From contig JAUNQZ010000003.1 of the NCBI GenBank assembly GCA_030535915.1, positions 1 through 46,461 on the forward strand: a stretch of 46,461 bases of DNA, read 5' to 3'. Source of the DNA: a bacterium (GTDB taxonomy: Bacteria; Verrucomicrobiota; Kiritimatiellia; RFP12; DVOR01). Positions 1 through 46,461 of this stretch are shown here, one piece after another. How positions within the stretch are numbered: the stretch's first letter is position 1; every line of letters starts with the position of its first letter. The position numbers and the translations under genes were made by a program. The notes under the pieces were generated by a model. It searched no databases, had not been told where the DNA came from, and was given only the letters and a program-made list of their open reading frames with translations.

Positions 1-2
1 GC

Positions 3-530
3 ATTGGGATTGGTGAGGTTTATCAATACTTTTCAAAACAAACGGTAGAAGAAGTTCTTGTACATTATCAAGCCAAAACACTAATGACAAGCACCATGCG
101 TATCAATGGCGTGGATGTCATTGGAAAGACATGGCAATTACCTGCCATCGTTAGTCCGAGTGTTTTAAAAGATGCAAAAGGGCGAGCACTTGTTGTTCCC
201 CAAGGCGACAAGGGACATCTCATTTATACATTTGACCAAACGGTTGTGCCAGATTCTCGCGGAACATTTTATCCGCAGCAATTACCACGCATTGATGGTT
301 TTGAATGCCAATATGTCATTGATATGACCAATACTCGAACCGTTATCATGGGGAATACGAAATTCTCTGCAAACGACATACAACAGCGTGTGGATGCAAG
401 CTTGAGGGGCGCAGGTTGGATTTATCAGCCCGCCACCCTTTCATGGAGTAAAGCCTCGTCCACCGTACAAACGCTCTTTACATCTCGCGACAATGGATGC
501 TCTGGCATCTTACTTTTGGAGACTCGATAA
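3..530 (+). CDS. Hypothetical protein of the Tad locus, probably 5'-truncated by the window edge
   Basis: The frame of ORF 84..530 stays open back to position 3 (IGIGEVYQYFSKQ...). Its stop overlaps the cpaB ATG (TAATG at 528-532). No family recognised. Confidence 0.6.
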   Translation: MGIGEVYQYFSKQTVEEVLVHYQAKTLMTSTMRINGVDVIGKTWQLPAIVSPSVLKDAKGRALVVPQGDKGHLIYTFDQTVVPDSRGTFYPQQLPRIDGFECQYVIDMTNTRTVIMGNTKFSANDIQQRVDASLRGAGWIYQPATLSWSKASSTVQTLFTSRDNGCSGILLLETR

Positions 531-1336
531 TGAAACAAAAAATCATCTTATTTATCGCTGTTATCTCAGGTTTACTTGCAGTCTTCTTGTCTGCAACCAT
601 TATCGCTCGTAAAAAAGCTGCCCTTGAAGAAGAACGCTTAAAGCTTAACCAACGCGAAATGATTAGTGTTGTCGTTTTACGCGAAAGTCGTCCCGCGGGG
701 TCGCGCATTCAAGAAAGTTTACTTGCTAAAAAATCATTCCCCGCGGAAGCCATTAGCCGTCGTGCAATTATTGTCACGAAAGAGAATCAAGAGCTTATCA
801 TTGCTCGACTCACGGGGCGCATTCTCACTGCAGGTGTCGAAAAAGGAAAGCCAATGATGTGGAATGATATTCAAGGTGGCTCTGTAGAAGATGGAGGATT
901 AGCCTCTTCATTGCGGAGTCGCATGCGTGCGCTTTCCATTTCCGTCAGTGGGGCAGCCAGTGTTTCCAATATGGTTCGTCCATCAGATCGCGTAGATGTA
1001 TTGGGCACATTCACCTTGCCAAGTAAAACAATCGCGGGAGAAACAGAACTCGTAACATTAACCATTTTGCAGAATGTTGTTGTGCTCGCAACAGGGCAAG
1101 AAACGACCGAAACCTACAATGGTATCGCCTCCAACTATGGACTTGTTACACTTGAGGTCACGCCCTCCGAAGCCGAAGTCCTTACATTTGCAGAACAAAT
1201 GCGTGGGCGTTTGACATTGACATTAAGAAGTCCCACAGACACCTCTTATGAAAGTTCTTTGCCTTCGGTAAACTTTGAAGAGGTGCGTAGCAAGCTTGAA
1301 GAAATGAACCGAGAACGGCAAAACAAGAAGCGTTAA
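530..1336 (+). CDS. cpaB: Flp pilus assembly protein CpaB/RcpC (SAF domain)
   Basis: N-terminal TM, SAF-like segment, and the RcpC-type motifs MRALSISV, VRPSDRVDV, ILQNVVVLATG and VTLEVTPSEAEVL. Start placed at ATG 530, coupled to the upstream stop. Confidence 0.9.
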   Translation: MKQKIILFIAVISGLLAVFLSATIIARKKAALEEERLKLNQREMISVVVLRESRPAGSRIQESLLAKKSFPAEAISRRAIIVTKENQELIIARLTGRILTAGVEKGKPMMWNDIQGGSVEDGGLASSLRSRMRALSISVSGAASVSNMVRPSDRVDVLGTFTLPSKTIAGETELVTLTILQNVVVLATGQETTETYNGIASNYGLVTLEVTPSEAEVLTFAEQMRGRLTLTLRSPTDTSYESSLPSVNFEEVRSKLEEMNRERQNKKR

Positions 1337-1356
1337 TCTAAACAAAGTGGCATCCT

Positions 1357-3060
1357 ATGGAATATCTTTTAACACTTGCAATGCCGGGACAACCCGTTCG
1401 ACAGACCATTTTACCAGAAGGGTCTTATCTTGTTGGACGCGGCGAAAGTTGTATTATCTCTCTTGCAGATGGCAGTGTTAGCGAACGCCATGCACGATTT
1501 ATTCTTGAGCAGGATAAAGCTTGGGTTGAAGATTTAAATTCTTCCAATGGGACCTTTGTAAATTCACGTCCAATTTCTAAATGCACGCCCTTAACGGCAA
1601 GCGATATCGTAGCCATTGGAGGGACTGTTTTTCGATTACAACCACGCGTTGCCACGCCGGCCAAAGCCACTTCCCCCACTCCATCTACAACGCCATCTCC
1701 TGTTACACAAGCGTCCATCCCTTCTCAAACGCGACAACCATTACCCACGCTTTCTCCTGCTGAGCGGGCCCGTCAAGAACGCCATCGTCAAATAAAGACG
1801 CAACTTCATGCAGAGCTCATCAAACGACTCGGCCTCAAACGCTTGGCAACGCAAGCCGTCTCCTCCGAAGAGTTGGAATCTCGTGTTAAGTCAACACTTA
1901 AAACCATTTTAGATGAACTTCAACAGCGCGATGCCATTCCGTCGGAATTTTCCATCCAAGAACTCATGGATGAAATCTATGATGAAGCGGTACGCTTGGG
2001 GCCAATTGAAAAATTCCTCGCGGATGATTCCATTACGGAAGTCATGGTAAATGGCCCCACAAATGTTTATGTTGAACGCCATGGTAAACTTGAGTTAACA
2101 GGGCAAACCTTTATGGATGATGATAGTGTGATGGCTGTCATTGAGCGTATTGTTGCACCTTTAGGTCGTCGTATAGATGAAAGTCAACCCTATGTTGATG
2201 CGCGTTTGTCCGATGGTTCACGTGTTAATGCAATTATCCCCCCACTCTCGCTTATTGGTCCTTGTATTACGATTCGTAAATTTGCGAAACGCGTTTTGAC
2301 TGAAGCGGACTTCGTTCAATTTGGCACATGGACACCTGCCATTGCAGGATTCCTTAGAGTTTGCGTTCAATTGCGTAAGAATATTGTTGTTGCTGGTGGT
2401 ACTGGCTCTGGTAAAACAACCTTACTTAATGTCCTCTCTAATTTCATTCCACCGAACGATCGTATTTTGACTATTGAAGACGCTGCGGAATTACGCCTTA
2501 ACCAGCCCCATGTCGTACGCCTTGAAGCTCGACCTGCAAACATTGAAGGTAAAGGTGCTATTACCATTCGAGATCTTGTTCGTAATGCATTGCGTATGCG
2601 TCCTGATCGTATTATTGTAGGTGAATGTCGTGGAGGCGAATCGCTTGACATGTTGCAAGCAATGAACACGGGGCATGATGGCTCTTTAACAACTGTCCAC
2701 GCAAACTCTCCTCGCGATGTTATTAGCCGTCTAGAGACAATGGTTTTGATGTCAGGTGTTGACTTGCCAAGCCGAGCCATTCGAGAGCAAATTGCAAGTG
2801 CAATTAATATCATTGTTCAGGAAGCGCGTCTTGCCGATGGGTCTCGTCGCATTGTTGCTGTTACCGAAATTACAGGCATGGAGGGGCAACAAATTGTCAT
2901 GCAAGACCTCTTTGTGTTTAAACAAACGGGAATTGACCCAAAGGGGCGCGTCCTTGGCTATCTTACAGCAACAGGAGCAATGCCATCATTCTACGATACG
3001 CTCTCCTCTCGAGGCATTGAACTTGACCCAGCCCTCTTTACCCCTAAGGAGCAGTTATGA
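1357..3060 (+). CDS. cpaF: Tad pilus assembly ATPase CpaF/TadA with N-terminal FHA domain
   Basis: FHA motifs VGR, SERHA and SSNGTFVN. Walker A GGTGSGKTT, Asp box TIED, Walker B IIVGE, His box TGHDGSLTTVH. Confidence 0.95.
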   Translation: MEYLLTLAMPGQPVRQTILPEGSYLVGRGESCIISLADGSVSERHARFILEQDKAWVEDLNSSNGTFVNSRPISKCTPLTASDIVAIGGTVFRLQPRVATPAKATSPTPSTTPSPVTQASIPSQTRQPLPTLSPAERARQERHRQIKTQLHAELIKRLGLKRLATQAVSSEELESRVKSTLKTILDELQQRDAIPSEFSIQELMDEIYDEAVRLGPIEKFLADDSITEVMVNGPTNVYVERHGKLELTGQTFMDDDSVMAVIERIVAPLGRRIDESQPYVDARLSDGSRVNAIIPPLSLIGPCITIRKFAKRVLTEADFVQFGTWTPAIAGFLRVCVQLRKNIVVAGGTGSGKTTLLNVLSNFIPPNDRILTIEDAAELRLNQPHVVRLEARPANIEGKGAITIRDLVRNALRMRPDRIIVGECRGGESLDMLQAMNTGHDGSLTTVHANSPRDVISRLETMVLMSGVDLPSRAIREQIASAINIIVQEARLADGSRRIVAVTEITGMEGQQIVMQDLFVFKQTGIDPKGRVLGYLTATGAMPSFYDTLSSRGIELDPALFTPKEQL

Positions 3061-3947
3061 GTGAATCTCTCCTTTTTATCCTCTCGTCGCTTTTGATTGG
3101 GCTCTCAACCATGGGGCTTATATGGGCGCTTGTCTCAACCTTCGCGGATAGTGCAAAAACTGCCTCAAGCATTTATGAAAAAGAAATGTCGCGTTCACTT
3201 GAAGCAATGTTTTTATTTGTTCCGGCGCGGCGTCTAGTTGATTTAGGATGGATGTCTGCAACCGTTGTTTTTATGATTTGCATGCTTCCCTTTTGTTCTC
3301 TTGACCCGCTTTATCTACCAATCATTGGACTTGTTTTTGCCTCTCTCGTTGGATTTGCAGCTTTTCATCTCCCGACTTTAGCCGTCAACATTCTAAAAAA
3401 GCGTCGCCTTGAACGCTTTAATTTACAACTCCTTGAGGTTTTGCCAATGATGTCCAATGCGCTTCGAGCAGGATTCTCCATTATGCAAGCCTTTGAAAAT
3501 GTCGCTGAAGGTACGGATGGTCCGATGCGTCAAGAGGTGAATCTCTTCCTTCAACAAACACGCGTAGGCGTTTCGTTTAGTGATGCCTTACAAGAGTTTG
3601 ACCATCGTGTAGGAAGCGAAGATTTAACACTTATTTGCACCTCCATTGAGATTGCGCGTCGAGCTGGCGGAAATCTCACAGAAATTTTTGACACCATTGC
3701 GGCAACGATTCGTGCACGGTTACGCATTCATCGTCATGTTAAAACGTTGACCGCACAAGGACGCTTACAAGGTATCGTCATTGGTACAATGCCTTTTGTA
3801 CTTGGGATTGGATTGGCTATTTTTAAACCTGATTTAATGATTCCCTTTGCTTGTTCCATGATTGGTGCAATCTTATTAGGTGTGATGACGCTGTTGGTGA
3901 TTTGTGGCGGGTTAATGATTCGCAAAATCGTCACCATTGATGTCTAA
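3057..3947 (+). CDS. tadB: Tad pilus inner-membrane platform protein TadB (T2SSF family)
   Basis: ALRAGFS, GGNLTEIFD and LTAQGRLQG motifs, several TMs, ATGA overlap with cpaF. Confidence 0.9.
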   Translation: MSESLLFILSSLLIGLSTMGLIWALVSTFADSAKTASSIYEKEMSRSLEAMFLFVPARRLVDLGWMSATVVFMICMLPFCSLDPLYLPIIGLVFASLVGFAAFHLPTLAVNILKKRRLERFNLQLLEVLPMMSNALRAGFSIMQAFENVAEGTDGPMRQEVNLFLQQTRVGVSFSDALQEFDHRVGSEDLTLICTSIEIARRAGGNLTEIFDTIAATIRARLRIHRHVKTLTAQGRLQGIVIGTMPFVLGIGLAIFKPDLMIPFACSMIGAILLGVMTLLVICGGLMIRKIVTIDV

Positions 3948-3956
3948 TAGGAAAGG

Positions 3957-4859
3957 ATGCTTGATATGAACAATCTCCTTTTTTATATTACAATTAGTTG
4001 TTGGGGGCTCACAATTATGGCGCTCATTTGGTGGGTTTTACATGTTGCCTCCCAAATCACATATGTTACGCTTGCTGATGGTCGCCAAGAAGTTCGCACT
4101 TTACCCTTACTTTTCCGCCTTATTCTTCCTTTAACACACAACTTTGATAAACTGTTGCGTAAGCCCTCCTTTCAGGGCGCAATTCAAGAAGCTTCATGGC
4201 AACTTACGGCTGCAGGATTTGAAGGGCTTCTTTCCGCACGAGAATTTATTGCTATTAAATTCCTCATGCCATTATGTGCAGGAATTGCCTTTTCGCCATT
4301 TCTTTTGATTATGGGGAGTGATGGTTTTATGCCATGGGTAATGATTGTGCTTATCTTTTGGATTTGGCCATTGCGTTGGCTTCGTTCCTCTCGTGCAAAA
4401 CGCGCGAAGGAAATTCTAAGAGCGCTTCCGTTTGTCTTAGATTTACTTACGCTTTCTGTTGAAGCGGGACTTGATTTCATGGGAGCCGTTCAACGCAACT
4501 GTGAGCGCCGAAAAATAGATGCTCTCAATGAAGAGCTCTTACGCATGCAACGCGAGATTCAAATTGGAACAACGCGTCGTGTAGCCTTACAGAACTTAAG
4601 CGAACGCGTTCGTATCCCTCAAATGCGCACCTTATGTACCGCATTAATTCAAGCGGACGAACTCGGTGTCAGCATCGGCACAATTTTACGCATTCAATCC
4701 GAACAACTTCGCCAAGAGCGGTTTGAACGGGCAGAAAAACAGGCGAATGAAGCCCCGACGAAAATCCTCTTTCCTCTCTTGCTCTTTATTTTTCCTGCAA
4801 CATTAGTCGTCCTTGTAGGACCAGTTCTCACTGCCGCAATGAAAGACTTCCTCGCTTAA
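3957..4859 (+). CDS. tadC: Tad pilus inner-membrane platform protein TadC (T2SSF family)
   Basis: LPFVLDLLTLSVEAGL, LIQADELG and AEKQANEAPTKILFPLLLFIFP motifs. Alternative start at ATG 3966. Confidence 0.9.
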   Translation: MLDMNNLLFYITISCWGLTIMALIWWVLHVASQITYVTLADGRQEVRTLPLLFRLILPLTHNFDKLLRKPSFQGAIQEASWQLTAAGFEGLLSAREFIAIKFLMPLCAGIAFSPFLLIMGSDGFMPWVMIVLIFWIWPLRWLRSSRAKRAKEILRALPFVLDLLTLSVEAGLDFMGAVQRNCERRKIDALNEELLRMQREIQIGTTRRVALQNLSERVRIPQMRTLCTALIQADELGVSIGTILRIQSEQLRQERFERAEKQANEAPTKILFPLLLFIFPATLVVLVGPVLTAAMKDFLA

Positions 4860-4870
4860 TTATCCTAGCC

Positions 4871-5731
4871 ATGCGTTTAAAACTTCTCCTTTGTCTCATC
4901 TTCGTTTTGTCGTTCCCTCTTTTAGCCGAGGTAACGATGGATGAAGCAATGTTGGCAGAAATAAAAGCAATGAAAGAAGAACGTTATGGGCCCTCCTTTT
5001 ATGGCATAGAAATTCCAAAAACAGGTGCGCGCGTACTCCTTATTGTAGACGCATCCAAATCTATGCGTCGAAAAGATGCTATGCGTTCTGATGGTGGGAG
5101 TCGTTGGGATACGCTTGTTGACGAAGTTGACACAATGACAACGCAAATGCAAGCATTAATAGAAACAAATCCCTCACTTTGTTTCACGGTTACACTGCTT
5201 TACGAAGTTGGCGGTAAACCGCATGCGGGAACAATGCCTTATGACATTACCCAACCCATTGGAAAAACATTGCTCATGAAAGAACTCCGCTCTAAAACCT
5301 TTGGAAACGGAGGTAATTTTGAGATAACTTTTTGCGAGACGCTTTGGCCACTTGTTGCGAAACAACACATTACGCACATCTTCTTTCTTGGAGATAATGA
5401 CATCGCAACCTATGCCTCTACGATTGAGCCAATATTCAATCAATGGTTCACAATTAAGTCAAAAAAGCCCACAGAGGCAAATCTCCAAAAGTTGTGGAAA
5501 CTTAAATGTGCTTGGTGGGAACCATGGAAGCGTTGGCGTCCACCATCCAAACGAAAATCTCTTTCGTTTAAAAAGGAAACCGCCATTCCCCTCCCTCCAC
5601 CACCAAAGGATGTTATCTTTTCTGCAATTGTTATTGGACAGTCCTCTCCACTTTTAGAGCGACTTACACAAGTCGCAAATGGTACATATATTGAGCGAAA
5701 GAAAAACAAAAAGAAATCCACAAAGGAATAA
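4871..5731 (+). CDS. Secreted VWA-domain-like protein
   Basis: Sec-type signal peptide (…FPLLA|E), MIDAS-like LIVDASKS (DxSxS), IFFLGD, and a C-terminal VIG…LLERLTQVANGTY segment typical of VWA folds. Confidence 0.7.
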   Translation: MRLKLLLCLIFVLSFPLLAEVTMDEAMLAEIKAMKEERYGPSFYGIEIPKTGARVLLIVDASKSMRRKDAMRSDGGSRWDTLVDEVDTMTTQMQALIETNPSLCFTVTLLYEVGGKPHAGTMPYDITQPIGKTLLMKELRSKTFGNGGNFEITFCETLWPLVAKQHITHIFFLGDNDIATYASTIEPIFNQWFTIKSKKPTEANLQKLWKLKCAWWEPWKRWRPPSKRKSLSFKKETAIPLPPPPKDVIFSAIVIGQSSPLLERLTQVANGTYIERKKNKKKSTKE

Positions 5732-5738
5732 CATAAAT

Positions 5739-6107
5739 ATGTCAAAAAAAGAACCCTTTAATCCTTTTATACGACTTGATGGATGTGATCCTCAAGCCCT
5801 CGTAGAGATTTCGAGCCAATTCACAACACTTAATCTTGATTTCGCTCAACCTACGCCTCCTATGACCGAGGCCAAACATGCTCAAGTTTCCGATCGATCC
5901 GATTGGAATGCTGTTGCGAATGCGCTCGGAAATATCTATCAAGCACTTTGTAATAACGAGTGTAATGCTGCGCTCAATGCTATGCGATCAATCGAACGCA
6001 TCCTTACAAAACGAGGAATTGCAGTCCCGCAACCTTCGATAACAATGCGTCCCCCAACAGTAGAAGAAGAGCTTCCCATTGAAACGGAGTTTGATTATGG
6101 CGAATAA
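5739..6107 (+). CDS. Hypothetical protein
   Basis: ATG 5739 follows AAGGA and the ORF is tightly packed between its neighbours. No confident family. Confidence 0.65.
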   Translation: MSKKEPFNPFIRLDGCDPQALVEISSQFTTLNLDFAQPTPPMTEAKHAQVSDRSDWNAVANALGNIYQALCNNECNAALNAMRSIERILTKRGIAVPQPSITMRPPTVEEELPIETEFDYGE

Positions 6108-6714
6108 TTATCAAAGCTCTACACTTTTACTTTGTGCCTATACTTTAGCGAAAGCAAAACGCTATGCTGAAGCGGAAGCGATGATTCTCTCAAATGCAGA
6201 AATCTCAAAAACTGCACCTGCCATCGACTTACTTGCACGTTTAAGAATTGAGCAAGGAGACATTATTGAAGCCCGCCGGTTGTGGGAAGAACTTACGGCC
6301 ACTCATCCAGACTATCTTCCTGCGCGTAATGCACTCAAACACTTTGAAACAAAATCAACCTGCTTTACAAAAAAGCGTTGTGTAGTTATTGCAATGTTTC
6401 TTCTCTTAGGGCTTGGTATTTTCATTGGGCATATGCTTAATTCTCAGCCAAAAATTCCTACACCCCAGGTCTATACTTGGGCAACACTTCCTCGCTATGT
6501 TGATTTACAATATTTAAACTCTCATAAGGGAAATGTTAAACGCCTCTCAATTACGTCCAATCTCTTTGCAGATCCAACAGCTCTTGCAAGACGACAGAAT
6601 TTAATCGATACACTCACATATCTCTTGAAGATTGAACCCCATCAAATTTATTTTGCCCAAAACACCCCGGAGGCCTCCGCGGATGTAGTTGTGATTACAA
6701 TTGAAAACAACTAA
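6097..6714 (+). CDS. TPR-repeat protein with a single central TM helix
   Basis: TPR-like helices (AIDLLARLRIEQGDIIEARRLWEE…PDYLPARNAL), TM VVIAMFLLLGLGIFIGHML, GGAG RBS before ATG 6097. Confidence 0.7.
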   Translation: MANNYQSSTLLLCAYTLAKAKRYAEAEAMILSNAEISKTAPAIDLLARLRIEQGDIIEARRLWEELTATHPDYLPARNALKHFETKSTCFTKKRCVVIAMFLLLGLGIFIGHMLNSQPKIPTPQVYTWATLPRYVDLQYLNSHKGNVKRLSITSNLFADPTALARRQNLIDTLTYLLKIEPHQIYFAQNTPEASADVVVITIENN

Positions 6715-6722
6715 AGGACCCT

Positions 6723-7883
6723 ATGTTTACACACATTTATCGATTTTTAACACTTCGAAAAGCACGCAAAGCGCTTAACTCTATGCGTGGAGACTATCGT
6801 CTCTATGCAGATATCTTGTCAGTAGAAGTTCGTAATTCCCTAGAAGAACGCTTTACAGATATTAAACAAGCGATTCGTGAGCGAGAGATTGAAGATCTTC
6901 CAAATCTTATCAAAACAGTACAAAATGAAGTCCAAGAAGCTCTTCCTCCGCGCCGTTTTGGAATTGCAGCCGAATGGTTTGATATCCTTGTTTCTGCTCT
7001 TGCCGTTGCTTTTTGTTTCCGTGCGTATTTTTATGAGCCTTTTCGAATTCCTACGGGCTCAATGCAACCCACACTTTATGGAATTCATGCGGAAACATGG
7101 TCAGATGATCGAAAAGCGGGAACCTTTGATGCTCCAGGTTTGAGTGTTCTCAAATGGCTTGTGACAGGTGAAACGCTCACTGATATTACAATTCAAAACT
7201 CAGGTGTTGTAATTGAATGGCGAAATAATCTTTTACCAGGATACGCAACATTAATTGTCTCCTCCCCTTTAAAACGAACTCCAGACCTCTATCATATTCC
7301 TGACAGCGTTATCGATTTTTCTTCTCCCGATAATCTTGTTCATCGTTATCCTCCAGGCAAGGGCGTTAGTCGTGGGCAACGCATTTGGCGAGGAGTTATC
7401 ACAAGTGGAGACTTTGTCTTCGTTAACCGATGGATTTGGAATTTCCGCCATCCAAGGCTTGGAGAAACGATTGTTTTTTCCACGCACAATATTGAGGGCC
7501 TTCCCGACAATCAACACTACATAAAACGCCTTTGTGGACGCCCCGGCGATTTTGTAGAGATTAAACCCAACGACAAACATCTTTGGGTTAATGGCGAACC
7601 CCGTATGCAACCTTCTCGTTTTGCAGATATTGCACAAGGCTTCCCCCCTTGGGATGGCGCACCAAGTTATGCTGGCTATCAAGCTGCTCCGCCATCGCCT
7701 GGAACATCGCAAACATTTAACACTTGGAATCTTGGCCCAACCGAATATCTCGCACTCGGAGACAATTCCGAGAATAGTCTTGATAGTCGCTATTGGGGGG
7801 CCGTTCCCGAACGCAATCTTCTTGGGCCAGCGACCTTTATTCATTGGCCATTTACATCTCCTCGATGGGGACATATCCGTTAA
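6723..7883 (+). CDS. lepB: Signal peptidase I (long form)
   Basis: Box B IPTGSMQPTL (catalytic Ser), Box D YIKRLCG (catalytic Lys), Box E GDNSENSLDSRYWG. Confidence 0.93.
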   Translation: MFTHIYRFLTLRKARKALNSMRGDYRLYADILSVEVRNSLEERFTDIKQAIREREIEDLPNLIKTVQNEVQEALPPRRFGIAAEWFDILVSALAVAFCFRAYFYEPFRIPTGSMQPTLYGIHAETWSDDRKAGTFDAPGLSVLKWLVTGETLTDITIQNSGVVIEWRNNLLPGYATLIVSSPLKRTPDLYHIPDSVIDFSSPDNLVHRYPPGKGVSRGQRIWRGVITSGDFVFVNRWIWNFRHPRLGETIVFSTHNIEGLPDNQHYIKRLCGRPGDFVEIKPNDKHLWVNGEPRMQPSRFADIAQGFPPWDGAPSYAGYQAAPPSPGTSQTFNTWNLGPTEYLALGDNSENSLDSRYWGAVPERNLLGPATFIHWPFTSPRWGHIR

Positions 7884-7912
7884 TCATTTTAATTCACGAA
7901 AGGATTCTCACC

Positions 7913-9082
7913 ATGTCTAACATTGCTATTCTCGCACAAGAAACAGACGCAATCATTGTCGGCGCAGGTCTTTGGGGATGCGTCGTTGCACGCGAACTTG
8001 CAGAAGCTGGCTATCGAGTTCTCGTTCTTGAATCACGTGCCCTCCCTGGTGGAAATGCACGTAGTGCTATTGACCCTAAAACAGGTATTGAATGCCACTG
8101 TTATGGCGCACACATTTTCCACACTTCCGACGAACGCGTATGGGAATATGCTAATCGATTCGCCACCTTTACAGATTATCGTCATAGTGTCCTTACCAAA
8201 CATAAGGGCAAGGTCTATTTCATGCCTCTTGGCCTTACACTTATTAATGCTTTCTATGGGACCGATTTAACCCCAGCAGAAGTTCCAGGCTTCATTGCTC
8301 AAGAAGTTGCAAAGGCTGGTTTAACAGGCGAACCCCAAAATCTTGAAGAGCAAGCAATTTCGCTTATTGGTCGCCCTCTCTACGAAGCATTCATTAAAGG
8401 GTACACCCAAAAACAGTGGAATACAGACCCTAAAAATCTTCCAGCCTTTATCATTCGTCGTCTTCCCGTTCGAGCAAATTATAACACCTCTTACTTCAAC
8501 GATACGCATCAAGGCGTTCCTCGCGATGGTTATTTTGCCATCTTTGAAAAACTTCTTGACCACCCTAACATTACACTCAAGTGCAATGTTGATTATTTCT
8601 CTGTTCGCGAAGAACTTCCAACCGACAAACCCCTCTTCTACAGTGGTGCAATTGATGCCTATTTTAACTACTGTCATGGCGAACTCCCTTGGCGTGGATT
8701 AAAATTTGAATGGGAAACGCTTCCTGTTCAAGATGCACAAGGCACAACCGTTATGAATTACGCCGATAGCGATATCCCCTATACTCGTATCCACGAATTC
8801 AAACACTTCCACCCTGAACGCAAAGAAATCTTTACGTCTAATAAAACCATTATTTGCCGTGAATATCCCGCTGATTGGAAGCGTGGCGACATCCCCTACT
8901 ATCCTGTTAACGCCGATACAACCGCCGCAACGCTTGAAAAGTACCAAGCAGAAGCAGCCAAGTGTAACAATGTTATCTTCGGCGGTCGCCTCGGTGAATA
9001 TAAGTACTATGACATGGATAAAATCATCGCACGAGCACTTGATCAAGTCCATGCATGGCTTGATTCTCAACCCTCCAAATAA
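7913..9082 (+). CDS. glf: UDP-galactopyranose mutase
   Basis: FAD motif IVGAGLWG, YGAHIFHT, YTQKQW, YTRIHEFKHF, GRLGEYKYYDMD. AAGGA RBS before ATG 7913. Confidence 0.95.
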   Translation: MSNIAILAQETDAIIVGAGLWGCVVARELAEAGYRVLVLESRALPGGNARSAIDPKTGIECHCYGAHIFHTSDERVWEYANRFATFTDYRHSVLTKHKGKVYFMPLGLTLINAFYGTDLTPAEVPGFIAQEVAKAGLTGEPQNLEEQAISLIGRPLYEAFIKGYTQKQWNTDPKNLPAFIIRRLPVRANYNTSYFNDTHQGVPRDGYFAIFEKLLDHPNITLKCNVDYFSVREELPTDKPLFYSGAIDAYFNYCHGELPWRGLKFEWETLPVQDAQGTTVMNYADSDIPYTRIHEFKHFHPERKEIFTSNKTIICREYPADWKRGDIPYYPVNADTTAATLEKYQAEAAKCNNVIFGGRLGEYKYYDMDKIIARALDQVHAWLDSQPSK

Positions 9083-9100
9083 TTGCTAGGAAGTTCTCCG

Positions 9101-9907
9101 ATGGACGCCATCAAACAGATTACACTTACGCTTCTAACGACACTTCTTCCGTTTACTTTGACGGCTGCAGTAGAAGATTTTATGATTTCTCCACTTGAGT
9201 TGCCATCTGCAGAAATAGCGGGGGATCCCATGGGAGCTCTTCCTCGATTAGAACATGACAGTTATGATTGGTATAAACGCCACGCGCTTATTTGTCATAC
9301 CCTTTCCGAAAGTGAACCTGAAATTCTTCTTCTTGGAGATTCAATTACTCACTTTTGGGGCCCTCACAATGATGGTACACCTCAACGAGGTTTAAACGCA
9401 TGGGAAAAGACCTTTTCTAACTATAAGGTCCTCAATGCCGGGTTTGGCTGGGATCGTGTTCAAAATCTTCGATGGCGACTTGAGAATGGTGAAGCGCCAA
9501 AAAAAGACCCAAAACTCATCATTCTCCACATCGGCACAAACAATTCTTCGCAAACTAAAAATGCTCGCCAAAGTACGCCTGAAGAAACTGCAAAAGCTAT
9601 TTATATGCTCACGGAGGAGCTCCTCCAACGCTATCCGTCTACACGTATTCTCCTCTTTGAAATTTTCCCTCGAGATGCTAAAAATAGCCCTACTCGTCAG
9701 TGGATTGACGCTACCAATAAATACTTTGACAAACTCCCCTTAGATTCTCGCGTTACATTAATCTCCCTTTACCATGTCCTTACACAACCCGATGGAGAAC
9801 GTATCCCTTCGGCTTATGCCGATCGAGTCCATCTCTCTGATAAAGGATATGATATTTGGGCTCGTGCGATTCAGCGACACCTTCCACCAAAGAAGTCTAT
9901 AAAATGA
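9101..9907 (+). CDS. SGNH/GDSL esterase (PAF-acetylhydrolase-like), secreted
   Basis: Block I GDSIT, Block II GFGWD, Block III GTNN, Block V DRVH, plus a signal peptide. Confidence 0.88.
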   Translation: MDAIKQITLTLLTTLLPFTLTAAVEDFMISPLELPSAEIAGDPMGALPRLEHDSYDWYKRHALICHTLSESEPEILLLGDSITHFWGPHNDGTPQRGLNAWEKTFSNYKVLNAGFGWDRVQNLRWRLENGEAPKKDPKLIILHIGTNNSSQTKNARQSTPEETAKAIYMLTEELLQRYPSTRILLFEIFPRDAKNSPTRQWIDATNKYFDKLPLDSRVTLISLYHVLTQPDGERIPSAYADRVHLSDKGYDIWARAIQRHLPPKKSIK

Positions 9908-10365
9908 AGACCACCTCCCCTTGGCAACATTTTATCATGCGATTTTGGCATTGGTGGGATAAACGCAAAGGTCGCGTTGACGAAAAACTTGGGCCTTGGG
10001 GAGAGCGTTGGGCTACGCGTTTTCTCCGTCTTCATGGGTGTCGTATCCTTGCGATGAATGTACATCCTATTCGTCATGGTGAAGTTGATATCATTGCACG
10101 AAAAAGAGGAATGACCCTCTTTATTGAAGTTAAAACGCGTCGAAATGAAATCATTGGGCGTCCAATTGATGCTATCACGACACAAAAACGAGAACATCTC
10201 CGTCGTTGTGCAACTGCGTGGCTTGCACAACAACGGCTTCTTGGAACTTCTCATCTCTACCGGTTTGATGCTATTGAAGTTATTGGCACTCCAAAGAAAG
10301 GGATTCCAACTATCCGTTGGATTCCGTCAATTAACATGGAAATGACCCGCTTCCCTGATATTTAA
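9904..10365 (+). CDS. yraN: YraN family protein (UPF0102, PD-(D/E)xK fold)
   Basis: GPWGE, GEVDIIA, FIEVKTR and RFDAIEV motifs. Confidence 0.9.
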   Translation: MKTTSPWQHFIMRFWHWWDKRKGRVDEKLGPWGERWATRFLRLHGCRILAMNVHPIRHGEVDIIARKRGMTLFIEVKTRRNEIIGRPIDAITTQKREHLRRCATAWLAQQRLLGTSHLYRFDAIEVIGTPKKGIPTIRWIPSINMEMTRFPDI

Positions 10366-10463
10366 ACTTTAAATGAAATTCGTTCTTTCAAATTTAATTA
10401 TACAATATCTATTTTAATTCAAGCGATGCCGTTATTCCTTCAATTTTAATCACAACCATTTTA

Positions 10464-10472
10464 TGTTATAAT
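10464..10472 (+). promoter_or_regulatory. Extended -10 promoter (TGTTATAAT)
   Basis: Perfect TGnTATAAT 9 nt upstream of ATG 10482 in an AT-rich intergenic region. Confidence 0.6.
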
Positions 10473-10481
10473 ACACACGCT

Positions 10482-11444
10482 ATGGAAACGTTCAACACAT
10501 TACATCAATTATGTTCCCTTCACTCCACTCCGGGAGATGAAGAAGAAGTCTTTCAATTTCTTGAAAAAACATGGCAAGAACAAAATCTTGACATCATACA
10601 CTTAGGTAAATATGCCATTATTGCACAACCTGGAGAACGCCGAAAAACAGACACGATTCTTCTTGTAGCGCATGCTGACAGCCCAGGTTTTACAGTTTCA
10701 AGCATTCAATCAGCAACGGAACTTGAGGTCCTTGTTCTCGGAGGGATTCATCCCGAAGAGACTGACCTTCAACTCAAACTTCCAAATGGAGAACGTATTC
10801 TAGCACACCTTCATGCTCCCGATGAAAATTGGACTCGTTCGATGCCACTCAAAGTAACACTTTCAAAGTCTTGCACAACAGTACAAAAAGGCGACCGCCT
10901 TTGTTGGGCTCCTCGTTGGGAAAAAGATGAAATTGGAAATATTCATTCACCTTTTCTTGACAATCGCATTGCTTGTGCCCTCATTGCTGACTGGTATCGC
11001 TTTTATAGTCATTTACTTCCGTCCTATAATGTCGTACTTGCGGCAACTGCGATGGAAGAAATTAATGGATTTGGCGCAAATGTTCTCGCGCGTCATGTTC
11101 AAGCCGACCTTGCGATTGCTCTTGATGTCACTTATGAGAATGAAAAGCAAGAGGTTCGTATGGGACAAGGTCCTGTAATTACACTCTCCGATGCCTCCGT
11201 TATTCTTTCTCCATTAGAACGCGACAAACTCCTCGCCTCTCATATCCCTCTTCAAACTGAAGTCTATAACACTTCTGGAACAGATGCTCGAGCCTTCCCT
11301 GTACTCGGCAATACGCTTCCTGTTATAGCACTTCTCCTTGCAACACGCGGGAATCACTCTCCTCTTGAATCCATTAGTACGAATGATCTTATACATTGGC
11401 CCACCGCCATTGCGACCCTCGCAGAATGTCTACTCAAGCGTTAA
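10482..11444 (+). CDS. M42/M20-clan metallopeptidase (aminopeptidase-like)
   Basis: Metal ligand pattern AHADS, LDNR, MEEING, ALDVT, NHSPLE. Confidence 0.85.
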   Translation: METFNTLHQLCSLHSTPGDEEEVFQFLEKTWQEQNLDIIHLGKYAIIAQPGERRKTDTILLVAHADSPGFTVSSIQSATELEVLVLGGIHPEETDLQLKLPNGERILAHLHAPDENWTRSMPLKVTLSKSCTTVQKGDRLCWAPRWEKDEIGNIHSPFLDNRIACALIADWYRFYSHLLPSYNVVLAATAMEEINGFGANVLARHVQADLAIALDVTYENEKQEVRMGQGPVITLSDASVILSPLERDKLLASHIPLQTEVYNTSGTDARAFPVLGNTLPVIALLLATRGNHSPLESISTNDLIHWPTAIATLAECLLKR

Positions 11445-11460
11445 TTCAAAAATCAATAAA

Positions 11461-11504
11461 ATTAAATAAAAAAGTTCTCGCTATCGAGAACTTTTTTATT
11501 TAAT
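11461..11504. terminator. Bidirectional intrinsic terminator
   Basis: Perfect 20-bp inverted repeat ATTAAATAAAAAAGTTCTCG-ctat-CGAGAACTTTTTTATTTAAT between convergent genes. Confidence 0.9.
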
Positions 11505-11508
11505 CATT

Positions 11509-12267
11509 TTATTTATGTGGATTTTCCTTCCCCTCTGGCGAGGTATGATTTCCTGCCCAAGAGGCTTGACGAGCAACACCCATCATAATGCGTGCATCAG
11601 GATCACTCTTAATCCCTCGAGAGAAGACACGTTGAAATCCTTGCATCATGTGATCAGCCTTTTGTTCATCCATAAAACCAATGTCTAGCATAGCCTGACG
11701 CCAACGCGTCATAAATGCATCCTTCGTCGCTTGACTTGCAAGTGAAACGGCTTCTTCAACAGGACTTACATAAGTTCCCGTTGCAGTATAAAGTTCATAC
11801 GCAACAATGAGAAGCGCTTGAGAGAGATTAAGGCTCTGGTAATTCTCATCTACAGGAATACGAATCAAATGCGTACATTGTGCAACTTCATCGTTGTGTA
11901 AACCTTGATCTTCTCGTCCAAAAACAATCGCGACTGGAGCATGCGCAGCAATACGAAGAATTTCTGGAGCGAGGATTCGAGGTGTTTGAACGGTTGCACG
12001 ATAGAGACCGCCGCGTGCCGTTGTGCCAATGACCGCAGCACAATCTGCAATCGCCTCCTGAAATGTCGCAACTTCTTTACGCGCATCCATAATATCCGTG
12101 GCGTGTACGGCCATCTTCCGACCATCACTCCAATCATCATGGATACGAGAGGCTGCGAGCGTTAAATGACGAAGCCCCATATTGGCCATGGCGCGACAAA
12201 TGCTACCCACATTTCCAGAATAGAGTGTACCAACAAGAACAATGCGAATATTATCTAAGGGATTCAT
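11509..12267 (-). CDS. trmJ: SPOUT RNA methyltransferase, TrmJ/LasT family
   Basis: GNVGSICRAMANMG, VFGREDQGL and SLNLSQA motifs. Start overlaps the hisA stop (TGATG). Confidence 0.85.
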   Translation of the reverse strand: MNPLDNIRIVLVGTLYSGNVGSICRAMANMGLRHLTLAASRIHDDWSDGRKMAVHATDIMDARKEVATFQEAIADCAAVIGTTARGGLYRATVQTPRILAPEILRIAAHAPVAIVFGREDQGLHNDEVAQCTHLIRIPVDENYQSLNLSQALLIVAYELYTATGTYVSPVEEAVSLASQATKDAFMTRWRQAMLDIGFMDEQKADHMMQGFQRVFSRGIKSDPDARIMMGVARQASWAGNHTSPEGKENPHK

Positions 12268-13007
12268 CACAAAGACTCCTCTTTATTTGTCGCGGCAATC
12301 ATTTCAGGGAGGGAGGTGATGCCTTCGTAAAGTGCTTTACCAACAATTGCTCCTGCGATGTTGGGTCGTTGGAGGGCTACGAGGGCTTTCACATGTTCGG
12401 GTAATGAAACGCCTCCCGAAGCGATAATATTGACCTGCGGAACGGCATCGGCCATTTCTGCCATCGCGGAAAGATTTGTGCCCGCAAGCATACCGTCTGT
12501 TGCTGTGTCGGTGTAGATTATCGTTTGTACGCCACAATCGGCCACGCGTTTAGCAAGGTCTGTCGCACGTACGGTTGAGGTTTCCACCCAACCGCGGGTT
12601 TGTACAAAGCCTCCTCGTGCATCAATGCCAACGGCAATACGCGAGCCATATTGTTCCACCCAACGTTTGAGGATGGTGGTATCTTCGAGTGCACGCGTAC
12701 CGATAATGGCTCGTGTCACTCCAGCCTCCATCAATGGAAGCAATGCTTCATCTGAACGCAACCCACCACCGACCTCAACCTTTAATCCGCAGTGCTGAAT
12801 AATTTGTGCAATGACATCTGCATGTTTTGGCTGTCCATGAAATGCACCATCTAAGTCAACAACATGAAGCCATTCTGCGCCAGCGTCTCGGAAGGTCTGT
12901 GCTTGTGCCACAGGATTGTCAGAATAAATTGTCTTTTGATTAGCATCGCCTTGTTTAAGACGAACACAACAGTGATCCATTAAATCAATTGCAGGAAGAA
13001 TATACAT
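12267..13007 (-). CDS. hisA: ProFAR isomerase
   Basis: ILPAIDL, VRLKQGD, LHVVDLDGA, VGGGLR, IASGGV and IVGKALY motifs. Confidence 0.96.
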   Translation of the reverse strand: MYILPAIDLMDHCCVRLKQGDANQKTIYSDNPVAQAQTFRDAGAEWLHVVDLDGAFHGQPKHADVIAQIIQHCGLKVEVGGGLRSDEALLPLMEAGVTRAIIGTRALEDTTILKRWVEQYGSRIAVGIDARGGFVQTRGWVETSTVRATDLAKRVADCGVQTIIYTDTATDGMLAGTNLSAMAEMADAVPQVNIIASGGVSLPEHVKALVALQRPNIAGAIVGKALYEGITSLPEMIAATNKEESL

Positions 13008-13046
13008 GGGGAAGAATGAATTATGAATGACGAATATGACAGTGGA

Positions 13047-13637
13047 TTATAAATCAAGTTTGCCTTTGCTAGAGGGGATGCCTGTTTCGCGGGGGTCGTC
13101 TTCGAGTGCCATGCGGAGGGCGCGTGCGAGACCTTTAAAGACCGCTTCGTAAGCGTGGTGGACTTCGGCGCCGTAGGGTTGAATGACATGCAGATTCATC
13201 TTGGCATGGGTAACGAACGCACGCATGAATTCTTCAAGTAATTGAACATTGAAATCGCGAATGTGCTGCTCGGGGTGGGAAATTTTCCAGACGAGATAAG
13301 CTCGACCACCAAGATCTACAAGTACATCTGCACGAGCCTCATCCATCGGGAGCATCATTGAGCCATAACGACGGATTCCACGGCGCTCACCTAATGCTTG
13401 ATCAAAAGCTTGGCCAAGAACGAGGCCGATATCTTCCACCGTGTGGTGATAGTCCACATGTAGATCGCCCACGCAGGTAAGGTCTAAGTCGATTAATGCG
13501 TGGCGCGAGAAGAGTTCAAGCATGTGGTCAAAGAAACCAATGCCCGTTGCAATGTTATGTTTTCCCGTACCATCGAGATTGAGCGTGAGCGTGATATCGG
13601 TTTCACGCGTCTTTCGAGTTAATGTTGCTGTACGCAT
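13047..13637 (-). CDS. hisB: Imidazoleglycerol-phosphate dehydratase
   Basis: RKTRETDI, GFFDHML, DYHHTVED, HHAYEAVFK and PSSKG motifs. Confidence 0.97.
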   Translation of the reverse strand: MRTATLTRKTRETDITLTLNLDGTGKHNIATGIGFFDHMLELFSRHALIDLDLTCVGDLHVDYHHTVEDIGLVLGQAFDQALGERRGIRRYGSMMLPMDEARADVLVDLGGRAYLVWKISHPEQHIRDFNVQLLEEFMRAFVTHAKMNLHVIQPYGAEVHHAYEAVFKGLARALRMALEDDPRETGIPSSKGKLDL

Positions 13638-13646
13638 AGGGAGTCC

Positions 13647-14681
13647 TTATAAGTGTTGAAGCAATTGATCCATTTGTTCGTCTGTACCAATGGTAATACG
13701 TAACCATTGCCCCGTTGTTGGGCCTGGGAAATAACGCACATAGAGATGTTTTTCACGTAAGGCGGCAAACATCTCCGCAGCTTCCATTGGCGCTGGTGGC
13801 TTAGCAAAGAGGAAATTCGTTGCGGAAGGAAGGATTGTCCATCCACGCGTTTCAAGCATATGGGTGACACGCTCACGAGTAGCTTGGATTTTCTTTACAT
13901 TCGCTTGCATGTAGGAGAGATCTTCCAAAGCAGCCGTACCGATACATTGCGCAAGGGCGTCCATATTGTAGGAGTCCTTAATTTTGTACAATGCATCAAT
14001 CAATGGCTTCGGACCTACACAATAGCCAAAGCGAACACCCGCAAGCGAAAAGCTCTTAGAGAGGGTTCGCATAACCAACATATTGGTATTTTCAGGCGAA
14101 ACGGCATACGCCATACAATTGGCTGGCGCAAAATCTGCATAAGCTTCATCGACAAGTACAACGCCTTGGAAGGTCTTTGCAAATGTTGCGATTACCTCGG
14201 GGTCTACCATCCGCGAGGTTGGTGCATTGGGATTGGTCCACACAAAGAGATCTGCAAAATCCGCGGGTGGCGTTGGGCAAGTAAAATCATCATTTAATGG
14301 TAATGTCTTCACTTGTGCGTCACGAATCGCAGCAAGCACACTGTACAATGAATAGGTCGGATGGAAAAATCCAATGGTTCCATTCACTTCAACAAATGCA
14401 CGGGTAAAGAGCGCAAGTATTTCATCCGATCCATTTCCAACAAAAACATTGTCCACCGAGCAACCATTATTCTTTGCAATGACTTCGCGGGCACGCATAA
14501 AATTGGGATCGGGATAAAGGCGTAGGGTTCGCCAATCAAACGCAGCCAATGCCTCCCCTACCCTTGGTGTGGGTGGATAAGGGTTTTCATTCGTATTGAG
14601 TTTAACCATTCCCTCAAAGTGAGGTTGCTCTCCAGGCGTATAGCCATCCAAGGCCTCAACATGTTTACAAATATAGCTCAT
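13647..14681 (-). CDS. hisC: Histidinol-phosphate aminotransferase
   Basis: YTPGEQP, KLNTNENPY, NGSDE, DEAY, PLP-lysine motif RTLSKSFSLAGVRFG. Confidence 0.96.
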   Translation of the reverse strand: MSYICKHVEALDGYTPGEQPHFEGMVKLNTNENPYPPTPRVGEALAAFDWRTLRLYPDPNFMRAREVIAKNNGCSVDNVFVGNGSDEILALFTRAFVEVNGTIGFFHPTYSLYSVLAAIRDAQVKTLPLNDDFTCPTPPADFADLFVWTNPNAPTSRMVDPEVIATFAKTFQGVVLVDEAYADFAPANCMAYAVSPENTNMLVMRTLSKSFSLAGVRFGYCVGPKPLIDALYKIKDSYNMDALAQCIGTAALEDLSYMQANVKKIQATRERVTHMLETRGWTILPSATNFLFAKPPAPMEAAEMFAALREKHLYVRYFPGPTTGQWLRITIGTDEQMDQLLQHL

Positions 14682-14690
14682 AATGCCTCG

Positions 14691-15947
14691 TTATGCTTTT
14701 TTACGAGAAGTTTTTACAACTGTTTTTTTCTTGGTCATTGTTTTCGTTGCTTTTGTTTTTGCAACAGGCGCTTTTGCTCTTGGAACAACGGGTTTCACTT
14801 GAAACCCAAGCGCTGCTAACTTTTGCAACAATTCCTGCGACGCATTTTTAATCGCAACCGTTGTTGCATCAAAGTGCCGACGGAAGGGATAATTCTTACG
14901 CAACGCATCAAAGTTCGCTTTGCGTTTCTCAACATTCCCATCAAACGCTTGACGGAAACGTTGCGTATCCCCCTCGATATCACAGGTTTTTTTCACAATC
15001 GCACGCAAACACGCATCATCGTGAGGAAACTTCGCGGCATCAAGGGTTACCTTTGCAACCAAGGCTGGAGGAAAGGGTGGATCTTCTCCAGGATCAACAT
15101 TAAGAAATTCACACGCACGCTTATAGACCATCAAAGTACCATTGGCCTTGCCTTCGTAAGCGTGTCCTGCGATATGTGGCGTTGCAAGGCAAGCAAGCGC
15201 TGCTAAATCAGGAGAATAATCAGGTTCACCCTCCCAACAATCAATCGCCACATCAGAAAGAAGACCTGCTCCCAACATCGTTGCGAGTAATGCATTATCA
15301 CAAATGGGTCCCCGTGCAAAATTAATCAACACAGCTCCAGGCTTAACCTTACGCACGAGCGGTCCTGAGAAAAGCCCTCGCGTCTTATGGGGCCCCTCAT
15401 TTGTTAAGGGCGTATGAAAGGTAATCACATCCGCTTGAGGGAGAAGTTCTTCCAATGAAATAAACGATTGTGCTTCACGGTCAAATTCATTCTCTTTCCG
15501 CGGCGGATCACAGCAAATGACCTTCATCCCAAGCGCTTCACGAGCGAAGCGGCAAACGATTTTACCAACATTACCAACGCCAACAACACCAAGCGTTGCA
15601 CCTTCCCAAGTGCGACCTTGCCGTTCACCAATCATCAACATAGCAGCGATGAAATAATTCGCCACGCTCTCTGCATTACAGCCAGGCGCATTGGTAAAAG
15701 GAATCCCCATTTGTTGCATCGCGGGGATATCAATATGGTCGGTTCCTACGACACCCGAACCAACAAAACGAACCTTTGAACCTTGCAAGAGATCAGCATT
15801 CACCTTACAGGTTGACCGCACAAACAAGAGATCCGCTCGCTTCACCTCTTTCGCCGTTAAGGTTCGACCATCAATGGCTTTTGCCTTTCCCAAACGAGGA
15901 AAAAGCGCATCGCCCAATTCCATATTACGATCGTAGAGAATATTCAT
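14691..15947 (-). CDS. pdxB: Erythronate-4-phosphate dehydrogenase
   Basis: VRS, GTDHID, NAPGCNAESV, GVGNVG, HTPLT, WEGEP, TPHIAG and FDALRKNYPFRR motifs. Confidence 0.92.
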   Translation of the reverse strand: MNILYDRNMELGDALFPRLGKAKAIDGRTLTAKEVKRADLLFVRSTCKVNADLLQGSKVRFVGSGVVGTDHIDIPAMQQMGIPFTNAPGCNAESVANYFIAAMLMIGERQGRTWEGATLGVVGVGNVGKIVCRFAREALGMKVICCDPPRKENEFDREAQSFISLEELLPQADVITFHTPLTNEGPHKTRGLFSGPLVRKVKPGAVLINFARGPICDNALLATMLGAGLLSDVAIDCWEGEPDYSPDLAALACLATPHIAGHAYEGKANGTLMVYKRACEFLNVDPGEDPPFPPALVAKVTLDAAKFPHDDACLRAIVKKTCDIEGDTQRFRQAFDGNVEKRKANFDALRKNYPFRRHFDATTVAIKNASQELLQKLAALGFQVKPVVPRAKAPVAKTKATKTMTKKKTVVKTSRKKA

Positions 15948-16858
15948 TATTTATCCAAAAGCGATTGGAGTTGTTCAACAGTAATCGTAAAACCTTTACC
16001 ACACATATGGCAATAAATATCAGATGAACGACCTTGTTCAATCATCGCCTCAATATCTTCACGCGGCAACGTCTTCAACATTGCAATTACGCGATCGGAC
16101 GAACAATGACATGCGAACTTCACTGGCATTTCTTCTGGTGCTGCCGTTGGCGTATCGAGATTAAAGAATTCAACGAGTTCTTGGATAGTCATTCCTCGAT
16201 CAAGTGCGTCTTGAACTTCACCCGAAGCAAAGCGTTGTTCAATGCGTTGATAAGTTTCCGTGGAAGCTTCCGGTAAGAAGTCGCACAAAAGCGCATGCGA
16301 ACACGCGACATAATTTTGTTTACTCGCAGCGGACAATTGCACCAATGCACGCCGTTGGAGGGACGAACAAAAGTATTCTTCAATGATATCCGTTACCGTG
16401 AGACGATCTTTGAAATTTAAATCAAAGACCGCATCCGTCTTCCCTCCATGTGCATCCGAACGGATCACACCGCAATGTGCGCTTCGACCCATTGCACGAT
16501 CAAAGAGTTCTTCCGTTGGTGCATCGGAATCATCCAAATCGGGCAAGACTTTACGACGCATATAACCACGAATCGTATGTCCATAAGAGCACTCGAGTAA
16601 GCCCCCGCCAATTTGACCATTCGGCAAATCCACACGTAATGAAATGCGTTGACCAGGAGCATCGAGAAGCGTTCCCAATAATGCCATCCCTCCAACGAAT
16701 TCTGCTTGCACAATCCCTGCGATAGGACCACAAAGATGATTACGCTCAAGCGTTTTCGAAGTATCGGTCACATTAGCGAGCACCAGCTTCACATGCGACT
16801 GAGGGCAATAGACCGAAAGCATTTTATCTAACGATTGTAACATCATTGTAAGGGTCAT
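15947..16858 (-). CDS. hslO: Hsp33 redox-regulated chaperone
   Basis: C-terminal zinc motif CHCS…CHMC, plus IRGY in the N-terminal domain. Confidence 0.88.
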   Translation of the reverse strand: MTLTMMLQSLDKMLSVYCPQSHVKLVLANVTDTSKTLERNHLCGPIAGIVQAEFVGGMALLGTLLDAPGQRISLRVDLPNGQIGGGLLECSYGHTIRGYMRRKVLPDLDDSDAPTEELFDRAMGRSAHCGVIRSDAHGGKTDAVFDLNFKDRLTVTDIIEEYFCSSLQRRALVQLSAASKQNYVACSHALLCDFLPEASTETYQRIEQRFASGEVQDALDRGMTIQELVEFFNLDTPTAAPEEMPVKFACHCSSDRVIAMLKTLPREDIEAMIEQGRSSDIYCHMCGKGFTITVEQLQSLLDK

Positions 16859-16861
16859 CCT

Positions 16862-17917
16862 TTAGCGATAGATTTCTTCTTGCCATTCGTAATTTTCAGA
16901 ATAGGGCATTCCCATTAAAGTTTCAACCATAAAGCGCAATGTGCGAGCGCCCGAGAAGAGTTGATCATACTTCTTCCGACCTGCGGCTGCAACTCGCTGG
17001 CGGTCTTCATCATGCGCATTAAACCATTCAAGGCGTTCAACGAGATCCTCTACATCATGATAAAAAACGACTTCATCATCCGTAAAGAAGCGCTGCATTT
17101 GGTCGCCATCATAAACCGCCGTAAGGATACCCGAAGCCATTAAATGCGCAATACGATCCGAAGAATACCACTTCATTCCAAAGAAACGATTAATATTCAT
17201 CGCCATCTTTGCACTTGCAAGTAACTGATCATAATCAGCGCCACCGACAACCGCAGGGCGACCATACATACCAACAATATCAAAACGAATCTTTGAATCT
17301 TTCAAGGCTTCACGAAGTCGTTCAATAAACGCCAAGCGAGGATCCCCCTCACGCGGTTGACCGGCATAGAAGAGATCGCAAGCGAAATCACTTGCGGGGC
17401 GTTGACTATTATCCAATGTTTCCAACGCTGTATCCGACGGATTCGGCATATACGCAACAACATTCTTTCCTGTTACAAAGGGTGTGAGATATTCTGCACC
17501 CGCTGTTGTTGCAAAGAGAGCATCGCAGCTATACATACGATCGCGCATTTGTTGTTGTGTATGTGGTTGACACATTGGATCCACATTAAAGTGACCAATG
17601 CGTACATTAGGAACGACTTTACGAATCTTGTCCAAAGCATCATTCGTAATAAAGTCACAATGCCCCAATAAGACCACATCTGGTTGGAAATTCTTTGCCG
17701 TTTTAACGAGTGCTTTATTCACCAAGTGACGACCGAGCGCATTGATACCAAATCCCATATAACGGGCAAGGTCACGATCAGAGAATTCGCACAAACGATA
17801 ATTATTTCGAACAGCTCCACAGGCCAACGCACGCCCAGGACCCATTCGCAACTTGCCGTGGCGACGAATCAAGAGATTATCAACGAGAAGAATACGCATC
17901 TGTTTGTCCTTTCTCAT
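16862..17917 (-). CDS. Glycosyltransferase, CgeB/Glyco_trans_1_2-like
   Basis: GT-B C-terminal pattern (SKMAMNI, YSSDRIAHLMASG, RQRVAAAGR). Alternative start MRILLVD at 17899. Confidence 0.8.
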   Translation of the reverse strand: MRKDKQMRILLVDNLLIRRHGKLRMGPGRALACGAVRNNYRLCEFSDRDLARYMGFGINALGRHLVNKALVKTAKNFQPDVVLLGHCDFITNDALDKIRKVVPNVRIGHFNVDPMCQPHTQQQMRDRMYSCDALFATTAGAEYLTPFVTGKNVVAYMPNPSDTALETLDNSQRPASDFACDLFYAGQPREGDPRLAFIERLREALKDSKIRFDIVGMYGRPAVVGGADYDQLLASAKMAMNINRFFGMKWYSSDRIAHLMASGILTAVYDGDQMQRFFTDDEVVFYHDVEDLVERLEWFNAHDEDRQRVAAAGRKKYDQLFSGARTLRFMVETLMGMPYSENYEWQEEIYR

Positions 17918-18954
17918 CCAACTTCACCCTGAGCCTTCTTTGACTCAGGTAAATGTGTAGGGGAAACGAATAAATTATCAATCAATGTCTGACCACGCTT
18001 CGTGAGGCCTTTCGAATTCGCGAAGGGTCGACCTTTGGCAACTTCCTTGGCATTATAAAAAAGCACTCTGTTCGGCGGCGATTCAGGTTCAGGCTGTGGC
18101 ACTGCATGAAGCGAGGTCGGAATGCCTTCCGAAGAGAAGGTGATAATGTAACGCTCACCTTCGGGCACAGCTTCCTTCAACGAGGGATAACGTTTCGTGA
18201 AATACTGTGGCATCGGCTTATTCGTAAGATACGAAAACGCAATGGGACGTTGACGAATATAACGAGCGATATCAAAGTAACCCTTTTGTGCTTGCTCTGC
18301 GAAGGCATCGCAAGGATCAATGCCATAGAGGTTCGCACCATTCCAAACGCCATGGTCATCATCAATGAGCGGATAAAAATCATTCATGATAATGCCAATC
18401 TCAAAATGCAAATGTGAGCGTGCGATAGGAATGTCAGGAATGTTTCCCATCGTACCTAAAGGCGTGCCCGCCGCAATCTCCATGCCGAGTCGTAAGCGCT
18501 TATCTAAAGCTCTTAAGTGTCCATATAGGGTATAGATTTGACCGAAGCCTGGCACCTCATGAGCAAGCACGACATAGTTCCCATAAAGCGATTTGTTTTT
18601 ATGGTAAACATTCATATACATCACACGACCTGCTGCAGCTGCACAAACGACATCCGCTGGCAAGCGTTTGCGATTCCACGGCGGGAAAGGTGCGATATCA
18701 ATCCCCTCATGAAAACGCGGAGCGCCATTCGCATACTTTCGTGTATTGCCAAACATACCACTTTCAGGGCGACCCGTACCGGTATCCATAAAGACGCTCT
18801 TGTCTGAGCCATCCAAAACTGTAAACCTCGTCGGTGGCTGGAGGACAATCGCACCTACTGGGCAACGCGGTTGTGCTGCCCATGCAAGCGGTGTTGCAAC
18901 ACTTGTTACAGCTGCAATTCCAAGTCCTAAAAAGTTTCGACGCGAAAGATTCAT
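17914..18954 (-). CDS. M23 family metallopeptidase with Tat signal peptide
   Basis: Twin-arginine SRRNFL, HEGID (HxxxD), YGHL, HLHFEI (HxH). Confidence 0.9.
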   Translation of the reverse strand: MNLSRRNFLGLGIAAVTSVATPLAWAAQPRCPVGAIVLQPPTRFTVLDGSDKSVFMDTGTGRPESGMFGNTRKYANGAPRFHEGIDIAPFPPWNRKRLPADVVCAAAAGRVMYMNVYHKNKSLYGNYVVLAHEVPGFGQIYTLYGHLRALDKRLRLGMEIAAGTPLGTMGNIPDIPIARSHLHFEIGIIMNDFYPLIDDDHGVWNGANLYGIDPCDAFAEQAQKGYFDIARYIRQRPIAFSYLTNKPMPQYFTKRYPSLKEAVPEGERYIITFSSEGIPTSLHAVPQPEPESPPNRVLFYNAKEVAKGRPFANSKGLTKRGQTLIDNLFVSPTHLPESKKAQGEVG

Positions 18955-18972
18955 TCCATTCCTATCGGTTGA

Positions 18973-20820
18973 TTACCACTGAAAAGCTGCATCTGAAGGC
19001 ATATGCCAATCGCCTCGCGGAGAGAGCGCAACCGTTCCAACCTTTGGACCATCCGGACTCGCCGAACGTTTAAACTGCTGTTGCACAAAGCGACGACAGA
19101 AAATCTCCAATGTCCGCGTACGTACTTCTTCAGAATACGTCTCTCCATGTAACAGCGTTGCAAGACTTGCAAGTTCCTCTTGGTCACAACCATACTTGAA
19201 GAAGTAATACAAGAAGAAGTCGTGCAATTCATACGACCCAACGATTGATTCAGTATGCTGTTCTCCAGGGAGCAATTCTGGTGAGACTGGCGTATCACAA
19301 ATATCTTGCAAAGCTTTTGCCAATGCCGGCTGCGAATGCTGTGCGACCCATTGCACACAATGACGCACTAAAAGTTTCGGCACATCACAATTCACCGAAT
19401 ACATACTCATGTGGTCGCCATTATAGGTGCTCCAACCCAACGCAATTTCAGAGAGGTCGCCCGTCCCCACAAGCAAACCATTCTCTTGGTTGGCAAGATC
19501 CATGAGGAGATAGGTCCGCGCACGGGCTTGTGCATTTTCGTATGTGACATCTTTCACGTCTGGGTCGTGACCGATATCCTTGAAATGTTGCTCGACACCA
19601 GGCGCAATGGGGATCTCACGCAATTCAATACCGAGCTCTTCTGCAAGCACATCGACATTTGAGCGGGTTCGCTTGGACGTTCCAAAGCCTGGCATTGTCA
19701 CACCCAAGATAGCGGTCGGTGGTAAACCACAAACTTCTGCCATCCGTGCACAAACAAGCAATGCGAGGGTTGAATCTAAGCCTCCACTTAACCCAATAAC
19801 CAATCGTTTCGCATGCGTATGCTCAAAGCGCTTTCGTAAAGCTGCGGTTTGCAATAAGAGAATTTCATTACACCGCTGAGCTAAGGTTTGTGCATCTTGT
19901 GGCACAAAGGGATTCGCCTCTAAACCTGCGTATGCGCCATCTGAGGCTTCCATCGCTAACTCCAAGCATTCGCACACGAGGAGTTGTTCTGTCGGGAGAT
20001 TCGCGAAATCACTTTCACGCATACGAACATAATCGACCCAACGCGGATTGAAATCCATCAACTGTACATCCGTTGTCCACTGCGAAGTAACAAGGAGGCG
20101 ACCATTGTTTGCCATCACCACCTGTCCACTGTAGACATTATCAGTCGTTGATTCTCCAAGACCGGCATTACAGTAAACATACGGGCAAGCCCAACGCGCA
20201 GCATTCGCTTGAACCATTGTCTCTACAGCAGCGGCGCGTCCGATCACCATCGGCGAAGCATCGAGATGAAGCAAAAGTTGCGCACGACCAGCTGCAAGCA
20301 TCGTTGCTGTCGGTTGTGTCGACCAAAGATCCGACAAATCTACGGCAAAAGTAAACGAGCCCACCGAAAAGAGTTGATGTGCATCAACTAGCGCCGTTTC
20401 AAACAGTGTCACATTGGGAGCAAGTGTACCCGGTGTAAAGTAACGTGCCTCTTCACTCTCTGCACGTTGTGAGAGTTGTTGCTTAGGGACAATTCCAAGG
20501 ATTTCGTTTTGCGTTAAAACCGCAGCACAATTGTAGAGACGATCATGAATGCGGAGGGGTAACCCCACCACACAAACTTCAGATTCTAATAGCGTTTGCG
20601 TAATCATCTCTATCGCTGTCAGAATGTGACGCTCAAGCGATGCTACACGGAAAAGGTCACCACATGTTGCACCCGTCAACGAAAGTGCAGGTGTCACATA
20701 GAGTTTCGCCCCCTTTGCGCGTGCCACTTCAATCCCATCAATAATTGCTTTTGCATTTGCAATGGGATTCGCCAGCGTAACGGTTGGAGTAAACGCTGCT
20801 ACACGATAAAAGGAACTCAT
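18973..20820 (-). CDS. nadE: NAD+ synthetase, two-domain (glutamine-dependent type) with degenerate glutaminase domain
   Basis: Synthetase motifs GLSGGLDST, ENAQARART, GTGDLSE, SPELLP and QFKR are intact. The N-terminal nitrilase-fold domain lacks the catalytic Glu and Cys. Confidence 0.95.
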   Translation of the reverse strand: MSSFYRVAAFTPTVTLANPIANAKAIIDGIEVARAKGAKLYVTPALSLTGATCGDLFRVASLERHILTAIEMITQTLLESEVCVVGLPLRIHDRLYNCAAVLTQNEILGIVPKQQLSQRAESEEARYFTPGTLAPNVTLFETALVDAHQLFSVGSFTFAVDLSDLWSTQPTATMLAAGRAQLLLHLDASPMVIGRAAAVETMVQANAARWACPYVYCNAGLGESTTDNVYSGQVVMANNGRLLVTSQWTTDVQLMDFNPRWVDYVRMRESDFANLPTEQLLVCECLELAMEASDGAYAGLEANPFVPQDAQTLAQRCNEILLLQTAALRKRFEHTHAKRLVIGLSGGLDSTLALLVCARMAEVCGLPPTAILGVTMPGFGTSKRTRSNVDVLAEELGIELREIPIAPGVEQHFKDIGHDPDVKDVTYENAQARARTYLLMDLANQENGLLVGTGDLSEIALGWSTYNGDHMSMYSVNCDVPKLLVRHCVQWVAQHSQPALAKALQDICDTPVSPELLPGEQHTESIVGSYELHDFFLYYFFKYGCDQEELASLATLLHGETYSEEVRTRTLEIFCRRFVQQQFKRSASPDGPKVGTVALSPRGDWHMPSDAAFQW

Positions 20821-21017
20821 TTTTTACCTCCTTTACCCATTAATGCTAGCGCTCCTAATGGAATTGAGAGTGCTCCAAGAATCCATGCACTCATCATCGC
20901 CCACTGCGGTAATAACGCATCCGGCGCTAAAAAACAAAACATCCACACGATGACACTCAATAAGAGTACCTCATTGACAATAAAAGCAATTGCGCCTATC
21001 TTCTGCCATGATTTCAT
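20817..21017 (-). CDS. Small hypothetical membrane protein (66 aa, two TMs)
   Basis: GAGGA RBS before ATG 21017, two hydrophobic stretches, stop overlaps the nadE start (ATGA), fills the ligA-nadE gap. Confidence 0.7.
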   Translation of the reverse strand: MKSWQKIGAIAFIVNEVLLLSVIVWMFCFLAPDALLPQWAMMSAWILGALSIPLGALALMGKGGKK

Positions 21018-21040
21018 CGTTAATCCTCGCTCCTCGTGTC

Positions 21041-23335
21041 TCAAAAAAGTGAATCCTGTACATATGTTTCCGAAGCAACCGCAACCGTTGGTAGAGGGTG
21101 GGCCTCAGGGGTTGGCGTTGCCGACGCGACAACTTCAGGTACGACTGTCGATACGACTGGCACCACGGGTTCACCTGCAATTAAAGCCATAAAGTCCGCT
21201 TCTTGCAACAAGGGTGTCCCAAGGGCTTGTGCTTTTGTAAACTTACTTCCGCCCGGATTGGCTCCAACAAGAACATACGATGTCTTCTTTGAAACAGAAG
21301 AAGCAAGCACTCCGCCATGTTCACGAATCAAAGCCTCAAAGGTTTCACGCGATTGAGAAAGCGTGCCTGTAATCACAAAGGAGAGCCCCGCCAATGTTGT
21401 CGCCGTCGTTTGCTTCGCGGGCGTGGGATTAATCCCCAATGCTTCCATCCGCGCAAAGAAATCTCGGGCATAATCCGTCTTTAAGAAAGCCAAGACACTC
21501 TTAACCATGTCGGGCTTAATCGCAAGTAAATAGCGTTGCTGGATGCCTTTTGTTGGATCATCTCGTAAAACCATCCCGGGATAACTTTGTGCCAACATCT
21601 CTGCTCGACCTACAATCGTATCACGCGTTGCATCATCCATTGGGCGTTTATTCAATGCCGCATAGAAATCTGCAACCGATTGCATCATTGTTGTTGTTTG
21701 CAACGACATAAAATCTGGATAAAATGTCGCTAATGTTCGCGCATTCGTTTCACCAATCCCCGGAATGCCAAGAGCATAAATCCAACGATGCAAGGGGAAG
21801 GTTCGCGCACGCTCTAAAGCCATTCCAACATCAGCAGCTTTCTTGCCAAAGCGGCGTTCACTCCCATCTTCTGAAATCAAACGAAACTCCGCTAAGGCTT
21901 CTAAGTCTAATTCATAAAGGTCCAGTGGACGCTTCACGCGTTGGGTTTCAACCAACGCCTCTGCCATGCGTCCACCAATAGCTGCAATATCCAACGCACT
22001 ACGCGAAACAAAGAGTTGCAAATGTCCCACACGTTGAGCTGGACAATCCGGAGAAACGCATCGCCAAGCGACTTCTTCTTCCAACCGTTGTACAGCACCT
22101 CCACACACAGGGCATTGTGTTGGCAAGGTAAAGGGAATTTCATCTCCCGTGCGTTGATTCAACTCGACACGATCCACTGCCGGAATCACATCGCCATGCT
22201 TTGAAATCACAACGGCATCACCGATGCGAATATCTTTCTTATCGATGTAATCTTGGTTATGCAAGGTTGCGCGTGCAATAACAGAACCCGCCAAAGGCAC
22301 GGGTTGAAGTTCTGCAACAGGGGTCAACACACCGGTTCGTCCCACTTGCACCGTAATCCCGAGCAAACGCGTGGTAGCTTCTTCTGCGGCATACTTGTAA
22401 GCGCGTGCAAAACGGGGCGCGTGTGCCGTACTTCCAAGTTGACGATAGAGGGCTCGCTGATTAATCTTAATCACAGCACCATCCATCTCGAAAGGAAAAC
22501 GATGACGCTGAGCCTCAAGTTCATCCAATGCTCCAAAGACTTGCTCCATGTCCATGCAGAGGCGTTGCCACATTGGGACTTTAAACCCCCATTGTGCAAA
22601 GGTTCGCATCATTGCCGTATGCGAATCAAATTCAACGCCTTTCAATGCACCTGCAGCATAAATGATAGCATCCAATGGACGCTTTGCGACTTCCCGTGGG
22701 TCTAACAATTTAATGGAACCCGCCGCAGCATTACGGGGATTCGCAAAGGGTTCACGACCAGCTTCTTCTTCCTCGCGGTTCAACGCAGCGAAACCTTCAC
22801 GCGACATGTAAATTTCGCCACGCACTTCAACCAACGGTGCATCTGTTGGAATTGACAAAGGAATCGAGCGAATCGTTCGTACATTGGCGGTGATATCATC
22901 ACCCACTTCACCATTGCCTCGCGTAGCTGCTCGAACCAATTGTCCATTACGATACAACAATGACAACGAGAGACCGTCAATCTTGGGTTCAACAACATAG
23001 TCCCACGAAGCATCTGCAAGATTTGAACGCAAGAATTTATCAAAATCCAAGAGGTCCTTACGATCATACGTCTTATCCAAGCTCTTCATCGGCGGATCAT
23101 GGCGAACCTTTGCGAAGCCTTCAATGGGAGCTCCACTCACGCGTTGCGTTGGTGAATCTGCCGTCAACCATTGTGGATTTTCATGTTCAAGGCGAACGAG
23201 TTCATCCCACAATGCATCATACTGCACATCCGAAATCTCAGGTCGTGCATCAACATAATACAATCGATCGTGACGCGAAATCTCCGTCCGCAACCAATTC
23301 ATCCGTTCTTGAATCTCTGATGCTTCCACCGTCAT
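21041..23335 (-). CDS. ligA: NAD-dependent DNA ligase
   Basis: KIDG adenylation motif, TRGNG, EVRGE, NPRNAAAGS, VGRTG, zinc finger CPVC…C…C, BRCT GLSFVITGTL. Confidence 0.98.
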   Translation of the reverse strand: MTVEASEIQERMNWLRTEISRHDRLYYVDARPEISDVQYDALWDELVRLEHENPQWLTADSPTQRVSGAPIEGFAKVRHDPPMKSLDKTYDRKDLLDFDKFLRSNLADASWDYVVEPKIDGLSLSLLYRNGQLVRAATRGNGEVGDDITANVRTIRSIPLSIPTDAPLVEVRGEIYMSREGFAALNREEEEAGREPFANPRNAAAGSIKLLDPREVAKRPLDAIIYAAGALKGVEFDSHTAMMRTFAQWGFKVPMWQRLCMDMEQVFGALDELEAQRHRFPFEMDGAVIKINQRALYRQLGSTAHAPRFARAYKYAAEEATTRLLGITVQVGRTGVLTPVAELQPVPLAGSVIARATLHNQDYIDKKDIRIGDAVVISKHGDVIPAVDRVELNQRTGDEIPFTLPTQCPVCGGAVQRLEEEVAWRCVSPDCPAQRVGHLQLFVSRSALDIAAIGGRMAEALVETQRVKRPLDLYELDLEALAEFRLISEDGSERRFGKKAADVGMALERARTFPLHRWIYALGIPGIGETNARTLATFYPDFMSLQTTTMMQSVADFYAALNKRPMDDATRDTIVGRAEMLAQSYPGMVLRDDPTKGIQQRYLLAIKPDMVKSVLAFLKTDYARDFFARMEALGINPTPAKQTTATTLAGLSFVITGTLSQSRETFEALIREHGGVLASSVSKKTSYVLVGANPGGSKFTKAQALGTPLLQEADFMALIAGEPVVPVVSTVVPEVVASATPTPEAHPLPTVAVASETYVQDSLF

Positions 23336-23338
23336 GCC

Positions 23339-24394
23339 TCAACGAAACTTTGCAAATAAAACGAACGCCACTGCTAACAGTAAAAATCCAACCACAAAAA
23401 CGAGCGTCACAATCCAATGCATCCATGTAAGTGTCTTTCGACGAAAGGCCTCCTTGCGACGCGTCCGTTGCGTTGTCCGTCGATACGATCGCGTTTGCCG
23501 CATGTATGAGCGCGTTCCTGTGGGGGGCGCAATCGTTGATCCTGCCGGATTGGGGCATTCAATCTCTACGCCGATTGAGAGCTGATGCAAATCAAATCGC
23601 ACCGCATCCCAATTGGGATAACGGTCATCAGGATTACGCTGCGCCATACGCATCAAGATTTGCGCAAAGGAGGGAGAAAATCCTTTGACGATATCCTGCG
23701 GCGAAGGCAAGGACTGTCGCATCTTCGCCTCTAAAATATCATGCGGGGATAACGCACCATACGGCACCTGACCCGTTGTCAACGCATACATCGTCATCGC
23801 AAGCGAATACATATCCGTTCGCGAATCAAGCATATCAATCGTGTCATTATATTGCTCGGGAGCGAGATACGGCACCATCCCTTCCGAAAATTCCATCGGC
23901 GGATTATGCCCATAGCCCGCTTCAAAACGAGCCAGCGTCACATCTGGGAAAAAGGGCGTTTGATCTTCAGTCAAATACAACATTTTTGGACGCACACAAC
24001 CATACACCACATGGATGCGTTCAAGCTCTGTAAAGCCATTGACCGCCGCGGTCATCAAACGAATCGCTTGTGAAACCTCAAGTTGACGCCCTTGAAGCAA
24101 ACTCAAGACACTCGTTGCATTGGAGTCTTCCAAAATAACATGGGCCTCTTGCGTTGTACGAATAATGTCAATCACATCGGGAAACATTGACACACGCAAA
24201 TTAGCTAACGCACGAATCACATTCAAACAAGCATTTAGCACCGAAGGATTCGCTTTTGCATCGTCATTAAAGACAATGACCAAAACATCACGCTCCAATG
24301 CCGTTTGTTCGGCACGCCACAATGAACAATAAAGCGCTTGCATCAAGCACTTTTTAAAAACAAAACCACGGATTGTAGGAGAATTTAATAACAT
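23339..24394 (-). CDS. Hanks-type (PknB-like) Ser/Thr pseudokinase with C-terminal TM anchor
   Basis: C-lobe motifs GMVPYLAPEQ, RTDMYSLA, TGQVPY and NPDDRY are retained. Gly-loop, VAIK, HRD and DFG are degenerate. Terminal TM helix. Confidence 0.85.
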   Translation of the reverse strand: MLLNSPTIRGFVFKKCLMQALYCSLWRAEQTALERDVLVIVFNDDAKANPSVLNACLNVIRALANLRVSMFPDVIDIIRTTQEAHVILEDSNATSVLSLLQGRQLEVSQAIRLMTAAVNGFTELERIHVVYGCVRPKMLYLTEDQTPFFPDVTLARFEAGYGHNPPMEFSEGMVPYLAPEQYNDTIDMLDSRTDMYSLAMTMYALTTGQVPYGALSPHDILEAKMRQSLPSPQDIVKGFSPSFAQILMRMAQRNPDDRYPNWDAVRFDLHQLSIGVEIECPNPAGSTIAPPTGTRSYMRQTRSYRRTTQRTRRKEAFRRKTLTWMHWIVTLVFVVGFLLLAVAFVLFAKFR

Positions 24395-24401
24395 ATCGTA
24401 T

Positions 24402-24410
24402 ATTATACCA
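24402..24410 (-). promoter_or_regulatory. Extended -10 promoter (TGGTATAAT), probably leaderless
   Basis: On the - strand the sequence reads TGG-TATAAT-atacgat-ATG, 7 nt before the pseudokinase start. Confidence 0.65.
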
Positions 24411-24500
24411 AAAATAAAATCATATTCATAGTAAAATATACTATATTATGTCACGCGCGAGAAACACAACAGAAAAAACCTCGAAGCCATTCCCCAAAAC

Positions 24501-24530
24501 AAAAAAACGCACAGGTAAAAACCTATGCGT
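24501..24530 (-). terminator. Intrinsic terminator of the tRNA operon
   Basis: On the - strand ACGCATAGGT-tttt-ACCTGTGCGT is followed by a T-run, directly after the last tRNA-Asn. Confidence 0.8.
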
Positions 24531-24533
24531 AAA

Positions 24534-24608
24534 TGGCTCCGAAGGCAGGATTCGAACCTGCGACCAAGTGATTAACAGTCACCTGCGCTACCACTGCGCC
24601 ACTTCGGA
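24534..24608 (-). tRNA. tRNA-Asn(GTT)
   Basis: Cloverleaf TCCGAAG…GGTGA-CTGTTAA-TCACT…GCAGG-TTCGAAT-CCTGC-CTTCGGA-G-CCA. Confidence 0.97.
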
Positions 24609-24630
24609 TTAAAAATCACTGAAGAGGAAT

Positions 24631-24705
24631 TGGCTCCGAAGGCAGGATTCGAACCTGCGACCAAGTGATTAACAGTCACCTGCGCTACCACTGCGCCACT
24701 TCGGA
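24631..24705 (-). tRNA. tRNA-Asn(GTT), identical tandem copy
   Basis: Same 75-nt sequence as 24534-24608, separated by a 22-nt spacer. Confidence 0.97.
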
Positions 24706-24731
24706 ACGTGGTTGATGTTTCCTCAAAAAAA

Positions 24732-24807
24732 TGGTGGCGGGTGAGGGTCACGATCCCCCGACACGCGGATTATGATTCCGCTGCTCTACCAACTGAGCTA
24801 ACCCGCC
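24732..24807 (-). tRNA. tRNA-Met(CAT), elongator type
   Basis: Acceptor GGCGGGT/ACCCGCC-A-CCA with G1-C72 paired (so not an initiator), anticodon arm GCGGA-ATCATAA-TCCGC, atypical T-loop ATCGTGA. Ile2 identity cannot be fully excluded. Confidence 0.9.
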
Positions 24808-24825
24808 ATTTGGAAAACGCCGTCT

Positions 24826-24855
24826 ATAATAACAAATCCCCCCTCCTCCCGTCAA
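24826..24855 (-). promoter_or_regulatory. Sigma-70 promoter of the tRNA operon
   Basis: On the - strand TTGACG-N18-TATTAT with a TG extension, a GC-rich discriminator and an A/T-rich upstream tract. Confidence 0.65.
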
Positions 24856-24928
24856 GCACTTTTTTCAAAAAAAATAAAATTTTTATCATTTCCTTTCTCC
24901 TTCTTATCTCCCTTTTATCGAGTCATTT

Positions 24929-25065
24929 TTTCAAGACCACCGAAACGCATCGTCAAAGTCGCCCATTTTGCTCGTCAAAACAGCCGACTTTGAGCTTCAA
25001 AATGGGCGACTTTGAAAACCCTTGAAAAATCAGGCTTTTAAGACCCTCCCCAAAAAGTCTTAAAA
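24929..25065. repeat. Intergenic element with phased 22-bp palindromic units (copy A)
   Basis: Units cgTCAAagtcgcccattTTGct / cgTCAAaacagccgactTTGag / ctTCAAaatgggcgactTTGaa at 24951-25016. Perfect 18-bp inverted repeat at 24953-24970 and 24998-25015. Confidence 0.75.
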
Positions 25066-25221
25066 AACTTCAAAAAAAGCACTTTTTATTTTTAGAAAAA
25101 CGCACCCAAACACCCTTTATGCATCTAAAAAAAGAAGACGTTGCGTAACCTTGTTAAAACACAAAATGAAGGCTCATGGAAAGAAAGCCATCTTAATTTT
25201 CGTGCTTTTTCATCCTTTTCA

Positions 25222-25230
25222 TGCTATAAT
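25222..25230 (+). promoter_or_regulatory. Extended -10 promoter (TGCTATAAT)
   Basis: Perfect TGnTATAAT about 30 nt upstream of the DJ-1 ATG, followed by an AAGGA RBS. Confidence 0.65.
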
Positions 25231-25259
25231 ATACGGAAAGAAAGAAAGGACGCATCATT

Positions 25260-25883
25260 ATGGCTTACTTAATGTTATTGGCAAATGGCTTTGAAGAAAT
25301 TGAAGCCTTAGGAACATTGGATTTATTACGCCGTGGAGGTGTAGAGGTCACGACCTGTACCCTCAATCAAACACCTCTTGTATTAGGCGCACATGGCATT
25401 GCCGTAGAAGCAGAGCTCGTTTTAGGAGAACTCGACAGCACACTTTTTGATGGCGTCATTTTACCCGGCGGTTTAGGCGGTTCTCAAGCCTTGGCATCAA
25501 CCGAGGGCGTTCTCCAATTATTGCGTGAATATAATGAACAAAAGAAGCTTATCGCCGCTATTTGCGCAGCGCCAGCATTGGTTTTAACCGCCGCCAATAT
25601 CATTGACAATCGCCAAGTGACCTGTTATCCTGCAGATGAATTTATTGACCTTTTGGGTGAAAATTATGAACCCGCCGTGGTCGTCTGCTGTGAAAATTTA
25701 ATCACAGGTAATGGTCCTGGGAGCTTCGTTGATTTCGCTGAAGCGATCCTCTGCACAGCAAAAGATGTCGAAACGGCTGAAAATGTCTTGCGTGATGCCC
25801 TTTTCCTCGGCGAAGAAGAAGAGGACGAAACCGATGCATTAGAGGATTATCTCGATTGCGTCCTTGAAAAGCGTGACGAATAA
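25260..25883 (+). CDS. DJ-1/PfpI (YajL/ThiJ-like) glyoxalase/deglycase
   Basis: GFEEIEA, ILPGG, AAICAAP (nucleophilic Cys) and ITGNGPG motifs, with an acidic C-terminal extension. Confidence 0.92.
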   Translation: MAYLMLLANGFEEIEALGTLDLLRRGGVEVTTCTLNQTPLVLGAHGIAVEAELVLGELDSTLFDGVILPGGLGGSQALASTEGVLQLLREYNEQKKLIAAICAAPALVLTAANIIDNRQVTCYPADEFIDLLGENYEPAVVVCCENLITGNGPGSFVDFAEAILCTAKDVETAENVLRDALFLGEEEEDETDALEDYLDCVLEKRDE

Positions 25884-25891
25884 ACACCCCC

Positions 25892-27373
25892 ATGAAAGCC
25901 GCATTAACGCCATCTTCGCAACAGCAACAACAGCAACAACAACGGCAAGAGGTCACCCTCTCACGGTTGGCTCAGCAACGATTGGCGTTTTTGCAGCTTC
26001 CCCTTCCCCAACTCACGCACGACCTGCGAACAAAAGCGGAAAAAAATCCCTTCCTCATCTACGAATCTAAAGAACAAATGGATTCCATTGAAGCCTCGCA
26101 AGAGCGTGTATTAACAAGGGAATCTGAAGAACAAAACAGACCCGAAGCATTCACCGATGGCTTTGAGGAAAATGAAGCGCCACAACAAGTCGATGCCATT
26201 CAAAAGCACGACCGAATGATTTCCTCTTACAGTGCACCAAAGACCTTAACAGAGCATTTGGAGGAACAAATCCTCTCACAATTTGAACCCGGCATCACAC
26301 GAGATTTTCTCCTCTATCTCGCTGGGTCTCTAGATGAAAAAGGTTATCTCTCAACGCCACAAGACGAACTCATCGAAGCCTATCGACAACTCCAAGGCGG
26401 CGGGAAAACAACCGCACTCACGCAAACCTTAATGAAAGCTATCCAACAGCTCCAAAGCCTTGACCCTGTAGGCGTTGGAGCGCGTTCGCTCGAGGAATGC
26501 CTCGCGCTTCAAGTCCGTGCCGACCCAACCTATAGCGAAGCGCGTGGATTGCGTTTGAAACTATGTAATCATCTACATCGACTCTTAACCGATACACCCG
26601 AACAACTCGCAAAACGGCTCCAATGTTCCGTTGATGAATTTCTCGCTGCGCGCAACTATTTGCGAACACTCAATCCGGCGCCAGGCTTAACCTTTGCGCC
26701 ACCCAAAAATCTTGAGCCACCAGAAATTATCGCAACGCAAGATGCCACGGGTCGATGGATGGCAACTTGTGATGATGCACAACTCCCTATTTTTACCCTC
26801 AATGAAGCACTCTTAAAAGAAACCAAGCACGCCCATTTGTCTACAACTGAAAAAGAACAAATGACGCTATTTGAAGCAGAAGCGCGATTGCTCGTAAATG
26901 CCTTTCACAATCGTAATACTACCCTCTGCTTTATTGCTCAAGCCATCTTTGATCGACAACAAGACTTTCTCTCAAGCACAGGAAATCCCGTTGCGTTAAA
27001 ACCCTTGCATCAAAAAGACATCGCAACAGCACTCAACTTTGACGAAAGCACGATTTCGCGTGCTGTAAATGGAAAATTTGTAAGGCTTCCTCATCGTTCA
27101 AAACCCTTACCATTAAAGGCTTTCTTTAGTAAATCAGCCTTACAGCATGCAACGCAACATGGGATGGAATCCATCTCAGACCAACAAGTCAAAGCAACCT
27201 TGCGTGCGCTCATTGCGAAAGAAGATCCCGTACACCCGCTGTCCGATCAAGCCATCGTCAATTATTTACATCAAAAAGGTCTTCAAATTGCACGCCGAAC
27301 CATTGCAAAATACCGCGATCTTCTCGGTATTCCCTCCACCCGTGAACGACGTCAACGCAGTACACACATTTAA
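25892..27373 (+). CDS. rpoN: RNA polymerase sigma-54 factor
   Basis: Q/L-rich region I, LDEKGYL, DPVGVGARSLEECL, HTH DESTISRAV, RpoN box ARRTIAKYR. Confidence 0.95.
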   Translation: MKAALTPSSQQQQQQQQRQEVTLSRLAQQRLAFLQLPLPQLTHDLRTKAEKNPFLIYESKEQMDSIEASQERVLTRESEEQNRPEAFTDGFEENEAPQQVDAIQKHDRMISSYSAPKTLTEHLEEQILSQFEPGITRDFLLYLAGSLDEKGYLSTPQDELIEAYRQLQGGGKTTALTQTLMKAIQQLQSLDPVGVGARSLEECLALQVRADPTYSEARGLRLKLCNHLHRLLTDTPEQLAKRLQCSVDEFLAARNYLRTLNPAPGLTFAPPKNLEPPEIIATQDATGRWMATCDDAQLPIFTLNEALLKETKHAHLSTTEKEQMTLFEAEARLLVNAFHNRNTTLCFIAQAIFDRQQDFLSSTGNPVALKPLHQKDIATALNFDESTISRAVNGKFVRLPHRSKPLPLKAFFSKSALQHATQHGMESISDQQVKATLRALIAKEDPVHPLSDQAIVNYLHQKGLQIARRTIAKYRDLLGIPSTRERRQRSTHI

Positions 27374-27418
27374 CAAATGTGACACAAACACATTTCGTTT
27401 TATTTAGAGGAGTCTCTT

Positions 27419-28324
27419 ATGAATAAGCCCATCCTACTCATTTGGCTCACCCTTCGCGAAGTGGATGAATTCACAGCAACCGAGGCACAAGTTCAACGCT
27501 GGACACAAAGCGTTCCTGAGCTTGAAGTCATCTATGCCAAAACACAAGAGGAATTCATTCGTAATCTCTCCAAGGCAACCTATATCTTTTGCTTCAAATT
27601 CTCCGAAGCTTGGCTCGGACTCACTTATCGTGCAAAATGGATTGCAACACCTGGAGCAGGAAAAGAACTCCTTGGTCCCATACCCGATCGTCTCAATCCC
27701 ACCTTTGGAACCTTCCACGGGGACATTATGGCAGAAACAGTCGTCGGCATGCTACTTGCGATTCGACGCGGACTGCTACCTGGACTTGGGTTAGGAGATG
27801 CAAACAATCCATGGCCCGTACATCTTCCTGGGCGAACAACCATTGCGGGAAGCCATGCGGTGATTCTTGGTTATGGTAATATTGGTCAATGCATCGGTCA
27901 AAAATTAAGCGCTTTAGGCGTACAAGTCACAGGCATTCGTCACGCCAACTTTAACCAATTAGACGAACTCCTTCCAACCGCGGATGCACTCATTCTTGCC
28001 TTGCCACAAACGCCCGAAACAGATCATTTACTCAATGCCACGCGCATCGCTAAACTTTCCAAACAGAGTGTGGTTATCAATGTTGGCAGAGGAAATGCAA
28101 TTGATGAAAAAGCGCTCTGCAAAGCATTAAAGGAAGGACAACTTTGGGCAGCCTTCCTAGATGTAATGCATGAAGAACCCTACCCTGGCGGGTTGTTAAC
28201 CGAAACCCCTCGCTGTTATATTTTACCCCATGCCTCCGCCTTTGCCCCGGACTATCTTGACCGAGCCTTTGACGAATGGCTTCACATCTATCGCACCACT
28301 TACGCAACCCCCAATAATCCTTGA
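27419..28324 (+). CDS. D-isomer-specific 2-hydroxyacid dehydrogenase
   Basis: Rossmann GYGNIG, LPQTPET, NVGRG (Arg), LDVMHEEP (Glu), LPHASA (His). Confidence 0.9.
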   Translation: MNKPILLIWLTLREVDEFTATEAQVQRWTQSVPELEVIYAKTQEEFIRNLSKATYIFCFKFSEAWLGLTYRAKWIATPGAGKELLGPIPDRLNPTFGTFHGDIMAETVVGMLLAIRRGLLPGLGLGDANNPWPVHLPGRTTIAGSHAVILGYGNIGQCIGQKLSALGVQVTGIRHANFNQLDELLPTADALILALPQTPETDHLLNATRIAKLSKQSVVINVGRGNAIDEKALCKALKEGQLWAAFLDVMHEEPYPGGLLTETPRCYILPHASAFAPDYLDRAFDEWLHIYRTTYATPNNP

Positions 28325-28339
28325 GTCGTAGCACCTTTG

Positions 28340-29140
28340 ATGCAAACTATCAACTTCATTAAAACCACCGGCATCTGCCTCAACATTCGACCCTTCTCAA
28401 AGACGTCGCAAATGGTCACGTGGCTCACCCCCAATGTTGGCCGACTCACAACCCCCATCAAAGGAGCTCAACGTCCCAAAAGTGCGTTTCTTGGCAAATG
28501 TGACATCGGTTATACGTGTGAAATCATTTTTTATGCAAAAGACCATAATGGCGTTCACCACATCAAAGAATGCCATCCCATTAATTTTAGGGAAGGTCTT
28601 CACACCCATTGGCGTGTTGCCTCTGTCGCCAATTATGTTTGTGACCTTGCGATGCGAACAGCTCAGCCCAACCTCGCGAATCCAGCGCTTTATAACATCC
28701 TTGTTGCGATGCTTGACACACTTCACACCTGTCAACGCCATGAACTCTCGCTTGCACTTTTATGGTTTGAAAGTCGTGTATTACATGCGATTGGTGTACA
28801 GCCCGATTTTACTATCTGTCCACATTGTCCTCCACAAGCACTCCACGCCTTCTCAACAGAAGAAGGTCGCTTCTATTGCGAGCATCGTCCCTCTCGACTA
28901 ACACATCCTCCGACACTTACGCTTCATGACGATCTTCCAACACTCTTCTTTACCTTCCTCAAAATGAGTCTAGATGAAGTTCTTCAACAAGCACGAGCCA
29001 CAAATCGAACTGATGATTTAGGACGTCCTGAACCTTTCCCTGGCATTTTTGGGCTTCGCCGTTTTCTTGGAGTCTTTATCAACACGCACCTTGATCTTGC
29101 GCCTGGACCTCGCCGAACGGTGCTTGATTTAATTATTTAA
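28340..29140 (+). CDS. recO: DNA repair protein RecO
   Basis: N-terminal OB fold (IKTTGICL…PFSKTSQMVTWLT…G…KGAQRPKS), then FESRVL…G..PDF and CPHC zinc motif. Confidence 0.88.
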   Translation: MQTINFIKTTGICLNIRPFSKTSQMVTWLTPNVGRLTTPIKGAQRPKSAFLGKCDIGYTCEIIFYAKDHNGVHHIKECHPINFREGLHTHWRVASVANYVCDLAMRTAQPNLANPALYNILVAMLDTLHTCQRHELSLALLWFESRVLHAIGVQPDFTICPHCPPQALHAFSTEEGRFYCEHRPSRLTHPPTLTLHDDLPTLFFTFLKMSLDEVLQQARATNRTDDLGRPEPFPGIFGLRRFLGVFINTHLDLAPGPRRTVLDLII

Positions 29141-29276
29141 ATCTTCTTAACAAAACACCGCGTCCATTTATTCAAGATAAAAATCAAGATTACAAGCGCA
29201 TCCTTTGACATTAGAAATATAACAAAACAATAGATGCGTGATTAGATAAAGAGATATCATTATAAACGAAGTAAAA

Positions 29277-29308
29277 TAAAAGAGGCTCAGTTTCCCAAGC
29301 CTCTTTTA
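29277..29308. terminator. Intrinsic terminator between recO and the RND operon (possibly bidirectional)
   Basis: TAAAAGAGGCT-cagtttccca-AGCCTCTTTTA, an 11-bp inverted repeat between convergent genes. Confidence 0.8.
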
Positions 29309-29328
29309 GCATTTAAGCAACTTCTCTT

Positions 29329-30906
29329 TTATTCCGTCTCAATTGGAGCAAGAAGAGGCTCTTCAGAAACATTTTCACCGAAGAAATAAGCGGCGAGCTC
29401 TTCATCTGATTGATCCGCAGTCCAACCACCACAAAGAGCCTTGTAGAGATTCACCTGTGCTTGTGCCATGGCGCCTTCGCTAATTACACGCGATTCGTCA
29501 AGATTGAAGAGACGACGCTGAGCATCAAGCACTTCAAAGAAACGAAGCTTACCTGCAGTATACGCATTATATGCAATCGTATAGGCCATCGCAGCATCAT
29601 TTACACCTTCACGCAAATGGCCAAGGCGTTCTTCTTCATAAGCATAACCCGAAAGTGCCGTACGGATATCTGCCAATGCCGTGAGAACGGTTTCCTCATA
29701 CTGAGCGAGTGCAGCTTTTTGTTGTTCTGTCTTAATATTGATATTGGCATTAATTTGACCACCGTGGAAAATTGGCAAAGAAATACCAGGACCAAAATTA
29801 TAGAAGTGACTATCCCAATCAACAAGATCACCCAAATGGAGCGAATTGATGCCAATCGATCCAGAGATGAAAATGCGAGGATAGCGTTCTGCCTCTGCAG
29901 AGCCAAGAACATCGACCGAAGCCTTTAAGGTACGTTCTGCAGCAACGACATCTGGGCGTTGAGAAATTGCATTTGCAGGGATGCCCTCTTCCATCGGCAA
30001 ACGGATTGGACGCGGGATATTGGTCATTCGCAAAGCAGAGACTTGGGGTGCTCCCTTCTCATCAATTGTTGAGGTTTCGTGCACTGGCAGTTTGGGCGTA
30101 ACAATTTCTGCAGGCAAAGTACCAGGTGTCACCCCACACAAGAGTGCGATTACATTTTCTGTTGCTGCAATTTGAGCTTTAAGGGCAGGAATTGCGGCGG
30201 CCGTGGTCTTGAGGTCATATTCAGCTTGGATGCGTTCAAGATCGGTTGAAATACCACCTGCGCTACGATCCACAAGCAACTTAACATTGGCTTCTTGAAC
30301 GCCGAGCGTATCTTCTGCAATCATCAAACGACCTTGCAGCGTGCGAAGTTCAATATAACGCAATGCAACTTCTGCCGAGAGAGAGACCCATGCGGCCTGA
30401 AGATTCGCTTCTGCAGCTTCGGCTTCCGCTTCCGCTGCATTCACAAGATGTTGCGTACGACCAAAGAAGTCAATTTCCCATGTCGCATCGCCACCAATGC
30501 GGTAATCGGTATATGTATTCTTACCCGAAAGACCATTTTTAGAGGTTCGATTACGCGTGATTCCTCCCGTTGCATCAAGCGAAGGGAAGAGTGCTCCTTG
30601 CTGATACTTCCAAGCTTCACGCGCAGCACGCAAGTTTGCGCGTGAAGCTTCAAGCGTACGATTAGCTGCGAAGGACTTAGCGATAAGGCGCGTAAGTGCT
30701 TCATCATTAAAGCGTTCCCACCACTTATCAATTTGAGGCATCTCAGCCTCAACAACGGTCGGCAAGGCGCCTTTACGGGTATCCTCAGCAATCGTTGCAT
30801 CGGTAAGAATTTCAGCGACAGGGCGTTCCTCATACTTCGGGCCGACCAATGTGCAACCCGCAACGAGAGTGAAAAAGGCAGAGAGTGTTAAGATACGAGG
30901 ACTCAT
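29329..30906 (-). CDS. RND efflux outer-membrane lipoprotein (NodT/OprM family)
   Basis: Lipobox [37 protein letters not shown] and LYKALCGGW motifs. Confidence 0.93.
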
Positions 30907-33900
30907 TGTGTAGCCTCTTCTTTCTTTTCTTTACGATGCGTTGTACCAAAGATGTAATAGGTTCCTTCACGCATCTTTTCAAACATTGCAAACAACGAGG
31001 GAATCATAATAAGACCAGCGGTTGTAGCCACAATCATGCCCCAGTAAACCGTTGTACCGATATGACGACGGCTCGCAGCACCGGCACCTTCTGCATAAAC
31101 CATGGGAAGCACACCCAAAACGAAGGTCAACGCCGTCATCAATACCGCACGGAGACGCTCGCCAGCACCTTCACCTGCAGCATCCACAATCGTAAGGCCT
31201 TGTTCTCGGCGTTGTGCAGCAAATTCAACAATAAGAATTGCATTCTTTGCGGCGAGACCAACAAGAAGTAGCAAACCAAGCTGTGCGTAAATTGAAAGCG
31301 AAAGCCCCGTATAAATGATACCGAGCAATGCACCCACGCAAGCGACCGAAATAGAGGTCATCACAGGGAGTGGCAAGGTCCAGCTTTCATACTGAGCCAC
31401 GAGGAAGAGATAACCAAAGAGGAAGGCCGCCAAAACGATAATCGCGGTTTGCCCCTGGACGGCATTTTCTTGATAGGCCAATCCTGTCCATTCGAAACCG
31501 AAGTCCGTAGAGATGGTATCATCAATCACACTCTTCACTGCAGCCATTGCTTCACCCGAGGAAATATTAGGCTTTGCATTCGCCGTAATATTTGCAGACG
31601 GGAACATGTTATAACGTGTATACGAACGCGGAGCACCCACTGTCTTAAGGCTCACCAAAGCACTAATAGGTACCATCGCTCCCGTATCACTCATCACATA
31701 CAAGTCATAGATGGATTCTTCGTTCAAACGCTGAGCACCCTCTGCCATTACCACCACTTGGTTCACTTGTGTACCATAGTTGATGTCGTTCACATAGGAC
31801 GAGCCCAAATAGTTTTGAAGCGTTCCAAAGAGGCGCGAGACCGGCACTTGATAACTTTCGCACTTCACGCGATCAAGTTCAAGATGCAAGTGAGGTGTAC
31901 CTGCGGTATAAGGCGAAAATGCCATCGCGAGGGTTGGTTCTTGGTTCAAGGCAATAATGAGCGGTAAAAGGTTCCGTTCAATTTCCGCCGGATCCGTTGT
32001 TTTATACGACTGGAAGCGAATATCGAGACCACCAGTTTGACCTAAACCCATAATCGCAGGCGGAACAAAGGAGGTAATGCGTGCTTCATGATAACGCATA
32101 CCGATTTCCTTGATTTTACCCAAGATAGCAGTCGCCGTTTGGTCTTCACGCGGGCGTTCTTCCCATGTTTTGAGAGCGACGACAATCATGCTACAGTTCT
32201 CCGCATCCCCCGAAACCATACCATGACCCACGACTGAAAGGATATCTTTCACACCATCAATTTGACTAATTTCTGCGCTGATTTTCTTTATGTAATCATC
32301 CGTAACATTGCGGTTCGTGCCTTCACGCAAAAGCACATCCACGAAAACCACGCCTTGGTCTTCTTCAGGCAAGAAGGAGGTCGGTGTATGCATCAACGAG
32401 GTATATACCCCCATGCATGTCAACACCAACAATAGGAAAACAATCAATGTACGACGCGCGAAGAACTTTGCAATGGTTGCATACCGCTTACGCAACCAAT
32501 CCAATCCACGATTAAACCATGTAAAGGGGTTGAGCAGGCTCTTTGCTTCCTTCGGCACGCCCATAATTGAGCCACAAATTGCCGGCGAGAGCGTCAATGC
32601 ATTCACCGTAGAGAAGCAAATAGCGGTCGACATTGTCACTGCAAACTGCGAGTAAATACGCCCCGTAATACCTCCCACAAAGCCTACTGGCACAAAGATT
32701 GCGAGCAACACCAATGTCGTTGCAATCACAGCACCCGTCACTTCATGCATCGTAAGCAATGTTGCCGTCTTACGGTCAAGTTTATTCTTACTCATGTGAT
32801 ACTGAACACGCTCCACCACCACGATTGCATCGTCCACCACAGAGCCAATCGCCAGCACCAACGCAAAGAGCGTAAGCGTGTTAATCGTCATACCAAAGAC
32901 TTGCAATGCCGCAAAGGTACACAGCAAGGAGACTGGAATTGCACACACGGGCACCAATGTTGCACGCAAATCTTGCAAGAAGATAAAGCACACGAGCACC
33001 ACGAGAATAAAGGTCTCAATCAATGTTGTGATAATTTCATCAATTGAAACACGCACATATTCCGTAGCATCATACGCAAAGACACACTCGAGATCTTCTG
33101 GGAAACTGGCCTCAAGACGAGCCAACTCCGCACGCATCGCATCCACAGCATCAATTGCATTCGTACCCGGCGTCTGCTGCACCAAGACAGAGACCGCCTC
33201 TGCACCATTGAAAAAGCCCGTGTTGGCATAAGACTGTTCACCAAACTCAACCCGTGCAACATCCTTCAAACGAACCACACCGCCAAAGGCATCTGTACGA
33301 ATCACGATATCGCCAAATTCTTCAGGTGTCTTCAAACGACCATCGGTTGTAATTGAATAGCAATTTTTTATCTTTGGATCAGGGATAGGTGCAGAACCCA
33401 CCGAACCTAATGCCGCTTGAATGTTTTGTGAAGAAATCGCAGCAATTACTTCATCTGCTGTCATCCCTTGAGCTGTCATACGCTCAGGATCAAGCCACAC
33501 ACGCATCGCAAGCTTTGCACCGAAAACCATAACGCCACCCACACCATGAACACGCAAAAGCGGGTCGCGAATGTTGGAGTAGACATAGTTCGAAATGTCC
33601 AATTTTGAATGTGTACCATTTGGCGAACGGAACGACACAAAGCCGAGAATTGACTCTGCACGCGCCGTCACCGAAACACCCTGTTTCGTCACTTCTGCAG
33701 GAAGTTTCGGTTCTGCACGCGCCACTCGGTTTTGCACACGGACCATGTTCATATCACGATCCGAACCCACCGCAAAGGTACATGTCAACGAATATTGACC
33801 ATTATCCGAGCACGAGCTCTCCATATAGAGGAGGTCTTCAACACCATTGATTTCCGATTCAATCGGAATTGCAACAGTATTGGCTAAGTCAACAGCATTT

Positions 33901-34151
33901 GCCCCAGGATAAGTACACGAAACATTCACTGTTGGAGGTGCAATTTCCGGATACTGTTGCACAGGCAAAGTACTAATAGAAAGAACACCCACAATCGACA
34001 TCACGATTGCAATCACAATTGCCAAACGCGGACGATTAATAAAGATACGAGAGAGAATTGAGGCCTTTGGCAAATCAGCGAGTTGTTGTTTCACAATACG
34101 CTGTTCGTTTTCCTCAATCTCCTTAAGGGTCATTGATTTATCTTGTGCCAT
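30903..34151 (-). CDS. RND efflux permease, HAE1 (AcrB/MexB-like)
   Basis: QYPEIAPP, proton-relay motifs [18 protein letters not shown] and [17 protein letters not shown] before ATG 34151. Confidence 0.96.
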
Positions 34152-34232
34152 AAAGCAGTCCTTCACTTCTTAATAAAAGGAGCTCATGCGAAGCCCCAAT
34201 CGATGAATAGGGCCGTCCATGAATAAAATCGC

Positions 34233-35474
34233 TTACTTCTGGGCGGCGGGCTGTTCAGTCTTAATCACGGTAACAGGAATGCCAGGACGGACATTCACAA
34301 CACCTTGCGTAATGACCTCTTCACCTTCTTCTAAACCACTCGCGATGACCACATAGCCATCGACTTCAGCACCCAGCGTAACAGGACGAGCGGCAACAAT
34401 TTGTTCCTTGGTAAGGACATAAACATAAGAACCTTTAGCATTTGAAAGCAATGCTGTGGTAGGAATTGTAAGTGCTTCTTCAGGATTTGCATTCGAGAGA
34501 AGAACCGTCACATACGCATTCGCTACCAAATATTCATTCGGGTTCGCAAAGGTATAACGCACTGGCACAGAAGCCGTATCCTTAGACATTTCGTTACCCA
34601 CAAAGTCAATCGAGCCTGTATGCTCATAAATCGTATTATCCGCGAGCAACAACTCTGCACGAATAAGCGCATCGGCCGATTCTACCGCTTTGTCACTTCC
34701 CTTAATCTTACGCGCATTTTCAAGCAACTGCTTATCCGGGAGAGAGAAAACTACACGCACAGGATCCGTTTGAACAATACGCGCCAACGATGCCATATTT
34801 GGAGAGACATAGTCACCCTTCTTCAACAACGAAGCTCCGATACGACCCGAAATAGGAGCCGTAATACGCGTGTAACCCAAATTAATCTTTGCATTTGTCA
34901 AGTCCGCCTCGCACTGAGCAATCGCCGCACGAGCCTCCAACATGTCTGCATAAGCCTGATCAATTTCAGCTTCAGTCACAGCACGCTTGTCAACTTTTTC
35001 CATACGCGCATAATAACGATCTGCATTCACACTCGCCGCTTTCGCACGATCCAATGCCGCCTGCGCTTGAGCCACACGAGCCTCATAAATTTCAGGATCA
35101 ATTTGGAAAAGCAAATCACCTTCCTTCACCATCGAACCTTCATCAAACGCAACCTCTGCAATCGTACCCGAAATTTGTGCACGCAAATCAGTCGCTTCAA
35201 TCGACTCGACATGACCGATGTAACGCTTTGGAGGATTCAACACACGCTTTGTGACCAGCGCTGTTTCAACTGCCGGCGGGAGTTGCATACGAGCAGCCTT
35301 TTCTGCTGCTGCCTTTTCTGCAGCCACGCGATCAGCATTCTTCTCAATATACATTGCAGAAGCATACCAACCAACCGCCACCGAAGTCACGATACAAATC
35401 AATGTACCAATAACACTCCCAATGACACTTTTACCCGTTGATGCTTTTACAGGTGTTTCATTCTGTTCGTCCAT
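34233..35474 (-). CDS. RND efflux periplasmic adaptor (MFP)
   Basis: N-terminal TM, lipoyl half-motifs (LRAQISG…VKEGDLLFQID; ITAPISGRIG), SGLEEGEEVITQG. GAAAGGA RBS before ATG 35474. Confidence 0.94.
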   Translation of the reverse strand: MDEQNETPVKASTGKSVIGSVIGTLICIVTSVAVGWYASAMYIEKNADRVAAEKAAAEKAARMQLPPAVETALVTKRVLNPPKRYIGHVESIEATDLRAQISGTIAEVAFDEGSMVKEGDLLFQIDPEIYEARVAQAQAALDRAKAASVNADRYYARMEKVDKRAVTEAEIDQAYADMLEARAAIAQCEADLTNAKINLGYTRITAPISGRIGASLLKKGDYVSPNMASLARIVQTDPVRVVFSLPDKQLLENARKIKGSDKAVESADALIRAELLLADNTIYEHTGSIDFVGNEMSKDTASVPVRYTFANPNEYLVANAYVTVLLSNANPEEALTIPTTALLSNAKGSYVYVLTKEQIVAARPVTLGAEVDGYVVIASGLEEGEEVITQGVVNVRPGIPVTVIKTEQPAAQK

Positions 35475-35475
35475 A

Positions 35476-36084
35476 TCATTTCCTTTCAATTTGATTTAAA
35501 ATCATATCCAAACCAGCCTCAATCGTTGACAAAATATCAATCTCTGAGTGATTCAGCCAAACCTCTCGATGCGTCCCCATAAAGGTCACACGCAAGAGTA
35601 CCAAAAGTTGTTCATCCGAGAGTGGTGTCTCAATCAATTCCGCTGCACGCAACCGCTGCAAGCAGTGCAACAAACGCGTCCAAGGGTCACCCGTTAAAAC
35701 GGATCTTAATTTTCCAGCAAGCGTTTTCTTCAACGTCTCACTCCACTCAATGCGACTCACCGCAAAAGTCATAAACTGACGCAATTCGCGATTCTTCAAG
35801 AGCACTTCCGCCCAATCCATAAATGCCGCCTTAAGGTCTGCTACCGTCTGCGCATCATCCAATTTCTTCAACGGATCGTAGGTCTGACACTCCTGCAAAA
35901 TGAGCTCTGCAAGCAAATCTTCTTTACTCTTAAAATGCCAAAAGACCGCCCCTTTCGAGAACTTAATCCGTTTAGCAATATCGGTAATTGTTGTCAACGC
36001 ATACCCTTGCTTTGAAAAACATTTCAAAGCCGCCTTTAAAATTGCTTTACGCGTTGCAAGCGCTTCTTCTTTTGTTCGTCTCAT
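35476..36084 (-). CDS. TetR/AcrR family transcriptional regulator
   Basis: MRRTKEEALATRKAIL and HTH DIAKRIKFSKGAVFWHFKSKEDL. First gene of the RND operon. Confidence 0.93.
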   Translation of the reverse strand: MRRTKEEALATRKAILKAALKCFSKQGYALTTITDIAKRIKFSKGAVFWHFKSKEDLLAELILQECQTYDPLKKLDDAQTVADLKAAFMDWAEVLLKNRELRQFMTFAVSRIEWSETLKKTLAGKLRSVLTGDPWTRLLHCLQRLRAAELIETPLSDEQLLVLLRVTFMGTHREVWLNHSEIDILSTIEAGLDMILNQIERK

Positions 36085-36118
36085 ACCATATTATACAGTA
36101 GTAATAAAAAACACCATT

Positions 36119-36147
36119 ATTATACAAACCTATCGGTAAGTATGCAA
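36119..36147 (-). promoter_or_regulatory. Sigma-70 promoter of the TetR-RND operon with overlapping candidate operator
   Basis: On the - strand TTGCAT-N17-TATAAT. The imperfect palindrome ATACAAACC-tatc-GGTAAGTAT (36122-36143) spans the spacer. Confidence 0.7.
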
Positions 36148-36207
36148 GTAAAAAAATTAAAAAAATTACACCTGCATATCACAGTCAACAACGCAATTAA
36201 CACACCA

Positions 36208-36345
36208 TGAGACAGCTCTAAAAAGCGTCTCAAAAACATGCCTCTAAAAACCTTTAAAATCAAGGCTTATGGTTTTGACATTCAAAACCACTGATATTGA
36301 ACGTCAAAGTCAATGGTTTTGCGCTTCAATTTCAGCGGTTTTGAT
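36208..36345. repeat. Intergenic element with phased 22-bp palindromic units (copy B, inverted relative to copy A)
   Basis: Units aaTCAAggcttatggttTTGac / atTCAAaaccactgataTTGaa / cgTCAAagtcaatggttTTGcg / ctTCAAtttcagcggttTTGat at 36258-36345. Confidence 0.75.
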
Positions 36346-36357
36346 TTTAAGGAAAAA

Positions 36358-37638
36358 TTAACACTGATTAAAAATAGGACAAGTTGCACAAAAGACATGG
36401 TCATTGTGACAAAAGTCATGATAAATTTGAAGAAGACCTTGCTGCCGAAGTGAATCTTTGGGAAGGCCTTTAAGCGTTCCCGTAAGATGCATCCAAACTT
36501 CTCGCATGGGTGCTGAAATAGATTCGCCTGGCAAATCATTCAAAAGTGTTGGTGAGAGCGTCCCTGTTGCAAGCCGATAGGGAATAAAGAGGTTATTCAC
36601 GAGAGCATTTGCACGGGTAGTGCCAATTAACATTCCTTTGAGTTGGAGGTCATCCGCGAGAGTCATCGAAGCTTCTTGAATAGCATCTGACAACACATGT
36701 AAAGACAACTCAAATAGGTGTGAAATCGCATTTAAAACCCCTACCCCTCCTGCAAGCCGACGATAAGGATGATTTTGAGGTCGTAAAGCTCTCATATCCC
36801 ACTTAAAGGGTTCCAATGGAGGTTGACATCCACTTTGCCACCATAAATCCCACAATTCGCGTTGTTCAGGTTGCAACAGACCTGCGATACCAGCAAGCAC
36901 GGCAAAGCGTTGTTTCACAGGGAAATCCACAAGCGTTTCAAAGGGAACTTCCTGAGCCAATCGCATAAAGGCATCGGCATTGCGTTGATACCCCATCGCA
37001 CGAAGGAGCCCTTCATAAAAAACTTGAAAAGGAGCTGTTCGATGCGTTTTTTCGAGAAATTGTTTAGCTTTTTGAAGGAAACGATGATACCCCGCACTTG
37101 TCAAAAGACGATCCGTGACTCCCGGTTTTGTTGAGAGACATTGGCAAGGCGCTGAGGCGTCTCGTGTTGTTGAAAATGTAATTTTTGAGAAATCAAAGGG
37201 GGCACCTTTTTGCTCAAGAAGTGGTTTCAACGCGAGTGTAGCAATCTGTGAGGGAAGCGTCTTTGCGGGAGGTGTCTCCTCCCATGTCACATGCAAAACA
37301 ACAGCATTGTAATCGGGATTTTTATGGTGTTGATGCGTATCCCAATCGCGTGGTTGACGATGAATCTCTATATCCCCTCTTTGGAGGCATCCGTTAATCG
37401 CAAAAAGTGCATTCTTAAAATCTGGTCCATCGCCATGATTCCATAGACCTTTTTCAAGGAGAACAATCGGTGTACCATCTGTGAGAGTAAGAAATTCGGG
37501 TCGCAACGAATCATCATTCCAAAGGGCTTGTAGATGTGCCTCGGATGGACAAACTGGTGCTTCTAAACAACGCACCTCACCTCGCACTGAAAGCATTTCA
37601 GTGTAAGGTGAAGCGAACCGCTCAAGTTGCGTTAACAT
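36358..37638 (-). CDS. DUF2851 family protein
   Basis: GLWNHGDGPDF, GDIEIH, HHKNPDYNAVVLHV, RPQNHPYRRLA and the C-terminal QQGLLQIYHDFC…CATCPI. Confidence 0.85.
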   Translation of the reverse strand: MLTQLERFASPYTEMLSVRGEVRCLEAPVCPSEAHLQALWNDDSLRPEFLTLTDGTPIVLLEKGLWNHGDGPDFKNALFAINGCLQRGDIEIHRQPRDWDTHQHHKNPDYNAVVLHVTWEETPPAKTLPSQIATLALKPLLEQKGAPFDFSKITFSTTRDASAPCQCLSTKPGVTDRLLTSAGYHRFLQKAKQFLEKTHRTAPFQVFYEGLLRAMGYQRNADAFMRLAQEVPFETLVDFPVKQRFAVLAGIAGLLQPEQRELWDLWWQSGCQPPLEPFKWDMRALRPQNHPYRRLAGGVGVLNAISHLFELSLHVLSDAIQEASMTLADDLQLKGMLIGTTRANALVNNLFIPYRLATGTLSPTLLNDLPGESISAPMREVWMHLTGTLKGLPKDSLRQQGLLQIYHDFCHNDHVFCATCPIFNQC

Positions 37639-37646
37639 AGATGTAT

Positions 37647-38585
37647 TTAGAAAAAGCGCCTACGAGAGAAGAAAATCACAGTCAACAGGACAAATAGCAT
37701 TGCAATGCCAAGAATGACAAAGAAGCCAAGCGATCCTGCTCCAGAGAAAGGCAACCATGTATTCATCCCAAAGACCGATGCAATCAACATTGGAACCGTC
37801 AACACAATGGTCATGGAGGTTAAGAACTTCATGACATTGTTGAGGTTATTGCTAATAATGGAGGCAAACGCATCCAATGTGCCCGTCAAAATGTTACTAT
37901 GAATCGTTGCCATCTCAAGCGCTTGTTGATATTCAATGCGAACATCTTCAAGGACATCAAGATCGTCTTCGTCAATATCCAATTGACGCGTAGTGCGAAT
38001 ACGGCCAAGCAAAATGTCGTCTGCTTTCAAAGAGGTCGTAAAGTAAACGAGCGATTTCTCAATATTCAGCAAACGCATGAGGCCTTCATTCGAAATCGAC
38101 TCATGAAGTTCTTGTTCCACCATATCTGCACGCGAACGAATATCACGAAGATAACGCAAGTAGAGAATCGCCGCATGCCAAAGCAAATGGAAGGTAAAGC
38201 GAAACTTTTGTTCGGGTGGACAAACGCGTCGGATTTGATCCAAGAAGGAGGCCGCAATCGGTGTTGAGCGGTTACACACCGTAATCACAGCATTGGAGGT
38301 ATGCACCACACCGAGCGGGAGCGTATTAAAGGGATGAAGATTTTCATTGGGCTCATGATACGGTACATGGACAACGATAAGAATGGTCCCATCGTCGTCA
38401 ATGTCCATACGTGGCCGTTCGTCTCGGTCGAGCGGATCAGAGAGGAATTCACGCGAAACACCCGTGAGGGTTTGCACACGCAAGATTTCTTCTGTCGATG
38501 GGTCGGAGAGATTAATCCAACATGGCCCATCGGGTGTAACAACTTCACGCAAGCTGCCATTGACCCACTGGTAGATTGAAAGCAT
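37647..38585 (-). CDS. corA: CorA family Mg2+/divalent cation transporter
   Basis: WINLSDP, DPLDRDERPR, ISNNLNNVMKFLT, FGMN signature, two C-terminal TMs. Confidence 0.93.
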   Translation of the reverse strand: MLSIYQWVNGSLREVVTPDGPCWINLSDPSTEEILRVQTLTGVSREFLSDPLDRDERPRMDIDDDGTILIVVHVPYHEPNENLHPFNTLPLGVVHTSNAVITVCNRSTPIAASFLDQIRRVCPPEQKFRFTFHLLWHAAILYLRYLRDIRSRADMVEQELHESISNEGLMRLLNIEKSLVYFTTSLKADDILLGRIRTTRQLDIDEDDLDVLEDVRIEYQQALEMATIHSNILTGTLDAFASIISNNLNNVMKFLTSMTIVLTVPMLIASVFGMNTWLPFSGAGSLGFFVILGIAMLFVLLTVIFFSRRRFF

Positions 38586-38587
38586 GT

Positions 38588-39313
38588 TTAACGCCCTCCT
38601 TTACCATCCTCACCAAAGAGGTAAATTTCAATCCCTTTCGGCTTGCGACGCTTAAACCAAGAGTAACCCTTTAAAACCCACAAACGCCGCAATTTAAAAT
38701 GCTTACGAAGCAATTCTTTACGCTCTTCTGTAAGTTCCTCTCGCACACGATACCAATGTTTATAAACACCTGAAATATCGGCCATCTTAAGAATTCGCTT
38801 GATAAAGGGAAAAATCCACCAACGCAATGTCACACCAGCCTGAAAATCTAAAAGACCCGGACGACCATCTTCCAAAATCAAAACATTTTTAGAATTACGA
38901 TTGTCCAAATGCGTCACCTTACGACGATGCATTTCATGAACCATTGCCTCGAGTTCTTCAAAATAAGCCTCTGGAAGCGGAGGAATGGTAGGATCCAATT
39001 GACAGCGATCATTATAGGCGCTCAAGGTTTCCCCGGGGAGCAATTCCATCGCGAAGGAATAAGCATCAATGCGTTGTAATTTTTGTGGAATACCATGCAT
39101 GCCATCAAGACGTTTCATCAAGGCATATTCATGAGCAATCATCCAACGTCCCCAGGTCCAACGAATCCACCACGGACTCTTACGGAAATCTTTAACAACG
39201 CGTGGACCATCAGGCGTTTCAATACGATAAACACGCGCATTACCAGCACGCCCTTTGCTCAAGCAAACGACATCCTTCTCTTCCCAATCTTTTCGTGTTA
39301 TCACATATGCCAT
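38588..39313 (-). CDS. RIO1/Kdo-like atypical kinase
   Basis: VVKDF (Lys), HLDNRNSKN (catalytic loop), LLDFQ (metal-binding Asp). Confidence 0.8.
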   Translation of the reverse strand: MAYVITRKDWEEKDVVCLSKGRAGNARVYRIETPDGPRVVKDFRKSPWWIRWTWGRWMIAHEYALMKRLDGMHGIPQKLQRIDAYSFAMELLPGETLSAYNDRCQLDPTIPPLPEAYFEELEAMVHEMHRRKVTHLDNRNSKNVLILEDGRPGLLDFQAGVTLRWWIFPFIKRILKMADISGVYKHWYRVREELTEERKELLRKHFKLRRLWVLKGYSWFKRRKPKGIEIYLFGEDGKGGR

Positions 39314-39340
39314 AACGCACCTCGTAAAAATGTTTCATCT

Positions 39341-39370
39341 ATTTTATCACAAGAGAAGAAGAAAAATCAA
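39341..39370 (-). promoter_or_regulatory. Sigma-70 promoter for the kinase-corA-DUF2851 unit
   Basis: On the - strand TTGATT-N18-TAAAAT with a TG extension, then a GAGGTG RBS. Confidence 0.5.
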
Positions 39371-39382
39371 ACAAAAACACCG

Positions 39383-40294
39383 TTAGACACGCTCCTTCAA
39401 ACGCTCAATAAGTTGTAGAAATAACGCCTCCGGGGTAGAGGCCCCTGAGGTTACTCCAATGCGTTTGATCTGTGAAATGTCTAATCCATCGACGCCTTCT
39501 GGTTTATCAATTAAAAAGGCTTGGCAACCTTCCTTTTGAGCGACTTCCACGAGACGACGAGAATTGGAAGAATTGGGCGAACCCAAAACAAGGACGCAAT
39601 CAACATTTCGGGCGAGTTGAGATACCGCGCGTTGCCGTTCTCGCGTAGCATAGCAAATGTCTTTGAAATTTGGATGAATCAATGTATACCCAGCAGATTC
39701 AAGCGCGGTTTGACATTCCACAAACATTTCATCACTAATCGTCGTTTGGCTAAGAAGTACAAGCATGCGTTCATTTGGCCAACGCGTTTTAAGGATTTCA
39801 ACATCTGCTTTGGATTCAATCACTTCAATTTGTTCAGGGGCTTCACCAATAACCCCAACGACCTCATCATGCCCTTTGTGTCCAACAAGTGCAATATGAC
39901 AATGGCGTGAAGCAAAATCACGCGCCTCTCCATGTACCTTTGCAACAAAAGGACAGGTCGCATCAACAATATCCAACTTACGGGCACGTGCTTCTTCCCA
40001 AATCTGTGGAGAAACCCCATGTGCCGAAAACAGCACACGCGCCCCCTCTGGAATCGTTGCAATCGCATCCACAAAAATCGCACCTCGTGACTTCATCTCT
40101 GCAACCACATGTTGATTATGTACAATTTCATGAAAACACCAAAGCGTCTCATTCGGATATTCATCAAGAATGCGATTGGCGATTTTCAACGCACGATCAA
40201 CACCCGTACACATGCCATGGGGTTGAGCAATTTCAATTCGTAGCCCACCCTTAGAATATAAGCTTTCGGTCGTCATAGTTTCCACGATGAGCAC
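39383..40294 (-). CDS. ispH: 4-hydroxy-3-methylbut-2-enyl diphosphate reductase
   Basis: Three Fe-S cysteines (GMCTGV, DATCPFV, DICYAT), plus IVHN, SAHG, GHDEV and SSNS. Start may be ATG 40276. Confidence 0.96.
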   Translation of the reverse strand: MLIVETMTTESLYSKGGLRIEIAQPHGMCTGVDRALKIANRILDEYPNETLWCFHEIVHNQHVVAEMKSRGAIFVDAIATIPEGARVLFSAHGVSPQIWEEARARKLDIVDATCPFVAKVHGEARDFASRHCHIALVGHKGHDEVVGVIGEAPEQIEVIESKADVEILKTRWPNERMLVLLSQTTISDEMFVECQTALESAGYTLIHPNFKDICYATRERQRAVSQLARNVDCVLVLGSPNSSNSRRLVEVAQKEGCQAFLIDKPEGVDGLDISQIKRIGVTSGASTPEALFLQLIERLKERV

Positions 40295-40296
40295 CT

Positions 40297-41988
40297 TTAG
40301 GGATTATGTCCTAAAACTTCCGAGAGTTGTTCTAAGAGGAGTGGCAAAAGTTGTTTCTTACGCGACATAATCCCCTTGCAGAGGTAAAGCCCCGAACGCG
40401 TATGCTTGGGGAAAGGAATCTTCTCCAAGAAACGCGTATCCCCAACCACAAGGAGCAAGGAGTTCAACGCTGTAATATCCGTCACCATTAGTGCCGCAAA
40501 GAAGAGCTTCTCATGTTTGCACTTTTCTTCGAGTGCATGTCGCAAGGCCGGCAAACGAGGTTCAAGTTCTGCAAACGAACTACTTTCAAGCTGAGCCACA
40601 GAGAAGGTCACCCCCGCCTCATGATAGAGTTTTGCATCAAGATTAAGGAGTTTTTCTTCAGAGAGATCAATAATACGAGCCCCATGTGCAAAGATATCAC
40701 TTGCAAGTTCCGAAACCTCAAGATTGAGTAAGCCGGCGAGATATTCTGCCATTGCACGATCAACATCGGTTGTTGTCGGCGATTGCAATGCAAGTGTATC
40801 GGTGATAATTGCCGACAACAACAACCCTGCAATTGCAGGCGTAAGAATAGCCTTTTGCTCCTGATAAAGGCAAGCCACAATCGTTGAGGTTGAACCAACG
40901 ACACGATTAATAAAGTTAATCGGTTCTCGCGTAGGGAAGTTCCCAAGTTTATGATGGTCAATAATCTCAATGATGTGGAATTGGTCTAAACCTTCAGCAC
41001 CGAGCGAGAGTTCATTATGGTCCACCATAATAATATCCACATTCGGTTGCTTATAAAGGTCGCGTTCATTAATCACTCCAACCACTTTACCCTCACGATT
41101 CACAACGGGTAATGAACGCGTTGGAGAGGTTTGAACCATCGGCAAAATGGTTCGTACAGCATCATTGGTCGAAATCGGTTTTACAGCATTCTTGGCACTG
41201 GTCATTGCACTTACTGGCATAGAATAAAGTGCCAAATAAATCGTGCTTGCGATATCATAAGGCGAGCTCAACACCGAAATATGGGCCTCCTTCGCCAATG
41301 CATAAAGATCCTTGGAAAGCGACTGACCATTTGTCAAAACAATGGCGCGCACCTTATATTGCAAGCAGAGTCGCACAATCGACTCACGATTCTCAACAAT
41401 CGCAATCGCATTGGTCGGCATCTCAATTTTGAGCACTTCCTCAAAGGTCTCCTTCGTAGAGCCCGCCACAAGAATACGACTCTTAATCACCGTTTCCGCA
41501 TTAAACGAAAGCAACACTTGTGCACGCAATGTATGTGCAAGCAAGTTAATACTCGCAGGAATAATAACCTTACGGTGAGGATCCGTTTTATGAACAATAT
41601 TTTCCGTAAAGGTATGGTGCGAAAGATACGCTTGGTAATGCCCCTCAATATCAACCACCGGAATTGCAGGCACACGATTCTTATCCATAATTAGAAGCGC
41701 ATCCCACAAGGCACTCTTGGCTTGCACCGTCACCGGTGTTTTCTCAAGAAAATGCTCTACTTTCGGATACATATCAGGAATAAAAATCGGCGCCTCCACA
41801 CCAAAGCGACGAAGGATATATTCCGTTTGAGGGGTCAACTTACCCGCACGCGCAGGGAGACAATTCGTATACCCTTGTTGACGCTTCAACTCCGCATAAG
41901 CAATTGCAGAAACAATCGAGTCCGTGTCAGGATTACGATGACCAATAACAATGATTTTTTTCTTTAAAGGATCTTCGGGTTGCATCAT
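40297..41988 (-). CDS. ppaC: Mn-dependent inorganic pyrophosphatase, family II, with CBS-DRTGG insert
   Basis: GHRNPDTDS, MVDHNE, IIDHH and GIMSRKKQ motifs, with a CBS pair flanking a DRTGG-like domain. Confidence 0.93.
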   Translation of the reverse strand: MMQPEDPLKKKIIVIGHRNPDTDSIVSAIAYAELKRQQGYTNCLPARAGKLTPQTEYILRRFGVEAPIFIPDMYPKVEHFLEKTPVTVQAKSALWDALLIMDKNRVPAIPVVDIEGHYQAYLSHHTFTENIVHKTDPHRKVIIPASINLLAHTLRAQVLLSFNAETVIKSRILVAGSTKETFEEVLKIEMPTNAIAIVENRESIVRLCLQYKVRAIVLTNGQSLSKDLYALAKEAHISVLSSPYDIASTIYLALYSMPVSAMTSAKNAVKPISTNDAVRTILPMVQTSPTRSLPVVNREGKVVGVINERDLYKQPNVDIIMVDHNELSLGAEGLDQFHIIEIIDHHKLGNFPTREPINFINRVVGSTSTIVACLYQEQKAILTPAIAGLLLSAIITDTLALQSPTTTDVDRAMAEYLAGLLNLEVSELASDIFAHGARIIDLSEEKLLNLDAKLYHEAGVTFSVAQLESSSFAELEPRLPALRHALEEKCKHEKLFFAALMVTDITALNSLLLVVGDTRFLEKIPFPKHTRSGLYLCKGIMSRKKQLLPLLLEQLSEVLGHNP

Positions 41989-42000
41989 ACAAGTCCTCCT

Positions 42001-43014
42001 TTAAGTACGACGATAAGCTTCAATCGGTTTATGTTCTGGAGCAGGTGGTGTAACAAAGCACATGCCCTTTTCGACCGCATTACCACACATCCACGCAGCC
42101 ACATCCATAGGCTTACCACCTTCTGGCTGAACTTTTATCAAACGCAAAGCACCATCCACCGTTCTTACAACAACCGCTGTCTTTGAGGCTTGAAGCACCG
42201 TCCCAGGCGCAAGCTTCGTCTCCGCAACAGAAACAGGATACGCCTCCGCCGCAAGAATTTTCAACATCTTCCCCGCAGATTTATGATTCTCGGGCATAAA
42301 TGTGTAACACGAGGGCCACGGTGTATAAGCACGAATTTTACGCAAAGAAAACTCCGTTGCATCACTCCAATGAAGCAATCCATCACTCTTCTTAATTTTG
42401 TAAGCCGTTGTGACAAGCGCGGGGTCTTGGCGAACCGGCTTCACCTTGAAATACGCCCATAATGGCAAGACCTTTGCCAAAAGATCCGCCCCCATATCCG
42501 CAAGGCGATCATGGAGACTCTCAAGCGTATCTTCAGGCGTAATGGCAGTTTCAGAAGTCATTAAGACAGGCCCCGAATCCATCCCTTCATCCATCAACAT
42601 CGCAGAGGCACCTGTAACCTTATCTCCCGCCAGTAATGCCGCATGAATTGGCGACGCACCTCGATAACGAGGTAATAACGAAAGATGAATGTTAATACAT
42701 CCCATCGTGGGAATATCTAACAAGCGCTTCGATAAAAATTGTCCATAAGCAACCACCACAATAACATCCGGCAACCAAGCCGCAATGCGTGCAAGACTCT
42801 CAGGTGCATTCACACGCTCCGGGGTCAAACAAGGAATGCCCGCCTGATCCACAAATGCTTTACATGCACACGGCGTCAATTTTTTACTGCGTCCTGCGGG
42901 TTTATCGGGTTGCGTTACACAACCAACGACTTGAATCGTATCGGTCTCACGAACAAGGCGCTGAAGCATCGTTGCAGAGAGGTCGGCGGACCCCATAAAA
43001 ACAACTCGTATCAT
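42001..43014 (-). CDS. fmt: Methionyl-tRNA formyltransferase
   Basis: VFMGS, VTQPDKPAGR, VAYGQ, NIHLSLLPRYRGASPI, GMDSGP and QPEGGKPM motifs. Confidence 0.97.
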   Translation of the reverse strand: MIRVVFMGSADLSATMLQRLVRETDTIQVVGCVTQPDKPAGRSKKLTPCACKAFVDQAGIPCLTPERVNAPESLARIAAWLPDVIVVVAYGQFLSKRLLDIPTMGCINIHLSLLPRYRGASPIHAALLAGDKVTGASAMLMDEGMDSGPVLMTSETAITPEDTLESLHDRLADMGADLLAKVLPLWAYFKVKPVRQDPALVTTAYKIKKSDGLLHWSDATEFSLRKIRAYTPWPSCYTFMPENHKSAGKMLKILAAEAYPVSVAETKLAPGTVLQASKTAVVVRTVDGALRLIKVQPEGGKPMDVAAWMCGNAVEKGMCFVTPPAPEHKPIEAYRRT

Positions 43015-46000
43015 AGTCTCGTTCCTTTCTCTTGTAGCCGTTGGTAGCGGTCTTCAATCTCTTGACAAAGCGTCTTCTCATCCTCCGAACAAGCGTCCAT
43101 AAGCAGAGGCGAAATCTCCCTTGCCAAACATAAATGATGATAGGCGAGCGATGGATCTTCATACACATGATAATAGCAAGCCTTCATCCAATGGAGAGCC
43201 GCCGAAGTACTAAAACGCTCTTCGCCTTCTGCAAGAAGGCTTTTAGCGAGCGGACGATGCTGATAGTCCAAGGCGACTTTTACAATCTCTAAAAGTTCTC
43301 TCTCCGTAAAGTGTTTGTACATCTCTGCAGGCATCTTTGCAGCGATCTCATAAAGCAATTCCGGAGTCTCCAATCGCATCACCAAACGAATTACCTCCAT
43401 AAGGTGTGTCGGCGGGATGAATCGCTCCGCAAAACCCCATGCCACTTCGCGTGCCTCATCCAAGGCATGCAATTGCAAGCAAGCTTCAATATACAAACAG
43501 CGTTCGTTGATGGAAATTGTACCGCGATTAAGCGAAAGTTGCAAGCATTTACAACATTCAAGCGCTTTTTTCTCTTCTTGGATTGTAGCCAACAATTGCA
43601 CCAAGGCTTTATTTTCAGGGTCATTTTCTTCTGCCGCACGCAACATCCGCAAGGCGTTTTCATAATTTGAAAGTGGCATCTTCGTCCCCTCAAGCGCAAG
43701 CGCTCGCAAGAGAAAAACTTCTACATAATCAATTGTAGAATCAATAGGATACGCAGACATTGCAGTGATTAAAGAACAGTACGACCAATGAATCTCTCCT
43801 TGCTGTCGATAGAGGGAAGCAAGGGCGCGTTGCAATGCCGTAAACTGCTTTCGCGCAGGCGCATCACGGAGATAAGCGGAATGTTGACTGAGATAGCGTG
43901 AATACCAATCCCAAAAGTCAACATCGCGCATTCCAACAGCACGCGTCTGCGGCGTCTGAGTCGCAACTTTAAGTGCCAATCCTGAGGGCTCCAATTGACG
44001 ATAAAGCGCTGGATAAGGTGCCCGCGATTCTAAATAAAAAGGAACCGATGCATTCTTTTCGAGAACCCAATGTAACAACAAGGCCTCTAACTTCTCCTGA
44101 TCCGTTGTCGCCTCCGCCGTCAACCACGCATACTCCTTAAAATGAAGGCGATGTTGCAAACCTTCCACCGTCTCCTCCGAAGGCAACTGAATTCCCGCAT
44201 AAGCAGGCCACCGCTCACGAGCCGCTTGTGCAAGTTCATCCGCCCAATGTGCATGCGCAAGCACCCGCACATCCGGTCGCACATCAATGACTTGCGTCAT
44301 GTAATACGGCACAAAAGAAGAGGTCAACATCACCGCATCGCGTTCAATAGGCGGCGGCCAAAAGGGATCCGGCAGAGGTTCATCATCTTCCGTCAAAAAA
44401 CGCTCCAAACGCGAAGCCCCCTCCAACGCAACCGCCCCCCATTGCCAAGCAAAAAAGTGTCCTCGAGCCTCCGGAGCCAGACGCATTGTTCCTTGTCCAG
44501 CCCCCACATAAGTACGAAAAACACCCCACCCTAAAAAGAGCACCAACCCACTCACCAAGCAAAGATACCCCCATCCCCACGGAGGCCCCTCTAAGCGTCG
44601 TAACAACTGCACCGAAGGTATCGCAACAAGACCCCCTATCCCAAAAATAAACAATGCCTCTAATCGATGTTGCAAAAGATTCGGCTGCAACAGCGGCTCC
44701 TCTGGAAGCAACAAAAAGACAAGACAACAACAAAGCACCCACACCATCAAAAAGACAAGCCACCGCACGCGATACCGACCCACACCATAGAGTCCCATGA
44801 CCACAAATCCAACACTCCCCCAAAAGAGCACCCCTAACCCATCCCCAAAACACAACTGACCAAACATTTCAAAAATGGCGACAAAAGTTGCCCGTGTGGG
44901 CAATCCCAAGCCTACGCCATCAGCAAACAAACGATGAAATCCAACCCACGAAAAAGGCGCCCCCCACTGTTCAGGCGACACCCCTAAACAACTCACCAAC
45001 GGCACATAAAGATAAAAGAGACAACCCGCCAAAAGCAAAAGAATACACATCATCGCCCCACGTCCACACAACAACCACCGACGCCCCATCACCAATAAAC
45101 ACCCCACCCAAACCAACGGCCACCAAAACCACCACAACCGTGGATGCGTCAACCCAACCATAAACCCATGCTGATATAAAAATAATAACCCCACCTGTAC
45201 AAATGTCACCGCAAGCGCATAACGCCGAGAACGATGAAACCGAAGACACATCCCCCACAACACCACAAGCGCAAACAAATGAATCCCCCATGTCGACACA
45301 AAAGAATACAACGTCCCCTTAAATGACGGCGAAAGAACATACGACACCGTTGTAATCGCATGTAGCAAAACACCAAAAAAAACAACCCCCGACAATAAAA
45401 CACCCAACCACCAATGCCCCGTTACCCTACGCGAAATAACCGCAGAACGATGCAACCGAGGCCACAAAAAAAGACTCCCCACACCAACAACAAACAGCCC
45501 CCAAAAAGCAAAATAATACCCCCTCGGCAAAAACGCCAACGGTAACACCCCATGCATCGCACATGCCATCGGCCGCGCCAAAGCAACCCCCTCCACCAAA
45601 TGCCCCTCATACGCAGAAGGCAACGCCCCAATAAGCAACAAATGAGCCGTCAAACCAAGAGGAATTAAAAACGACAACAACGCCTTCGCCAAAGGACGAT
45701 GCGCCACAAACACCATCCCCCACAACGGCACCCCAAACCATAAAAACGACATCCCATTCGTTAACCCAATCCCAAACAAAAATAATAAGACACCCAAAAC
45801 ACTCGCCGTTGGACACCTCAAAAACCGATAACTCCAAAAAAGAATCCCCACAAATAGCAACATCTCCCACGCATCAACACTAGCCCGTACCGCACAAGAC
45901 CACATCAATGGAGAAAACGCAAACAACAACGCCACACAACAACTCACAAAACAAACATACGACGGCAACCATCCCTCATCCCCCTCACGCTGCCGCACAA

Positions 46001-46352
46001 ACAAACAATCCATCAACACCAACCAAGCCAACCGAGCAAAAAGCCCAACCGCCCAAGCACCACAAAAAGCAGAAAACACCCCCAACGACCATGCAGGATT
46101 CACCTCACCCCCCCACGACACCCATCCAAAAAGCATCGTAAAAAGATTCCCAATAATCGTCCAAACAGGATAACCCGGAGGCGCCGAAATCCCCCATGTA
46201 CTCGCAGCTACAACCGAATGATTCGAAAATCCAAACCCAACCCCATTCCCCAAAGTCACCACATACACCAACAATGCCACCACACTACTCACCCAAAAAG
46301 CGAGCCCTTCAAAACGACATCCACCCGTTGATATACCCTCTCTCATTACCAT
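43011..46352 (-). CDS. DUF2723/TMEM260-like multi-TM GT-C-type membrane protein with C-terminal TPR-like region (divergent)
   Basis: PPGYPVWT motif after TM1, FAFSPLMWS.A, YLYVPL and W.GF segments, many TMs, helical C-terminus. Start uncertain (TTG 46370, ATG 46352 or ATG 46346). Confidence 0.8.
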   Translation of the reverse strand: MVMREGISTGGCRFEGLAFWVSSVVALLVYVVTLGNGVGFGFSNHSVVAASTWGISAPPGYPVWTIIGNLFTMLFGWVSWGGEVNPAWSLGVFSAFCGAWAVGLFARLAWLVLMDCLFVRQREGDEGWLPSYVCFVSCCVALLFAFSPLMWSCAVRASVDAWEMLLFVGILFWSYRFLRCPTASVLGVLLFLFGIGLTNGMSFLWFGVPLWGMVFVAHRPLAKALLSFLIPLGLTAHLLLIGALPSAYEGHLVEGVALARPMACAMHGVLPLAFLPRGYYFAFWGLFVVGVGSLFLWPRLHRSAVISRRVTGHWWLGVLLSGVVFFGVLLHAITTVSYVLSPSFKGTLYSFVSTWGIHLFALVVLWGMCLRFHRSRRYALAVTFVQVGLLFLYQHGFMVGLTHPRLWWFWWPLVWVGCLLVMGRRWLLCGRGAMMCILLLLAGCLFYLYVPLVSCLGVSPEQWGAPFSWVGFHRLFADGVGLGLPTRATFVAIFEMFGQLCFGDGLGVLFWGSVGFVVMGLYGVGRYRVRWLVFLMVWVLCCCLVFLLLPEEPLLQPNLLQHRLEALFIFGIGGLVAIPSVQLLRRLEGPPWGWGYLCLVSGLVLFLGWGVFRTYVGAGQGTMRLAPEARGHFFAWQWGAVALEGASRLERFLTEDDEPLPDPFWPPPIERDAVMLTSSFVPYYMTQVIDVRPDVRVLAHAHWADELAQAARERWPAYAGIQLPSEETVEGLQHRLHFKEYAWLTAEATTDQEKLEALLLHWVLEKNASVPFYLESRAPYPALYRQLEPSGLALKVATQTPQTRAVGMRDVDFWDWYSRYLSQHSAYLRDAPARKQFTALQRALASLYRQQGEIHWSYCSLITAMSAYPIDSTIDYVEVFLLRALALEGTKMPLSNYENALRMLRAAEENDPENKALVQLLATIQEEKKALECCKCLQLSLNRGTISINERCLYIEACLQLHALDEAREVAWGFAERFIPPTHLMEVIRLVMRLETPELLYEIAAKMPAEMYKHFTERELLEIVKVALDYQHRPLAKSLLAEGEERFSTSAALHWMKACYYHVYEDPSLAYHHLCLAREISPLLMDACSEDEKTLCQEIEDRYQRLQEKGTRL

Positions 46353-46461
46353 AAGTATATCACAAATCAACCCACATTACAAGCCACCCTTATCCCGGAT
46401 TTTTCCGTGAATCTTGCACAATGTAATTGCGCAGGTAAGAAAAGAAGAAAATCTAAAAGGA

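What the first reader, a model, noticed from the sequence alone, without database searches (positions are those of the whole stretch)
44450..46350. Extreme local strand skew: about 1.9 kb of coding strand almost depleted of A and C
Seen: the + strand becomes overwhelmingly A+C. Hand counts give 52/60 in 45061-45120 and 51/60 in 45901-45960. Controls give 31/60 in the 3' part of the same gene (43201-43260) and 40/60 in a TM-coding stretch of the RND permease (32941-33000). The coding strand is thus about 85% G+T in the sampled lines, with many G-runs, and the protein drifts to G/V/L/F/W/C, yet the 3.3-kb frame stays open. Known: C-to-T and A-to-G are the deamination signature of persistently single-stranded DNA. 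Inference: localised strand-specific hypermutation (R-loop or G-quadruplex, a nearby origin or strand-displacement site, or a targeted deaminase) acting on a gene under relaxed selection. Hydrophobic codon bias explains only part of it.
Basis: partly seen in the sequence, partly recalled or inferred. Interest (0 to 1): 0.7.

Follow-up and report, generated by a model that had tools for sequence, protein, structure and literature searches.

The report
Cytosine-purged start of a long operon
The first 2.3 kb of a conserved membrane-protein gene has had almost every avoidable C removed from its message strand, the extreme case of a genome-wide gradient along operons that most likely protects long transcripts from premature termination rather than reflecting hypermutation.

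Summary
In 44450-46350 the + strand is 75.7% A+C, the most extreme of 6090 1-kb windows in the 1.67-Mb genome.

It is the 5' membrane domain of a conserved TMEM260-like gene (43011-46370, minus strand). About 55% of the excess comes from an amino-acid composition shared by all orthologues. About 45% comes from synonymous sites, where C falls to 3-5% and G doubles while T does not rise.

That is not a plain C>T/A>G deamination signature. Selection is not relaxed, there is no G4 motif, and oriC lies on other contigs.

The synonymous G>C bias is genome-wide and polar along transcription units. It scales with the amount of co-directional coding sequence downstream and not with distance from the start. 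It is present in some relatives and reversed in an E. coli sample.

Best reading (about 0.45): selection keeps nascent RNA free of the C>G tracts where Rho loads. This extends a principle published in 2026. Transcription-associated mutation is the main rival. I file it as a new variant of a known kind.

The parts
44040..46407 (-). Skewed tract: promoter, start and first ~2.3 kb of the gene. The message strand has G>C in every 80-nt window.
   Evidence: 0 of 59 windows (80 nt, step 40) starting 44040-46360 have C>=G on the minus strand, against 12 of 51 in 42000-44039. Island called at 44236-46461. GC3 skew per 100 codons.96 .96 1.00 1.00 .78 .73 .68 .83 .38 .28 .40.
43011..46370 (-). TMEM260-like / TPR-like membrane protein gene (1119-aa frame). 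The likely true start is the ATG at 46346, the M9 of the listed frame.
   Evidence: ORF. Pfam PF11028, 44.3 bits against a cut-off of 24.2, residues 53-223. Orthologues start at MRE.... The listed TTG at 46370 lies between the -35 and -10 hexamers.
44451..46370 (-). N-terminal polytopic membrane domain (residues 1-640), 57.7% G/V/F/W/C/L.
   Evidence: Composition. G+T expected from the amino acids alone is 0.649, against a genome mean of 0.518 and a highest whole-gene value of 0.599.
43011..44450 (-). C-terminal soluble domain (helical-repeat-like, residues 641-1119) with ordinary composition.
   Evidence: GT1/2/3 are .572/.413/.683. A weak Fis1_TPR_C hit, E 0.23, below cut-off. Distant relatives P0007 and P0008 carry TPR Pfams.
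46354..46382 (-). Promoter-like site: TTGTAA, 17 nt, TATACT, with TG before the -10. The ATG lies 7 nt after the -10, so the mRNA is probably leaderless or nearly so (inference).
   Evidence: Consensus scan; sequence.
46393..46407 (.). 15-bp target-site duplication (CGGAAAAATCCGGGA on the minus strand), also present at the right end of contig C159.
   Evidence: end sequences.
46408..46461 (-). Terminal ~54 bp of a ~175-190-bp MITE-like repeat (R1) that ends the contig. It is identical at 8 contig ends.
36358..46370 (-). Co-directional unit 1: TMEM260-like, fmt, DHH-CBS phosphoesterase and four further genes. The G>C bias decays along it.
   Evidence: GC skew at 4-fold sites gene by gene.66 .34 .30 .10 -.03 -.09 -.01. 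ORFs.
29277..36084 (-). Co-directional unit 2 (RND efflux operon) showing a second sawtooth, ending in an intrinsic terminator at 29308-29277.
   Evidence: GC skew at 4-fold sites.45 .43 .26 -.19. Terminator with a 14-bp stem and T tail.

Best explanation
The tract is the promoter-proximal 2.3 kb of a conserved, selected gene for a TMEM260-like membrane protein. This is the first gene of a roughly 10-kb run of seven co-directional genes. Its extreme G+T content has two layers.

Layer 1 (shown) is about 55% of the excess. It is the amino-acid composition of a polytopic membrane domain rich in Gly, Val, Leu, Phe, Trp and Cys. Orthologues down to 37% identity share it.

Layer 2 (shown) is about 45% of the excess and is synonymous. 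C-ending codons are almost abolished (TTT 55 to TTC 0, TAT 17 to TAC 0, TGT 20 to TGC 1, GGC 3%) and G-ending codons are doubled or tripled. Third-position GC skew reaches 0.96-1.00 over the first 400 codons.

Layer 2 is the extreme of a genome-wide rule (shown). On the message strand, synonymous G-over-C falls steadily from the 5' to the 3' end of transcription units. Its height at any point is proportional to how much co-directional coding sequence still lies downstream, not to the distance from the start.

Inferred mechanism: selection purges C>G tracts, which are the loading sites of termination factor Rho, from nascent RNA. It does so most strongly where a premature stop would cost the most downstream genes. 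This gene would be especially exposed because it is long, membrane-inserted, probably leaderless, and first in its unit. A leading-strand-type replication skew in this part of the contig adds a further offset (shown: neighbouring minus-strand genes have GT3 0.6-0.7 and plus-strand genes 0.39-0.50).
For: Size and decomposition.

Conservation and purifying selection.

Not unique: 23 genes have a 100-codon window with GT3 > 0.85. Whole-gene synonymous residuals for dnaA (.119), a T2SS-F gene (.118) and an AAA_5 gene (.113) exceed this gene's .083.

The axis is G against C. In island genes 4-fold G is .49-.53 and C .05-.09, with T unchanged. Along 287 unit proxies GC skew falls from +.02 to -.24 while TA skew (.26 to .25) and GC4 (.48 to .49) stay flat. 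First-minus-last skew exceeds +.3 in 101 units and is below -.3 in 13.

Dependence on downstream length: OLS on 4295 windows gives beta(distance from start) = -.002 and beta(distance to end) = +.154 per 1000 codons, se .008. The 5' skew rises with unit length (-.05, +.04, +.18, +.36; Spearman rho .29-.43), whereas the 3' skew is constant.

Two sawteeth lie inside the window itself.

At the target locus the bias is one-sided. It starts at the promoter, while the sequence on the other side of the MITE (C159 right end) is unskewed at .51-.55. The eight R1 downstream ends average .73 and the seven upstream-side ends .54.

The transcript has no C>=G 80-nt window for 2.3 kb (0 of 59).

rho is present, with a 612-aa frame.

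Published basis: Rho needs C>G-skewed, YC-rich RNA (PMC6144790, passages read). Rho avoidance shapes coding-strand composition and 'excess C' marks Rho targets (PMC13323073, abstract, section 8 and passages read).

Controls: in an E. coli K-12 sample of 4 x 50 kb the gradient has the opposite sign (-.144) and no extreme windows. Relatives range from weak (G014 +.065, G030 +.081) to strong (G022 +.153, G024 +.229).
Against: No experiment links Rho to this sequence, and the mechanism rests on correlation.

The regression predicts a skew of only about +.4 for this unit's length, yet 0.96-1.0 is observed. Something gene-specific adds to it.

T-richness, which favoured Rho termination in B. subtilis, is not avoided here; the message strand is 39% T.

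The strand is not purine-rich overall (48%), unlike the published purine-bias pattern.

Some real genes have very C-rich, G-poor message strands (DprA, ComF-like, TilS and others; 4-fold C .65, G .04). Under this model they would be strong Rho substrates, and that is unexplained.

The transcription units are crude proxies (longest-ORF calls, gap rules), windows are not independent, and leading and lagging strands cannot be assigned in a 173-contig assembly.

Unit length could stand in for expression level.

rho is present in 40 of 41 relatives whether their gradient is weak or strong, so there is no natural contrast.
Confidence: 0.45

Rival explanations
1. Transcription-associated mutational asymmetry. 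The non-template strand is exposed as single-stranded DNA, in transcription bubbles or R-loops, most often near promoters. It accumulates strand-specific damage, so the message strand drifts to G+T. The drift is strongest at the 5' ends of units that are transcribed often or translated poorly.
For: The bias begins at the promoter and runs in the direction of transcription, including the untranslated bases between the MITE and the start. It decays 5' to 3' within genes: 81 genes have a first-minus-last-100-codon GT3 difference > .15 and 10 have < -.15, of 696. At 2-fold sites T/(T+C) is .98. RNase HI (PF00075) was not found in G000 or in 24 genus relatives, which would be permissive for R-loops. 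In contigs laid from other runs, the window carries the keto base more often than its relatives: X1 482 against 357 places, X3 359 against 282, summed over 30000-46461 only. Background from the review PMC10030826 (passages).
Against: At 4-fold sites T does not rise and the gain is all G, with higher GC4. This is not what C>T plus A>G predicts. Skew depends on distance to the unit's end, not distance from its start. Highly expressed genes are unremarkable: EF-Tu GT3 .41, rpoB .58. RNase HI is missing across the clade, including the weak-gradient genome G014, and two RNase HII-family genes are present.
Confidence: 0.2
2. Origin-like local DNA synthesis or repair. Recurrent initiation, restart or break repair at repeat-bearing intergenic sites exposes, on each side, the strand that runs 5'>3' away from the site. 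This would give small bidirectional skew domains like those around a replication origin.
For: Sharp jumps in + strand G+T are mostly upward (47 against 23 at >= .12; 5 against 0 at >= .20). At contig ends the inward strand is G+T-rich at 21 of 172 ends and poor at 1. Jumps are commoner at gaps holding dispersed repeats (10 of 36 against 16 of 260, Fisher p 3e-4). Some flanking genes are real yet have C-rich message strands (12 of 15 have Pfam families). The true oriC (DnaA-box clusters at C148:356-687 and C104:21086-21178) shows the same local peak.
Against: A message-strand gradient from G-rich 5' ends to C-rich 3' ends gives upward jumps at every junction type without any site-specific process. 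At the target locus, and at R1 sites in general, the skew is one-sided. The R1 copies are identical and so recent, too young to have caused it. No DnaA-box clusters occur at other jump sites and no Rfam family was found there. This model predicts no dependence on downstream unit length.
Confidence: 0.07
3. Other selection on the mRNA: U-rich membrane-protein messages (targeting or slow translation for co-translational insertion), avoidance of RNA structure, or a long ramp of rare codons.
For: G+T at position 2 and at position 3 are weakly correlated across 1007 genes (r = .14). 21% of the most hydrophobic class have GT3 > .7, against 2-6% of soluble classes. G-ending codons that are rare genome-wide (GGG 15%, CGG 6%) dominate here (60%, 38%).
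Against: Membrane proteins are not enriched among genes with a strong 5' G>C bias (8 of 53 against 114 of 1007; OR 1.4, p .37). Soluble proteins such as DnaA, FolD, UvrD and a DEAD helicase show it equally. The RND permease in the same window has GT3 .637. The bias continues past the membrane domain and into downstream genes.
Confidence: 0.1
4. One reading: a localised hypermutation event (targeted deaminase, G-quadruplex or R-loop hot spot, or nearby origin) acting on a gene under relaxed selection.
For: It is the most extreme window in the genome. C is nearly eliminated at position 3. The amino-acid-level G+T index of the N-domain is somewhat higher in this subclade (.62-.72) than in 11 other species of the genus (.56-.63).
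Against: N- and C-domains diverge equally. The full-length frame and motifs are conserved in 6 close and 22+ genus-level relatives. There is no G4 motif. It is not local: at least 23 genes show it and the gradient is genome-wide. The base spectrum is wrong for deamination.
Confidence: 0.03
5. An assembly, consensus or binning artefact at a contig end.
For: The tract abuts a contig end, and skewed tracts are enriched at contig ends.
Against: Positions 1 and 2 and the protein sequence are conserved, while the bias sits at synonymous sites. This means selection has filtered it. Independent contigs from other runs and studies cover it. The contig ends are explained by repeats of at least 53 bp located in promoter-upstream regions.
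Confidence: 0.02

Closest known systems
Rho-avoidance nucleotide bias of coding strands (Dierksheide, Taggart, Johnson and Li, Nat Microbiol 2026, PMC13323073; abstract, section 8 and passages read)
   Same: The message strand is depleted of what Rho binds (excess C over G) and the antisense strand is enriched in it. The bias follows transcription direction and underlies codon usage. rho is present in the genome.
   Different: Here the axis is G against C only, not purine against pyrimidine; the tract is 48% purine and 39% T. The bias is graded along transcription units in proportion to downstream length. The word 'gradient' does not occur in that paper's main text. The bias reaches complete exclusion of C at third positions over 200 codons. 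The organism is a Kiritimatiellota/PVC gut MAG, not a Bacillota. No termination assay exists for it.
C>G 'bubble' / rut-site concept for Rho-dependent terminators (Nadiras et al., NAR 2018, PMC6144790; passages read)
   Same: The concept predicts that a transcript with no C>G window of about 78 nt cannot load Rho. The first 2.3 kb of this gene has none (0 of 59 80-nt windows).
   Different: The concept was built to find terminators in E. coli. Here it is used in reverse, to explain their absence, and it is untested for this Rho, which has a long N-terminal extension (612-aa frame).
Replication-associated G+T excess of the leading strand (review PMC10030826, passages read; Borrelia cited there as the strongest case)
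   Same: Same sign of skew. In the window a strand-wide baseline is visible: minus-strand genes have GT3 .6-.7 and plus-strand genes .39-.50.
   Different: Replication skew is step-like along a replichore and independent of position in an operon. The tract exceeds its neighbours by about .25 in GT3 and decays within 3 kb.
Bidirectional strand asymmetries anchored at human CpG-island promoters (Genome Biol Evol 2009, PMC2817419; search listing and start of abstract only)
   Same: Skew peaks anchored at promoter regions, with upward jumps and decay over kilobases.
   Different: That is a eukaryotic pattern attributed to mutation during transcription and replication. Here the pattern scales with downstream operon length, and at the target locus it is one-sided.
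Pfam PF11028 TMEM260-like protein O-mannosyltransferase family (the gene product)
   Same: The HMM match is above the curated cut-off. Architecture is an N-terminal membrane domain plus a C-terminal helical-repeat region, as in distant relatives P0007 and P0008.
   Different: There is no match to any solved structure by sequence and no NCBIfam model. Activity and substrate are unknown.

Membership tests
Pfam PF11028 TMEM260-like | Profile match above the curated gathering score | tested here: met
   44.3 bits against 24.2, E 2.2e-11, residues 53-223, profile 6-172 of 179. Five of 8 database relatives carry the same Pfam.
Pfam PF11028 TMEM260-like | C-terminal TPR repeats, as in many family members | tested here: inconclusive
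   Only Fis1_TPR_C at E 0.23, 12.1 bits against 25.3. TPR Pfams appear in distant relatives P0007 and P0008. No structure was predicted.
Rho-avoidance coding-strand bias | rho gene present in the genome | tested here: met
   PF07497 at 94.2 bits, C11:1409-1627, 612-aa open frame. Found in 40 of 41 relatives searched.
Rho-avoidance coding-strand bias | Message strand lacks C>G tracts and the antisense strand is C-rich | tested here: met
   0 of 59 80-nt windows with C>=G on the transcript across 44040-46439. 4-fold C .048, G .506.
Rho-avoidance coding-strand bias | Bias follows transcription, not replication strand | tested here: inconclusive
   The gradient is polar along units on both strands (206 of 287 positive) and depends on distance to the unit's end. 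Leading and lagging strands cannot be assigned in a 173-contig assembly, and a strand-wide baseline also exists.
Rho-avoidance coding-strand bias | Purine richness of the message strand (as published for Bacillota) | tested here: not met
   The message strand of 44450-46350 is A 11% + G 37% = 48% purine. Only at 4-fold sites are purines raised (.63 against .47).
Rho-avoidance coding-strand bias | Rho-dependent premature termination when the bias is removed | not testable with these tools
   This needs a reporter assay with the cognate Rho.
ssDNA deamination skew (C>T and A>G) | Loss of C matched by gain of T, and loss of A matched by gain of G, at freely evolving sites | tested here: not met
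   4-fold sites against other minus-strand genes of the window: C .199 to .048, T .335 to .322, A .214 to .123, G .253 to .506. GC4 .45 to .55. Same pattern in 13 other island genes.
Replication-associated strand skew | Roughly constant amplitude along a replichore, switching at oriC/ter | tested here: not met
   Amplitude decays from GT3 .95 to about .65 within 3 kb. oriC markers are on C148 and C104.
G-quadruplex-prone tract | Canonical G3+N1-7 x4 motifs above chance | tested here: not met
   0 motifs in 1920 nt (shuffles 0.59 +/- 0.74). GGG+ runs 69 against 59 +/- 5.
Hypermutation under relaxed selection | Faster protein divergence in the affected domain, or loss of frame or motifs | tested here: not met
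   N-domain against C-domain identity.975/.969.695/.695.589/.622.583/.531.442/.566.381/.365. Invariant motifs are kept.

The most novel reading that the evidence does not exclude
In this Kiritimatiellota lineage (Candidatus Spyradenecus and relatives), synonymous G-over-C on the message strand may act as a quantitative termination-proofing code. Its strength at each point would be tuned to how many codons still have to be transcribed, reaching total exclusion of third-position C at the head of long units. This would imply that RNA polymerase commonly runs ahead of ribosomes in this phylum. It would also mean that operon architecture and transcription-unit boundaries can be read from base composition alone, and that very C-rich genes such as dprA, comF and tilS are deliberately Rho-attenuated.
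Probability: 0.35. Interest if true: 0.7.

Novelty: new variant of a known kind. Interest (0 to 1): 0.55.

Why it matters
If the reading holds, it extends the newly published idea that Rho avoidance shapes gene composition in two ways. It reaches a different phylum and a different base axis (G against C rather than purine against pyrimidine). It also adds a quantitative rule: the bias is proportional to the transcript length still to be made.

That rule can be tested. It would give a sequence-only way to map transcription units in uncultured bacteria, and it bears on expressing recoded or foreign genes in such hosts.

There is also a cautionary point. A striking local skew that looks like deaminase hypermutation can instead be conserved amino-acid composition combined with selection at silent sites.

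Tried and rejected
(1) Contig-end artefact. Rejected because the bias is at silent sites only, other runs cover the tract, and contig ends are explained by repeats.

(2) Origin-like sites at REP-like repeats. I pursued this at length. The association is real: 10 of 36 against 16 of 260 gaps. It is better explained by repeats sitting at unit boundaries. No Rfam family was found at 10 jump or repeat loci, and no DnaA boxes outside oriC.

(3) Coupling to expression level. EF-Tu has GT3 .41 and rpoB .58, and ribosomal-protein contig C91 is about .5. My ORF caller performs poorly on C91.

(4) Membrane anchoring (transertion) or membrane-protein specificity. No enrichment: 8 of 53 against 114 of 1007, p .37.

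(5) G-quadruplexes. None found.

(6) Missing RNase HI as the cause. It was not found in 39 of 41 genomes of the order, including weak-gradient G014, so it does not discriminate. UDG, topoisomerase I and RNase HII-family genes are present.

(7) The N>C domain step in GT3 seen in high-GC relatives. In mid-GC G014 the step nearly vanishes (about .63 against .59), so I attribute it to amino-acid-specific codon preference (Leu CTG, Val GTG). That attribution is an inference; I did not tabulate the relatives' codon usage. It differs from the gradual decay in the window.

(8) DNA of the close relatives, for local substitution polarity. The metagenome scan found only 33%-identical genes. Read laying printed 40 of 1720 variant places, so only totals over 30000-46461 could be used.

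(9) A rho-less natural contrast. None exists among the 41 genomes searched.

(10) The search of earlier findings (nothing), PDB sequence search and NCBIfam (nothing).

(11) Literature. Searches listed no paper whose title or abstract start describes an operon-length-graded GC-skew gradient in bacteria, and none on skew in Kiritimatiellota (0 papers). Supplements were closed and most listed papers were not opened.

Full report
**1. The observation**

The window is a whole contig (C161) of a 1.67-Mb, 173-contig assembly.

In 44450-46350 the + strand has A 741, C 698, G 250 and T 212, so A+C = 0.757. The whole window is 0.546. The genome-wide mean over 6090 1-kb windows is 0.504 (sd 0.051). The five most extreme windows in the genome all lie here, and the next locus reaches 0.706.

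The tract is the 5' part of a 3360-nt open frame on the minus strand (43011-46370). The protein matches Pfam TMEM260-like (PF11028) above its cut-off. It has no NCBIfam model and no solved relative by sequence.

Record titles of related genomes name Candidatus Spyradenecus, Kiritimatiellaeota and Lentisphaeraceae gut MAGs.

**2. The tract is real and under selection**

G+T at codon positions 1, 2 and 3 is .697.706 and .866 in residues 1-640. In the C-terminal domain it is .572.413 and .683.

Six full-length relatives from other assemblies (97, 70, 60, 56, 50 and 37% identity) align end to end and keep many invariant Trp, Gly, Pro and Arg positions.

N-domain identity equals C-domain identity.975/.969.695/.695.589/.622. 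The fraction of G/V/F/W/C/L in the N-domain is .577 here against .50-.62 in the relatives. The amino-acid composition is therefore an old, shared property of this membrane domain and not drift under relaxed selection.

An amino-acid-level G+T index is a little higher in this subclade (.62-.72) than in 11 other species of the GTDB genus (.56-.63). Some long-term pressure on the protein is therefore possible.

Contigs from other public runs cover the tract at roughly 89-95% identity. One of those runs may be the sample of origin.

**3. Decomposition of the excess**

With genome-average codon usage, the N-domain's amino acids alone predict G+T = .649. The genome mean for this index is .518 and the highest whole-gene value is .599. 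The observed value is .756. About 55% of the excess is therefore amino-acid composition and about 45% is synonymous choice.

Codon counts show the synonymous layer:
- TTT 55 to TTC 0, TAT 17 to TAC 0, TGT 20 to TGC 1, and ATC 0 of 18 Ile codons.
- GGG 60% (genome 15%), GGC 3% (genome 26%).
- TTG 54% (genome 24%), CGG 38% (genome 6%).

At 4-fold sites the comparison is with the other minus-strand genes of the window. C falls from .199 to .048 and A from .214 to .123. T is unchanged (.335 to .322) and G doubles (.253 to .506). GC4 rises from .45 to .55.

This is not what extra C>T plus A>G would give. The signature is G replacing C.

There is no canonical G4 motif (shuffles 0.59), and GGG runs are barely above shuffles (69 against 59 +/- 5).

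**4. Not a local event**

A crude ORF call gives 1240 ORFs with GT3 mean .556 and sd .099. Other genes reach .83-.89. They include dnaA, a T2SS-F gene, atpB, folD, focA, an FtsX permease, and UvrD and DEAD helicases. Sixteen of the 20 tested have Pfam families.

Twenty-three genes hold a 100-codon window with GT3 > .85.

Genes with GT3 of .20-.28 are also real: 12 of 15 have families, among them TilS, DprA, a ComF-like protein and NAD kinase. Their 4-fold sites are C .65 and G .04.

**5. A false trail worth recording**

Skewed tracts cluster at contig ends, with the inward strand G+T-rich. This holds at 21 of 172 ends, against 1 end with the opposite bias.

Internal jumps in + strand G+T are mostly upward (47 against 23; 5 against 0 for the largest). 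They are commoner at intergenic gaps holding dispersed repeats (10 of 36 against 16 of 260). The true oriC shows the same local peak; its DnaA-box clusters are at C148:356-687, next to dnaA, and at C104:21086-21178.

This looked like many small origin-like domains. The picture changed once the contig-end repeat was resolved.

The last 54 bp of the window belong to a ~175-190-bp element with terminal inverted repeats and 14-15-bp target duplications. It is identical at 8 contig ends. In most copies it sits about 25 nt upstream of a -35 hexamer.

The duplication CGGAAAAATCCGGGA links the window's right end to the right end of contig C159.

Across these insertions the skew is one-sided. The eight promoter-downstream ends average an inward GT3 of .73.70.70 and .65 over successive 500-bp bins. 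The seven upstream-side ends average .54.56.54 and .50. C159's end is .51-.55.

Contigs simply break at repeats that sit in front of operons.

**6. The rule behind it**

I treated runs of co-oriented ORFs (gaps < 60 bp, at least 600 codons; 287 units) as transcription-unit proxies.

Message-strand GC skew at 4-fold sites falls monotonically from +.02 in the first sixth to -.24 in the last. TA skew (.26 to .25) and GC4 (.48 to .49) stay flat. First-minus-last skew exceeds +.3 in 101 units and is below -.3 in 13.

A gradient from G-rich heads to C-rich tails gives an upward jump on the + strand at every type of junction: divergent, tandem and convergent. This accounts for without any site-specific process.

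A regression on 4295 windows of 100 codons gives these coefficients:

| Term | Coefficient per 1000 codons | se |
|---|---|---|
| Distance from unit start | -.002 | .008 |
| Distance to unit end | +.154 | .008 |

The windows are not independent.

The 5' skew rises with unit length, at -.05, +.04, +.18 and +.36 for the classes 200-500, 500-1000, 1000-2000 and >= 2000 codons (Spearman rho .29-.43). The 3' skew stays at -.06 to -.12.

The window itself holds two sawteeth:

| Unit | Span (minus strand) | GC skew at 4-fold sites, gene by gene |
|---|---|---|
| 1 | 46370 to 36358 | .66 .34 .30 .10 -.03 -.09 -.01 |
| 2 (RND efflux) | 36084 to 29329 | .45 .43 .26 -.19 |

Unit 2 ends in a strong intrinsic terminator at 29308-29277.

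**7. Controls**

Stretches of other genomes give these first-minus-last values:

| Genome | Stretch analysed | First-minus-last GC skew | Units positive |
|---|---|---|---|
| G024 (same genus) | 49 kb | +.229 | 9 of 10 |
| G022 (same genus) | 184 kb | +.153 | 24 of 28 |
| G014 (same genus) | 261 kb | +.065 | 29 of 50 |
| G030 (another family) | 400 kb | +.081 | 45 of 81 |
| E. coli K-12 | 4 x 50 kb | -.144 | 12 of 38 |

In the E. coli sample no 100-codon window has GC3 skew beyond +/- .7. In G000, 180 and 115 of 7551 windows do. In G014 the orthologue has GT3 .61, and only 1 of 1281 windows exceeds .8, against 131 of 7554 in G000.

**8. Mechanism**

Dependence on the amount of downstream coding sequence is what one expects if a premature stop costs everything downstream. 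Rho loads on C-rich, G-poor, YC-rich RNA ('C>G bubbles'; PMC6144790, passages).

A 2026 study showed that avoidance of Rho shapes coding-strand composition in Bacillota, and that 'excess C over G' marks Rho-terminated fragments (PMC13323073; abstract, section 8 and passages).

Here rho is present. The transcript has no 80-nt window with C>=G for its first 2.3 kb (0 of 59). Such windows reappear further down, in 12 of 51 windows across 42000-44039.

The gene is first in its unit, long and membrane-inserted. The -10 hexamer ends 7 nt before the conserved ATG at 46346, so it is probably leaderless (inference). All of these could leave its RNA exposed.

I therefore read the tract as conserved membrane-domain composition plus extreme 'Rho-proofing' plus a leading-strand-type baseline. 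The Rho link is inferred and has not been shown.

**9. What does not fit**

- The regression predicts a skew of about +.4 for this unit, yet .96-1.0 is observed.
- T-richness, which favoured Rho termination in B. subtilis, is not avoided here.
- The tract is not purine-rich overall.
- The very C-rich genes are unexplained.
- Unit length may be a proxy for expression.
- rho is present in 40 of 41 relatives regardless of gradient strength.

The main rival is transcription-associated mutation. It is favoured by the promoter-anchored onset, by the excess of keto bases in the window relative to laid contigs (482 against 357 and 359 against 282 places over 30000-46461), and by the clade-wide lack of RNase HI. 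It is disfavoured by the base spectrum, the distance-to-end dependence, and unremarkable EF-Tu and rpoB.

**10. Limits**

- ORFs are longest-frame calls, and some antisense frames are spurious.
- Units are proxies.
- Leading and lagging strands cannot be assigned.
- Relatives and E. coli were sampled, not analysed whole.
- No DNA of the closest relatives was available, so substitution polarity could not be localised to the tract.
- Supplements of the cited papers were closed.

**11. Verdict**

I classify the finding as a new variant of a known kind, with moderate to good interest.

Noticed in passing
window 46408-46461; also ends of C31, C75, C22, C40, C4, C111, C117, and internal copies C109:1-140, C75:~5440-5614, C106:~5060-5151, C145:~2860-2930: A ~175-190-bp MITE-like element. 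It has imperfect terminal inverted repeats (TGTAAATTGCAAGC... / ...CTGCGCAATTACATTGTGCAAGATTCA) and 14-15-bp target-site duplications. Eight copies are identical over the 53-55 bp held at contig ends. In about 9 of 11 copies, by eye, the element lies ~25 nt upstream of a -35 hexamer. The duplications pair C159R with C161R, C146R with C75L, and C162R with C117R.
   Followed up: partly
G000 C148:356-687 and C104:21086-21178: These are the only two DnaA-box clusters in the genome (5 and 4 boxes). The first lies just upstream of dnaA (C148:807-2213). Both sit at contig ends whose inward strand is G+T-rich, so they are probably the two sides of oriC, split by repeats.
   Followed up: partly
G000 intergenic regions, e.g. 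C148:1-320, C119:11545-12100, C155:2071-2410, C64:11121-11346, C28:10500-10903: Mosaic, REP/BIME-like dispersed repeats built from short modules (GCGGCTCGCTTCGCTCG, tandem CACGGAAAA 9-mers, GAATGAGGAATGAGGAATTG, a ~90-nt 'TAGCGAAAGC...GCATTGAGCC' unit). There is no Rfam match. They are enriched at contig ends and at skew jumps.
   Followed up: partly
G000 C133:37831-39111, C155:2410-3639, C68:5958-6881 and others (loci L015-L029): Real genes with extremely C-rich, G-poor message strands (4-fold C .65, G .04). They include TilS, DprA, a ComF-like protein, an iron-dependent repressor and a KpsF-like protein. Two are competence genes. No model I tested accounts for them.
   Followed up: partly
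G000 and 40 relatives (whole genomes): RNase HI (PF00075) was found in only 2 of 41 genomes of the order and in none of the 25 of the genus. Two RNase HII-family genes are present in G000.
   Followed up: partly
G000 C11:1409-1627 (L120): The rho gene sits in a 612-aa open frame. Frames of 460-706 aa are usual in the relatives. From recall, this is much longer than the ~420-aa E. coli protein, implying a large N-terminal insertion or extension.
   Followed up: no
window 46344-46382: The TTG start listed for the ORF (46370) lies between the -35 and -10 hexamers. The conserved ATG at 46346 is 7 nt after the -10, so the mRNA is probably leaderless.
   Followed up: partly
window 24537-24807 (minus strand): Three tandem tRNA genes, two of them with identical scores, lie in the gap between gene blocks.
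   Followed up: no
E. coli K-12 NC_000913.3, four 50-kb samples (L116-L119): In this small sample, GC skew at 4-fold sites rises rather than falls along co-directional gene runs (first-minus-last -.144; 10 units below -.3 against 1 above +.3). I do not know whether this is known or general.
   Followed up: no
GTDB genus of G000 (loci L004-L014): Species placed in one genus span GC 0.51-0.72 at this locus and share only 31-35% identity for this protein. The closest relatives (97-50%) exist only in run-level assemblies.
   Followed up: no
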